DNA from: Xylanibacter ruminicola 23
GTDB lineage: Bacteria; Bacteroidota; Bacteroidia; Bacteroidales; Bacteroidaceae
Length of the DNA stretch: 32,000 nucleotides
Direction of reading: 5' to 3'
Assembly (NCBI RefSeq): GCF_000025925.1
Contig: NC_014033.1
Location: 2,550,001 to 2,582,000, forward strand
How positions within the stretch are numbered: position 1 is the first letter of the stretch; each line of letters begins with the position of its first letter. A program made the position numbers and the translations under genes. A model generated the notes under the pieces. That model did no database searches, was not told where the DNA came from, and saw nothing but the letters and a program-made list of their open reading frames with translations. Positions 1 to 32,000 of this stretch are shown here, one piece after another.

Positions 1-669
1 TCCGTCAAAGATGAACTGACGACTGCTATCATAGGCCCTCAGAATGAGACCTGGCAGACCGCGCAGTTTCCACGGTCCCTCGTCGAGGGGGATATCCTCG
101 GTGTACCAGGCATACCACTGGCGGCCCTTGAAATGGGTGGTAGCCAACTGACAGGTATAACCCATGATATCAGCCGTAGAATCGGGCAGTACGGTCCATT
201 CGGGTGTTTCCATCTTCTCCTCAATCTGACACTTTGCCTCACCCGCCACATCTAACATCAAGGTTTTACCTTTCTCTGGATAGTTCTTATAGAACTCCAT
301 CGACAGGATACCAGCCTTGGGCAAGTCTCTCAGGTCAAAATCCCCCTTTTCTATCTTCTCACGCATCAACTTCATGCGAACCGCAGCCGAATAGCTGTAG
401 AACTTCGACACGCCATCGGCACTGATATCAAGACGCATCTCATCGTCGCGATATTTATAAGGTTTGGTAAGCGTATCGTTAACCGCCTTAGATTGATAGG
501 TGATACGATAGGTTGTATTAGCAACTGCCAATGTATCGTTCTTACCCTTCTTCTTAGCCTCCTTGGCTGGCATTTTCATCTGGCTCTTATCAATCACCAT
601 GCCACCAATCTGCTGTGCCTGCGCCATCATACTGAAAGCCAGCAGGACAGAAATCATGAATATTCTCAT
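1..669 (-). CDS. GLPGLI family protein, secreted (C-terminus runs off the window)
   Basis: The minus-strand frame is open from 669 to 1; I checked every in-frame triplet and found no stop. It is absent from the ORF track because it is truncated. ATG at 669. Signal-like N-terminus MRIFMISVLLAFSMMAQAQQ. The translation ends ...GPWKLRGLPGLILRAYDSSRQFIFDG, which contains the GLPGLI motif that names this Bacteroidota family. Confidence 0.75.
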   Translation of the reverse strand, partial: MRIFMISVLLAFSMMAQAQQIGGMVIDKSQMKMPAKEAKKKGKNDTLAVANTTYRITYQSKAVNDTLTKPYKYRDDEMRLDISADGVSKFYSYSAAVRMKLMREKIEKGDFDLRDLPKAGILSMEFYKNYPEKGKTLMLDVAGEAKCQIEEKMETPEWTVLPDSTADIMGYTCQLATTHFKGRQWYAWYTEDIPLDEGPWKLRGLPGLILRAYDSSRQFIFDG

Positions 670-693
670 TGTTTATAACAGTTTTTTAAGTTA

Positions 694-1926
694 TTATTTT
701 TTTCTTGCTTTGAATTTCTCGCGTAGGTCATAGACACGCAGCATCTCCTTGGCTTTCTCTATCATCTCAGATAGCTTTTCGGTTGGTTTGTCAACTTCGG
801 CGGCCTTCTCAACAAACTGCTGATAATAGGCTTTGCCCTGCTCCTCATCCTTTAACAGATAGGCATAGGCATTAGCGATGTTATAGTAAGTGGCTACCGA
901 TGAGGGATTATACAACAGGTGCTCCTTCCAAGCGGCTATGGCCTCTTCGTATTTATGAGTGAGGTAATAGCCCTCACCCTCCGACAAGGTGATTGCTTTC
1001 ATGATGGTAGTATCAGGAAGCATCAGTTCCTTAGCTAAAGACAGATAGTTCAGTCCTTCGGGATAGCGCTGGGTATCAACACACACCACGCCCAAGCGAT
1101 AGGCACAGCCGGCGTGCTTCATGCCGCTCAGGAGAAAAGCCATCTGCAGGTACTTATAAGCCTGTTCCAGACTGTCGATACACGAACAACTCATGCCGGC
1201 CGAATAGAGGGTATTGAAGGTAGAGTCGCCCTGAGCTAACAGGCGTTCATACATCAGCGACGACTTGCCGAACTGGCGATCCATAAAGTAGGCATCGGCC
1301 AAGGCACGATTCACCTCAACGTTAGTAGAGTCAACACCAAAGTACTGCTGTCCGCACTTGATGCCGTTTTGTGGTTGTTCCAACTGCGCATATGCCAAGG
1401 TGAGTCCTGCCACCATCTCCCCATCCATAGGGAAACGCGCCAACAACTGACTTGTCCAAAACACATAAGAGTCCAGATCACTCTGTTTCTTATAGCTCTG
1501 AGCCAACTGGCGGAAAGACTCGTGCGAGAGACTATCCTCTGGAATCGTCTTAAGCAATTCTATTACCTGGCGATAGTTAGCACGCTTGTAGTAGCAGTCT
1601 GCCAGTTTCATCTGGACAGCACAGTCAACTATCGCACTCTGTTCGGCAGAATGCTTGAGACGCTCGATGATTTCATTTTGCTTCTCCTTTGGCAACTTAT
1701 TCAGTTGCTTAAGGGGAAGGGCTAGGTTTTCTACTGCCTTCTCCCGGCTTTTTTTCTTGGCCAAGTCATAAGCTTTCTGATAGTGTTTCAGAGCTTCGAA
1801 GGTGTTATACTGCTGCATACAGCTGTCGCCAACCTGTAGGCAGATGGTAAGCGAGTCGATAACCTCGCCCTTGGCGGGAGAAACCGCCAAGAGGACGAGG
1901 GTTACAATAGACAAAACTATTTTCAT
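694..1926 (-). CDS. TPR-repeat protein with signal peptide
   Basis: ORF 694..1998 trimmed to the ATG at 1926 (MKIVLSIVTLVLLAVSPAKGE signal peptide). The longer version starts at a TTG and would overlap the stop of the upstream gene at 1940. All-helical with TPR-like segments (FEALKHYQKAYDLA, ADCYYKRANYRQVIELL, EEAIAAWKEHLLYNP, YNIANAYAYLLKDEEQGKAYYQQF). Confidence 0.7.
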   Translation of the reverse strand: MKIVLSIVTLVLLAVSPAKGEVIDSLTICLQVGDSCMQQYNTFEALKHYQKAYDLAKKKSREKAVENLALPLKQLNKLPKEKQNEIIERLKHSAEQSAIVDCAVQMKLADCYYKRANYRQVIELLKTIPEDSLSHESFRQLAQSYKKQSDLDSYVFWTSQLLARFPMDGEMVAGLTLAYAQLEQPQNGIKCGQQYFGVDSTNVEVNRALADAYFMDRQFGKSSLMYERLLAQGDSTFNTLYSAGMSCSCIDSLEQAYKYLQMAFLLSGMKHAGCAYRLGVVCVDTQRYPEGLNYLSLAKELMLPDTTIMKAITLSEGEGYYLTHKYEEAIAAWKEHLLYNPSSVATYYNIANAYAYLLKDEEQGKAYYQQFVEKAAEVDKPTEKLSEMIEKAKEMLRVYDLREKFKARKK

Positions 1927-1939
1927 TATAGAGAGAGAA

Positions 1940-3550
1940 TTATTTCTTTGTAGTAATAAGAATGACGCCATCCTTGGCCTTTTCGCCATATTTCTCAATG
2001 GCTGTTTTCTCCTTCAGCACATTCATGTGGTCGATAGACTTAGGATCCAACTTACCCACTTCCTCAAGCGTCATCTCCTTACCATCTACATAGATTAAGG
2101 GCCTTTCAGAACGCTGCTCATTGAGTCCTTTTCTGCCAGCCTCGTAACCTGCCGCATAGGCAACTAACTTCTCTGCGAGAGCATCTTTAGAAGGACCATA
2201 CTGAAGACGGAAGTTCAAGGGAACGGTGTATTTCACACGAACCGCTTCACCATCCTGTCTGCCAGGTATCCACTTGGGCATAGAACCTACAACACGGAGG
2301 GCTTCAGCATCGAGAGAGGGTGCGACAGACTTTTTAACCTGCGGCTCTGATACTCTGCCATCCTTCTCTACTACAAAGGAAACGATGACACGCCCCTGGA
2401 TATTAGCATTCTCAGCCTCAGCAGGATACTGGATGTTGCTTGCCAGATACTCAAAAAGCTTTGAAGCGCCACCAGGGAATTGCGGCATCTGTTCTGCAAC
2501 ATCGTAAGTCTTGCCAGATGTTGGCTCAACCGTTTCCTCTATAGCTGGTGGCTCGGCAATCTCTGATTTCTTCTCGGCAGTCTCCACTATCTGTAGCACT
2601 TTCTTACCACCTATATTAATGACCGTATTCTTCCTGCCTTTTTTGATAGGCATCTGCTTCTGCGGCCGGGTATATTCATAATCGGTTACGGTCTCCGCAT
2701 TCACTGCAAGCACGGCACCAATGATGGGCAAGAGAGCGAGCAACTTCAACAGACTGCGACGGGGAGATTTAGTATGTAACATCATATTAATTCGGTTTTT
2801 GAGGGTACTGTGAGAGATACCGTTAGCAAGGGAGTACCCACCAATGCTTGCGGCTTTTGTGATTAACAGGTATTGATATTGACGCGCATTGATCCCTTGA
2901 GAGAGTACTGCACCGTCGGCCTCATATTCGTGGATGGCACGCAGATCACTGCGCAGCATCCAAATGGCGGGATTAAACCACTGGAGGGCGGTGAGAGTAT
3001 CAACAAAGAGCAGATCCCACGAGTGGTGGTAACGGATATGCCCTCGTTCATGTGTGAGAATAGCCGCATCGTTAGCCAGGTAATCGCTGCGGTTCATCAC
3101 GATATAATGCATCCAACTGAATGGCGCCAGATCGGGGTTACCGGTCACACAGATCACGGTACCATCAGACTGCGGATACTTTTGACTATGCTTAATGAGT
3201 TTTACGATTCTGAACAACGACCAGAGGGTATGACCAAGCGTAGCTGCCATGCCGATGAAGAACAGGACAATGGCCACAGACTGCCAAAGCGGATACATAC
3301 CGGCATCTGACGATATATCGGCCACAGCCTCAAGGGCGCCAAACGACACACTGGGGGCCGACTCTACCACAACGGTTTTATGCAGGGTGATGACGCACAG
3401 CGGCAGTACAAACGATGCCACAGCTGTAGCCAGAAGCACCACGCGATTAACACGGTGGAACGTTTCGCGGGCCAGCAGCACACGGTAGAACATGTAGAAT
3501 ACCGCTAAGATAGCAGCCACCTTGAGGTCGTAGGTCAGAAAATCTATCAT
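1940..3550 (-). CDS. BlaR1-like M56 family metallopeptidase fused to a TonB C-terminal domain
   Basis: 536-aa ORF with several N-terminal TM helices. HEXXH zinc motif in LTHERGHIRYHHSWD, typical of BlaR1/MecR1 M56 sensors. A later TM segment (LLKLLALLPIIGAVLAV) and a Pro/Glu-rich linker follow. TonB_C-like block YDVAEQMPQFPGGASKLFEYLASNIQYP...GRVIVSFVVEKDGRVSEPQV...VKYTVPLNFRL. Extra C-terminal tail PLIYVDGKE...DGVILITTKK. Confidence 0.85.
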   Translation of the reverse strand: MIDFLTYDLKVAAILAVFYMFYRVLLARETFHRVNRVVLLATAVASFVLPLCVITLHKTVVVESAPSVSFGALEAVADISSDAGMYPLWQSVAIVLFFIGMAATLGHTLWSLFRIVKLIKHSQKYPQSDGTVICVTGNPDLAPFSWMHYIVMNRSDYLANDAAILTHERGHIRYHHSWDLLFVDTLTALQWFNPAIWMLRSDLRAIHEYEADGAVLSQGINARQYQYLLITKAASIGGYSLANGISHSTLKNRINMMLHTKSPRRSLLKLLALLPIIGAVLAVNAETVTDYEYTRPQKQMPIKKGRKNTVINIGGKKVLQIVETAEKKSEIAEPPAIEETVEPTSGKTYDVAEQMPQFPGGASKLFEYLASNIQYPAEAENANIQGRVIVSFVVEKDGRVSEPQVKKSVAPSLDAEALRVVGSMPKWIPGRQDGEAVRVKYTVPLNFRLQYGPSKDALAEKLVAYAAGYEAGRKGLNEQRSERPLIYVDGKEMTLEEVGKLDPKSIDHMNVLKEKTAIEKYGEKAKDGVILITTKK

Positions 3551-3578
3551 TGTACAATTTAGTTATTTACGATTTCGA

Positions 3579-3938
3579 CTATTGGTTCTTTTCTATCTGA
3601 TCGAGAAGTTCCCGGAGTTCTTCAACAGAAATCTTCTCTTCCTTAACGAAAGCAGACACTGCTGACAGATAGGAGTTATTAAAGTAGTTCTTGATAACAC
3701 CGGCAATGGATTTACGACCGTACTCAGCCTCGGTGATGAGGGGATAGTACTGATAGGTATTACCAAACTGCTTATGATCAAGATAGCCTTCCTTCTCCAG
3801 AATGCGTACCATCGTAGATAGCGTATTGAAGTGCGGGCGCGGTTCATCGTAGTACTCTAAGAGCTCCTTGACGAACATCGGACCGTGCTGCCAATACAAA
3901 TCCATGATCTCCTTTTCCTTGTTTGTTAACTTTTTCAT
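3579..3938 (-). CDS. BlaI/MecI/CopY family transcriptional repressor
   Basis: ORF 3579..3989 trimmed to the ATG at 3938 (MKKLTNKEKEIMDLYWQHGPMFVKELLEYY...). Winged-helix penicillinase-repressor pattern (FNTLSTMVRILEKEGYLDHKQFGNTYQYYPLI). Lies 28 nt upstream of the BlaR1-like gene, the standard blaI-blaR1 pairing. Confidence 0.85.
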   Translation of the reverse strand: MKKLTNKEKEIMDLYWQHGPMFVKELLEYYDEPRPHFNTLSTMVRILEKEGYLDHKQFGNTYQYYPLITEAEYGRKSIAGVIKNYFNNSYLSAVSAFVKEEKISVEELRELLDQIEKNQ

Positions 3939-4102
3939 TTTACTACAGTTTGCTTTAAGTTCGAAAATCAAATTGCGCGTTGTTATCAATATCCGAGTGC
4001 AAAGTAACTAAAAGTTTTCGTTACAATCAACTAAAAGCTATAGTTTTTAAACTAAATTAATTAGTTAAGTTTGGTTTTAACGATTATTCAGGCTATCAGA
4101 AT

Positions 4103-4135
4103 AAAAAAAACAGCGCATCCTTAGGGATACGCTGC
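4103..4135 (-). terminator. Rho-independent terminator directly after rpsJ
   Basis: Minus-strand RNA reads GCAGCGTATCCCTAAGGATGCGCTG followed by TTTTTTTT. This is a 10-bp GC-rich stem (one G.U pair), a 4-nt loop and a U8 tract, 24 nt after the rpsJ stop. Confidence 0.75.
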
Positions 4136-4158
4136 TTTATAATCAGATAAAGATAAAA

Positions 4159-4464
4159 CTATACCTTGATCTCAACCTCAACACCGCTGGGGAGCTCGAG
4201 CTTCATCAGAGCGTCAACAGTCTTAGCAGTTGAGCTGTAGATGTCGATCAGACGCTTGTAGTCTGAGAGCTGGAACTGCTCACGAGCCTTCTTGTTAACG
4301 AAGGTAGAGCGGTTAACGGTGTAGATACGCTTGTGTGTAGGAAGGGGGATAGGACCGCTGATGATAGCACCTGTGGCCTTAACAGCCTTCACAATCTTCT
4401 CGGCTGACTTGTCTACGAGTTTGTGGTCGTAGCTCTTCAGCTTGATACGAATTTTCTGACTCAT
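4159..4464 (-). CDS. rpsJ: 30S ribosomal protein S10
   Basis: 101 aa, [43 protein letters not shown]... is canonical S10. Follows fusA as in the str operon. Confidence 0.97.
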
Positions 4465-4498
4465 TGTCGTTTTAATTGTTTAATTGTTATTTAAAAGG

Positions 4499-4534
4499 GG
4501 GTGCTGCTAAAGAGTCATTTGCTCAGCAGCACCC
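4499..4534 (-). terminator. Hairpin between fusA and rpsJ (possible partial terminator/attenuator)
   Basis: Arms GGGTGCTGCT / AGCAGCACCC (10 bp, perfect) with a 16-nt loop. On the minus strand it is followed by CCTTTTAAAT. The U tract is short, so probably only partial termination or a processing/stability stem. Confidence 0.35.
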
Positions 4535-4545
4535 ATTTGTTATCT

Positions 4546-6672
4546 TTATACGAGGTCGGCACGGCCCTTAACCTCCTCCAGAACTGCCTTAGCGATAGAG
4601 CTTGACAGAGGAGCGTGGTGATCGTACTCCATTGAGCTGGTAGCACGACCTGAAGTGATGGTACGCAGAGCGGTTACATAACCGAACATCTCTGACAGGG
4701 GCACCTGAGCCTTAACAACACGGGCACCGCTGCGAGCCTCTTCCATACCCTCTACCTGGCCACGACGCTTGTTCAGGTCACCGATAACGTCACCCATGTT
4801 CTCCTCAGGTGTTACAACCTCGAGCTTCATGATAGGCTCCATCAGTACGGGCTTAGCCTGAGCGCATGCGTTCTTGTATGCCTGCAGAGCAGCGATCTCG
4901 AATGAGAGCTGGTCAGAGTCAACGGGGTGGAACGAACCGTCGAGTACAGTTACCTTCAGTGAATCCATTGGGTAACCACCGAGGATACCATTCTTCATAG
5001 CGTTCTCGAATCCCTTCTGGATAGATGGGATGAACTCCTTAGGAATGTTACCACCCTTAACCTCGTTAACGAACTGCAGACCGCCGTCCTTAGCGATATC
5101 CCAATCGTCGTCAACAGGACCAACGTTTACGATGATATCAGCGAACTTACCGCGACCACCCGACTGCTTCTTGTAAACCTCACGGAGGTTAACAGTCTTG
5201 GTGATGGCCTCCTTGTAGTTAACCTGAGGCTTACCCTGGTTACACTCAACCTTGAACTCACGCTTCAGACGGTCGATAATGATATCGAGGTGAAGCTCAC
5301 CCATACCTGAGATAATGGTCTGACCACTCTGCTCGTCGGTACGAACGGTGAATGTTGGGTCCTCCTCAGCGAGCTTAGCAAGACCGTTGTCGAGCTTAGC
5401 AACGTCGGCCTGAGACTTAGGCTCAACTGCGATAGAGATTACAGTGTCGGGGAAGCTCATTGACTCCAGTACGATAGGTGCATCCTCAGAGCAGAGGGTA
5501 TCACCAGTACGGATATCCTTGAAACCTACACCTGCGCCGATATCACCAGCGTCGATGCTCTCCATAGGAATTTCCTTGTTTGAGTTCATCTGGAACAGAC
5601 GGCTGATACGCTCCTTCTTACCCGAACGTGGGTTGTAAACGTATGATCCGGCAGTGATCTTACCAGAGTAAACGCGGAAGAATACCAGACGGCCCATGTA
5701 TGGGTCGGTAGCAATCTTAAAGGCCAGAGCCGATGTAGGCTCGTCCTCAGAAGGCTTACGATCCTCTTCCTCATCGGTATCAGGGTTGGTACCCTTAATA
5801 ACCTCTACGTCAACAGGTGCGGGCAGGAATGCACATACGTAGTCGAGCAGAGGCTGCACACCCTTGTTCTTATAAGAAGAACCGAGCAGCATAGGAGTAC
5901 ACTGCATTGAGATAGTACCCTTACGGATAGCAGCGATGATCTCGTCCTCAGTGATTGAGTTAGGATCGTCGAAGTACTTCTCCATCAGAGCCTCGTCGTA
6001 CTCAGCAGCAGCCTCAAGCAGCTTGTTACGCCACTCGTCGCACTCAGCCTCCAGGTCGGCGGGGATATCCTCAACATCGTACTCAGCACCCATGGTCTCA
6101 TCGTGCCACAGGATAGCCTTCATCTTGATCAGGTCAACCAGACCCTTGAAGTTCTCCTCAGCACCGATGGGCACCTGGATAACAACAGGGTTAGCACCCA
6201 GGATGTCCTTCATCTGCTGAACAGTCTCGAAGAAGTCAGCACCTGAACGGTCCATCTTATTAACGTAACCGATACGAGGTACGTTGTACTTGTCGGCCTG
6301 GCGCCATACAGTCTCTGACTGAGGCTGAACACCGTCGGCAGCTGAGTAAGTAGCAACAGCACCATCCAGTACACGGAGTGAACGCTCTACCTCAGCGGTA
6401 AAGTCAACGTGTCCCGGAGTATCGATCAAGTTGATCTTGAAGTTCTTACCATTCCATGTCCAGTTACAGGTGGTAGCAGCAGATGTGATAGTAATACCAC
6501 GCTCCTGCTCCTGAGCCATCCAGTCCATGGTAGCAGCTCCATCGTGTACCTCACCAATCTTATGAGTCTTACCTGTATAGAACAGGATACGCTCAGAAGT
6601 GGTTGTCTTACCGGCATCGATGTGAGCCATAATACCGATATTTCTTGTTAAATGTAAATCGCGGTTTGCCAT
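4546..6672 (-). CDS. fusA: Elongation factor G
   Basis: 708 aa. GTPase motifs [21 protein letters not shown]. Full-length EF-G architecture in str-operon context. Confidence 0.98.
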
Positions 6673-6706
6673 TGTTTTGTATCCTTTTAACTTCTTACCT
6701 TATTTA

Positions 6707-7183
6707 TTAGAAACGGAAGTGAGCAAATGCGCGGTTAGCCTCGGCCATGCGATGCATATCCTCCTTACGCTTGAAGGCACCACCCTGATTGTTGAAGGCG
6801 TCCATGATCTCAGCAGCCAGCTTATCGGCCATTGACTTACCAGAACGCTTACGAGCGAACTGAATCATGTTCTTCATTGAGATACTCTCCTTACGGTCGG
6901 GACGGATCTCAGTAGGTACCTGGAAAGTAGCACCACCGATACGGCGGCTCTTTACCTCTACCTGTGGGGTAATGTTGTCGAGAGCCTGCTTCCAGATCTC
7001 CAGGGCAGACTTCTCCTCGTTGTTCATTTTGCTCTTCACTGTCTCCAGTGCATTGTAGAAGATCTCATAAGACTTGGTCTTCTTACCATCAAACATCAGG
7101 TGGTTTACAAACTTAGACACCTTCTGATCGTTGAATACGGGATCTGGCAGGATCACACGCTTCTTTGGTTTTGCTTTTCTCAT
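6707..7183 (-). CDS. rpsG: 30S ribosomal protein S7
   Basis: 158 aa, [30 protein letters not shown]... ending ...[10 protein letters not shown] is canonical S7. Confidence 0.97.
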
Positions 7184-7339
7184 TTTGTTTTTGAATTAAA
7201 ATTCTGCTTGAGGGCTGTTCTTACTTGTTCTTCAACGTCACTTCGCTCGGACATTTACTCAACCTTTATAACATTATCTCCAGCAAAACGGATTAAATTT
7301 TTTGTTTCTTTTTGGCCTGACTGACCATCTCCGGTCATT

Positions 7340-7720
7340 TTACTTCTTAGCCTTTGGACGCTTAGCACCATACTTAGAACGGCGCTGTGTACGGTTAGCT
7401 ACACCAGCAGTATCAAGAGTACCGCGAACGATGTGGTAACGTACACCTGGCAGGTCCTTTACACGACCACCGCGAACAAGCACGATTGAGTGCTCCTGCA
7501 GGTTGTGTCCCTCTCCAGGGATGTAAGAGTTAACTTCCTTCTGATTTGTCAGACGAACACGGGCTACCTTACGCATAGCCGAATTAGGCTTCTTAGGTGT
7601 TGTTGTGTAAACACGTACGCAGACACCACGACGCTGAGGACAGTTGTCCAAAGCAGGTGACTTTGACTTGTCAACAATTACCTTTCTGCCTTTTCTTACC
7701 AATTGTGAAATTGTAGGCAT
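7340..7720 (-). CDS. rpsL: 30S ribosomal protein S12
   Basis: 126 aa, [13 protein letters not shown]...[31 protein letters not shown] is canonical S12. Confidence 0.97.
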
Positions 7721-7812
7721 AATACTTTAATTTTTAATTTATATATATGTTATTTTATTTATAATCAGCGCTTTACACACCCTATCTCGCTTAATAGGGG
7801 CGTTTCGGGCTG

Positions 7813-7820
7813 CAAAGGTA
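7813..7820 (-). promoter_or_regulatory. Bacteroidota -7 promoter box (TACCTTTG) for rpsL-rpsG-fusA-rpsJ
   Basis: Plus strand CAAAGGTA equals minus-strand TACCTTTG, matching the TAnnTTTG -7 consensus of Bacteroides sigma-A promoters. Lies about 93 nt upstream of the rpsL ATG and downstream of the rpoC terminator. Confidence 0.5.
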
Positions 7821-7933
7821 CAACTATTTTCCGATTCCACCTAACTTATATGGAGAAAATGCAAGTTTAAACCCTTGATTTAACAAGAAATAACGTTTTT
7901 TGAATTAATTAATAGTAGATTATGCCAAAAATG

Positions 7934-7970
7934 AAGAAAAAAGAGTGCTGCACATACATGCAGCACTCTT
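7934..7970 (-). terminator. Rho-independent terminator after rpoC
   Basis: Minus-strand AAGAGTGCTGCA-TGTATG-TGCAGCACTCTT (12-bp perfect stem) followed by TTTTTTCTTCATTTTT, 28 nt after the rpoC stop. Confidence 0.8.
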
Positions 7971-7997
7971 AACATATTTTGCTAATCAAAGATAGCC

Positions 7998-10900
7998 TTA
8001 TTTCTCCTCGAGAATGGTCTCATCAGCGAAGTCGAGAACGTTCTTGCGGTTAGCCTGAATGCGCTCATACTCCTCCTTTGAACCAACGATAATCTTCTCG
8101 AACTCACGCAGACCGGTACCAGCAGGAATCAGGTGTCCGCAGATTACGTTCTCCTTCATACCTACCAGGTGATCTACCTTACCACGGATGGCAGCCTCGT
8201 TAAGTACCTTGGTTGTCTCCTGGAACGATGCAGCCGACATGAACGACTTAGTCTGAAGAGCGGCACGTGTGATACCCTGCAGAATCTGAGTAGATGTAGC
8301 GGGCACTGCATCACGAACCTGTACCAGACGGAGGTCACGACGCTTCAGCATAGAGTTCTCGTCGCGCAGCTTGCGGGCGGTAACAATCTGACCCTTCTGC
8401 AGGTTCTCAGAGTCACCGGCATCGGTAACAACCTTCTTACCCCAGATACGATCGTTCTCCTCAGCGAAGTCGAGCTTGTCGACAATCTCCTGCTCGAGGA
8501 ACGAGGTATCACCAGGTTCGTTGATCTGTACCTTACGCATCATCTGACGAACGATGATCTCGAAGTGCTTATCGTTAATCTTTACACCCTGCAGACGGTA
8601 TACGTCCTGAACCTCGTTCACAATGTACTCCTGTACAGCGGTGGGACCCTTAATGGCCAGGATGTCGCCTGGAGTGATAACACCATCAGAGAGTGGTGTA
8701 CCAGCACGTACGGCATCGTGCTCCTGTACCAGGATCTGCTTCGACAGCGATACGAGATAACGACGCTGCTCACCAGTCTTAGAGGTTACGATAATCTCAC
8801 GGTTACCACGCTTTACCTTACCCATGGTTACCTCACCATCGATCTCGGATACAACAGCAGGGTTAGATGGGTTACGAGCCTCGAACAGCTCGGTTACACG
8901 GGGCAGACCTCCGGTGATATCACCACCCTTGGCAGCAGCACGTGGAATCTTAACGAGGGTTTCACCAGTTGAAACTGTCTGGCCATCCTCAACAACAACG
9001 TGTCCACCTACAGGGAAGCTATATGTTCCGATTACCTCGCCATCGGCACCGATTACATCACAGGTAGGAACCTTAGTACGGTCGCGCGACTCGGTAACAA
9101 TCTTTTCAGTCAGACCAGTGGTTTCGTCGGTCTCGGCACGGAAGGTAATACCCTCGATCACATCGTTGAACTTCAGGGTACCAGCGTACTCGGTAACGAT
9201 AACGGCGTTGAATGGGTCCCACTGAGCAATCTTGTCGCCCTTGGCAACCTCGTCGCCGTGACCAAAGTAGAGTGACGAACCGTAAGGCACGTTAACGGTA
9301 GAGAGAACGATCTTGGTGTTAGGATCAACGAAACGCATCTCACCCAAACGGCTTACAACCATCTGACACTCGCGGCCATCCTCATCGAATGGAACGGTAC
9401 GAACCTCTTCAAACTCGATCATAGCGCGATCATATTTAGATACGATGCTTGCATTTGCTGCGGCGTTGGCAGCCACACCACCGGCGTGGAACGTACGCAG
9501 AGTAAGCTGTGTACCTGGCTCACCGATAGCCTGAGCGGCAATCACACCAACAGCCTCACCCTTCTGTACCATACGACGGGTAGCGAGGTTACGTCCGTAA
9601 CACTTCATGCAGACACCCTTCTTCGACTCACAAGTGAGCACTGAACGGATCTCGACCATCTCGATATCAGATGCCTCGATAGCCTCGGCAATAGACTCGG
9701 TGATCTCCTCACCGGCAGCTACAATCACCTCACCGGTCTTAGGATTGATCACATCGTGAACTGATACACGACCCAGGATACGCTCTGACAGGCTTGAGAT
9801 AACCTCGTCGCCACTCTTCAGAGCTGTACACTGTAGACCACGCAGGGTACCACAGTCTTCCTCGGTGATGATCACATCGTGCGATACGTCAACCAATCGA
9901 CGTGTCAGGTAACCAGCGTCGGCTGTTTTCATAGCGGTATCAGCCAGACCCTTACGAGCACCGTGAGTAGAGATAAAGTACTCGAGCACTGACATACCCT
10001 CCTTAAAGTTAGAAAGGATTGGGTTTTCAATAATCTGGTGACCCTCGGCACCGGCCTTCTGAGGCTTAGCCATCAGACCACGGATACCTGAAAGCTGCTT
10101 AATCTGGTCCTTACTACCACGGGCACCTGAGTCAAGCATCATGAATACAGCGTTGAATCCCTGGTCGGCCTCGGTCATCTGCTTCAGCAGGATGTTACCG
10201 ATATCGTTGTTGACGTGGGTCCAGGTATCAATAACCTGATTATAACGCTCGTTGTCTGTGATGAATCCCATGTTATAGTTGTCGGTAATCTGCTGTACCT
10301 CCTCATTACCCTTAGCAATCAGCTCAGCCTTCTCCTTAGGAATAATGATATCATCGAGGTTGAACGACAGACCGGCCACGTAAGCCATGCGGTAACCCAG
10401 GTTCTTGATTCCATCAAGGAACTCACAAGCCTCGGCGAAACCTACATTCTTAATTACAGCACCGATAATGTCGCGCAGACTCTTCTTAGAAATAATCTTA
10501 TTAACGTAACCAACCTCCTTTGGAATGATGCCGTTTACGATTACACGACCTACTGAAGTCTCTACCATGTGGCGAACAGGCTGACCGTCGACGATATCAT
10601 CAACGATAACCTTAACCTGGGCGTGCAGTTCGCACTTACCCTCGTTGTGTGCGATGATAGCCTCTTCAGGACCGTAGAAGGTAAGTCCCTCACCCTTTGC
10701 ACCTGGACGAATCTTGGTAATGTAGTACAAACCAAGTACCATATCCTGTGAAGGCACGGTGATAGGTGCACCGTTGGCAGGGTTCAGAATGTTATGGCTC
10801 TGCAGCATGAGCAGCTGAGCCTCGAGGATAGCCTCGTTACTCAATGGGAGGTGTACAGCCATCTGGTCACCGTCGAAGTCGGCGTTGAACGCAGTACATG

Positions 10901-12329
10901 CCAGTGGGTGCAGCTGGATAGCCTTACCCTCAATCATCTTAGGCTGGAAGGCCTGGATACCCAGACGGTGCAGTGTTGGTGCACGGTTCAGGAGTACAGG
11001 GTGACCCTTCATCACGTTCTCAAGGATATCCCAGATAACTGGCTCACGACGGTCAACAATCTTCTTAGCGCTCTTAACAGTCTTCACGATACCGCGCTCG
11101 ATGAGCTTACGGATAATGAATGGCTTATACAGCTCGGCAGCCATCAGCTTTGGCAGACCGCACTCACCCATCTTCAGCTCAGGACCTACAACGATAACCG
11201 AACGGGCTGAATAGTCAACACGCTTACCCAGCAAGTTCTGACGGAAACGTCCCTGCTTTCCTTTCAGTGAGTCAGAGAGTGACTTCAGAGGACGGTTGCT
11301 ATCGCTCTTAACAGCAGACGACTTACGGCTGTTGTCGAAGAGTGAATCCACAGCCTCCTGCAGCATACGCTTCTCGTTTCGGAGAATTACCTCAGGAGCC
11401 TTAATCTCCATCAGACGCTTCAGACGGTTGTTACGGATGATGACACGACGATAGAGGTCGTTCAAGTCAGATGTAGCGAAACGTCCACCATCCAGTGGTA
11501 CCAGAGGACGGAGCTCAGGAGGTGTAACAGGGATAATCTTCATGATCATCCACTCGGGGCGGTTGATGCCCTTCTCAACTGATGTACGGAAAGCCTCTAC
11601 TACCTGCAGACGCTTCAGAGCCTCGTTCTTACGCTGAACTGAAGAGTCGCTGTTAGCACGGTCGCGCAGCTCGTACGACAGTGAGTCGAGATCGATACGT
11701 GTCAGGAGGTCGTAGATAGCCTCGGCACCCATCTTAGCGATGAACTTGTTAGGATCGCTATCGTCGAGATACTCGTTATCGGGTGAAAGCTGATTCTCTA
11801 CAATCTCTGAGTACTCATCCTCTGAGAGCAGGTCGAACTTGTTAGAACCCAGGGCATCGTTACCCTCGGCATCCTTACGGCCTGCCATTACACCTGGCTG
11901 GATAACCACGTAGCGCTCGTAGTAGATAACTGCATCGAGCTTCTTGGTGGGCAGACCCAGCAGGTAACCTATCTTATTAGGAAGACTACGGAAGTACCAG
12001 ATGTGTGCTACGGGCACAACGAGCTCGATGTGACCAGAACGCTCACGACGAACCTTCTTCTCTGTTACCTCTACACCACAACGGTCGCAGACAATACCCT
12101 TATAACGGATGCGCTTGTACTTACCGCAAGCACACTCGTAATCCTTGGTAGGACCGAAGATGCGCTCGCAGAACAAACCATCGCGCTCAGGCTTATAGGT
12201 ACGATAGTTGATGGTCTCTGGCTTGGTAACCTCACCGAAGCTGCTCTCCAGAATCTCTTCAGGAGAAGCAAGTCCGATGGTAATCTTCGTAAAATTATTC
12301 TTTATTTTTGAATCCTTCTTGAAAGCCAT
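7998..12329 (-). CDS. rpoC: DNA-directed RNA polymerase subunit beta'
   Basis: 1443 aa. Catalytic NADFDGDQM motif ([18 protein letters not shown]), N-terminal zinc-binding CxC...CxxC region, downstream of rpoB. Confidence 0.99.
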
Positions 12330-12375
12330 ATATATTATCTTTCTCTTAATTCTTAACTCTTAATACTTAACTCAC

Positions 12376-15300
12376 TTAGTCGAGGGTAATACTCAAACCA
12401 AGACCACGCAACTCGTGCAGCAGCACATTGAGAGACTCGGGGATACCTGGTGTAGGCATTGGCTCGCCCTTAACGATAGCCTCGTAAGCCTTAGAGCGAC
12501 CTACGGTATCATCCGACTTGATTGTCAGGATCTCCTGAAGAACATGGCTGGCGCCGAAGGCCTCGAGGGCCCAAACCTCCATCTCTCCGAATCGCTGACC
12601 ACCGAACTGGGCCTTACCACCAAGAGGCTGCTGAGTAATCAAGCTGTACGGACCGATTGAACGGGCGTGCATCTTATCCTCAACCATGTGACCGAGCTTA
12701 AGGAAGTAGGTGATACCTACTGTAGCAGGCTGGTCGAAACGCTCACCGGTCTCACCATCATACAGGTGGGTAGAGCACAGGCGTGGCAGACCTGCCTTGT
12801 CAGTCCACTCAGCAAGGTCTTCGAGCTTAGCACCGTCGAAGATAGGTGTAGCGAACTTAACACCGAGCTTCTTACCGGCAGCACCGAGGATAGCCTCGAA
12901 AATCTGACCAAGGTTCATTCGAGAAGGCACACCCAGAGGGTTCAGTACCAGGTCGACTGGACGACCATCCTCGAGGAATGGCATATCCTCCTGACGTACG
13001 ATCTTAGATACGATACCCTTGTTACCGTGACGTCCGGCCAGCTTATCACCTACGCCGATCTTACGCTTCTTAGCTACATATACCTTAGCCATCTGCAGGA
13101 TGCCGTTTGGCAGCTCGTCACCGATTGTGATAGCGAACTTCTTACGCTTCATCTCAGCATCAAGCAGCTTGTACTTCTTCATGAAGTTGATAATCAGCTT
13201 GGCAATCAGCTCGTTCTTATGCTCGTCTGTTGTCCAGTTGCTAATCTGTACATCGCCATACTCAAGGTTGCGCAGGGCTGTAGCAGTGAACTTGCTACCC
13301 TTGGTGATGATCTCGGCACCGGTGTAGTCCTTAACACCCTGTGAGGTCTTACCCTTAGTGAGCTCCATGAGCTTGTCGATCAGGATATCCTTCAGGTCCT
13401 CAACCTTTGCCTCGTACTCCTCGTCGATCTTAGCAAGCACGATCTTATCCTGCTGCTTAGACTTACGGTCCTTGATGGCACGCTGGAACATCTTCTTATC
13501 AATAATAACACCACTCAGTGATGGGTTAGCCTTGAGTGAAGAATCCTTCACATCACCAGCCTTGTCACCGAAGATGGCACGGAGCAGCTTCTCCTCAGGT
13601 GAAGGATCGCTCTCACCCTTAGGTGAAATCTTACCAATCAGGATGTCGCCTGGCTCAACACGGGCACCAACACGGATAACACCGTTGTCGTCCAAATCCT
13701 TTGTGGCCTCCTCACTTACGTTAGGAATATCAGCTGTGAACTCCTCAACACCACGCTTGGTCTCACGTACATCGAGTGAGTACTCATCAACGTGTACAGA
13801 GGTAAGTACGTCGTCGCGAACAATGCGCTCGTTAAGCACGATAGCATCCTCATAGTTGTAACCCTTCCAAGGCATGTAAGCTACCAGCAGGTTACGGCCC
13901 AGAGCCAGCTCACCATCCTCGGTAGCGTAACCCTCAGTCAGGATATCACCGGCCTTTACGCGCTGTCCCTTCTCACAGATAGGACGCAGGTCGATGGTCA
14001 TATTCTGGTTGGTACGACGGAACTTAGCGATACGGTACTCCTTCAGGGCGGGCTCGAAGCTTACGAACTCCTCGTCCTCGGTGCGATCGTACAGAATACG
14101 GATGGTTGTAGCATCAACGTACTCGATAACACCATCACCCTCGGCAGTAACCATGGTACGTGAATCCTCACATACCTGCTTCTCGATACCGGTACCTACG
14201 ATAGGTGCCTCGTTGTGCAGCAGAGGTACGGCCTGGCGCATCATGTTAGATCCCATCAGCGCACGGTGAGCATCGTCGTGCTCCAGGAATGGGATAAGAG
14301 ATGCAGCGATAGAGGCAATCTGCTGTGGCGATACATCCATCAGGTCAACGTCTGTAGGTGGAACTACAGGGAAGTCGGCATCCTGACGACACTTAACAAC
14401 CGAGCGGATAAATGTACCATCGTCGTTCAGAGGTGCGTTACCCTGACCGATGATGTGCTCAGCCTCCTCCTCTGCGGTGAGGTAAACGATACCATTGTCG
14501 CTCAGGTCGGCAACACCATTCTCTACCTTACGGTAAGGAGTCTGGATAAATCCGAGCTCGTTGATCTTAGCATATACACAGAGAGATGAGATCAGACCGA
14601 TGTTTGGTCCCTCAGGGCTCTCGATAGGACACAGACGACCATAGTGTGTATAGTGTACGTCACGAACCTCGAATCCGGCGCGCTCACGGCTCAGACCACC
14701 AGGACCCAGGGCTGAGAGACGACGCTTGTGAGTAACCTCGGCCAGAGGGTTGGTCTGGTCCATGAACTGCGACAGAGGGTTGGTACCGAAGAACGAGTTG
14801 ATAACGCTAGAGATAGTCTTGGCGTTGATCAGATCGGTTGGTGTGAACACCTCGTTATCGCGAACGTTCATGCGCTCACGGATGGTACGGCTCATACGAG
14901 CCAGACCTATAGAGAACTGATTAGCCAGCTGCTCGCCTACGGTACGTACGCGACGGTTCGACAGGTGGTCGATATCGTCGACAGTAGCCTTAGAGTTAAC
15001 CAACTGAATCAGATACTTGATAATCTCGATAATATCTTCCTTGGTCAGAACGCGAACATCCATATCGGTGTTCAAACCAAGCTTCTTGTTGATACGGTAA
15101 CGACCAACATCACCCAGATCGTAACGCTTGTCTGAGAAGAACAGGTTCTGGATAACCTCACGTGCGCTGGCATCATCGGCAGGATCGGCATTACGCAGCT
15201 GACGGTAGATGTAAAGCACAGCCTCCTTCTCAGAGTTAGATGGGTCTTTGGCCAGTGTGTTGAAGATGATGCTGTAATCCGAAGCAACAGATGCGTCCTT

Positions 15301-16188
15301 GTGCACCAGGATAGTCTGTGCGCCACTCTCAAGGATGTCCATCATGTTCTCCTCGGTAATCTCAGTCTCACGCTCCATAATCATCTGGTTACGCTCGATT
15401 GATACTACCTCACCAGTATCCTCATCAACGAAGTCCTCGTTCCAGCTCTTCAGTACGCGGGCAGCAAGCTTGCAGCCAATCACAGCCTTCAGGCTCTTCT
15501 TGTTAACCTTAACCTCCTCGGCCAGGTTGAAGATCTGCAGGATGTCCTTATCGGCCTCGAAACCGATAGCACGCAGCAGAGTTGTTACGGGCAACTTCTT
15601 CTTACGGTCGATGTATGCGTACATCACATTGTTGATGTCGGTAGCAAACTCGATCCATGAACCCTTGAATGGGATAACACGAGCCGAATACAGCAGGGTA
15701 CCGTTAGCATGTACGCTCTGGCCGAAGAATACGCCAGGTGAACGGTGCAACTGTGAAACGACTACGCGCTCGGCTCCATTGATAACGAATGTACCATTGG
15801 CGGTCATGTAAGGGATAGGACCCAGGAACACATCCTGAATCACAGTTCCGAAATCCTCATGATCCGGATCAGTACAATACAGTTTCAGCTTAGCCTTCAG
15901 GGGCACGCTATAAGTCAAACCACGCTCCAAGCACTCATCGATGCTGTAACGAGGTGGGTCGATATAGTAATCCAAGAACTCAAGAACGAAATTATTACGT
16001 GTATCGGTGATAGGGAAGTTCTCAGCGAACACCTTATACAAGCCGTCATTCTTGCGTTCCTCAGGCGGAGTATCCAACTGCAGGAAGTCTTTGAACGACT
16101 TTAATTGCACATCAAGGAAATCCGGGAATGGCATCGGATTTTTGACGCTGCCAAAGTTTACTCTGTTATCTATTATTTTTGAAGCCAT
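12376..16188 (-). CDS. rpoB: DNA-directed RNA polymerase subunit beta
   Basis: 1270 aa. Conserved blocks [31 protein letters not shown] and the rifampicin-region-like [25 protein letters not shown]. Confidence 0.99.
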
Positions 16189-16200
16189 AAATTATAATTT

Positions 16201-16242
16201 AAATAAAAAGGCTAGGAACCCCCGACTGGGGAGTCCCTAACC
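16201..16242 (-). terminator. rplL-rpoB intergenic attenuator/terminator hairpin
   Basis: Minus-strand GGTTAGGGACTCCCC-AGTC-GGGGGTTCCTAGCC (about 14-bp stem including 3 G.U pairs) followed by TTTTTATTT. Its position between rplL and rpoB matches the attenuator known at this junction in E. coli. Confidence 0.6.
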
Positions 16243-16265
16243 GATTGCTATTTGTATGTAACTGA

Positions 16266-16646
16266 TTACTTCAGCTCAACCTCGGCACCAGCGGCCTCGA
16301 TGGTCTTCTTCAGGTTCTCAGCCTCTTCCTTGCTCAGACCCTCCTTAACGGTAGCAGGAGCACCGTCTACGAGATCCTTAGCCTCTTTCAGACCAAGACC
16401 ACAAGCCTCCTTAACGGCCTTTACAACCTGCAGCTTAGCAGCACCGGCTGACTTCAGAACTACGTCGAATGAAGTCTTCTCCTCAGCTGCATCAGCAGCA
16501 CCAGCTGCAGCAGGACCAGCGGCAACAGCAACAGCTGCAGCGGCGGGCTCAATTCCATACTCGTCCTTCAGGACAGTTGCCAACTCATTAACTTCTTTTA
16601 CAGTAAGGTTTACCAACTCTTCTGCAATAGCTTTAATATCTGCCAT
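16266..16646 (-). CDS. rplL: 50S ribosomal protein L7/L12
   Basis: 126 aa, [34 protein letters not shown], Ala-rich hinge, C-terminal ...[34 protein letters not shown]. Confidence 0.97.
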
Positions 16647-16694
16647 TTTATTTAAAATTTTAATTGTTTTTAATTTGAATGTTACTTATTTCGC

Positions 16695-17210
16695 TTATTT
16701 GTTACGCTCAGCGATAGCGTCAAGCAGACCGTGAACCTTGCCACCAGCGTTCAAGCCAGAAACAACATTCTTGATTGGAGACTGCAGCAGAGCTACAACC
16801 TCGGCGATCAGTTCGTTCTTGCTCTTGATTGCTACGAGCTCATCAAGCTTGTCAGCACCAACGAAGAAGCTCTCCTCAGCATATGCACCCTTCAGGGCGG
16901 GGATACCTTCCTTCTTGTACTCCTTGATCAGCTTAGCAGGAACGTTAGCTGTCTGTGCGAACATAACAGCTGTGTTACCCTTCAAGCACTCATAAAGTGG
17001 AGTGAAATCAATCTCTGAAGCCTCAAATGCCTTCTGGAGAAGAGTGTTCTTCACCACCAGCAACTTAATCTCATTCTTGAAGCACTTCTCACGGAGCTCT
17101 GATGTCTTAGCGGCATCGAGACCGGTCAGGTCAACAAGATAGAAATGAGGATATGCCTTCAGTTTCTCTCCAAGTTCTACAATGATAGTATCTTTTACTT
17201 CCTTTTTCAT
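16695..17210 (-). CDS. rplJ: 50S ribosomal protein L10
   Basis: 171 aa in the conserved position between rplA and rplL. L10-like sequence (FYLVDLTGLDAAKTSELREKCFKNEIKLLVVKNTLL). Confidence 0.95.
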   Translation of the reverse strand: MKKEVKDTIIVELGEKLKAYPHFYLVDLTGLDAAKTSELREKCFKNEIKLLVVKNTLLQKAFEASEIDFTPLYECLKGNTAVMFAQTANVPAKLIKEYKKEGIPALKGAYAEESFFVGADKLDELVAIKSKNELIAEVVALLQSPIKNVVSGLNAGGKVHGLLDAIAERNK

Positions 17211-17230
17211 TTGTCTAATCTTTTAACGAG

Positions 17231-17923
17231 TTATTCAACTGATTTAGGATCTACCTTGATACCCATGCTCATAGTGCTTGAGAGGAAGATACTCTTAATG
17301 TATGTACCCTTAGCAGCGGCGGGCTTCAGCTTGATAATGGTAGAGATAAACTCCTTAGCATTCTCAAAGATCTGATCACCAGTGAAGTTGATCTTACCAA
17401 TTGATGTGTGCACGATACCTGCCTTATCAACCTTAAAGTCAATCTTACCCTGCTTAACTTCCTTAACTGCCTTAGCAACATCCATAGTAACAGTACCACT
17501 CTTGGGGTTTGGCATCAGTCCGCGGGGACCGAGCACACGGCCCAAAGGACCGAGCTTACCCATGCAAGAAGGCATTGTGATGATAACATCAACATCTGTC
17601 CAACCACCCTTGATCTTCTCGATATACTCGTCAAGACCTACGTAGTCGGCACCTGCTTCCTTAGCAGCAGCCTCCTGATCAGGAGTACAGAGAGCGAGCA
17701 CACGTGTAACCTTACCAGTTCCGTTTGGCAGCGATACAACGCCACGAACCATCTGGTTAGCCTTACGTGGATCAACGCCCAAGCGTACATCGATATCAAC
17801 TGAAGCGTCGAACTTAGTGGTGGTAATTTCCTTCACCAGTGCGGCGGCTTCCTTCAAAGAGTATGCTTTCCCTGCTTCAACCTTATCAGCGACCAACTTT
17901 TGATTTTTTGTCAGTTTACTCAT
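17231..17923 (-). CDS. rplA: 50S ribosomal protein L1
   Basis: 230 aa, ...[35 protein letters not shown]... is canonical L1. Confidence 0.97.
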
Positions 17924-17945
17924 TGTCTCTAATTGAAGTTATTAA

Positions 17946-18386
17946 TTATTTACCAGGGAACTCCCCTTCTACAGTGATACCCATACTACGCGCTGTACCA
18001 GCGATCAGCTTCATAGCTGACTCTACGGTAAAGCAGTTCAAGTCCTTCAGCTTGTCCTCAGCAATAACGCGAACCTGATCCCAAGTTACCTTGGCTACCT
18101 TCTTACGGTTTGGCTCAGCACTACCGCTCTTCAGCTTAGCAGCTTCCTTCAGCTGTACAGCTGCGGGAGGAGTCTTCAGCTCGAAAGAGAATGACTTGTC
18201 AGTGTAGTAGGTGATAACAACAGGAATAATCTTTCCTGCCTTATCCTGGGTTCTGGCGTTGAACTCTTTGCAGAATCCCATAATGTTAATTCCCTTAGAA
18301 CCCAGTGCAGGTCCTACTGGAGGTGAGGGATTCGCAGCGCCACCTTTAATCTGTAATTTGATTAATCCAGCAACTTCTTTAGCCAT
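17946..18386 (-). CDS. rplK: 50S ribosomal protein L11
   Basis: 146 aa, [44 protein letters not shown] is canonical L11. Confidence 0.97.
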
Positions 18387-18481
18387 TTCTGTTTGTTATT
18401 AATTGAATTTTGTTATATAAGCATCAGGAGTGGAAGCCTCCCTCTACCGATATAGAGAACAGGCGAACCGTAACATTCACC

Positions 18482-19027
18482 CTATTCCTTTTCTACCTGA
18501 TTATATCCAAGCTCCAGAGGAGTCTTGCGACCGAAAATCTTAACCATAACTTTCAGCTTGTGTTTCTCGGCATTCACCTCTTCGATAATTCCGCTGAATC
18601 CGCTGAAAGGTCCATCTGTTACCTTAACTGCTTCATCCACAGCATAAGGTACACCAATCTCTTCACTCTTTATCTCCGTCTCCTCGGCAGTACCAAGGAT
18701 TCTGTTAATATCACTCTGCTTTACAGGGGTTGGATTATCCAAACCGCCCAAGAAGCCTAACACATTAGGCATAAAGCGCAGTGTGTGAGCCATCTCACCC
18801 TGAAGGTTGGCCTCTACCAACACATAACCTGGCAAGAACAGCTTCTCCTTAACCACACGCTTACCATTACGCAGCTGAGCATATTTCTCGGTAGGCAGTA
18901 ACACCTGACCAACGTTTGCTTGGAGGAAAGAGTCACGCTTCATCAAGGCCTCAAGGTATTCCTTTACCTTGGCCTCTTTACCGCTAACAGCGCGAAGTAC
19001 GTACCATTTCATTCCTGACTGAGCCAT
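18482..19027 (-). CDS. nusG: Transcription termination/antitermination factor NusG
   Basis: 181 aa. NGN domain start KWYVLRAVSGKEAKVKEYLE and C-terminal KOW (VKVTDGPFSGFSGIIEEVNAEKHKLKVMVKIFGR). secE-nusG-rplK context. An alternative start is the ATG at 19012. Confidence 0.95.
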   Translation of the reverse strand: MAQSGMKWYVLRAVSGKEAKVKEYLEALMKRDSFLQANVGQVLLPTEKYAQLRNGKRVVKEKLFLPGYVLVEANLQGEMAHTLRFMPNVLGFLGGLDNPTPVKQSDINRILGTAEETEIKSEEIGVPYAVDEAVKVTDGPFSGFSGIIEEVNAEKHKLKVMVKIFGRKTPLELGYNQVEKE

Positions 19028-19044
19028 CTCTCAAACAACGTTTA

Positions 19045-19236
19045 TTAACCGGGATAAACCATACTCATTACCGACTTGAACACAAAGTCCATGGCCCATA
19101 CTACCAAAGCAATAATAAGCGATGCTGAAAGCACCACTACTGCACTATGAGTCAACTCTTTGCGAGAAGGCCAAGTTGTCTTATGTGCCAACTCGTCGTA
19201 ACAAGCTTTGCAATAATCGATAAACTTCTTAAACAT
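19045..19236 (-). CDS. secE: Preprotein translocase subunit SecE
   Basis: 63 aa with a single C-terminal TM helix (AVVVLSASLIIALVVWAMDFVF) and the KTTWPSRKEL motif. Lies between tRNA-Trp and nusG. Confidence 0.9.
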   Translation of the reverse strand: MFKKFIDYCKACYDELAHKTTWPSRKELTHSAVVVLSASLIIALVVWAMDFVFKSVMSMVYPG

Positions 19237-19252
19237 ATTATTTCTTATTTAG

Positions 19253-19325
19253 CACGGGAAGGAGGACTCGAACCCACGACCCTCGGTTTTGGAGACCGAT
19301 GCTCTACCAACTGAGCTATTCCCGT
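19253..19325 (-). tRNA. tRNA-Trp (anticodon CCA)
   Basis: Hand-folded cloverleaf on the minus strand: ACGGGAA TA GCTC AGTTGGTA GAGC A TCGGT CTCCAAA ACCGA GGGTC GTGGG TTCGAGT CCTCC TTCCCGT G (73 nt, CCA tail not encoded). The T-stem carries one U.C mismatch and one G.U pair. Canonical tuf / tRNA-Trp / secE placement. Confidence 0.88.
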
Positions 19326-19410
19326 AAGTAAGCCCCCGCCCATTAAAACGGGGGCTTGGTTTATCTAGTGTTTACTAGAAATTTCTAGATTATCTAGAGC
19401 TTACTGAGGA

Positions 19411-20595
19411 TTAGTCCTCGTAAACCTCTGTGATCTGACCAGAACCTACTGTACGACCACCCTCACGGATAGCGAAGCGCAGACCTGGGTTCAGAGCTAC
19501 AGCGTAGATAAGCTCAACAGTGATCTCTACGTTATCACCAGGCATTACCATCTCAACACCTGCGGGCAGAGAAATCTCACCTGTGCAGTCCATTGTGCGG
19601 AGATAGAACTGAGGACGATACTTGTTTCCGAATGGAGTGTGACGACCACCCTCTTCCTTCTTCAGAACATAGATAGAAGCCTTGAACTTCTTGAATGGCT
19701 TGATCTGACCTGGGTGGCAGAGTACCATACCACGCTTGATCTCGTTCTTGTCGATACCGCGGAGCAGCAGACCTACGTTATCACCAGCCTGACCCTCATC
19801 AAGAATCTTGCGGAACATCTCAACGCCAGTTACAACTGACTTCTTGTCCTCACCAAGACCGAGCAGCTCAACCTCATCACCTACGTGGATAACACCAGTC
19901 TCGATACGACCAGTAGCAACTGTACCACGACCTGTGATTGAGAATACGTCCTCAACAGGCATCAAGAATGGCTTGTCAGTTGCACGAGGAGGCTCCTGGA
20001 TCCATTCATCACAAGTGTTCATGAGCTCCATTACCTTCTCCTCCCACTTAGCAACACCGTTCAGTGCACCAAGGGCAGAACCGCGGATAATAGGAGTATC
20101 CTCTTCAAACTCATACTGCTCCAGAATCTCGCGGACCTCCATCTCAACGAGCTCCAGCATCTCCTCATCCTCAACCATATCGCACTTGTTCAGGAATACA
20201 ACCAGACGGGGAACGTTCACCTGACGAGCGAGCAGAACGTGCTCACGAGTCTGAGGCATAGGACCGTCAGTAGCAGCTACAACGAGAATAGCACCGTCCA
20301 TCTGAGCAGCACCAGTTACCATGTTCTTTACATAGTCAGCGTGTCCTGGGCAGTCAACGTGAGCGTAGTGACGCTTTGCAGTCTCATACTCAACGTGAGC
20401 GGTGTTAATAGTGATACCACGCTCCTTCTCCTCAGGAGCGTTATCAATCTGATCGAATGACTTAACCTCAGAGAGACCAGCCTTTGCCAGCACAGTTGTG
20501 ATAGCAGCTGTCAGAGTTGTCTTACCGTGGTCAACGTGACCGATAGTACCGATGTTTACGTGCGGTTTGGTGCGCACAAAATTCTCTTTTGCCAT
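19411..20595 (-). CDS. tuf: Elongation factor Tu
   Basis: 394 aa. [21 protein letters not shown] motifs. Full-length EF-Tu preceded by the Thr-Tyr-Gly-Thr tRNA cluster. Confidence 0.99.
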
Positions 20596-20659
20596 TTTAC
20601 TTGTTATTAATTCTGTTAATTATTACGAATTTTCAGTTTCCTCCTTCTAATCGCAAGAG

Positions 20660-20731
<72 letters not shown>

Positions 20732-20741
20732 ATGTTCTTTG

Positions 20742-20814
20742 AGCGGAAAACGGGGCTCAAACCCGCGACCCCCAGCTTGGAAGGCTAGTGCTCTATCAAC
20801 TGAGCTATTTCCGC
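20742..20814 (-). tRNA. tRNA-Gly (anticodon TCC)
   Basis: Minus strand GCGGAAA TA GCTC AGTTGATA GAGC A CTAGC CTTCCAA GCTGG GGGTC GCGGG TTTGAGC CCCGT TTTCCGC T, 73 nt. Confidence 0.93.
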
Positions 20815-20829
20815 AAACATCTCTTGTAG

Positions 20830-20912
20830 TGGGTGCTGATGGATTCGAACCACCGAAGTCGAAAGACAGCAGATTTACAGTCTGCCCCATTTGGCCACTC
20901 TGGAAAACACCC
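20830..20912 (-). tRNA. tRNA-Tyr (anticodon GTA), long variable arm
   Basis: Minus strand GGGTGTT...GCAGA CTGTAAA TCTGC TGTCTTTCGACTTC GGTGG TTCGAAT CCATC AGCACCC A. Class II tRNA, 83 nt. Confidence 0.92.
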
Positions 20913-21007
20913 ATGTCATTTTCGCTTATTAAGCGAGGGACGACCTTCCCTTTTGTTCTTTCGAACCAAGCGGATCGGCTTTCACCTATCCTCCTCCTTC
21001 CTTCTTG

Positions 21008-21081
21008 AGCCTCTTGTCGGATTCGAACCAACGACCCCGAGATTACAAATCACGTGCTCTGGCCAACTGAGCTAAAGAGGC
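21008..21081 (-). tRNA. tRNA-Thr (anticodon TGT)
   Basis: Minus strand GCCTCTT TA GCTC AGTTGGCCA GAGC A CGTGA TTTGTAA TCTCG GGGTC GTTGG TTCGAAT CCGAC AAGAGGC T, 74 nt. One U.U mismatch in the anticodon stem. Confidence 0.9.
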
Positions 21082-21135
21082 TTTTCTAAGCAGCCGTTCT
21101 CTGTTTCAGATTTACGACCTGTCGGAAAACGGCTG

Positions 21136-21143
21136 CAAAGTTA
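21136..21143 (-). promoter_or_regulatory. Bacteroidota -7 promoter box (TAACTTTG) for the tRNA-tuf operon
   Basis: Plus strand CAAAGTTA equals minus-strand TAACTTTG (TAnnTTTG consensus). Lies about 55 nt upstream of the 5' end of tRNA-Thr(TGT). Confidence 0.5.
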
Positions 21144-21183
21144 CGACTTATTTTTGAATTACCAAAACTTTTTCGAGTTTTTT

Positions 21184-21483
21184 TTATCTATTTCTCAATT
21201 TTTCCTTGAATTTCGTCAATTGAGCCCTCATAGAATCCACGCAAAGGTCAATTCCTTCCTCAAAAGTGTCACATGTCTTGTCTACGAAGAGAGTGGTTCC
21301 TGGAACGAAAACCTCAAGACTTGCTTCCTTATTTTGAGCCGTGGCTGGCTTGACTACTTTAAGTTGCACCTCTACTTTCTGTATATCCTCAAACGATTTT
21401 TCTAACTTGGCGACCTTCTTTTCGATGAACGCCTCTAACTTCTCGGTAGCGTCGAAGTGAATCGACTTAATCTTAATCTCCAT
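21184..21483 (-). CDS. hpf: Ribosome hibernation promoting factor (HPF/RaiA, S30EA family)
   Basis: 99 aa, MEIKIKSIHFDATEKLEAFIEKKVAKLEKSFEDIQKVEVQLKV... is the typical short HPF pattern. Confidence 0.88.
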   Translation of the reverse strand: MEIKIKSIHFDATEKLEAFIEKKVAKLEKSFEDIQKVEVQLKVVKPATAQNKEASLEVFVPGTTLFVDKTCDTFEEGIDLCVDSMRAQLTKFKEKLRNR

Positions 21484-21523
21484 AGTTACCTCCTATTTTA
21501 AAATAGTTATTAATAAAAAAGGT

Positions 21524-22405
21524 TCAGGCTCTTGGATGAGCCTCTTTGTAAATTCGCTTCAGCTGCTCAAACGTGGTGTGGGTATAAATCTCGGTTGTGC
21601 TCACACTGGCGTGTCCTAACAAGCTCTTGATTGTTTCCAACCCTGCACCGTTGTTCAGCATGGCAGTGGCAAAGGTGTGCCTAAGCACGTGTGGCGAACG
21701 TTTTTTCAGCGAGGTAACCATCGAAAGATACTTCTTTACGATCTGATAAACCTGACTGTCGGATATCCGTTGCCCCTTGTCACTCAGAAAAAGCGCGCCG
21801 CCGGTTTCGCCGAATTGTTCGTTGCGAGCAGTCTGATACTGCTTGAGCGCCTCGGCCAGCTCTGCCCCGAAGGGCACTATGCGCTGCTTATTCCTTTTTC
21901 CCGTTACTTTCAGTTGTGCCGCATCAAAGTCTACATCCTTATCGTTCAGACTTACAAGTTCCGCACGTCGTAAACCGGCCTCATAGAATAGTAATAATAT
22001 GGTACGCGCACGTACATTATTAAAAGAACTATCCCACTCTATGCCGTCTATCAGGCGGTCCATTTCTCCTTCGCGAAGGAACTGCGGCAGTGGTTTTGAT
22101 TTCTTTGGACCTATCACAGCATGTGCCGGATCGGTCTTAACCAGTTGTCTCTTTAGGGCAAAGCGGTAAAAGGAACGCAGTGCGCTCAATTTCTTATTGA
22201 TTGTTGAGGCAGAGTTTCCTTTATCCATGAGACTCTCCATCCAGTCACGGATCAGATCGGTATCTACCGAACTTATAGAGAGTTCTTTATCCCTAAAAGT
22301 CACATACGACTCAAAATCCCTAAGACTTTCCTCGTATGTCTGCACTGTTAGCGGAGATGTATTCCGCTCGTAGCGCAGGTAGTCCAGAAACTGGTTAATC
22401 ATCAT
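21524..22405 (-). CDS. Tyrosine site-specific recombinase, XerC/XerD-like
   Basis: 293 aa. N-terminal SAM-like core-binding domain (FLDYLRYERNTSPLTVQTYEESLRDF). Catalytic-domain motifs ...ARTILLLFYEAGLRRAEL..., PHVLRHTFATAML, LGHASVSTTEIYTH (R-H-R-Y signature). Confidence 0.9.
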   Translation of the reverse strand: MMINQFLDYLRYERNTSPLTVQTYEESLRDFESYVTFRDKELSISSVDTDLIRDWMESLMDKGNSASTINKKLSALRSFYRFALKRQLVKTDPAHAVIGPKKSKPLPQFLREGEMDRLIDGIEWDSSFNNVRARTILLLFYEAGLRRAELVSLNDKDVDFDAAQLKVTGKRNKQRIVPFGAELAEALKQYQTARNEQFGETGGALFLSDKGQRISDSQVYQIVKKYLSMVTSLKKRSPHVLRHTFATAMLNNGAGLETIKSLLGHASVSTTEIYTHTTFEQLKRIYKEAHPRA

Positions 22406-22480
22406 AAAATCGCAACCTTTAGTATTTGGGTACGAATTTACGGAAATTTCTCGAAACTACCAAATTTTCGGGGAACTTTT

Positions 22481-22672
22481 TTATTCCTCGTTAGCGCGAA
22501 GCTGCTGAACATATACAGCGTGCTCCATCTTAAGGCGCTTCAGTACAGATGGCTTGTCAAACTGCTGACGACGACGCAGCTCCTTTACAACACCTGTCTT
22601 CTCGAACTTTCTCTTGAACTTCTTGAGAGCCTTCTCAATGTTCTCGCCTTCCTTTACTGGTACAATAATCAT
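22481..22672 (-). CDS. rpsU: 30S ribosomal protein S21
   Basis: 63 aa, MIIVPVKEGENIEKALKKFKRKFEKTGVVKELRRRQQFDKPSV is canonical S21. Confidence 0.96.
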   Translation of the reverse strand: MIIVPVKEGENIEKALKKFKRKFEKTGVVKELRRRQQFDKPSVLKRLKMEHAVYVQQLRANEE

Positions 22673-22739
22673 TTGTTTTGCTTTTAATTATTTATGTTAA
22701 ACTTAATGCTTTCGGGCCCAGTGCCTCGAAAAGCGGGTG

Positions 22740-22747
22740 CAAAGTTA
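22740..22747 (-). promoter_or_regulatory. Bacteroidota -7 promoter box (TAACTTTG) for rpsU
   Basis: Plus strand CAAAGTTA equals minus-strand TAACTTTG. Lies about 68 nt upstream of the rpsU ATG. Confidence 0.5.
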
Positions 22748-22829
22748 CTGAATTTTTACAAAACAACCAAGTTTTTATACATTTTTTATCAAATTACACG
22801 CAAAATACTTGATTTTCAACACCATACCT

Positions 22830-24980
22830 CTAGCATTTCTGCCAGAGGTTGGTGTCAATCTTCACAATTTTGCCTTCTTTAACCCAACGGTAAATGATGG
22901 TCTTTACCACACCCGATTCACCATTTGCCAAACGGAGATTCACCAGATCTTCCTTTGAGAACTCCTTAGGCAGAGCATCCAGGTAGCGAATATTACCCTT
23001 TGAGACCTGAGCACTGATGGTGCCATCGCGCAAAGCATCAATCTTATTGCCATAAATCATCAACTGATAATGGAAACAACGCTCAGCATACCAGATGGCA
23101 AACTTAATGGCTCGCTCAGTTTCCTGCCTGCCTTCGAGCAGATAGGCGATGATGCCGGCACGGAAACCATTGAGTGCAGCACGACGACGAAGCACATCGA
23201 TAGAATATCGTAGTGTCTGCAGATACTCCTGACGCTTGCCTTCGTCCCACTCTTCGATGGCCTGATTGATAAGAGGCAAATCCACCTCACCCTCCTCGTC
23301 CATCAAGCATAGGCACTGGCGCTTCACTTTTTCCTCCTCTTCCTTGGTCCACGTCTTAAACTTAGGCATCTTGGCACCTACCATGTCAGGCAGAAGTACA
23401 GGCGTTACTCGGCTAACCAGACCACTCTCGGCATCGGCAAAGAAAGCACGGCACTTATTAGGTGTACCACACATCACCATATTATAATAGAGGGTGACCT
23501 TACCTGAGAACGAATCCTTTGAAATGCGGTGCTGTCCCCAAGGTTTGTTGTCGTAAGCCAATCGAAACAGGTCGTTCTTCTCTGTCCACGCACCTCCCTT
23601 GTTATTCTTCAGAACAGTCTCAATCTCAGGGGCATAGGTAAACAGATGCTTTCCCTTGGCATAGAGAGCTCGCTCTAGGAATGCCGACACACCGATGTTA
23701 GGTTCGATGATACGAATCTGACTGCAGGGATTCTCTACCTCTTCGCCGTTTTTCTTGGCCAGCGAATACTCGATTTCCTTCTGCCACTCCACCTCATCCT
23801 GCTTGATGATGGGATCCATCAGCAGTTCGTACTCAGTATCCACGAACGACTTACCCGTGGCCTGAGGCGCCTCGATATCCACTATAAAACTAGGCGAATT
23901 CAGTTTGCCGTCGCGATATTTGGCCCTGACACTTGTGGCCAATGTGCCAAGCATAGGCATGGCGGCCATCAGGGTAGCCTCGCGGAATTCTTCAGGAGCA
24001 TGATCGGAAAGGTCCTGAAGTATGCCAGGCAATTCCTTATCAACAGGTGCCACAAAAGCTTCGTCGTCACCATCCTGACCAGCTTCAGCTACTGCTCCCA
24101 AGGTGGACAGCACATCCTTCATAATCGAAGGCATATCCGAGGGACGGGTACTGCCCACAGCGCTTTTGATGGTAGAAATCGTCTCATGGTCCGACAGTCC
24201 CCAATGAGGAAGGATTGAGAAAAGCTTCTGCTCGTCGAAATCGCAGATAAAACGCATATAGCGACTCATCGTGTAAAGCGCCATATTACGCTCACCTTCG
24301 GCAGGAGCATCGCCATATCCCAACTTCAGGAGCAATCCCGATACGATGTTCTCATAAGGAATACCCTTGTAGTTCATTGAACATTCAGCATTAACCATTG
24401 AACATTCCTGTTCAGCCGATTTAGCTATCCGGTTGTTCTGAGAGGAATAAGAGGCTTTCTGCTCCTCGGTAAGAGGCTCGAACACCGCAGGATCGAGAAA
24501 CCTCACATACTGCTCACTAACCATAAAACAGCATCGGGCCAGGTCGGTAACATGCGAATCGTAACTTACCCCAAGTCGGGCAGCCAGTTTCTGGATATCC
24601 TCCTCGATGGTAGCCCCAGGTGTACGCCAAGCCCAGATGTGGGTACCACCTCCGGCACTCTCGGCAAAATACGCTATACGGCATTCGTCGATGAGGTTCT
24701 CCGTCCAAACCTTACCCCAGAGTTCCTCAGTTAGTCCCTTCTCATCGATGTCGAGGAAGAAAAGTCCCGAAGGTACAGCATCTTCAGCTTTACGGGTTCC
24801 GTTGGTAAAACACTCTGCAAGAGGCAGCCATACAGGCAGTTCCTTCTTGCGACTCAAATTCTTGTTCTGCTTCACGTCGGCGAGGATTTCCTCTACGTGA
24901 TTCTCCGCCAGCAGCTGACGGTAAGCAGCCATGCTCGCCTTGCGAGGCTTGCCGCTAAAAGATGATGCCATTTGTATCAT
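22830..24980 (-). CDS. Primase-helicase: AEP-type primase (BT4734/VirE-N-like) + PriCT-like + DUF3987-type P-loop domain
   Basis: 716 aa. N-terminal AEP-like motifs: DxD in GLFFLDIDEKG, sGxGxH-like ESAGGGTHIWAW, then DSHVTDLARCCFM. A middle GERNMALYTMSRYMRF resembles primase C-terminal (PriCT) domains. Walker-A-like EAPQATGKSF sits in the C-terminal half. A C-terminal wHTH-like tail follows. Family names are recalled from motifs and not searched. Confidence 0.75.
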   Translation of the reverse strand: MIQMASSFSGKPRKASMAAYRQLLAENHVEEILADVKQNKNLSRKKELPVWLPLAECFTNGTRKAEDAVPSGLFFLDIDEKGLTEELWGKVWTENLIDECRIAYFAESAGGGTHIWAWRTPGATIEEDIQKLAARLGVSYDSHVTDLARCCFMVSEQYVRFLDPAVFEPLTEEQKASYSSQNNRIAKSAEQECSMVNAECSMNYKGIPYENIVSGLLLKLGYGDAPAEGERNMALYTMSRYMRFICDFDEQKLFSILPHWGLSDHETISTIKSAVGSTRPSDMPSIMKDVLSTLGAVAEAGQDGDDEAFVAPVDKELPGILQDLSDHAPEEFREATLMAAMPMLGTLATSVRAKYRDGKLNSPSFIVDIEAPQATGKSFVDTEYELLMDPIIKQDEVEWQKEIEYSLAKKNGEEVENPCSQIRIIEPNIGVSAFLERALYAKGKHLFTYAPEIETVLKNNKGGAWTEKNDLFRLAYDNKPWGQHRISKDSFSGKVTLYYNMVMCGTPNKCRAFFADAESGLVSRVTPVLLPDMVGAKMPKFKTWTKEEEEKVKRQCLCLMDEEGEVDLPLINQAIEEWDEGKRQEYLQTLRYSIDVLRRRAALNGFRAGIIAYLLEGRQETERAIKFAIWYAERCFHYQLMIYGNKIDALRDGTISAQVSKGNIRYLDALPKEFSKEDLVNLRLANGESGVVKTIIYRWVKEGKIVKIDTNLWQKC

Positions 24981-25030
24981 ATCGGCGGCAAAGGTCGCAA
25001 GGGGTTTTGCACCTTCAAAATGGGATAATT

Positions 25031-26500
25031 CTAGCTAATAGTGCAATTATTCTTAGAGTTTGCTAACTGGTTATATTTCTGATAGATAGCACTAAAAACT
25101 TTTTTCAATTTTTCGTCTTCACTACTAAAACCTTCCTGAATATTCTTTCTGAATGTGTCAACATATCGTACCTCAGTAAGCTTTTGGGCTAAATCGCGGT
25201 CGGAATGGGCGCCAAACATTGCACTTTTTTTCATTTCTCCCACCAAATGACAGAAAAAGCGGGCAGTAAACTGATTATTATGCGGACTTTTACGAGTAAC
25301 CTTCAGGTGAGCAAATATGTTTTCATCCTCTATCAACTCCCTCCACATATTTATATAATGGGGCATCCACTTCTCGTCAAGAAGATTGGCGAGTTTATTG
25401 GCAGCATTTATCACAGCCTCGCCTATCTGCTGAACATCGGTGTTTACCAGCTGCTCTTGTCCGAACTTGGTGGTAGGATCCAGTTCGCGGGCAACTTCGC
25501 AAAGCGATGCAAGGTGGAAGATGAAATAGCGAATTTGTTCGTCGCTAAGTTGGGCCTCCTGAAAATCCCGGTCGAACGTCTCGCGATCGGCACTCCATTT
25601 GGCAAACAGTCCACCAGGTACTTGTGCCAGTTCCTGCAACTCTTTGCTGCGCTCGGCAGCCATCACTTCCATCCACGAGCAGCTATCGTTTACCACCCTG
25701 AGTGTATCACGACGTTCTTTCCAATAGGCCTCCCAGGTGTTGCTCTTTCGCACACGTGCCAATTCCTTATCAAGCAGGTTGGCCATTGCCTTGCCTTTAC
25801 TTCGGTTACTCTTCATAATGCTCACAAGCATTCCTGGCAATAGCATCAGAACCAACAGCCAAAGTATCATAACCTGCATATTGTTGGTTAAACCCGTACC
25901 TATCGAATCCATCGCTTGGTGTAATGTTTTAAAATAGGCGGTTGCCAAATCTTTATCCTGCGATGCATCTTTCTCGTTTATACTATTAACAATGGTGGCC
26001 ATCACTATCAAATCTTCTGGCTTAAGATGCTGAGCACAAACATACATAAAGTATTGCAATGGCGAACTTTCAGGCTGTGCGTTCTTAGCCTCTTGAGGTG
26101 GCATAGCAAAATACTGATTCATCATCTGCTGCGAAAGATCCACAAACGATACCGACTTATGCGCTAATGGCTCGCCCAAATAATTACTGGTAAGCGTTAT
26201 TACCGATTTGCGTAAACTGTTGTTGCACACCATCTTATCGATGCGATCCAGATACTCGGAATATAAAAATGCGCAAGGCATCTTATTCAGCTCGACCAAG
26301 GCCGTCATCGTACTCTGCATACGCATGATGGCTGCATAGACTTCAGCCTCAACACAAGTATCCATACCATCAGTCAGTTCCTGTACCAAGCACTCAAGCC
26401 GGTCGGCAGCCACCTGCCAATGACGGCACACCTGAACCGTTAATTGCTCAGTGCGCTCGTCGTCAACAATCTTTTTAATTTCTTCGGTCTTCATACTCAT
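25031..26500 (-). CDS. Hypothetical protein, all-helical with one central TM helix (orphan)
   Basis: The ORF track gives 25031..26518, but that start is a GTG inside the 32-bp palindrome. The first ATG is at 26500 (MSMKTEEIKK...). Single hydrophobic segment MQVMILWLLVLMLLPGMLVSIM near residue 215. I recognise no catalytic motif. The stop is 50 nt upstream of the primase-helicase start, so the two are probably co-transcribed. Confidence 0.65.
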   Translation of the reverse strand: MSMKTEEIKKIVDDERTEQLTVQVCRHWQVAADRLECLVQELTDGMDTCVEAEVYAAIMRMQSTMTALVELNKMPCAFLYSEYLDRIDKMVCNNSLRKSVITLTSNYLGEPLAHKSVSFVDLSQQMMNQYFAMPPQEAKNAQPESSPLQYFMYVCAQHLKPEDLIVMATIVNSINEKDASQDKDLATAYFKTLHQAMDSIGTGLTNNMQVMILWLLVLMLLPGMLVSIMKSNRSKGKAMANLLDKELARVRKSNTWEAYWKERRDTLRVVNDSCSWMEVMAAERSKELQELAQVPGGLFAKWSADRETFDRDFQEAQLSDEQIRYFIFHLASLCEVARELDPTTKFGQEQLVNTDVQQIGEAVINAANKLANLLDEKWMPHYINMWRELIEDENIFAHLKVTRKSPHNNQFTARFFCHLVGEMKKSAMFGAHSDRDLAQKLTEVRYVDTFRKNIQEGFSSEDEKLKKVFSAIYQKYNQLANSKNNCTIS

Positions 26501-26512
26501 TTCATGTTTATC

Positions 26513-26544
26513 GGTCACATGGTCACAGCTGTGACCATGTGACC
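26513..26544. repeat. Perfect 32-bp palindrome GGTCACATGGTCACAGCTGTGACCATGTGACC (copy 1)
   Basis: Verified base by base as its own reverse complement. It is built from four GGTCAC/GTGACC half-sites around a central CAGCTG and abuts the start of the orphan gene. Confidence 0.95.
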
Positions 26545-26633
26545 ATTTTATCCTTTTGATTATTTGTTTTTATTCGTAATTATCTATTTATCAACAAGTT
26601 AGTTACAACAAAACATCACATCTTCCTCACTGC

Positions 26634-26665
26634 GGTCACATGGTCACAGCTGTGACCACGTGACC
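26634..26665. repeat. 32-bp palindrome copy 2 (31/32 identical; GGTCACATGGTCACAGCTGTGACCACGTGACC)
   Basis: Same sequence as 26513-26544 except T to C at 26659. Both copies are preceded by CG and followed by ATT. The centres are 121 bp apart. Confidence 0.95.
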
Positions 26666-26688
26666 ATTACACCGTGAAGTAGTGCAGT

Positions 26689-26839
26689 TGCGAATACTAA
26701 TAGATGAAGGTGCGAATATTAAGCCTAGCAAGTACAAAGCCTAAGGCTAACAGGTACAAAATGCCTGTTTAAATATCGTTTGCCTATACTCAAACGATTG
26801 TGCGCCTATACGCAAACAACCGTTCGACTATACCCAATT
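26689..26839. repeat. Iteron-like array: three families of short direct repeats, each spaced exactly 22 bp
   Basis: TGCGAATAYTAA at 26689 and 26711. CTARCARGTACAAA at 26725 and 26747. GCCTATACNCAAAC at 26782 and 26804, plus a degenerate GACTATACCCAATT at 26826. Confidence 0.85.
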
Positions 26840-26870
26840 TCAATCGCACTCCAGCACCATCGTCATCTAT

Positions 26871-27491
26871 TTATATCTCTGTATAGATGTGCTCCTTGCC
26901 ACGTGGTGTCATCAGCAGTTTAGGATTGTCACCCTTAGTCCACTCCTGCAGTTGTTTACGGGCCGAATAGATTGTGAGCCCCGTAATTTGAGCAAACATG
27001 CTGGCTGTAATATAGCCGTTACGCTGCAAACAGTCACGCATCGTCAGCTCCAGTTTATCCTTATCGGCCAGTATCTCCTTGGTGTCAGGGTTATGATAGC
27101 GGCGGAATCCGTCGAGCCACTTCATAATCTCCCTTTCCCAAAACTTGCCAGGGTTATACTCCACGCCCTCAAGCCTTACATCGCGATCTTTCACCTGGTC
27201 GGCATCAGTCAACTGTTTGGCCAGCGACAACTTTGGTGCAAACGAACCTATCGGCGTATCAATGCGATAGCCCTCGGCCAGGAATCTACCCGCCACACGC
27301 ACAAAAGCATCCATCACCCTACTCAGTTCGCCATACCGCAGGTAGTTCATCCGCTCGCAGTAGTCCTCGAGCTGCTTCATGTTCAGCTTCATTCCACTTT
27401 TGGGACGGACATATACTATGTTTTGTCCATCTTCGCCCTTTACTGGGGTTCGATGAACCTCATACCACATTCCACTTTCTTTTCTAGGCAT
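26871..27491 (-). CDS. HU-like (Bacteroidales histone-like, HU_HIG-type) DNA-binding protein with C-terminal wHTH-like region
   Basis: ORF 26871..27551 trimmed to the ATG at 27491 (MPRKESGMWYEVHRTPVKGEDGQNIVYVRPKS...), which sits 27 nt downstream of a TAnnTTTG box. The N-terminal pattern (YxVHR.PVK..DG....YVRP ... G.RIDTPIGSF) resembles the Bacteroides putative HU-type DNA-binding proteins. The C-terminus NGYITASMFAQITGLTIYSARKQLQEW looks like an HTH. Confidence 0.7.
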   Translation of the reverse strand: MPRKESGMWYEVHRTPVKGEDGQNIVYVRPKSGMKLNMKQLEDYCERMNYLRYGELSRVMDAFVRVAGRFLAEGYRIDTPIGSFAPKLSLAKQLTDADQVKDRDVRLEGVEYNPGKFWEREIMKWLDGFRRYHNPDTKEILADKDKLELTMRDCLQRNGYITASMFAQITGLTIYSARKQLQEWTKGDNPKLLMTPRGKEHIYTEI

Positions 27492-27517
27492 ATACTTTAG
27501 CTTTTTAGTATCTGCTG

Positions 27518-27525
27518 CAAAGGTA
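27518..27525 (-). promoter_or_regulatory. Bacteroidota -7 promoter box (TACCTTTG) for the HU-like gene
   Basis: Plus strand CAAAGGTA equals minus-strand TACCTTTG. Located between the terminator at 27566-27606 and the ATG at 27491. Confidence 0.5.
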
Positions 27526-27565
27526 CACTTTTTATTGTATTTTACCAACAATCCACCTTATTTTT

Positions 27566-27606
27566 TTATAAAAAAGCGGCACCTCGCAGTGATTGAGGTG
27601 CCGCTT
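27566..27606 (-). terminator. Rho-independent terminator after the MNT gene (potentially bidirectional)
   Basis: Perfect 12-bp stem AAGCGGCACCTC / GAGGTGCCGCTT with a 9-nt loop. On the minus strand it is followed by TTTTTTATAAAAAAA. An A/T tract is also present on the other side. Confidence 0.8.
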
Positions 27607-27611
27607 ATGAT

Positions 27612-27917
27612 CTATGCTGCTTCGTAAAATATCTGCCCTACTCTATCGATATGGTCGCCTATTGGTGTACCTTTCTTTTTATTGTAATCAAGCAGATCGA
27701 TGGAGTACAGGAGTTCCAAATCATCAATCTCGCACAGAATGGTTAGTATCTGATTATAATCAACACCTTCGCCAATCACAGCCAGATCGATATCTGAACC
27801 TTCACGATAAGTTCCTTTCGACCGAGAGCCGAAAATCAGAACTTTCTTGATGTTCGCATGCCGACGAAACACATCTTGCAGTTCCTTAATAACAGTATCG
27901 CTTAGTCCAAATTTCAT
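27612..27917 (-). CDS. Minimal nucleotidyltransferase (MNT, HI0073-like), putative antitoxin
   Basis: 101 aa. Pol-beta-type NTase signature GSRSKGTYREGSDIDLAV (G-S-x9-11-D-x-D). Overlaps the upstream HEPN gene by 4 nt (ATGA). Confidence 0.85.
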   Translation of the reverse strand: MKFGLSDTVIKELQDVFRRHANIKKVLIFGSRSKGTYREGSDIDLAVIGEGVDYNQILTILCEIDDLELLYSIDLLDYNKKKGTPIGDHIDRVGQIFYEAA

Positions 27918-28354
27918 GCCTGTTTATAATCTTCGTTTTGTGAAAGCACGTTCAAATCTTCATCCAGTTTTTTCAGTAGCGGAGCATAGTTGCTATAAAT
28001 CAGCCTAACTATTGGCAGCACCTCTTCTTCATCGTAAACATGACTGAGCGTATTACGCGCCTTTGACATTTTACGCCAAGCATCATGATCACCGATAAGG
28101 CCATCGTCGAAAGCCATCTTTAGTGTACCATTTGGCCCCAACATAAATTCATACCCCTTATAAATCAGAATATCCTGCAACACCTTCCATGCCAATTCGA
28201 AAGTATACTCGAAGCGCTGCACCAGGCCCTCAACTTCCAACTCAGACAGGTCCTCCAAAAACCTGTCAGCCTCAGTCACCTCAACGAGTCTGCCACATGC
28301 CTTATGATAATTAGCATATCGCTGAATCCACCTTATATCTTTCTGCTCTTCCAT
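27914..28354 (-). CDS. HEPN-domain protein (nucleotidyltransferase substrate-binding, HI0074 family), putative toxin
   Basis: 146 aa, helical. R-x4-H HEPN motif in KARNTLSHVYDEE. The pattern RFEYTFELAWKVLQD is typical of the HI0074 family. Paired with an MNT gene. Confidence 0.82.
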   Translation of the reverse strand: MEEQKDIRWIQRYANYHKACGRLVEVTEADRFLEDLSELEVEGLVQRFEYTFELAWKVLQDILIYKGYEFMLGPNGTLKMAFDDGLIGDHDAWRKMSKARNTLSHVYDEEEVLPIVRLIYSNYAPLLKKLDEDLNVLSQNEDYKQA

Positions 28355-28377
28355 TTCTGAAATCCATTATTTGCGGG

Positions 28378-28385
28378 CAAATATA
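28378..28385 (-). promoter_or_regulatory. Bacteroidota -7 promoter box (TATATTTG) for the HEPN-MNT operon
   Basis: Plus strand CAAATATA equals minus-strand TATATTTG, 24 nt upstream of the HEPN ATG at 28354. Confidence 0.5.
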
Positions 28386-28574
28386 CAATGTTTTTTTCAA
28401 ATTAGCAAGCAAACACAACAAAATATGCGAAAAAACGGCAGGTATTCTTCCATCCGAAAGCAGCAATTTTTGAGAATTCTGAGGTTTTGTGGCAAGAAAA
28501 AATCACCAAAACAGAGATGTTCTTAAAAAAATATAATTCTTCTATTTAGTTTTTGAGGAATGGACAAAAACGTC

Positions 28575-28582
28575 TACTTTTG
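28575..28582 (+). promoter_or_regulatory. Bacteroidota -7 promoter box (TACTTTTG) for the thioredoxin-fold gene
   Basis: Plus strand TACTTTTG matches TAnnTTTG, 28 nt upstream of the ATG at 28610. Confidence 0.5.
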
Positions 28583-28609
28583 CATCCACTCAAGAAACAA
28601 TAATTAAAA

Positions 28610-30955
28610 ATGAAGAAACTTTTATCAACTATCGTGCTGGCTATAACCTGTGTGGCTGCGTTGGCGCAAAAATCCAAAGTGTGGGATGATGTCATTACTG
28701 GTTATTGCAACATTCCCGTTATCGATATAACCAAAGTTACGTTTACGCCAGATAGTACCGAAGTGTGCATGCGGCTTAGTTTTCGAGCTGGCAAGCAGTT
28801 TGGATTCACCAGTGGCACACATCTGAAAGTAGGTACTCAGCAGTACGCCGTCAAGAACGCAACCGTTATCAAACTCAACGAGGGTTACACCATGCCTACT
28901 GATACGGTAGACTTCTCGCTGATATTTAATCCTGCACCACTCGGCACCACGCGGATGGATTTGATTGAACCCGCAGGTTTAACGTTCTCGAACATTCATG
29001 GAGCTGGCGAGATTCCTGATGGCATCATTGATACCTATTGGCGCAACAATGCTACAGGCGATTGGCTGATAGGTTTTGCTGTCAACCACGTGATATATAA
29101 TAATAAGGTGTGGGATATCGCCACGCTGACAAACAATAAGGATGCTTACACCATTGCCCTTACCGATGGGCCAATCATCAAGGTAGGAAAGTTAAAGAAG
29201 AGTAAGCGCACCATCGGTATCGACCAGCAAAAGGGCATCGTATGTAGTCCCATCACCACAGCTACTATGCCCGATTATCCTACAAAGGATATGCGCAAGG
29301 GATTTGTAGACAACGGTTATCGTGCAGGCGACAGCGTAACCATCGTTGGCTGGCTGAAAGATATGCCAGAACAGGCATGGAAACAGAGTGGAGAGTTTGA
29401 AGCAATCATCAGTCACCTCATCATCGATAATCAGGAAAGATATACCACAAAACTCGACTCGCTGGGGCGTTTCACCCTGCGTTTCCCATTGGTCAATTCG
29501 TCAGACGCCTTCCTTGATCTGCGCCGTTCTTCTGTTTCACCAGTACTTGAGCCTGGCAAGACCTATTTCTTCCTCAAGGACTTTAAGACTGGACAAGTGT
29601 TGTTTATGGGCGATGATGCCCGCTTGCAGAACGAACTTGCTGCCTGTCCTGCAGCATGGGGTTATCGACGCATCAATCAAGGCGAGGATGCGATGCAGTT
29701 CAAGACACGTATGGATGGCATCTGTGAGGCGATGAAGGCTGAGATACAGGAGAACATTGCAAAGCGCCCCAATCTCTCGCAACGCTATATCGACTACGTG
29801 AATGGCTTGTGTTTGGCTGGTCAAGGAGAATCGATGATGCAGGCACGTTTCGTAGTGCCTGGCAAAGAATTGCCAAAGGAGTATATGGATTACGTCACCA
29901 CGCAACTATGGCAGAAAATGCCTAAACCCTATACACTCTTTATGCCCTTCTCAACCTTTATGCGCGACTATCTCGACCAAGTGGTAACAGAGCGTCATGG
30001 CGTAAAAATTGATCGTTACACCATTACCTTGCCCGAAGGGGCCTATCCCACCATTCTGCGCCGGGCTAAGGCTGACGGCAGGGTGTCGATTACCGACGAT
30101 GAGATAGCCCTTGTAGAGCGTTATGCAGAAGCATATCGTAAGGAGTATGCTGCTCAAGCCCAAAACCAGAAAATAGATAGTCTTAACATCAATATTAGCA
30201 ACAGCTACTCTGAGCAATATCTTGCCATTATGGAGCGCCCTGATGTAAAGACTGTGATAGATGAAGAGAGTACGTTGGTTGATATCTACTACCAGCTAGA
30301 GGCTGTAAAATCAACGAATCCTGACCCAGCTTTGATAGACTTGGCCTTGGCTCACAGATTCTATTGGACGCTCAACAGCTTCCGCAAGTCATTAGCCCCC
30401 GCTGCGCTGAACTTTGCGCTGCAAGAAATCAAGTTGCCTGCTGCACTCGATATTGTGAAGACAACAAACGACAAGTACATAGCCCTTGAGCATCAAGATT
30501 TGACTAATGCAGCCAGCCTGCGTCCATCTACCGATGTGGAGAATATGACCGATGGCGAGAAGATGCTACGTAAGATTATCGAGCCATACAAGGGGCGCGT
30601 TATCTACCTCGATGTGTGGGGCACATGGTGCGGACCATGTAAGCAGCGGCTAAAAGACTCGTGGAAGGAGAAGGAGGCACTCAAGGATTTAGATATTGTA
30701 TACCTCTATCTCTGTAACGGCAGCAGCGACGAATCGTGGAAGAATGTCATCAAGGAGTATAACTTAGCAGGTCCCAACTGCGTTCATTACAATCTGCCCA
30801 AAGAGCAGCAGAGTGCCATCGAGCGTTACCTGAACGTACAAGGCTTTCCCACCTATAAAATCATAGACAAGCAAGGCAACATCCACGACCTGGATTGGCT
30901 CCACGCTGACGACATGGAGGCATTCAAACAGACTATGGAAAAGTTCTGCAAGTAA
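28610..30955 (+). CDS. Secreted protein with C-terminal TlpA-like thioredoxin domain (WCGPC active site)
   Basis: 781 aa. Signal peptide MKKLLSTIVLAITCVAALAQ. About 640 aa of unassigned N-terminal sequence. The C-terminal thioredoxin fold has VIYLDVWGTWCGPCKQ ... GFPTYKIIDKQGN. Confidence 0.85.
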   Translation: MKKLLSTIVLAITCVAALAQKSKVWDDVITGYCNIPVIDITKVTFTPDSTEVCMRLSFRAGKQFGFTSGTHLKVGTQQYAVKNATVIKLNEGYTMPTDTVDFSLIFNPAPLGTTRMDLIEPAGLTFSNIHGAGEIPDGIIDTYWRNNATGDWLIGFAVNHVIYNNKVWDIATLTNNKDAYTIALTDGPIIKVGKLKKSKRTIGIDQQKGIVCSPITTATMPDYPTKDMRKGFVDNGYRAGDSVTIVGWLKDMPEQAWKQSGEFEAIISHLIIDNQERYTTKLDSLGRFTLRFPLVNSSDAFLDLRRSSVSPVLEPGKTYFFLKDFKTGQVLFMGDDARLQNELAACPAAWGYRRINQGEDAMQFKTRMDGICEAMKAEIQENIAKRPNLSQRYIDYVNGLCLAGQGESMMQARFVVPGKELPKEYMDYVTTQLWQKMPKPYTLFMPFSTFMRDYLDQVVTERHGVKIDRYTITLPEGAYPTILRRAKADGRVSITDDEIALVERYAEAYRKEYAAQAQNQKIDSLNINISNSYSEQYLAIMERPDVKTVIDEESTLVDIYYQLEAVKSTNPDPALIDLALAHRFYWTLNSFRKSLAPAALNFALQEIKLPAALDIVKTTNDKYIALEHQDLTNAASLRPSTDVENMTDGEKMLRKIIEPYKGRVIYLDVWGTWCGPCKQRLKDSWKEKEALKDLDIVYLYLCNGSSDESWKNVIKEYNLAGPNCVHYNLPKEQQSAIERYLNVQGFPTYKIIDKQGNIHDLDWLHADDMEAFKQTMEKFCK

Positions 30956-30958
30956 TTA

Positions 30959-32000
30959 TTATATCTCCTTGCAAGCATCTTTTAGCCATTCTTTTTCCTC
31001 ATCATCGAGATGGGGTGAAAGGGTGGCTAAAACATGCTGGTGATATTGGTTGAGCCAGGCGATTTCTTCGTCTAAGAGCATCTCTTTTACAATCGGCGTG
31101 GTGTCGATGGGACAGAGGGTAAGACTCTCGAACTGCAGGAACTCTCCAAACTGGGTTTCCATGTAGGGCGTAATCAGCAGGGTGTTCTCCACACGAACAC
31201 CGAACTTTCCTTCGAGATAGATACCTGGTTCGTCGGTAATAGTCATACCAGCTACAAGGGGTGCTGGTTTCCACTCCATACGGAACTGATGGGGACCTTC
31301 GTGCACATTCAGATAAGTGCCCACACCATGACCTGTGCCATGCAGATAGTTCAAGCCCTCGCGCCACATTGCCTCTCGGGCCAGAATATCTATCTGGGTA
31401 CCACTGGCTCCACTGGGGAACTTGCAGAGTTCTATCTGGACATGACCTTTAAGCACCAGTGTATAGATTCGCTTCTGCTCCTCGGTGAGCGGACCAAGGG
31501 CGATGGTACGGGTGATGTCGGTAGTACCATCCAGATACTGTGCACCACTATCCAACAGCAGAAAACCTTCGGGTTTTAGTGGGATATCGGTCTCAGGTGT
31601 AGCCTCGTAATGCACAATGGCTCCATGTGCCTGATAGCCAGCGATGGTATCGAAAGAGATGTCGCGATAAAGTGGTTGCTCAGCACGAAGCGAGGTCAGT
31701 TTCTTGTCGATAGAGATTTCCGTCTGTCCTCCGGCCTCAACAGCAGGTTTCAACCACGACAGGAACTTCACCATCGCAATACCATCTTTGAGCATGGCCG
31801 ATTTAAAGCCTTCAATCTCTGTAGTATTCTTGACGGTTTTCATGCGCTTGACTGGTGATTCCACCTCTACTATCTCACGGGTGACCCGCTTATAAAGCGT
31901 ATAGTTAACCTCATCAGGATCGAGCAGGATATTATACTCGAAATAATCCTTCAGACCTTTTGCCACTACCTCGTAAGGTGCCACCCCTACCCCTTCGGCT
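30959..32000 (-). CDS. pepP: Xaa-Pro aminopeptidase (M24B family), N-terminus runs off the window
   Basis: The listed 341-aa ORF starts at a GTG, but the frame stays open to the window end. M24 metal-ligand motifs: LLLDSGAQYLDGTTDITRT, LHGTGHGVGTYLNVHEGP, ITDEPGIYLEGKFGVRVEN. Confidence 0.9.
   Translation of the reverse strand, partial: AEGVGVAPYEVVAKGLKDYFEYNILLDPDEVNYTLYKRVTREIVEVESPVKRMKTVKNTTEIEGFKSAMLKDGIAMVKFLSWLKPAVEAGGQTEISIDKKLTSLRAEQPLYRDISFDTIAGYQAHGAIVHYEATPETDIPLKPEGFLLLDSGAQYLDGTTDITRTIALGPLTEEQKRIYTLVLKGHVQIELCKFPSGASGTQIDILAREAMWREGLNYLHGTGHGVGTYLNVHEGPHQFRMEWKPAPLVAGMTITDEPGIYLEGKFGVRVENTLLITPYMETQFGEFLQFESLTLCPIDTTPIVKEMLLDEEIAWLNQYHQHVLATLSPHLDDEEKEWLKDACKEI

Follow-up and report, generated by a model that had tools for sequence, protein, structure and literature searches.

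Modules that combine an AEP with a PriCT-DUF3987 protein are replication modules of mobile elements (PMC11724360, PMC5862659). One example close to the locus described herein is the BT4734-like AEP AgaPP and its PriCT-DUF3987 partner from mobile elements of Flavobacteriia, where the host element is flanked by a tRNA, encodes an integrase, and also carries a long-B pAgo (PMC11724360). The Prevotella protein carries an AEP of the same family and the same PriCT, DUF3987, and small C-terminal domains as the AgaPP partner, and the two systems share variable accessory or defence neighbours. Two loci (L035 and L046) even have the Prevotella gene divided at the point that separates the AgaPP pair, giving one AEP ORF and one PriCT-DUF3987 ORF. 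In contrast to the AgaPP module, the Prevotella module has all domains fused, lacks an integrase, a tRNA site, and a pAgo, and adds an obligatory 487-aa orphan protein and an array of palindromic sites.

A prim-pol domain followed by a helical bundle or PriCT, a P-loop helicase, and a C-terminal winged helix is also found in NrS-1 polymerase, pRN1 ORF904-type proteins, and the primase of Clavibacter phage CMP1, in which the winged helix is thought to read the origin (reviewed in PMC5862659). The AF2 model of the 716-aa Prevotella protein matches phage primase or prim-pol plus DUF3987 proteins over its full length (Foldseek, best E 2e-15), and a profile search with this protein weakly matched the NrS-1 primase at motifs I-II. 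However, these phage and plasmid initiators are found on autonomous replicons, whereas the Prevotella family is chromosomal and lies between housekeeping genes.

The site array resembles REP/BIME repeats and their RAYT proteins (PMC3333891, PMC2817692, PMC3116915) in that extragenic palindromes occur as pairs separated by a constant distance, an IHF site lies between the two members as in BIME-1, the cognate gene is single-copy and has repeats beside it, and inheritance is apparently vertical. It differs in its low copy number, in its 32-bp palindromes of four half-sites, and in the presence of an AEP primase-helicase instead of an HUH Y1 transposase. In addition, a neighbouring 206-aa protein is a clear member of the Bacteroidota HU-HIG clade, for which almost no conserved gene linkage has been reported (PMC5499826). 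Unlike this picture of the clade, the HU-HIG gene lies upstream of the core in 20 of 35 Prevotella loci (it is missing from the other 15) and adjoins distant relatives in all three contexts looked up, namely in Bacteroidaceae, Alloprevotella, and a metagenome contig. The HU-HIG protein is a frequent, though not obligatory, partner of the core.

Viral origins served by SF3 helicases also carry palindromic half-site arrays, as in site II of SV40 large T, the papillomavirus E1 site, and the origin of phage P4 alpha (octamer iterons and 120-bp crr repeats). As at the Prevotella locus, four short half-sites are set head to head in a perfect palindrome near an AT-rich tract, and their reader is a hexameric helicase with a fused DNA-binding domain, a role that we propose below for the 716-aa protein. 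No sequence relation is known between these viral origins and the Prevotella module, whose units, unlike the viral ones, repeat with a 121-bp period, carry a bend site at their centre, and are dispersed around the chromosome.

An Accessory Island between pepP and rpsU

The window analysed is a 32,000-nt stretch of the Xylanibacter ruminicola 23 chromosome. Comparison with genomes in which pepP directly adjoins rpsU (L051, L053, L054, L055, and L058) delimits an inserted block at approximately 22804-30958. Its left edge is the first base after the pepP stop, and its right edge falls within 22804-22829, just beyond the primase-helicase stop. Partly deleted alleles occupy the same site in L050, L056, and L059, and some close relatives retain the HU-HIG gene and a deletion scar; the flanks of relatives with empty or scarred alleles are 94-98% identical. 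Because full, partly deleted, and empty states occur at one site in close relatives, the block is an accessory island, probably an accreted one, between pepP and rpsU. The partial-deletion alleles retain 72 bp of the helicase 3′ end, which indicates illegitimate deletion and rules out precise excision.

The initial annotation, made from this sequence alone, had placed a module at 22830-28354. Its five minus-strand genes, promoter boxes, terminator, and repeat-dense spacer are all present there, but the true block is larger and takes in a 781-aa secreted thioredoxin-like (TlpA/ResA-type) gene (28610-30955, plus strand) that is absent from L004 and from the empty-site genomes. Nor do the five genes form one module, as had been proposed. 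The HEPN gene (146 aa, 27914-28354, minus strand) overlaps the MNT gene (101 aa, 27612-27917, minus strand) by 4 bp. The recognition of this pair is upheld by domain matches (NTase_sub_bind, 105.5 bits, and TIGR01987, 85.2 bits, for HEPN, both over cut-off; Polbeta, 71.2 bits, for MNT), and a TAnnTTTG box, TATATTTG (28378-28385, minus strand), and a terminator with hairpin and T-run (27570-27604, minus strand) can be read from the sequence. This toxin-antitoxin-type pair is separate cargo, because it is a fusion relic in L004, has a disrupted HEPN gene in L057, and is absent beside the core in most genomes. The block is a composite in which the thioredoxin-like gene and HEPN-MNT are cargo and the palindromes, the orphan gene, and the 716-aa helicase gene are the conserved core. 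The core genes have a GC3 like that of the chromosomal core, and HEPN and MNT have lower values (0.39 and 0.47, respectively). In L004, the divergence of the AEP-helicase (87%) parallels that of Xer (87%) and PepP (90%).

No integrase, relaxase, transposase, or capsid gene is present in the block or within 10 kb beyond it, which extends an absence already noted by the initial annotation. The nearby XerC/D-like gene (21524-22405) had been suspected of belonging to a conserved rpsU-recombinase-hpf arrangement, and the rpsU-xer-hpf trio was indeed found in 10 of 10 rpsU loci examined, island-less genomes included.

Proteins and Cis Signals of the Core

The 716-aa primase-helicase (22830-24980, minus strand) comprises a BT4734-type AEP primase domain (residues ~45-165), a PriCT-like helical domain (~205-300), a DUF3987 AAA+/MCM-like helicase domain (~320-655), and a C-terminal winged helix (~660-716). 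Taken alone, this protein has only a sub-threshold DUF3987 match (24.5 bits; cut-off 27). Of the 52 family members that were aligned, 39 match BT4734-like_N (PF08800) and 46 match DUF3987 (PF13148). Residues D77/D79, G112, D141, R149, G229/R231 (EGERN motif), G376-K377-S378, and E452 are invariant or nearly so, with the DxD, D141, and Walker A/B residues being invariant. The AF2 model (pLDDT 89.8) has a C-terminal H-H-wing fold and matches MCM-type helicases in the PDB (Foldseek). The alignment, the invariant residues, and the structural matches thus bear out the original AEP-primase/PriCT/P-loop helicase assignment. Identity ranges from 65 to 96% over 43 GTDB species loci. The core was present in 41 of 42 rumen Prevotella genome loci, with different flanks and at differing chromosomal positions, and an integrase accompanied it in none of them.

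The orphan gene is always situated between the palindromes and the primase-helicase gene. Its product has 487 aa if translation starts at the ATG that gene callers choose (25031-26494, minus strand) or 495 aa from a GTG at 26518. It is all-alpha, with one strongly hydrophobic segment (residues 208-226, Kyte-Doolittle KD19 mean 2.64) that is probably a transmembrane helix, in agreement with its earlier description as a single-TM protein of ~490 aa. Searches of Pfam, NCBIfam, PHROG, and PADLOC gave no match, and 701 homologues were found. The orphan evolves faster than the adjacent primase-helicase (54-66% versus ~85% identity), its central part is fast-evolving, and its AF2 model reaches a pLDDT of only 47.9.

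The HU-HIG protein (206 aa from an ATG, 26871-27491, minus strand; 226 aa from a TTG at 27551) consists of an HU domain (PF18291, 50.4 bits) and a C-terminal extension. Its gene is preceded by a TAnnTTTG box, TACCTTTG (27518-27525, minus strand), as had been recognized along with the HU-like character of the protein.

Between the HU-HIG and orphan genes lies the non-coding, repeat-dense block of about 350 bp reported previously (26519-26870), which holds two palindromes, three iterons, and two direct repeats. Palindrome P2 (26513-26544; arms GGTCACATGGTCACAG and CTGTGACCATGTGACC) abuts the orphan start codon and contains four GGTCAC half-sites, two forward and two reverse. P1 (26634-26665) has one mismatch relative to P2 and is 121 bp from it; the two are copies of a 32-bp perfect palindrome for which sequence shuffles expect 0 occurrences. 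An IHF-type site, TATCAACAAGTTA (26589-26601, plus strand), sits centrally in the 70% A+T spacer between P1 and P2 and exactly matches the E. coli IHF consensus WATCAANNNNTTR.

Across loci, the palindromes are invariant and the intervening spacer is divergent. WATCAANNNNTTR occurs in 41 of 86 distinct spacers compared to 1.1 ± 1.1 in shuffles, although this consensus comes from E. coli and might not hold for a Bacteroidota HU-HIG protein. The matches always lie within ~6-9 nt of the spacer centre. The 121-bp period is seen in 50 of the 86 spacers, which are 70% AT, and arrays upstream of the protein gene contain one to five units. Three GTATAGG-type iterons (26783-26789, 26805-26811, and 26827-26833, within 26775-26833, minus strand), spaced ~22 bp apart and each in a short hairpin-like repeat, are kept in all 19 loci that were aligned, as well as in L033 and L130. 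A repeat search further revealed two direct repeats of the form TTTGTACYTG-N-TAGSCTTA (26720-26760, minus strand), which in relatives have the consensus CCCTG-N4-CCTTA in two to four copies.

Residue 697 Covaries with the Palindrome Half-Site

Codon 697 of the primase-helicase (TAC, Tyr; 22890-22892, minus strand) falls within VVKTIIYRWVKE, which is the recognition helix of the winged helix. This residue is Y or W in 19 loci with GGTCAC half-sites and C in 11 loci with GGTTAC half-sites (30/30 in the association test). It is the sole perfectly associated column among 795 alignment columns, and the residues beside it are otherwise invariant. At least eight independent switches are placed on a neighbour-joining tree whose internal branches are short. 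The pairing is also concordant in five additional GTDB loci (L022, L023, L025, L029, and L031) and eight metagenome contigs, with no discordant case. Other combinations are H697 with GGTAAC in one locus (L033) and S697 with TGTAAC in L034. No column of the orphan or HU-HIG alignments is comparably associated with palindrome type. Given that residue 697 tracks the half-site type, the primase-helicase very probably binds the palindromes, with residue 697 setting the specificity.

Proposed Function and Alternatives

We consider it somewhat probable that the core is a chromosomally resident, integrase-less initiator-and-site module that is inherited mainly vertically in rumen Prevotella, whose chromosomal position and neighbours vary, and which can be removed by deletion. 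Based on the covariation, the C-terminal winged helix of the 716-aa helicase very probably reads the GGTCAC half-sites, four per 32-bp palindrome, upstream of its own operon. A 121-bp separation of the palindromes, with a bend site midway in the AT-rich sequence between them, suggests folding by an HU-family protein, which would act at the central HU/IHF-type site such that two initiator assemblies meet. The adjacent HU-HIG protein would be the obvious candidate, and its absence from 15 of 35 loci and the lack of covariation of any HU-HIG column with any motif count against this proposal. Related primase-helicases of phages and plasmids suggest that the assembly would most likely serve to load the helicase-primase on DNA and so start DNA synthesis locally, in an origin-like manner. 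Since P2 abuts the orphan start codon, the orphan/helicase operon would be repressed as a by-product. The orphan membrane protein would be an obligatory partner, and HEPN-MNT and the thioredoxin-like gene would be unrelated cargo accumulated next to the core.

One possible, if clearly less probable, alternative is that the palindrome-IHF site-palindrome unit is a dispersed, non-autonomous repeat and the primase-helicase its cognate trans-acting protein in a RAYT-like role. The protein would then bind every genomic copy and act to maintain, duplicate, or exploit it, for instance as a site of priming or loading. Consistent with such a role, the unit occurs without module genes in ~87 of 113 metagenome contigs, at ordinary intergenic positions beside housekeeping genes and often just past a gene 3′ end. 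In half-site type, these sites show the same purity as arrays linked to the genes (77 pure, 10 mixed), and only five retain a relic of the orphan gene. The protein gene, preceded by its one to five units, is usually single per assembly and, at the rpsU site that genomes share, seems to have been inherited vertically, and the layout mirrors the REP-IHF site-REP order of E. coli BIME-1/RIP (PMC3333891, PMC2817692). However, copy number is low, with no palindrome away from gene-linked or relic sites in 875 kb of other Bacteroidales DNA, compared to more than 100 REPs per genome (PMC2817692), and the protein is an AEP-helicase and not an HUH nuclease, with no predicted cutting or joining activity. 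The ~87 contigs that lack a nearby replication gene also count against the initiator-and-site proposal, and the presence of the unit at so many such sites means that the unit alone is insufficient to define an origin. Both this dispersal and the protein-DNA covariation lie beyond what the reading of a single sequence could reveal.

We regard as a little less probable still that the palindromes are simply operators that repress the orphan/helicase operon, with the enzyme finding its real substrate elsewhere, such as in repair or in priming on damaged or foreign DNA. Replication initiators commonly autoregulate, and the position of P2 against the orphan start codon fits a plain operator as well as it fits the initiator-and-site proposal. 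The only candidate promoter region lies between P1 and P2, and a canonical TAnnTTTG box lies just 3′ of the last palindrome in L009, L015, L021, and L047. Moreover, one characterised BT4734-type AEP has repair-type activities (PMC11724360). In contrast, an operator does not call for anything as elaborate as up to five units that repeat at a fixed 121-bp period with a bend site in the centre, and pure copies of the unit that have no adjacent module gene leave nothing to autoregulate.

It is improbable that the core is a remnant or cryptic part of a mobile element, be it an integrated plasmid, a prophage, or a helper-dependent satellite whose integrase is elsewhere or lost. Presence/absence polymorphism between pepP and rpsU, sites that differ by species, accessory neighbours (RM, AbiE, AAA_14/DUF4143, PDDEXK_4, and DUF2779), the structural kinship with phage primase-helicases, and distant relatives beside Amidase_2 and YopX-like genes all favour this origin. 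However, the 127 flanking ORFs include no recurrent family of integrase type, and in 24 loci the 5 kb on either side hold no recurrent integrase, relaxase, transposase, or capsid family. Relatives are absent from 72,556 plasmids, neither relatives nor palindromes occur in IMG/VR, and a phage collection gave only two weak matches (~25% identity) on unannotated 4-5.5 kb fecal contigs; this lack of any known free replicon likewise weighs against the initiator-and-site proposal. The satellite reading offered by the initial annotation finds no support in these searches or in the gene content, which includes no packaging or integrase genes. Its suggestion of a decayed integrated replicon is not supported for a core whose genes are intact in ~40 species, with invariant catalytic residues and a core-like GC3, and whose partial deletions are illegitimate.

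A defence system formed by the HU-HIG, membrane, and primase-helicase proteins against phages or plasmids is very improbable: a role in biological conflicts has been predicted for HU-HIG (PMC5499826), some BT4734-type AEPs are linked to CRISPR or to retrons/DRTs (PMC11724360), the neighbours are often defence or toxin-antitoxin genes, and the orphan is fast-evolving in its centre, but the three core proteins have no PADLOC match and no effector-like nuclease or toxin domain, and a self-encoded, conserved binding-site array in tight co-evolution with its protein points to self-directed activity rather than to a foreign-DNA target.

We retain the initiator-and-site proposal for the palindromes, the orphan, and the primase-helicase of rumen Prevotella, and this core may represent a new kind of chromosomal replication-type element.

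Results

Covariation Between the Primase-Helicase and a 32-bp Palindrome

The DNA between the HU-HIG and orphan genes holds three kinds of element: three iterons of the GTATAGG type, spaced about 22 bp apart (26783-26833); a pair of CCCTG-N4-CCTTA-type repeats (26720-26760); and two copies of a 32-bp perfect palindrome, GGTCACATGGTCACAG-CTGTGACCATGTGACC (P1, 26634-26665; P2, 26513-26544). These elements account for the repeat-dense noncoding block described in the initial annotation. Across the genome loci and metagenome contigs compared with the window (given L numbers here), palindrome arrays comprise 1-5 copies, and the palindromes themselves do not vary, unlike the spacers that separate them. 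Of 86 distinct spacers, 50 have a period of exactly 121 bp. In 41 of the 86, an exact WATCAANNNNTTR is found no more than about 6-9 nt from the spacer center (1.1 ± 1.1 in shuffles); this sequence is the E. coli IHF consensus and may not apply to a Bacteroidota HU-HIG protein. The matching site in the window is TATCAACAAGTTA (26589-26601).

Palindromes occur as two types, GGTCAC and GGTTAC, with a single type extending over all half-sites of a locus. Only 1 of the 795 columns in the primase-helicase alignment is perfectly associated with this type, namely that of residue 697: all 11 GGTTAC loci have Cys here, whereas the 19 GGTCAC loci have Tyr (18) or Trp (1). The orphan protein and HU-HIG have no comparable column, their best values being 0.90 and 0.79, respectively. 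Residue 697 resides in the recognition helix, VVKTII[Y/C]RWVKE, of a C-terminal winged helix; its neighbors are otherwise invariant, and both synonymous codons are found for each residue at this position. Palindrome type has changed at least eight times on a neighbor-joining tree. Five additional genome loci (L022, L023, L025, L029, and L031) and eight metagenome contigs are concordant with the association, and none are discordant. Moreover, locus L033 combines His697 with GGTAAC half-sites, and L034 combines Ser697 with TGTAAC.

The covariation of residue 697 with half-site type is strong computational evidence that half-site position 4 is read by the winged helix. As judged from this covariation, the primase-helicase co-evolves with the palindrome. 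Given the same covariation and spacers that are 70% A+T, the region contains the predicted repeated initiator sites and the AT-rich stretch that characterize iteron/palindrome-type origins.

Several other explanations for the repeats were considered and dropped. An invertible promoter is inconsistent with palindromes that are self-symmetric, with arrays of up to five copies, and with the lack of a linked invertase, the Xer gene being absent at most loci. CRISPR-like repeats do not fit spacers that are diverged copies of one another with a common central motif. A hairpin in RNA or single-stranded DNA as the sole constraint was rejected since all tandem half-sites change together, beyond what pairing needs. 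A known RNA family was likewise rejected, as an Rfam search of 22400-28700 yielded only sub-threshold matches of the miRNA-precursor type, caused by the inverted repeats. A scan for the sigma-70 consensus located 11 sites against 11.2 expected and was thus uninformative.

The GTATAGG iterons are replaced by short, unrelated tandem repeats beside the palindromes at L031:8150-8350, L074:3540-3680, L083:345-480, L113, and L022:1-160. Examples include a 21-bp GTATTAGCTGTATACAGACCT (4-6 copies), an CACGGTTTGA-type repeat (about 10 copies), and TGTCAAC / TCAGGAAAAG. Such replacements suggest that the cis region is modular, with iteron sets that may be exchangeable. At L046:5900-6133, a long inverted repeat (about 35 bp per arm by eye) takes the place of the palindromes, and the primase-helicase gene is also split; this locus may be a degenerating copy or carry an insertion of another small element. 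In L130 (2407-3306) and L173, a 299-327-aa ORF, by eye a putative HTH/WYL-type regulator, occupies the HU-HIG position upstream of a complete iteron and palindrome region, which is followed by a large peptidase gene and not by the orphan and helicase genes.

The Primase-Helicase and Its Neighbors

ORF calling confirmed all five minus-strand genes proposed previously. The 716-aa product (22830-24980, minus strand) had been called an AEP/PriCT/P-loop helicase, and this call is correct on evidence at both the family and structure levels; we describe the protein as a predicted AEP primase/PriCT/DUF3987 helicase. BT4734-like AEP domains (PF08800) are distinguished by motifs I (hhhDhD), II (sxH, often K/R in the family), and III (hD), and putative catalytic counterparts of all three are present in the window protein. 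Among 52 aligned sequences, motif I (LFFLDID) has invariant D77 and D79, motif II (SAGGGTH) has a near-invariant G112 and an H114 where the family consensus is R, and motif III has an invariant D141 and a near-invariant R149. The Walker A residues G376-K377-S378 are invariant in the same set, as is E452. A PriCT-type motif, EGERNxxLY, follows the AEP region, with G229 and R231 invariant and the segment helical in the AF2 model, and no PriCT Pfam match is obtained for the window protein or the 52 relatives.

The window protein itself has no match in a Pfam search for PF08800, which is matched by 39 of the 52 homologs (best E 2e-14) and is precomputed for homologs at 33-35% identity. Similarly, its DUF3987 (PF13148) score of 24.5 bits falls below the cut-off of 27, and 46 of the 52 relatives match. 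The AF2 model (pLDDT 89.8) predicts a C-terminal helix-helix-wing domain (helices 676-685 and 693-701, strands 705-715). In Foldseek searches, the modeled C-terminal half resembles MCM-type AAA+ helicases in the PDB (E 1.5e-5), and the whole chain resembles phage primase, prim-pol, and DUF3987 proteins (best E 2e-15). The family profile also weakly matches NrS-1 primase at motifs I-II. Direct searches of PHROGs, NCBIfam, and PADLOC with the 716-aa protein returned nothing, and a single-sequence PDB search gave only noise.

Among described proteins, AgaPP and its PriCT-DUF3987 partner are the most closely related (PMC11724360). A low-complexity linker of variable length, ECSMVNAECSMN (residues 184-203; 24372-24431), separates the AEP and PriCT regions and is modeled with pLDDT <50. 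In two MAGs (L035 and L046), the gene is split at this linker into an AEP ORF of 206-220 aa and a PriCT-DUF3987 ORF of 516-523 aa. AgaPP and its partner are arranged in this way, but the split could also be an assembly error.

The orphan, a probable membrane protein (487 aa from its ATG; 25031-26494, minus strand), has no match in Pfam, PHROGs, NCBIfam, or PADLOC. It has a single strongly hydrophobic helix (residues 208-226), and its AF2 model is all-alpha at low confidence (pLDDT 47.9). No Pfam match, DUF4248 included, was obtained for this protein, for two distant orphans, or for the small ORFs that flank the gene on both sides in distant relatives. At L029:6417-9860, in one MAG, a 1148-aa ORF lies between the orphan and primase-helicase genes.

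The profile searches proposed in the initial annotation place three of the five products in known families, but leave the primase-helicase sub-threshold when searched alone and the orphan without a match. The 206-aa HU-HIG protein (26871-27491, minus strand) scores 50.4 bits against a PF18291 cut-off of 26.2 (residues 30-141 of a 226-aa reading), and its gene is preceded by a TACCTTTG box read from the sequence (27518-27525). The remaining two genes, also on the minus strand, overlap by 4 bp. HEPN (146 aa; 27914-28354) matches NTase_sub_bind (PF08780, 105.5 bits) and TIGR01987 (85.2 bits, cut-off 55.8), whereas MNT (101 aa; 27612-27917) matches Polbeta (PF18765, 71.2 bits) and scores 45.1 with the MntA equivalog model, below its cut-off of 60. 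These family matches, together with a TATATTTG box read at 28378-28385 and a hairpin and T-run terminator at 27570-27604, agree with the earlier description of a HEPN-MNT pair with its own box and terminator. By family membership it is of the HI0073/HI0074 type, a putative type VII toxin-antitoxin.

A Conserved Core in Variable Surroundings

A scan of GTDB species genomes with a four-sequence alignment, which reaches close relatives only and therefore gives a narrow sample, located 43 loci (42 usable), all in rumen Prevotellaceae. The orphan and primase-helicase genes are paired in 41 of the 42. Identity to the window is 65-96% for the helicase and, outside the closest strains (99% in L048), 21-64% for the orphan. 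Flanks differ in nearly every species; among the 43 loci, the core lies at rpsU only in L004 (a P. ruminicola MAG) and in the window lineage. Of the 35 loci with sufficient upstream sequence, 20 have a window-type HU-HIG gene directly upstream of the core. Within 5 kb of 24 loci, a Pfam census of 127 ORFs recovered AAA_14, PDDEXK_4, DUF4143, ATPase_2, Sigma70_r2 fragments, AbiEii, DUF2779, and ordinary metabolic genes, with no recurring integrase, relaxase, or transposase family.

More distant relatives (33-35% identity) in Bacteroidaceae, Alloprevotella, and a metagenome contig also adjoin HU-HIG amid housekeeping genes, with no integrase in any of the three contexts. The HU-HIG/AEP-helicase linkage therefore looks order-wide, as far as gene neighborhoods indicate. 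In contrast, HU-HIG genes have been reported to be almost entirely without conserved linkages (PMC5499826). In these three distant loci (L060, L062, and L064), a 71-120-aa ORF precedes the AEP-DUF3987 gene and overlaps its start, and the neighbors include one or two HU-HIG genes, with Amidase_2 in L062 and L064 and a YopX-like ORF in L064; this seems to be a recurrent Bacteroidales cluster without published description. An exhaustive search places relatives of the 716-aa protein in 1,399 clusters at 50% identity.

An Accessory Island Between pepP and rpsU

Ten rpsU loci were collected by identity of the RpsU protein. Five (L051, L053, L054, L055, and L058) are empty, with pepP directly followed by rpsU, and the block is complete in L052, L057, and the window. 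In L050, L056, and L059, pepP is separated from rpsU by HU-HIG, a single palindrome, and the final 72 bp of the primase-helicase gene. Alignment reveals that the L056-type allele reflects a 3.6-kb deletion from just past P2 to window position 22902, together with a second deletion that removed a thioredoxin-like gene and HEPN-MNT and ended in the middle of the MNT terminator. In L004, the core is kept at the pepP|rpsU site; beside it (1110-7400), a HEPN-N/MNT-C fusion relic stands in for an intact HEPN-MNT pair, and an AAA_14/DUF4143 ATPase and two restriction-modification DNA methylases (N6_Mtase and N6_N4_Mtase) replace the thioredoxin-like gene. Compared with the window, L004 indicates that the pepP-proximal edge acts as a hotspot of cargo turnover.

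From the alleles at rpsU and the empty-site genomes, we conclude that the inserted block spans about 22804-30958 and was built in layers. The module originally delimited at 22830-28354 is thus accessory, as proposed, but it is part of a larger block that did not arrive in one piece. In the comparison of relatives suggested at that time, the island is present, partly deleted, or absent. The core genes do not differ from the flanking translation genes in GC or GC3, both of which are lower only in MNT and HEPN, and a composition anomaly was accordingly rejected. The rpsU-xer-hpf trio, previously proposed as a conserved arrangement, is present in all ten loci, and the Xer gene is for this reason assigned to the chromosomal core. 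Elsewhere in the window, several overlapping spurious ORFs on both strands between tuf and hpf (20711-21075) are taken as a putative tRNA gene cluster.

The island might be regarded as a cryptic mobile element. Its accessory, layered nature is evident, and the core pair is intact, conserved, and without a linked integrase. There are no integrase, relaxase, capsid, or transposase genes in the block, as first noted from the sequence, and neither these nor other recombinase or packaging genes lie within 10 kb of it, apart from the core Xer gene. No flanking direct repeats that could serve as attachment sites were found, and the endpoints of the partial-deletion alleles fall within the helicase gene and the MNT terminator. 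The island therefore lacks the integrase and precise att boundaries that define an ICE, IME, prophage, or satellite. Relatives of the initiator are found on 0 of 72,556 plasmids, and IMG/VR contains neither protein relatives nor the palindrome. Phage records yielded two weak matches (about 25% identity) on unannotated fecal contigs of 4-5.5 kb, and we do not assign the system to plasmid or phage replicons. The data support neither a decayed integrated replicon, given the intact and conserved core pair, nor a phage satellite, both of which had been entertained.

Dispersed Palindrome Units

An exact-match scan of JGI metagenome contigs recovered at least 120 stretches with the palindrome, and 113 contigs were analyzable. 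Among the matches listed, the orphan or helicase gene is beside the palindrome in about 26 of the 113, and the unit is in ordinary intergenic DNA in about 87. These dispersed units are typically palindrome-spacer-palindrome pairs, often located 10-60 bp beyond a gene's 3′ end, and their neighbors are housekeeping genes with no enriched family. Half-site type in the listed matches is pure at 77 and mixed at 10 sites without core genes, and pure in 50 and mixed in 3 gene-linked arrays, a similar degree of purity. At only five of the dispersed sites among the matches listed does a trace of the orphan gene persist, and deletion of the gene pair was accordingly dropped as an origin common to all of these sites; palindrome scars do arise by this route, as in L050, L056, and L059. 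In L087, a rumen metagenome contig, palindrome units bracket an MNT-HEPN (DUF86-type) pair (285-1507), with two upstream (285-430) and one downstream (about 1478).

Discussion

We infer that the palindrome pair and its central bend site form an assembly platform for the initiator, with HU-HIG or another HU/IHF protein as the likely bender. This platform would serve helicase-primase loading and origin-like firing, and it may also be autoregulatory because P2 abuts the orphan start codon.

One alternative is that the primase-helicase is the trans-acting partner of palindrome-bend site-palindrome units throughout the genome. The protein would then act at many chromosomal sites by loading at the units, priming from them, or copying them, as a vertically inherited replicator similar to REPIN/RAYT in which an AEP primase and MCM-like helicase replace the HUH transposase. 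In E. coli, BIME-1/RIP elements have the layout REP-IHF site-REP, and each RAYT gene has its REPs on both sides (PMC3333891, PMC2817692, and PMC3116915). The units described here recall both features, but they are far scarcer, and the protein is an AEP-helicase rather than an HUH enzyme. REP/BIME systems with RAYT have more than 100 extragenic palindromes per genome and an HUH Y1 transposase flanked by them. Dispersed extragenic copies do exist in our case, but at fewer than one per 875 kb away from the module genes: no palindrome apart from gene-linked or relic sites was found in 875 kb of other Bacteroidales DNA, and copy number is low. We consider this alternative unlikely. If it were true, the fast co-switching of residue 697 and half-sites would represent co-evolution with an entire population of sites.

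An origin-like platform can also be weighed against pure autoregulation, which would share the placement of P2 at the orphan start codon and leave firing aside. A defense system is a further rival, against which stands the empty PADLOC search with the core proteins.

The primase-helicase family, the HEPN-MNT pair, and HU-HIG are already known. In the literature searched, we found no description of an integrase-less chromosomal module of this kind, its obligatory orphan partner, or its linkage to HU-HIG, nor of a palindrome with a one-residue specificity code, the 121-bp bend-site architecture, or the dispersal of units.

BT4734/DUF3987-type AEP primase-helicases are very common in Bacteroidota chromosomes and are usually dismissed as mobile-element leftovers. 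The defined 32-bp palindrome is the first concrete candidate DNA target for this family, and the fixed 121-bp architecture with its central bend site is part of that candidate target. Within it, a single recognition-helix residue would predict the base read (Tyr-C, Cys-T, and His-A). For the enigmatic HU-HIG proteins, the locus likewise provides a candidate site together with a specific partner. Should the module fire replication or serve the dispersed units, it would represent a new, integrase-free form of chromosomal persistence for a selfish or domesticated replication system, with possible consequences that include rearrangement of the genome, changes in local gene dosage, and the accumulation of accessory islands in dominant rumen bacteria.

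Follow-up and report, generated by a model that had tools for sequence, protein, structure and literature searches.

Paired palindromes within a three-gene cassette of rumen Prevotella as candidate cognate sites of the cassette's primase-helicase-like protein

What reads two long palindromes that stand side by side between two genes of Xylanibacter ruminicola 23, and what might such a reader do with them? The window considered here is the whole stretch of 32,000 nucleotides from positions 2,550,001 to 2,582,000 of contig NC_014033.1 (assembly GCF_000025925.1). An earlier note on this DNA, made from its letters alone, had proposed that the palindromes are selected protein-binding sites and had offered roles for them that ranged from an operator, or an RNA stem masking a translation start, to the flanks of an origin and the ends of a mobile unit. 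We consider these proposals in the light of homologous loci, of which 40-odd were fetched. Species representatives, every one a rumen Prevotella or Prevotellaceae, supplied 38 of them, and metagenome contigs the others.

The palindrome pair and its gene neighborhood

The features on which the argument turns are listed here by position in the window.

22830..24980, minus strand: 716-aa gene, predicted AEP primase-like domain, DUF3987/MCM-like ATPase, and C-terminal winged helix; proposed binder of the palindromes
25031..26494, minus strand: 487-aa gene, the first gene downstream of the palindromes; its protein has no assigned function
26513..26544, no strand assigned: gene-proximal palindrome, 32 bp, perfect 16+16, GGTCACATGGTCACAGCTGTGACCATGTGACC
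26545..26633, no strand assigned: AT-rich spacer, 89 nt, 25.8% G+C against 47.7% for the window
26584-26594, centered on 26589: window copy of a small central dyad of the spacer, degenerate, TTGATAAATAG on the gene strand
26634..26665, no strand assigned: gene-distal palindrome copy, one mismatch against the proximal copy (T to C at 26660)
26775..26840, no strand assigned: three 22-bp units in tandem, with GTATAGGC as their gene-strand core, directly past the HU-HIG stop
26871..27491, minus strand: HU-HIG gene, 206 aa, HU domain and wHTH; upstream gene of the cassette

Direct reading bears out what the earlier note had said of the palindromes themselves. The 32 nt at 26513-26544 form a perfect palindrome, from which the copy at 26634-26665 departs only at 26660, and the four GGTCAC half-sites of the proximal copy form two inverted tandem pairs mirrored about CAGCTG; the G+C content that had been estimated at about 26% for the spacer is the computed 25.8%. 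The two copies repeat each other in direct as well as inverted orientation. In the direct-repeat register, the two copies match over 36 nt, including the CG...ATT flanks that had been noticed before (repeat family D2), and their centers are 121 bp apart. The 14-mer arm GGTCACATGGTCAC, allowing up to two mismatches, occurs in the 32-kb window only at the four arm positions, against 0.17 occurrences expected, and a count of at least four was reached in 0 of 100 shuffles. The proximal palindrome does contain the GTG (26518) that opens the longest ORF of the 487-aa gene, as had been pointed out, but homologues place the real start at the ATG at 26494 (MKTEE...), 18 nt from the end of the palindrome; the first ATG (26500) lies 12 nt from it.

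All relevant genes of the region are on the minus strand. The order runs from rpoC/rpoB through tuf, a tRNA cluster, hpf, a XerC-like gene, and rpsU (22481-22672) to the 716-aa gene, the 487-aa gene, the 376-bp intergenic region with the palindromes, the HU-HIG gene, and an MNT/HEPN pair. The closest genome locus, that of Xylanibacter (Prevotella) ruminicola Ga6B6, has 99% protein identity. Across loci, only the HU-HIG gene, the 487-aa gene, and the 716/727-aa gene recur, which defines a compact, previously uncharacterized three-gene cassette of rumen Prevotella. Its flanks vary, with genes for restriction-modification, toxin-antitoxin, IS110, AbiEii, or PDDEXK proteins as frequent neighbors; the cassette itself contains no integrase or other mobile-element gene, and no integrase recurs in the flanks of the loci. 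The 487-aa gene had been taken for an orphan, which it is not: its product has at least 698 homologues of about 482 to 487 aa. This protein evolves fast (50 to 75% identity where its neighbors have 75 to 97%); a hydrophobic helix near residues 205-228 is conserved in it. Searches of PHROGs, NCBIfam, and PADLOC returned nothing for the three cassette proteins. For the 716-aa protein, PLSDB held no homologue, and a phage collection gave two weak matches on unverified 4- to 5-kb scaffolds, which are uninformative.

Is the palindrome pair peculiar to this genome? The earlier note had suggested looking for the same dyads at homologous primase-helicase loci, and tandem half-site pairs do stand upstream of the 487-aa gene in at least 33 of the 38 representative loci. 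Elsewhere in these loci (about 40, up to 13 kb each, with some 400 kb of flanks), no such pair was found, and a palindrome scan of viral contigs gave 0. The aligned intergenic regions have a common order, from the HU stop through the three 22-bp units, a semi-conserved stretch, the distal palindrome followed by GCAGAG, and the spacer to the proximal palindrome and the ATG. Spacing between dyad centers is 121 bp in 22 of 40 neighboring pairs and 120 to 123 bp in 35 of 40. The number of palindrome units varies by locus (1, 2, 4, or 5), and three loci have four to five units with a 122-bp period. Because the central tetranucleotide is variable (AGCT, AACT, AGTT, AATT, and others) and the distal copy usually lacks a 2-nt linker in one arm, it is the set of half-sites, and not a perfect hairpin, that is conserved. 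To judge from these sequence comparisons, the palindrome pair is a real, selected feature that is specific to the locus, and the dyads behave as the multi-half-site protein-binding sites that had been proposed, tied to one gene set.

Half-site allele and residue 697

If the dyads are bound by a protein of the cassette, which of the three would it be? The half-sites occur as GGTCAC or GGTTAC, one form per locus apart from rare single strays (e.g., one GTGACC in L022) that alter no locus's allele; a third form, GGTAAC, is present in two metagenome contigs, and there are GGTAAC elements that lack the genes. Every column of the three cassette protein alignments was compared with the half-site allele. 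In the HU-HIG alignment no column tracked the allele, the best one classifying 0.79 of loci, and in the 487-aa alignment there was likewise none, with 0.88 for the best. In the 716-aa family, one column splits the alleles perfectly, with 21 Tyr at GGTCAC loci and 15 Cys at GGTTAC loci; one locus, L012, encodes a His-type protein. The column that splits the alleles is residue 697 of the window protein and lies within its C-terminal domain:

22833..22991, minus strand: predicted C-terminal winged-helix domain, residues 664-716, AlphaFold2 topology H-b-H-H-b-b
22890-22892, minus strand: Tyr697 codon TAC, in the predicted recognition helix KTIIYRWVK

Could this split be a single event inherited by two lineages? 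The allele is distributed near-randomly on all three gene trees and switches at least eight times on the 716-aa tree (N-terminal 640 columns), so the link between Tyr/Cys and allele is not a single inherited split. The codons at residue 697 vary (TAC, TAT, TGC, and TGT), and either residue is found in identical local backgrounds. In the wider family, the position ahead of the conserved Arg-Trp is highly variable, as would be expected of a specificity position. A co-inherited recombination block (for instance, a circular permutation of the 716-aa gene, the HU gene, and the sites) was also considered as the source of the link and was rejected, because the HU gene inside such a block ignores the allele and the allele is scattered on the three gene trees.

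The rule was then used as a prediction for four more Cys-type proteins with usable contigs. Three had the predicted GGTTAC, and the fourth, L051, had GGTCAC. Outside its 137-nt palindrome unit, this locus shares 95.7% identity with one of the GGTTAC loci; recombination or a chimeric assembly could account for it, or else Cys could be permissive. The non-redundant totals are 21 for Tyr with GGTCAC, 0 for Tyr with GGTTAC, 19 for Cys with GGTTAC, and 1 for Cys with GGTCAC, that is, agreement in 40 of 41 loci (Fisher p = 8e-11, a value that ignores phylogeny). The distant homologues P0242, P0245, and P0249 lie on short contigs or in a DUF4248/DUF3127 context with other repeats, and the allele rule can therefore not be extended beyond the clade.

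Within the clade, the association points to residue 697 and base pair 4 of the half-site working together, whether through co-mutation or through selection against mismatched recombinants. Since one residue (Tyr or Cys) switches with one base per half-site, the winged helix of the 716-aa protein is the most likely reader of the palindromes. We speculate that Tyr and Cys would discriminate C:G from T:A at the fourth base pair of the half-site, where the protein might, for example, make room for the methyl group of thymine.

The candidate reader and its relatives

What kind of protein would do this reading? The AEP motifs I (hhhDhD), II (sxH), and III (hD) are present as LDID at 76-79, GTH at 112-114, and YD at 140-141; across 73 homologues, D79 never varies, and conservation is at least 90% at D77, G112, and D141. 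Lys377 of the Walker A motif (GKS, 376-378) is likewise invariant. The window protein by itself scores 24.5 bits against Pfam DUF3987, below the 27-bit cut-off, and its match to BT4734-like_N (E = 0.0046, on an N-terminal fragment) is also below the cut-off, but full-length homologues (E = 1e-55 to 1e-234), of which there are 1399 representatives, exceed the cut-offs of both families. The AlphaFold2 model of the whole protein has a pLDDT of 88, and its best Foldseek matches in the PDB are MCM2-7 and archaeal MCM subunits (E = 1e-5 to 1e-3) and AAV Rep68. Modeled in isolation, the C-terminal domain reaches a pLDDT of 90.7, and residue 697 sits halfway along its third helix; its Foldseek neighbors are mostly winged-helix proteins (MCM8 WH, DpnI, Fur, MarR, and IclR), all of them non-significant at E of 0.14 or more. 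A sequence search of the PDB with the protein returned nothing, and the family profile gave non-significant primase matches only. Based on the motifs and the models, we predict that the 716-aa protein combines a primase-like domain of the AEP type, an MCM-like ATPase of the DUF3987 family, and, at its C terminus, a winged helix.

Other replication proteins are built in this manner. P4 alpha and pRN1 ORF904 have a primase, a hexameric helicase-type ATPase, and a C-terminal winged helix in one polypeptide, a composition close to that predicted for the 716-aa protein, and the P4 winged helix recognizes short repeated sites at the origin. In these two proteins of primase, helicase, and C-terminal winged helix, the latter is used for origin recognition in P4 and has been proposed for that role in pRN1 (PMC2777425). 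The primase and ATPase modules differ, however, with DnaG/Toprim and SF3 in P4, Prim-Pol and SF3 in pRN1, and BT4734-like AEP and DUF3987/MCM-like modules here, and the 716-aa protein has no sequence similarity to solved structures. The site sequence and layout (two 32-bp double dyads 121 bp apart) are unlike P4 ori/crr and unlike pRN1, and P4 and pRN1 are proven replicons, which the cassette is not.

A different kind of likeness is offered by site II of SV40 large T antigen and by the papillomavirus E1 sites, in which four half-sites form two inverted pairs next to AT-rich DNA. Such sites direct the head-to-head assembly of two helicase hexamers and also autoregulate transcription. The palindromes would resemble them by layout alone: the viral proteins and their DNA-binding folds are unrelated, and the four-half-site unit here is duplicated at a fixed 121 bp. 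Iteron plasmids provide a third comparison. There, a winged-helix Rep protein binds iterons and, for autorepression, an inverted-repeat operator upstream of its own gene; the cassette likewise has a candidate initiator with a predicted winged helix, sites in repeated copies, AT-rich DNA, and inverted repeats ahead of the initiator gene, and its classes of site and initiator specificity resemble incompatibility groups. Unlike the 716-aa protein as predicted, iteron-plasmid Rep proteins lack primase and helicase domains, and while these plasmids have their origin in direct iterons and their operator in an inverted repeat, only the inverted sites covary with the initiator here.

The combination of AEP, DUF3987, and winged helix is a known architecture of mobile-element replicases (PMC5862659). 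Closest in domain families, and from the same phylum, are AgaPP and AgaPH; a BT4734-like AEP and a PriCT-DUF3987 5'-3' helicase have been put forward as the machinery that replicates a Bacteroidota element, and activity has been demonstrated for this distant pair, with DUF3987 of AgaPH shown to be a 5'-3' helicase and followed by a small C-terminal domain (PMC11724360). AgaPP and AgaPH are separate proteins encoded in an integrase- and pAgo-bearing element beside a tRNA gene (PMC11724360), whereas the domains are fused in the 716-aa protein. The cassette also differs in its 487-aa and HU-HIG partners, in lacking an integrase, and in having a candidate DNA target, none being known for the Aga pair.

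Origin, operator, and other readings of the sites

Does the intergenic region look like a place where replication could start? The covariation in 40 of 41 loci suggests clustered sites for an initiator, and the spacer supplies an adjacent AT-rich, easily melted region, which is AT-rich in all loci. Spacer sequence drifts from locus to locus except at one point. When the spacers of related loci are stacked, a small dyad, TTGA-N3-TCAA, falls exactly at the midpoint; counted with up to one mismatch, it occurs in 17 of the 33 unique spacers, where shuffles give 2.2, and in all 17 it is no more than 1.5 nt from the spacer midpoint. The same central motif resembles the E. coli IHF consensus in 15 of 33 spacers (against 4.5 in shuffles), a resemblance to IHF sites that we treat only as a lead. 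Spacer orientation relative to the genes is the same in every aligned locus, with GCAGAG after the distal copy and the central motif at a constant offset.

In total, these observations are consistent with a reading that we regard as probable, in which the palindromes are cognate DNA sites of the cassette's 716-aa protein and the paired dyads and spacer constitute an origin-like region that is possibly autoregulatory. In the mechanism that we propose, each arm, with its two tandem half-sites, would recruit the winged-helix domains of one helicase assembly, and the inverted arms would bring two assemblies to face each other in the manner of viral origins. Together with the easily melted spacer, the dyad pair would then make up an origin-like region of initiation, in which the central motif might introduce a bend. 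The loss of the 2-nt linker from one arm of the distal copy is an observation for which a simple symmetric binding model does not account. Because the cassette has neither an integrase nor plasmid relatives, we go no further than to infer the origin role of the intergenic region, and a purely regulatory role of the same protein-DNA pair would fit the covariation just as well.

How far, then, does a regulatory reading reach? A canonical promoter was looked for within the spacer and none was found; the HU-HIG gene has its own promoter box, TACCTTTG. In the compact loci (n = 19, the window included), there is no TAnnTTTG box between the HU-HIG and 487-aa genes, and the 487-aa and 716-aa genes sit downstream of the HU-HIG promoter. 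In about 15 other loci, TAnnTTTG lies 13 to 40 nt ahead of the ATG and downstream of the palindromes, which are shifted upstream, and in L026 and L034 the box is upstream of both palindromes. For the 487-aa and 716-aa genes of compact loci, which have the HU-HIG promoter upstream and no box to themselves, bound sites could therefore act as an autoregulatory roadblock in the path of transcription, and it is likely that the sites have a regulatory role besides any part in an origin.

A stricter version would have the 716-aa protein, or another factor, bind the dyads only to repress or tune the operon of the HU-HIG, 487-aa, and 716-aa genes. The gene for the likely binder is among those that directly follow the sites, which in compact loci fall within the transcribed path, and a chromosomal cassette that has no integrase and no plasmid relatives would suit such a role. 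However, the position of the sites relative to the promoter box is not fixed, and arrays of four to five units at 122 bp, rigid spacing, an AT-rich spacer with a central dyad, and gene-less copies are more typical of origins and iterons; the binder, moreover, would be a primase-helicase and not a dedicated regulator. We therefore think an operator and nothing else unlikely, although it is the alternative to be taken most seriously. Among the roles that the earlier note had put forward, the operator and the origin flank thus persist, singly or together, as the best reading of these sequences, and a fixed overlap of operator and promoter does not, given the varied placement of the box.

That note had also named two candidate binders, the primase-helicase and the HU-like/wHTH protein. 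The covariation at residue 697 favors the former. Could the HU-HIG protein encoded upstream nonetheless be the reader? It has a predicted DNA-binding wHTH and an HU fold, and it is the upstream neighbor in most loci. Against this, none of its residues follows the allele, the palindromes persist in L018-L020, L026, L029, and L034 with no HU-HIG gene within 6 kb upstream, and the three-unit 22-bp iteron array was detected almost exclusively in loci that have the HU gene directly upstream, which points to the iterons, and not the palindromes, as the element linked to HU-HIG. We consider it very unlikely that HU-HIG reads the palindromes.

Slightly less likely still would be RNA or single-strand hairpins, with the palindromes as stems in the HU-487 intercistronic transcript that serve as a terminator, a processing site, or a mask over the translation start, and with the allele changes (C to T and G to A) being compensatory. 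Changes in the arms do keep perfect complementarity, the folded stability is extreme (z = -10.5), and a T-run follows the proximal copy in L018-L020. Such hairpins would leave unexplained why residue 697 switches with the allele, why each locus has one allele, and why the spacing is fixed at 121 bp; the conserved 2-nt asymmetry would bulge the distal stem, and where the promoter box lies downstream, the palindromes are outside the 487-aa mRNA leader. In the window, GATAAAC and GCAGTGA come right after the two copies in gene orientation, with no U-tract as an intrinsic terminator would have, and Rfam scans with gathering and E-value thresholds gave tRNAs and sub-threshold plant miRNA-hairpin noise and nothing else. 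The start-masking stem that had been suggested earlier loses its support with this reading.

Least credible of all, to the point where we give it almost no weight, is a mobile or recombining unit, either the MITE/REP-like one of the earlier note or a segment inverted or excised between the palindromes, for although each copy repeats the other in both senses and unit number varies, there are no copies beyond the intergenic region in the window, in the related flanks, or in viral contigs, and no inverted form of the spacer exists among the aligned loci.

To return to the palindromes as sites of the 716-aa protein, what would follow if that reading holds? BT4734-like AEP/DUF3987 replicases are abundant in Bacteroidota, and we know of no origin or binding site for them; the palindromes would be the first concrete candidate for a DNA target. 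They also bring with them a candidate recognition rule of one residue and one base pair (Tyr697 with C:G, Cys with T:A) that has been switched repeatedly in nature. Replicating vectors for Prevotella are scarce, and should the sites prove to be an origin, they might seed such vectors. A bolder and distinctly tentative idea, which we judge doubtful at present, is that the cassette, widespread in rumen Prevotella, would be a chromosomal mini-replicon that does without an integrase, or would amplify in place. Its initiator-origin pair would come in switchable classes (Tyr/GGTCAC, Cys/GGTTAC, and a GGTAAC class) that act as incompatibility or immunity types. Were this true, several cassettes or gene-less origin copies could coexist in one genome without cross-talk, and since the cassettes are often found among defense genes, the system might serve in conflict with phages.

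HU-HIG proteins are a Bacteroidota family that has been reported to lack conserved operon partners (PMC5499826), and a conserved gene linkage is now seen for one of them. The 22-bp units beside its gene are conserved above the level of the flanking proteins. Three of them stand in register in 21 loci, with HU-HIG directly upstream in all but one, and they are also found in two gene-less relics, L045 and L046.

The 22-bp units and copies of the non-coding region

Immediately 3' of the stop codon of the HU-HIG gene, which encodes the 206-aa protein with an HU domain and a wHTH, lies a short tandem array:
26775-26840, three tandem 22-bp units, reading ...GTTTGCGTATAGGCGCACAATC... on the gene strand

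An array of three such units was found in 21 loci, with an HU gene directly upstream in all except one. The units are near-identical between loci, although the proteins encoded there are only 75-90% identical. They may be binding sites for HU-HIG/wHTH, or else a 3'-UTR element. On two metagenome contigs (L045, 9700-9970; L046, 1300-1500), 22-bp units accompany a palindrome built from the third half-site allele, GGTAAC. Because no HU-HIG, 487-aa, or 716-aa (primase-helicase) gene lies near either element, these are copies of the non-coding region without the genes. The L045 element adjoins a gene that appears to encode ribosomal protein S10.

Palindrome layouts and the Tyr/Cys rule

The sole exception to the rule pairing GGTCAC palindromes with Tyr, and GGTTAC palindromes with Cys, at residue 697 of the 716-aa protein is locus L051 (1500-1655), in which GGTCAC palindromes occur with a Cys-type protein; with the 137-nt palindrome unit set aside, L051 shares 95.7% identity with L050, a GGTTAC locus.

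Several homologous loci depart from the two-palindrome layout (negative positions precede the 487-aa gene). Three of them (L015, L019, and L020) carry 4-5 palindrome-plus-spacer units in tandem between -650 and -90, with a period of ~122 bp, followed by a canonical TACTTTTG promoter box at -36. The aberrant locus L041 (-530 to -150) has a three-half-site unit, GGTCACAGGTCACAGGTGTGACC, twice in direct orientation 46 bp apart, and two inversely oriented copies ~250 bp beyond this direct pair. In L024, L027, L029, and L040, short locus-specific tandem repeats separate the 22-bp units from the distal palindrome; these include four copies of CTCCCTGTTTCCTTGGTTCTTT in L024 (-480 to -400) and three of CCCTGCAAGCCTTCATGCCCAA in the intergenic region of L027.

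The 487-aa protein, cassette arrangement, and flanks

Two further features of the window concern the third cassette protein and the upstream neighborhood:
25031-26494, minus strand, gene for the 487-aa protein
27612-28354, minus strand, toxin-antitoxin pair (MNT, a nucleotidyltransferase, and HEPN-like, NTase_sub_bind), immediately upstream of the cassette

The 487-aa protein matched no family in any library searched; a hydrophobic helix at residues ~205-228 is conserved. Its divergence is much faster than that of both neighbors (50-75% identity versus 75-100%), a disparity in sequence that suggests diversifying selection.

In three loci (L011, L012, and L038), a 716-type gene whose match starts only at residue 62-90 is followed ~20 nt downstream by a HU-HIG gene, which suggests tandem or permuted cassettes. 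L011 and L012 both belong to one MAG, RUG116; the former has GGTTAC with Cys, whereas in the latter the specificity position is occupied by His and the palindromes are absent. The 487-aa and 716-type genes of L052 and L053 are separated by an inserted gene of the PDDEXK_4 nuclease family, which runs on the opposite strand (916-2415).

A strong hairpin plus T-run terminates the MNT/HEPN-like pair of the window, and defense-type genes (RM, AbiEii, AAA_15/DUF4276, and IS110) flank cassettes in other loci too. In L018 (-560 to -490), a tRNA gene is followed ~220 nt later by the distal palindrome, with neither an HU-HIG gene nor 22-bp units in the interval; this junction may be an insertion edge.

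What the first reader, a model, noticed from the sequence alone, without database searches (positions are those of the whole stretch)
26689..26842. Iteron-like array: three different short repeats, each with exact 22-bp periodicity
Directly beside the palindromes are three repeat families. TGCGAATA(C/T)TAA sits at 26689 and 26711. CTA(G/A)CA(A/G)GTACAAA sits at 26725 and 26747. GCCTATAC(T/G)CAAAC sits at 26782 and 26804, with a degenerate third copy GACTATACCCAATT at 26826. Every within-family spacing is exactly 22 bp, about two helical turns, so bound proteins would lie on one face of the DNA. Repeat 26782 is additionally nested in an 8-bp inverted repeat (ATCGTTTG ... CAAACGAT). Phased direct repeats next to an AT-rich segment and a replication initiator gene are the classic signature of an iteron-type oriV. 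Here three distinct motifs share one phase, which is unusual. No ORF of meaningful length covers this region on either strand.
Basis: partly seen in the sequence, partly recalled or inferred. Interest (0 to 1): 0.66.

Follow-up and report, generated by a model that had tools for sequence, protein, structure and literature searches.

The report
Conserved phased 22-bp repeat arrays
The 22-bp repeats are real and are part of a conserved non-coding module of rumen Prevotella that travels with an HU-like DNA-binding gene, so they look like phased protein-binding sites rather than the replication origin of the neighbouring primase-helicase-like gene.

Summary

The three "families" are two arrays on the minus (gene) strand:
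- Array A has 3 units (26840-26775), consensus CGTTTGnGTATAGGCrmAC.
- Array B has 4 units (26760-26673), core TTTnyCCYTG..TTA.

Both arrays, their 22-bp period and their fixed mutual register recur in well over 100 related Prevotella loci. Array A evolves far more slowly than silent sites of the adjacent gene (identity 0.80 against 0.51).

The arrays follow the HU-HIG (HU plus winged-helix) gene, not the primase-helicase-like gene. They persist where P488 and the DUF3987-like gene are absent, and they occur in about 59 different flanking contexts.

The DUF3987-like protein reads the neighbouring palindromes instead. One residue of its C-terminal HTH (Tyr or Cys) tracks GGTCAC or GGTTAC in 33 of 33 loci.

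Nothing similar was found in plasmid, phage or viral collections.

Best reading: a phased protein-binding platform, with HU-HIG as the candidate binder. An iteron oriV is not excluded but is not supported. The closest described analogue is the BrickBuilt minisatellite element of Porphyromonas gingivalis.

The parts
26775..26840 (-). Array A: three head-to-tail 22-bp units. A1 is 26840-26819 (AAATTGGGTATAGTCGAACGGT), A2 is 26818-26797 (TGTTTGCGTATAGGCGCACAAT) and A3 is 26796-26775 (CGTTTGAGTATAGGCAAACGAT).
   Evidence: Unit consensus rrTCGTTTGnGTATAGGCrmAC. Spacing is 22 bp in 266 of 269 adjacent unit pairs across 132 loci. Identity is 0.80 against 0.51 at four-fold sites of the adjacent gene.
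26841..26854 (-). Conserved lead-in to array A (CTGGAGTGCGATTG), also present in many unrelated contexts as yTGGArwrCGTTTCAAATTG.
   Evidence: Left-flank sequences; coordinates.
26761..26774 (-). 14-nt linker between the arrays. Its length is conserved, which gives arrays A and B a fixed register.
   Evidence: In 115 unique loci the first CCYTG core of array B lies 39-40 bp after the last array-A TTTG in about 96; further cores peak at about +61 and +83.
26673..26760 (-). Array B: four head-to-tail 22-bp units. B1 is 26760-26739 (TTTGTACCTGTTAGCCTTAGGC), B2 is 26738-26717 (TTTGTACTTGCTAGGCTTAATA), B3 is 26716-26695 (TTCGCACCTTCATCTATTAGTA) and B4 is 26694-26673 (TTCGCAACTGCACTACTTCACG, degenerate).
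   Evidence: In related loci the best autocorrelation lag of this zone is 22 in 95 of 125 loci, and 21-23 in 110. Conserved core TTTnyCCYTGywA..TTA.
26634..26665 (.). Upstream palindrome: four GGTCAC hexamers, two direct and two inverted. It neighbours the finding and is not part of the arrays. It is the cognate site of the DUF3987-like protein.
   Evidence: Hexamer type covaries with Tyr or Cys at residue 697 of the 716-aa protein in 33 of 33 loci, with 11 independent switches.
26545..26633 (.). AT-rich spacer between the palindromes. In relatives it carries a conserved central motif (..TAACATATTGATAwwCA..ATTTA..).
   Evidence: Palindrome-to-palindrome distance is 118-121 bp in 44 of 46 loci.
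26513..26544 (.). Downstream palindrome, a perfect 16+16, ending 13 bp before the P488 start codon.
26871..27491 (-). HU-HIG gene (HU domain plus C-terminal winged HTH, 206 aa). It is the gene that co-occurs with the arrays and is the candidate binder.
   Evidence: Pfam PF18291, E 2.8e-13. Array A is present in 20 of 21 P488 loci that have HU-HIG, and in 0 of 17 (at two or more units) that lack it. All HU-HIG-anchored loci carry arrays A and B.
25031..26500 (-). P488: a fast-evolving all-helical protein with no family assignment, the first gene downstream of the region.
   Evidence: No Pfam, PHROG, NCBIfam or PADLOC hit. Identity between loci is 50-64% while the next gene stays at 80-92%. The AF2 model has pLDDT 51.
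22830..24980 (-). 716-aa primase-helicase-like protein, with sub-threshold BT4734-like_N and DUF3987 matches and a C-terminal HTH that reads the palindromes (Tyr697, codon 22890-22892).

Best explanation
The region holds two adjacent arrays of phased, sequence-specific protein-binding sites. Array A has three 22-bp units and array B has four. They form the conserved cis-acting half of a module whose trans-acting half is most likely the HU-HIG protein (HU fold plus winged HTH) encoded immediately upstream.

Sites spaced two helical turns apart would put bound proteins on one face of the DNA, which would allow a cooperative nucleoprotein structure. In this window that structure would sit directly beside a second, separate site set: two GGTCAC palindromes flanking an AT-rich spacer. 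Those palindromes are read by the C-terminal HTH of the DUF3987-like primase-helicase-like protein.

Shown here:
- The arrays are real, and their phase and mutual register are conserved.
- Array A is under purifying selection.
- Array units keep their positional identity between loci.
- The arrays are linked to HU-HIG and are independent of P488 and DUF3987.
- The palindromes, not the arrays, are the DUF3987-like protein's sites.

Inferred: that HU-HIG is the binder, and that the complex acts architecturally or as a regulator on the neighbouring palindrome/AT-rich element and the P488-DUF3987 operon.
For: 1. Real and unique periodicity.

2. Phase is conserved in relatives.
- Array-A spacing is 22 bp in 266 of 269 unit pairs over 132 loci. 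One pair per metagenome locus is forced by the search pattern.
- Loci anchored on proteins rather than on the pattern show the same spacing.
- Array B's best lag is 22 in 95 of 125 loci, against a flat distribution in shuffles.
- The A-to-B register is fixed.

3. Selection on array A.
- Pairwise identity is 0.80, against 0.51 at four-fold degenerate sites of the adjacent HU-HIG gene in the same 190 locus pairs.
- Within a unit, about 13 near-invariant positions alternate with freely varying ones. That pattern is typical of base-specific contacts.

4. Units with the same index are more alike between loci (0.79-0.81) than different units within one locus (0.63-0.75). The array is inherited as a structured whole, not homogenised like a minisatellite.

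5. Linkage to HU-HIG.
- Array A is present in 20 of 21 P488 loci that carry HU-HIG, and in 0 of 17 (at two or more units) that do not.
- All four HU-HIG proteins looked up, covering at least six contexts, are followed by arrays A and B.
- Homologues down to 49% identity keep array A nearby. This includes L084 and L111, where the gene is 2.5 kb away on the other strand, and L005 and L032, where it lies after DUF3987. A 3'UTR or terminator role therefore does not explain the link.

6. Independence from the primase-helicase-like gene: natural deletions and replacements leave the arrays in place.

7. The palindromes are accounted for separately by the Tyr/Cys to C/T covariation.
Against: - No binding data exist. 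The HU-HIG link is co-occurrence only.
- The one hint of protein-DNA co-variation (a distant HU-HIG clade with the TTTGAGTATAGGCGAAC subtype) rests on a single phylogenetic split.
- Ninety-three of 132 pattern-selected contigs have no HU-HIG in reach, 30 of them with adequate flanks. Binding there would have to be in trans, or those copies are remnants.
- Burroughs et al. (PMC5499826) argued that HU-HIG proteins are unlikely to be sequence-specific factors and found no conserved gene linkage.
- Array B is no more conserved overall (0.53) than silent sites, so only its core and phase argue for function.
- The metagenome sample was selected with a pattern that demands two good units, which inflates the apparent conservation there.
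- The AF2 model of HU-HIG is of low confidence (pLDDT 58).
Confidence: 0.45

Rival explanations
1. Iteron-type replication origin. The 22-bp arrays are iterons of an integrated or episomal replicon. An initiator binds them, the AT-rich spacer melts, and the DUF3987-like primase-helicase is loaded. In a modified version HU-HIG would be the iteron-binding initiator and the palindromes the helicase-loading sites.
For: - The anatomy is textbook: contiguous 22-bp direct repeats as in R6K gamma or pPS10 (own knowledge), an AT-rich 89-bp spacer, flanking inverted repeats, and an adjacent primase-helicase-like gene.
- The trio of HU-HIG, arrays and a DUF3987-type gene recurs in a second, divergent version with a different DUF3987 family (L047, L084, L103, L111).
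- The P488-DUF3987 cassette is gained and lost between close relatives.
- The permuted gene order in L005 and L032 is compatible with a circular intermediate.
Against: - The arrays persist without any DUF3987 gene, including stable HU-HIG-A-B loci seen in many samples (L159-L163).
- They occur in about 59 contexts, often right after housekeeping genes.
- The helicase-like protein's HTH tracks the palindromes, not the arrays.
- Array A is nearly the same sequence in loci whose P488 differs by 40-50%. Iterons normally diversify with their initiator.
- There is no integrase, relaxase or partition gene, and the XerC-like gene is housekeeping.
- There is no match in PLSDB, INPHARED or IMG/VR.
- No circular or extrachromosomal contig was seen.
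Confidence: 0.15
2. Selfish or neutral dispersed repeat. This would be a BrickBuilt-like minisatellite-bearing intergenic element (MITE-like) that spread through rumen Prevotella genomes. Its apparent conservation would reflect recent spread, and the HU-HIG neighbourhood would be one of its landing sites or its source.
For: - There are about 59 different left-flank contexts among 125 contigs, many directly after stop codons or terminators of unrelated genes.
- No orientation bias relative to flanking genes or promoter motifs.
- Unit-number polymorphism (3 against 4) between otherwise identical loci.
- A described precedent exists in another Bacteroidales, P. gingivalis: 23-nt tandem repeats, 19 intergenic copies (PMC4596501).
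Against: - No terminal inverted repeats; scores equal those of shuffles.
- No second inverted array within 10 kb, and no transposase nearby.
- Unit number is tightly constrained to 2-4, against 1-23 in BrickBuilt.
- Units keep position-specific identity across loci instead of homogenising.
- Array A is far more conserved than silent sites in loci that diverged long ago, where HU-HIG is 75-80% identical at the protein level.
- At least some solo copies are demonstrably remnants of gene loss rather than insertions (L168 to L172 to L169).
Confidence: 0.2
3. End or arm-type binding sites of a mobile unit. The arrays would be multiple recombinase or transposase binding sites, as at Mu or Tn7 ends or in the arms of attP, marking one border of the cassette that carries the palindromes, P488 and DUF3987.
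For: - Three or four contiguous 22-bp sites are typical of Mu attR and Tn7R (own knowledge).
- The P488-DUF3987 cassette is replaced or deleted exactly beside array B.
- P488 cassettes without array A still carry other 20-22-bp tandem repeats next to the upstream palindrome (L018, L020, L023, L028, L034, L036).
Against: - No DDE transposase or dedicated recombinase lies in or near the module.
- No inverted partner array was found.
- The deletion junctions show replacement or microhomology, not clean excision.
- The distance from the HU-HIG stop codon to array A varies from 11 to 140 bp, unlike site-specific insertion.
Confidence: 0.1
4. Transcribed RNA element. The arrays would act as RNA, either as a structured leader or 3'UTR of the HU-HIG/P488 transcript or as a small RNA.
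For: - All flanking genes are on the same strand, and no terminator lies between HU-HIG and P488.
- In L005 and L032 a Bacteroidetes-type promoter motif precedes the arrays.
- Folding energy is modestly better than shuffles (z -2.1 and -2.8).
- Non-Watson-Crick combinations in the A3 dyad are mostly G-T on the gene strand (112 against 32).
Against: - No Rfam family matches even at E up to 10.
- No compensatory covariation in the candidate hairpin; the joint counts equal those expected under independence.
- The G-T excess follows from the direct-repeat consensus itself.
- Element orientation is unrelated to neighbouring genes.
- Both strands fold about equally well.
Confidence: 0.07

Closest known systems
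Iteron arrays of theta-replicating plasmids (R6K gamma ori with seven 22-bp iterons; pPS10 with four contiguous 22-bp iterons; pSC101, F, P1). Comparison from own knowledge.
   Same: Contiguous direct repeats of about 22 bp in helical phase, 3-4 copies, next to an AT-rich stretch and inverted repeats. A gene for a winged-helix DNA-binding protein lies directly adjacent.
   Different: The locus is chromosomal and has no plasmid or phage relatives. The arrays occur in dozens of unrelated contexts and without any replication gene. They are not matched to the adjacent helicase-like protein. There are two different arrays in a fixed register. No Rep_3, RepA or TrfA-type initiator is present.
BrickBuilt minisatellite/MITE of Porphyromonas gingivalis (Klein et al. 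2015, PMC4596501)
   Same: Found in a Bacteroidales host, strictly intergenic, and dispersed in many contexts. The core is made of spacer-less tandem repeats of almost the same length (23 against 22 nt). It has flanking non-repeat modules, and within-unit positions are unequally conserved.
   Different: BrickBuilt has leader and tail segments with IS5-like terminal inverted repeats, 1 to 22.8 units, and reported promoter activity. Here no TIRs were found, unit number is 2-4, two distinct arrays sit in fixed order and register, and there is a strong link to HU-HIG genes. Sequence similarity could not be tested, because the 23-mer is not given in the held text.
Phage P4 ori/crr with alpha protein, and SaPI/PICI ori with Pri-Rep. 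This comparison concerns the neighbouring palindromes. From own knowledge.
   Same: Short hexamer or octamer sites in direct and inverted orientation lie on both sides of an AT-rich segment. They are read by the C-terminal DNA-binding domain of a primase-helicase-type protein encoded next to them.
   Different: This applies to 26513-26665, not to the 22-bp arrays. Replication activity is untested, and the DUF3987 and BT4734-like_N matches are below Pfam thresholds.
Centromere-like repeat arrays bound by small DNA-binding proteins encoded alongside (parC/ParR of R1; omega-binding heptads of pSM19035). From own knowledge.
   Same: A DNA-binding protein gene is adjacent to an array of phased direct repeats that it is proposed to coat cooperatively.
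   Different: There is no partition NTPase, the context is chromosomal and multi-copy, and the unit length and sequence are unrelated.

Membership tests
Iteron-type plasmid/phage origin (oriV) | Tandem direct repeats of about 17-22 bp in helical phase | tested here: met
   Three plus four units at exactly 22 bp. The phase is conserved in relatives.
Iteron-type plasmid/phage origin (oriV) | Adjacent AT-rich region that could unwind | tested here: met
   26545-26633 is AT-rich and lies between the palindromes. It is separated from the arrays by the upstream palindrome.
Iteron-type plasmid/phage origin (oriV) | Iterons are the cognate sites of the adjacent initiator and stay linked to it | tested here: not met
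   For the primase-helicase-like protein, the HTH residue covaries with the palindrome hexamers, not with the arrays, and the arrays persist without it. For HU-HIG as initiator the result is inconclusive: there is linkage but no binding data.
Iteron-type plasmid/phage origin (oriV) | Resides on an autonomously replicating or excisable element | tested here: not met
   The window is chromosomal, with rpoBC, tuf, tRNAs, rpsU and hpf alongside. No hits in PLSDB, INPHARED or IMG/VR. No integrase or relaxase is present. This test is limited by what those collections contain.
Iteron-type plasmid/phage origin (oriV) | Supports replication in vivo | not testable with these tools
   Needs cloning into a suicide vector, or marker-frequency data.
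BrickBuilt-type minisatellite MITE | Many intergenic copies in unrelated contexts | tested here: met
   About 59 left-flank families among 125 contigs. These were counted across metagenomes, not within one genome, so copy number per genome is unknown.
BrickBuilt-type minisatellite MITE | Core of spacer-less tandem repeats of about 22-23 nt | tested here: met
   BrickBuilt features are from PMC4596501.
BrickBuilt-type minisatellite MITE | Leader and tail ending in terminal inverted repeats (IS5-like) | tested here: not met
   Left-end against right-end complementarity equals that of shuffles in 14 of 15 solo composite copies. The exception is an extra GGTCAC copy.
BrickBuilt-type minisatellite MITE | Highly variable unit number with within-array homogenisation | tested here: not met
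   Unit number is 2-4, and 3 in 100 of 132 loci. Same-index units between loci are more alike than units within a locus.
Mu/Tn7-type transposon end | Inverted partner array at the other end and a cognate transposase | tested here: not met
   Only one of 159 sequences (158 loci plus the window) has a second array, and it is 100 bp away. No transposase domain lies in the module.
Structured non-coding RNA | Match to a known family, or covariation supporting a fold | tested here: not met
   No Rfam hit over the arrays. No compensatory changes in the A3 hairpin.

The most novel reading that the evidence does not exclude
HU-HIG(wHTH) proteins belong to a large, fast-evolving Bacteroidota family with no known function, and were reported to have no conserved genomic partners. 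Under this reading they have a dedicated cis partner: a bipartite array of phased 22-bp sites. Together with a DUF3987-type primase-helicase, whose own HTH reads separate palindromic hexamers through a single specificity residue, they would form a previously undescribed chromosomal module. That module would be self-propagating or replicative, and it would be gained, lost and eroded across rumen Prevotella, leaving solo arrays behind.
Probability: 0.25. Interest if true: 0.8.

Novelty: new variant of a known kind. Interest (0 to 1): 0.55.

Why it matters
If the arrays are the binding sites of the adjacent HU-HIG protein, an abundant Bacteroidota protein family of unknown function gains its first concrete, testable DNA target. 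The 22-bp unit is defined here position by position. It would also overturn the view that these proteins lack specific partners.

The work separates two site sets in one 370-bp intergenic region and assigns one of them to a protein. The palindromes are assigned to the DUF3987-like protein, with a one-residue/one-base specificity code (Tyr697 with GGTCAC, Cys with GGTTAC). That code can be checked by a simple swap experiment.

It also documents a widespread, undescribed intergenic repeat family in rumen Prevotella. That is relevant to MAG assembly breaks, to strain typing through 3- against 4-unit polymorphism, and to genome plasticity near defence islands.

If the arrays turn out to be inert dispersed repeats, the result is a modest addition to the catalogue of bacterial interspersed repeats.

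Tried and rejected
- Known RNA family: Rfam at gathering threshold and at E up to 10 gave only spurious eukaryotic miRNA hits on the palindromes.
- RNA hairpin covariation in the last A unit: none was found.
- Plasmid or phage origin: tblastn with P488 and blastn with the region against PLSDB and INPHARED found nothing, and pattern scans of IMG/VR found nothing.
- Transposon ends: there is no inverted partner array and no TIRs.
- Promoter array: the units do not fit the Bacteroidetes TAnnTTTG / TTTG spacing (read from the sequence), and promoter motifs show no strand bias around the element.
- Orientation relative to neighbouring genes: no bias, though the ORF-based measure is noisy.
- P488 or HU-HIG as reader of the palindromes: no column tracks the hexamer type.
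- P488 as binder of array B: the B subtype is shared by loci whose P488 is only 63% identical, and array B occurs without P488.
- Defence-system assignment: PADLOC has no model for P488, the DUF3987-like protein or HU-HIG.
- Structure-based annotation: the AF2 models of P488 (pLDDT 51) and HU-HIG (pLDDT 58) were too poor to search with. The DUF3987-like protein has no PDB sequence relative.
- Apparent mobility of the whole unit in Prevotella communis (L164 against L165): this turned out to be the same chromosomal locus with a defence island inserted upstream.
- Literature: no paper in the held library contains the motifs.
Full report
**1. What is in the sequence**

The window is a chromosomal segment of Xylanibacter (Prevotella) ruminicola or a very close relative. 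L001, from strain Ga6B6, is 99% identical at the protein level. The window carries rpoBC, ribosomal protein genes, tuf and five tRNAs.

The finding lies in a 370-bp intergenic region. On the minus strand this region sits between the stop codon of an HU-HIG gene (26871-27491, Pfam PF18291) and the start of a 489-aa protein with no family, called P488 here (25031-26500). P488 is followed by a 716-aa protein (22830-24980) with sub-threshold BT4734-like_N and DUF3987 matches. The "integrase" further on is a XerC-like gene sitting between rpsU and hpf, so it is housekeeping.

**2. Check of the observation**

- The repeat finder and TRF recover the third family.
- The lag-22 self-match over 26689-26842 is 0.545. 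None of 5000 dinucleotide-preserving shuffles reached that value at any lag from 8 to 60.
- A scan of the whole window finds no other region of this kind apart from the 8-bp periodicity inside the palindromes.

Read on the gene strand, the three families resolve into two arrays.
- Array A: A1-A3, 26840-26775.
- Array B: B1-B4, 26760-26673.
- A 14-nt linker joins them.

Arrays A and B share the period but are offset by 12 bp modulo 22.

**3. Conservation in related loci**

P488 has 703 homologues, all unannotated. Thirty-eight genome loci from rumen Prevotella were fetched. P488 and the DUF3987-like gene are always adjacent. P488 is only 50-64% identical between loci, while its neighbour stays at 80-92%.

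In most loci the upstream region has the same layout:
- HU-HIG stop codon
- array A
- array B
- palindrome
- an AT-rich spacer of about 90 bp
- palindrome
- P488

Results across 132 loci:
- Adjacent A units are 22 bp apart in 266 of 269 cases. There are 3 units in 100 loci, 4 in 19 and 2 in 12. One pair per metagenome locus is forced by the pattern. Loci anchored on proteins rather than on the pattern show the same spacing.
- The zone after array A has its best autocorrelation lag at 22 in 95 of 125 loci, against a flat distribution after shuffling.
- Array B's CCYTG cores sit at fixed offsets (+39, +61, +83) from the last A unit.

The repeats are not chance.

**4. Evidence for function**

This analysis used 20 loci chosen through proteins, not through the array pattern.
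- Array A is 0.80 identical on average. Four-fold degenerate sites of the adjacent HU-HIG gene are 0.51 identical in the same pairs.
- Within the unit, about 13 positions are nearly invariant (TTTG.GTATAGGC..AC). Six positions vary freely, and one of them is never T.
- Units with the same index are more alike between loci (0.79-0.81) than different units within a locus (0.63-0.75). The array is therefore not being homogenised like a minisatellite.
- Array B is overall no better conserved than silent sites (0.53). It keeps a core (TTTnyCCYTGywA..TTA), its period and its register.

**5. Which gene the arrays belong to**

The arrays do not belong to the primase-helicase-like gene.
- L151 and L110 are 88-90% identical to the window. 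They have HU-HIG, array A and array B followed directly by rpsU. The segment from the end of array B through both palindromes, P488 and DUF3987 (window about 26706-22828) is replaced by 57 unrelated bases.
- A series of loci with the identical HU-HIG protein shows erosion in progress. L168 is intact. In L171 and L172 the two palindromes have collapsed into one and P488 is cut after about 11 codons. In L169 the palindromes are gone. Arrays A and B remain in all of them.
- Among the 38 P488-anchored loci, array A is present in 20 of the 21 that carry HU-HIG. None of the other 17 has two or more units.
- Every HU-HIG homologue looked up, four proteins in at least six contexts, is followed by arrays A and B.
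- Homologues down to 49% identity keep array A nearby. This holds where HU-HIG lies after DUF3987 (L005, L032) and where it is convergent, 2.5 kb away (L084, L111). That rules out a simple 3'UTR or terminator explanation.

**6. The palindromes are a separate site set**

Each palindrome holds four GGTCAC or GGTTAC hexamers, and the type is uniform within a locus. One alignment column of the DUF3987-like protein lies in the predicted recognition helix of its C-terminal HTH (..VVKTII[Y/C]RWVKEG; Tyr697 in the window, codon 22890-22892). It is Tyr in all 19 GGTCAC loci and Cys in all 14 GGTTAC loci. On a tree built from the rest of the protein, the hexamer type switches at least 11 times. No column of P488 or HU-HIG behaves this way.

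This is strong comparative evidence that the DUF3987-like protein reads the palindromes. If anything here is its "iteron", it is the hexamer, not the 22-bp unit.

**7. Dispersal**

Of 132 array-bearing contigs, 93 show no HU-HIG, P488 or DUF3987 homologue within reach, and 30 of those have adequate flanks. The arrays lie in about 59 different left-flank contexts, often just after the stop codon or terminator of unrelated genes. Composite copies with both palindromes but no P488 occur in at least ten contexts.

- Orientation relative to neighbouring genes or promoter motifs shows no bias.
- No terminal inverted repeats, no inverted partner array and no transposase were found.
- Some solo copies are demonstrably remnants of gene loss (L043 and L110 carry HU-HIG fragments; L169-L172). 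Whether others arose by insertion cannot be decided here.
- The pattern-based sample is biased towards well-preserved arrays.

**8. Replicon question**

P488 and the whole intergenic region have no match in PLSDB or INPHARED. The array and palindrome patterns are absent from IMG/VR. No circular or extrachromosomal contig was encountered.

An apparent transposition of the whole unit in Prevotella communis proved to be the same locus with a defence island (AbiE, RM, KilA-N) inserted upstream of HU-HIG. The anatomy remains iteron-like, and the trio of HU-HIG, arrays and a DUF3987-type gene recurs in a second divergent version. A replicative role for the whole module is therefore not excluded. I rate it at about 0.15.

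**9. RNA rival**

There are no Rfam hits. Folding z-scores are modest on both strands. The candidate hairpin shows no compensatory covariation.

**10. Comparison with known systems**

- In anatomy the arrays resemble plasmid iterons (22-bp contiguous repeats as in R6K or pPS10; own knowledge). They fail the membership tests of linkage to an initiator and residence on a replicon.
- The closest described element is BrickBuilt of Porphyromonas gingivalis: spacer-less 23-nt tandem repeats with leader and tail, 19 intergenic copies (PMC4596501). The present element differs in lacking TIRs, in its constrained unit number, in having two arrays in fixed register, and in its link to HU-HIG.
- Burroughs et al. 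(PMC5499826) described HU-HIG as rapidly diversifying, without conserved gene linkage, and probably not sequence-specific. The non-coding partner found here would have been invisible to a gene-neighbourhood analysis.
- No paper in the held library contains the motifs.

**11. Verdict**

The best explanation, at confidence 0.45, is a bipartite phased protein-binding platform linked to HU-HIG and standing beside a separate palindromic site set read by the DUF3987-like protein.

Novelty: a new variant of a known kind. Interest is moderate (0.55). The main value is that it makes HU-HIG function and a one-residue DNA-specificity code directly testable.

Noticed in passing
window 26513-26544 and 26634-26665; codon 22890-22892: The two 32-bp palindromes (GGTCAC hexamers) covary with one residue of the C-terminal HTH of the 716-aa DUF3987-like protein. 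Tyr goes with GGTCAC (19 of 19 loci) and Cys with GGTTAC (14 of 14), with at least 11 independent switches. This predicts a one-residue/one-base specificity code.
   Followed up: yes
window 25031-26500 against 22830-24980; L001-L038: P488 evolves much faster (50-64% identity) than its invariably adjacent partner, the DUF3987-like protein (80-92%). It has a central hydrophobic segment and no detectable family. The AF2 model is unusable (pLDDT 51).
   Followed up: partly
L010, L013, L014 (upstream of P488); L099: Some loci carry 3 to 5 copies of the palindrome, mostly about 120-bp palindrome-plus-AT-rich-spacer modules in tandem, instead of two palindromes.
   Followed up: no
L039, L051, L053, L055, L090, L103, L108 (left of array A): A second kind of inverted repeat / AT-rich / inverted repeat module precedes array A in loci of a different DUF3987 family. 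It has other short motifs (GGGGCAG, CTACACCC, GTGCACC) and a TTGATTATCA-like centre. This suggests interchangeable specificity modules.
   Followed up: no
L159-L161 against L162-L163; L169 against L170-L172; L050 against L095: The array-A unit number differs (3 against 4) between otherwise near-identical loci from different samples. This is a strain-level length polymorphism.
   Followed up: partly
L168, L171, L172, L169, L170: Loci encoding the identical HU-HIG protein show stepwise erosion of the palindromes and of P488-DUF3987. The palindromes collapse to one, P488 is truncated after about 11 codons, and one locus has an IS110 insertion.
   Followed up: yes
L104 6593-7010: Arrays A and B, here with six 22-bp B-type units (GCACGGAGCCTCTATACAAAT), are enclosed by a 37-bp inverted repeat. 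This is the only copy seen with flanking inverted repeats.
   Followed up: no
L154 (about 110-170 bp left of array A); L169/L170 (upstream of HU-HIG); L020, L023, L028, L034, L036: Other unrelated tandem repeats of 20-22 bp recur in these intergenic regions. One set has units that each contain a Bacteroidetes -7 promoter motif (AAGTATAACTTTGCAGGCATGA, three copies). A 22-bp period seems to be a recurrent theme.
   Followed up: no
window 27612-28354; L173 2221-9963; L169 566-3418: The side of HU-HIG away from the arrays is a variable island with defence or toxin-antitoxin genes. The window has MNT/HEPN, P. communis has AbiE, an EcoRI-like methylase, GmrSD/HNH and KilA-N, and L169 has AAA_21/SMC_N.
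   Followed up: partly
window 21184-22672: The tyrosine recombinase next to the cassette is XerC-like (TIGR02224, E 1.7e-97) and lies between rpsU and hpf. It should not be read as the integrase of a mobile element.
   Followed up: yes
L005, L006, L032: The gene order is permuted, with HU-HIG directly after DUF3987 (about 15 bp gap). In L005 and L032 the arrays and palindromes are still upstream of P488; L006 has neither. This is compatible with a tandem or circular intermediate, or with a rearrangement.
   Followed up: partly
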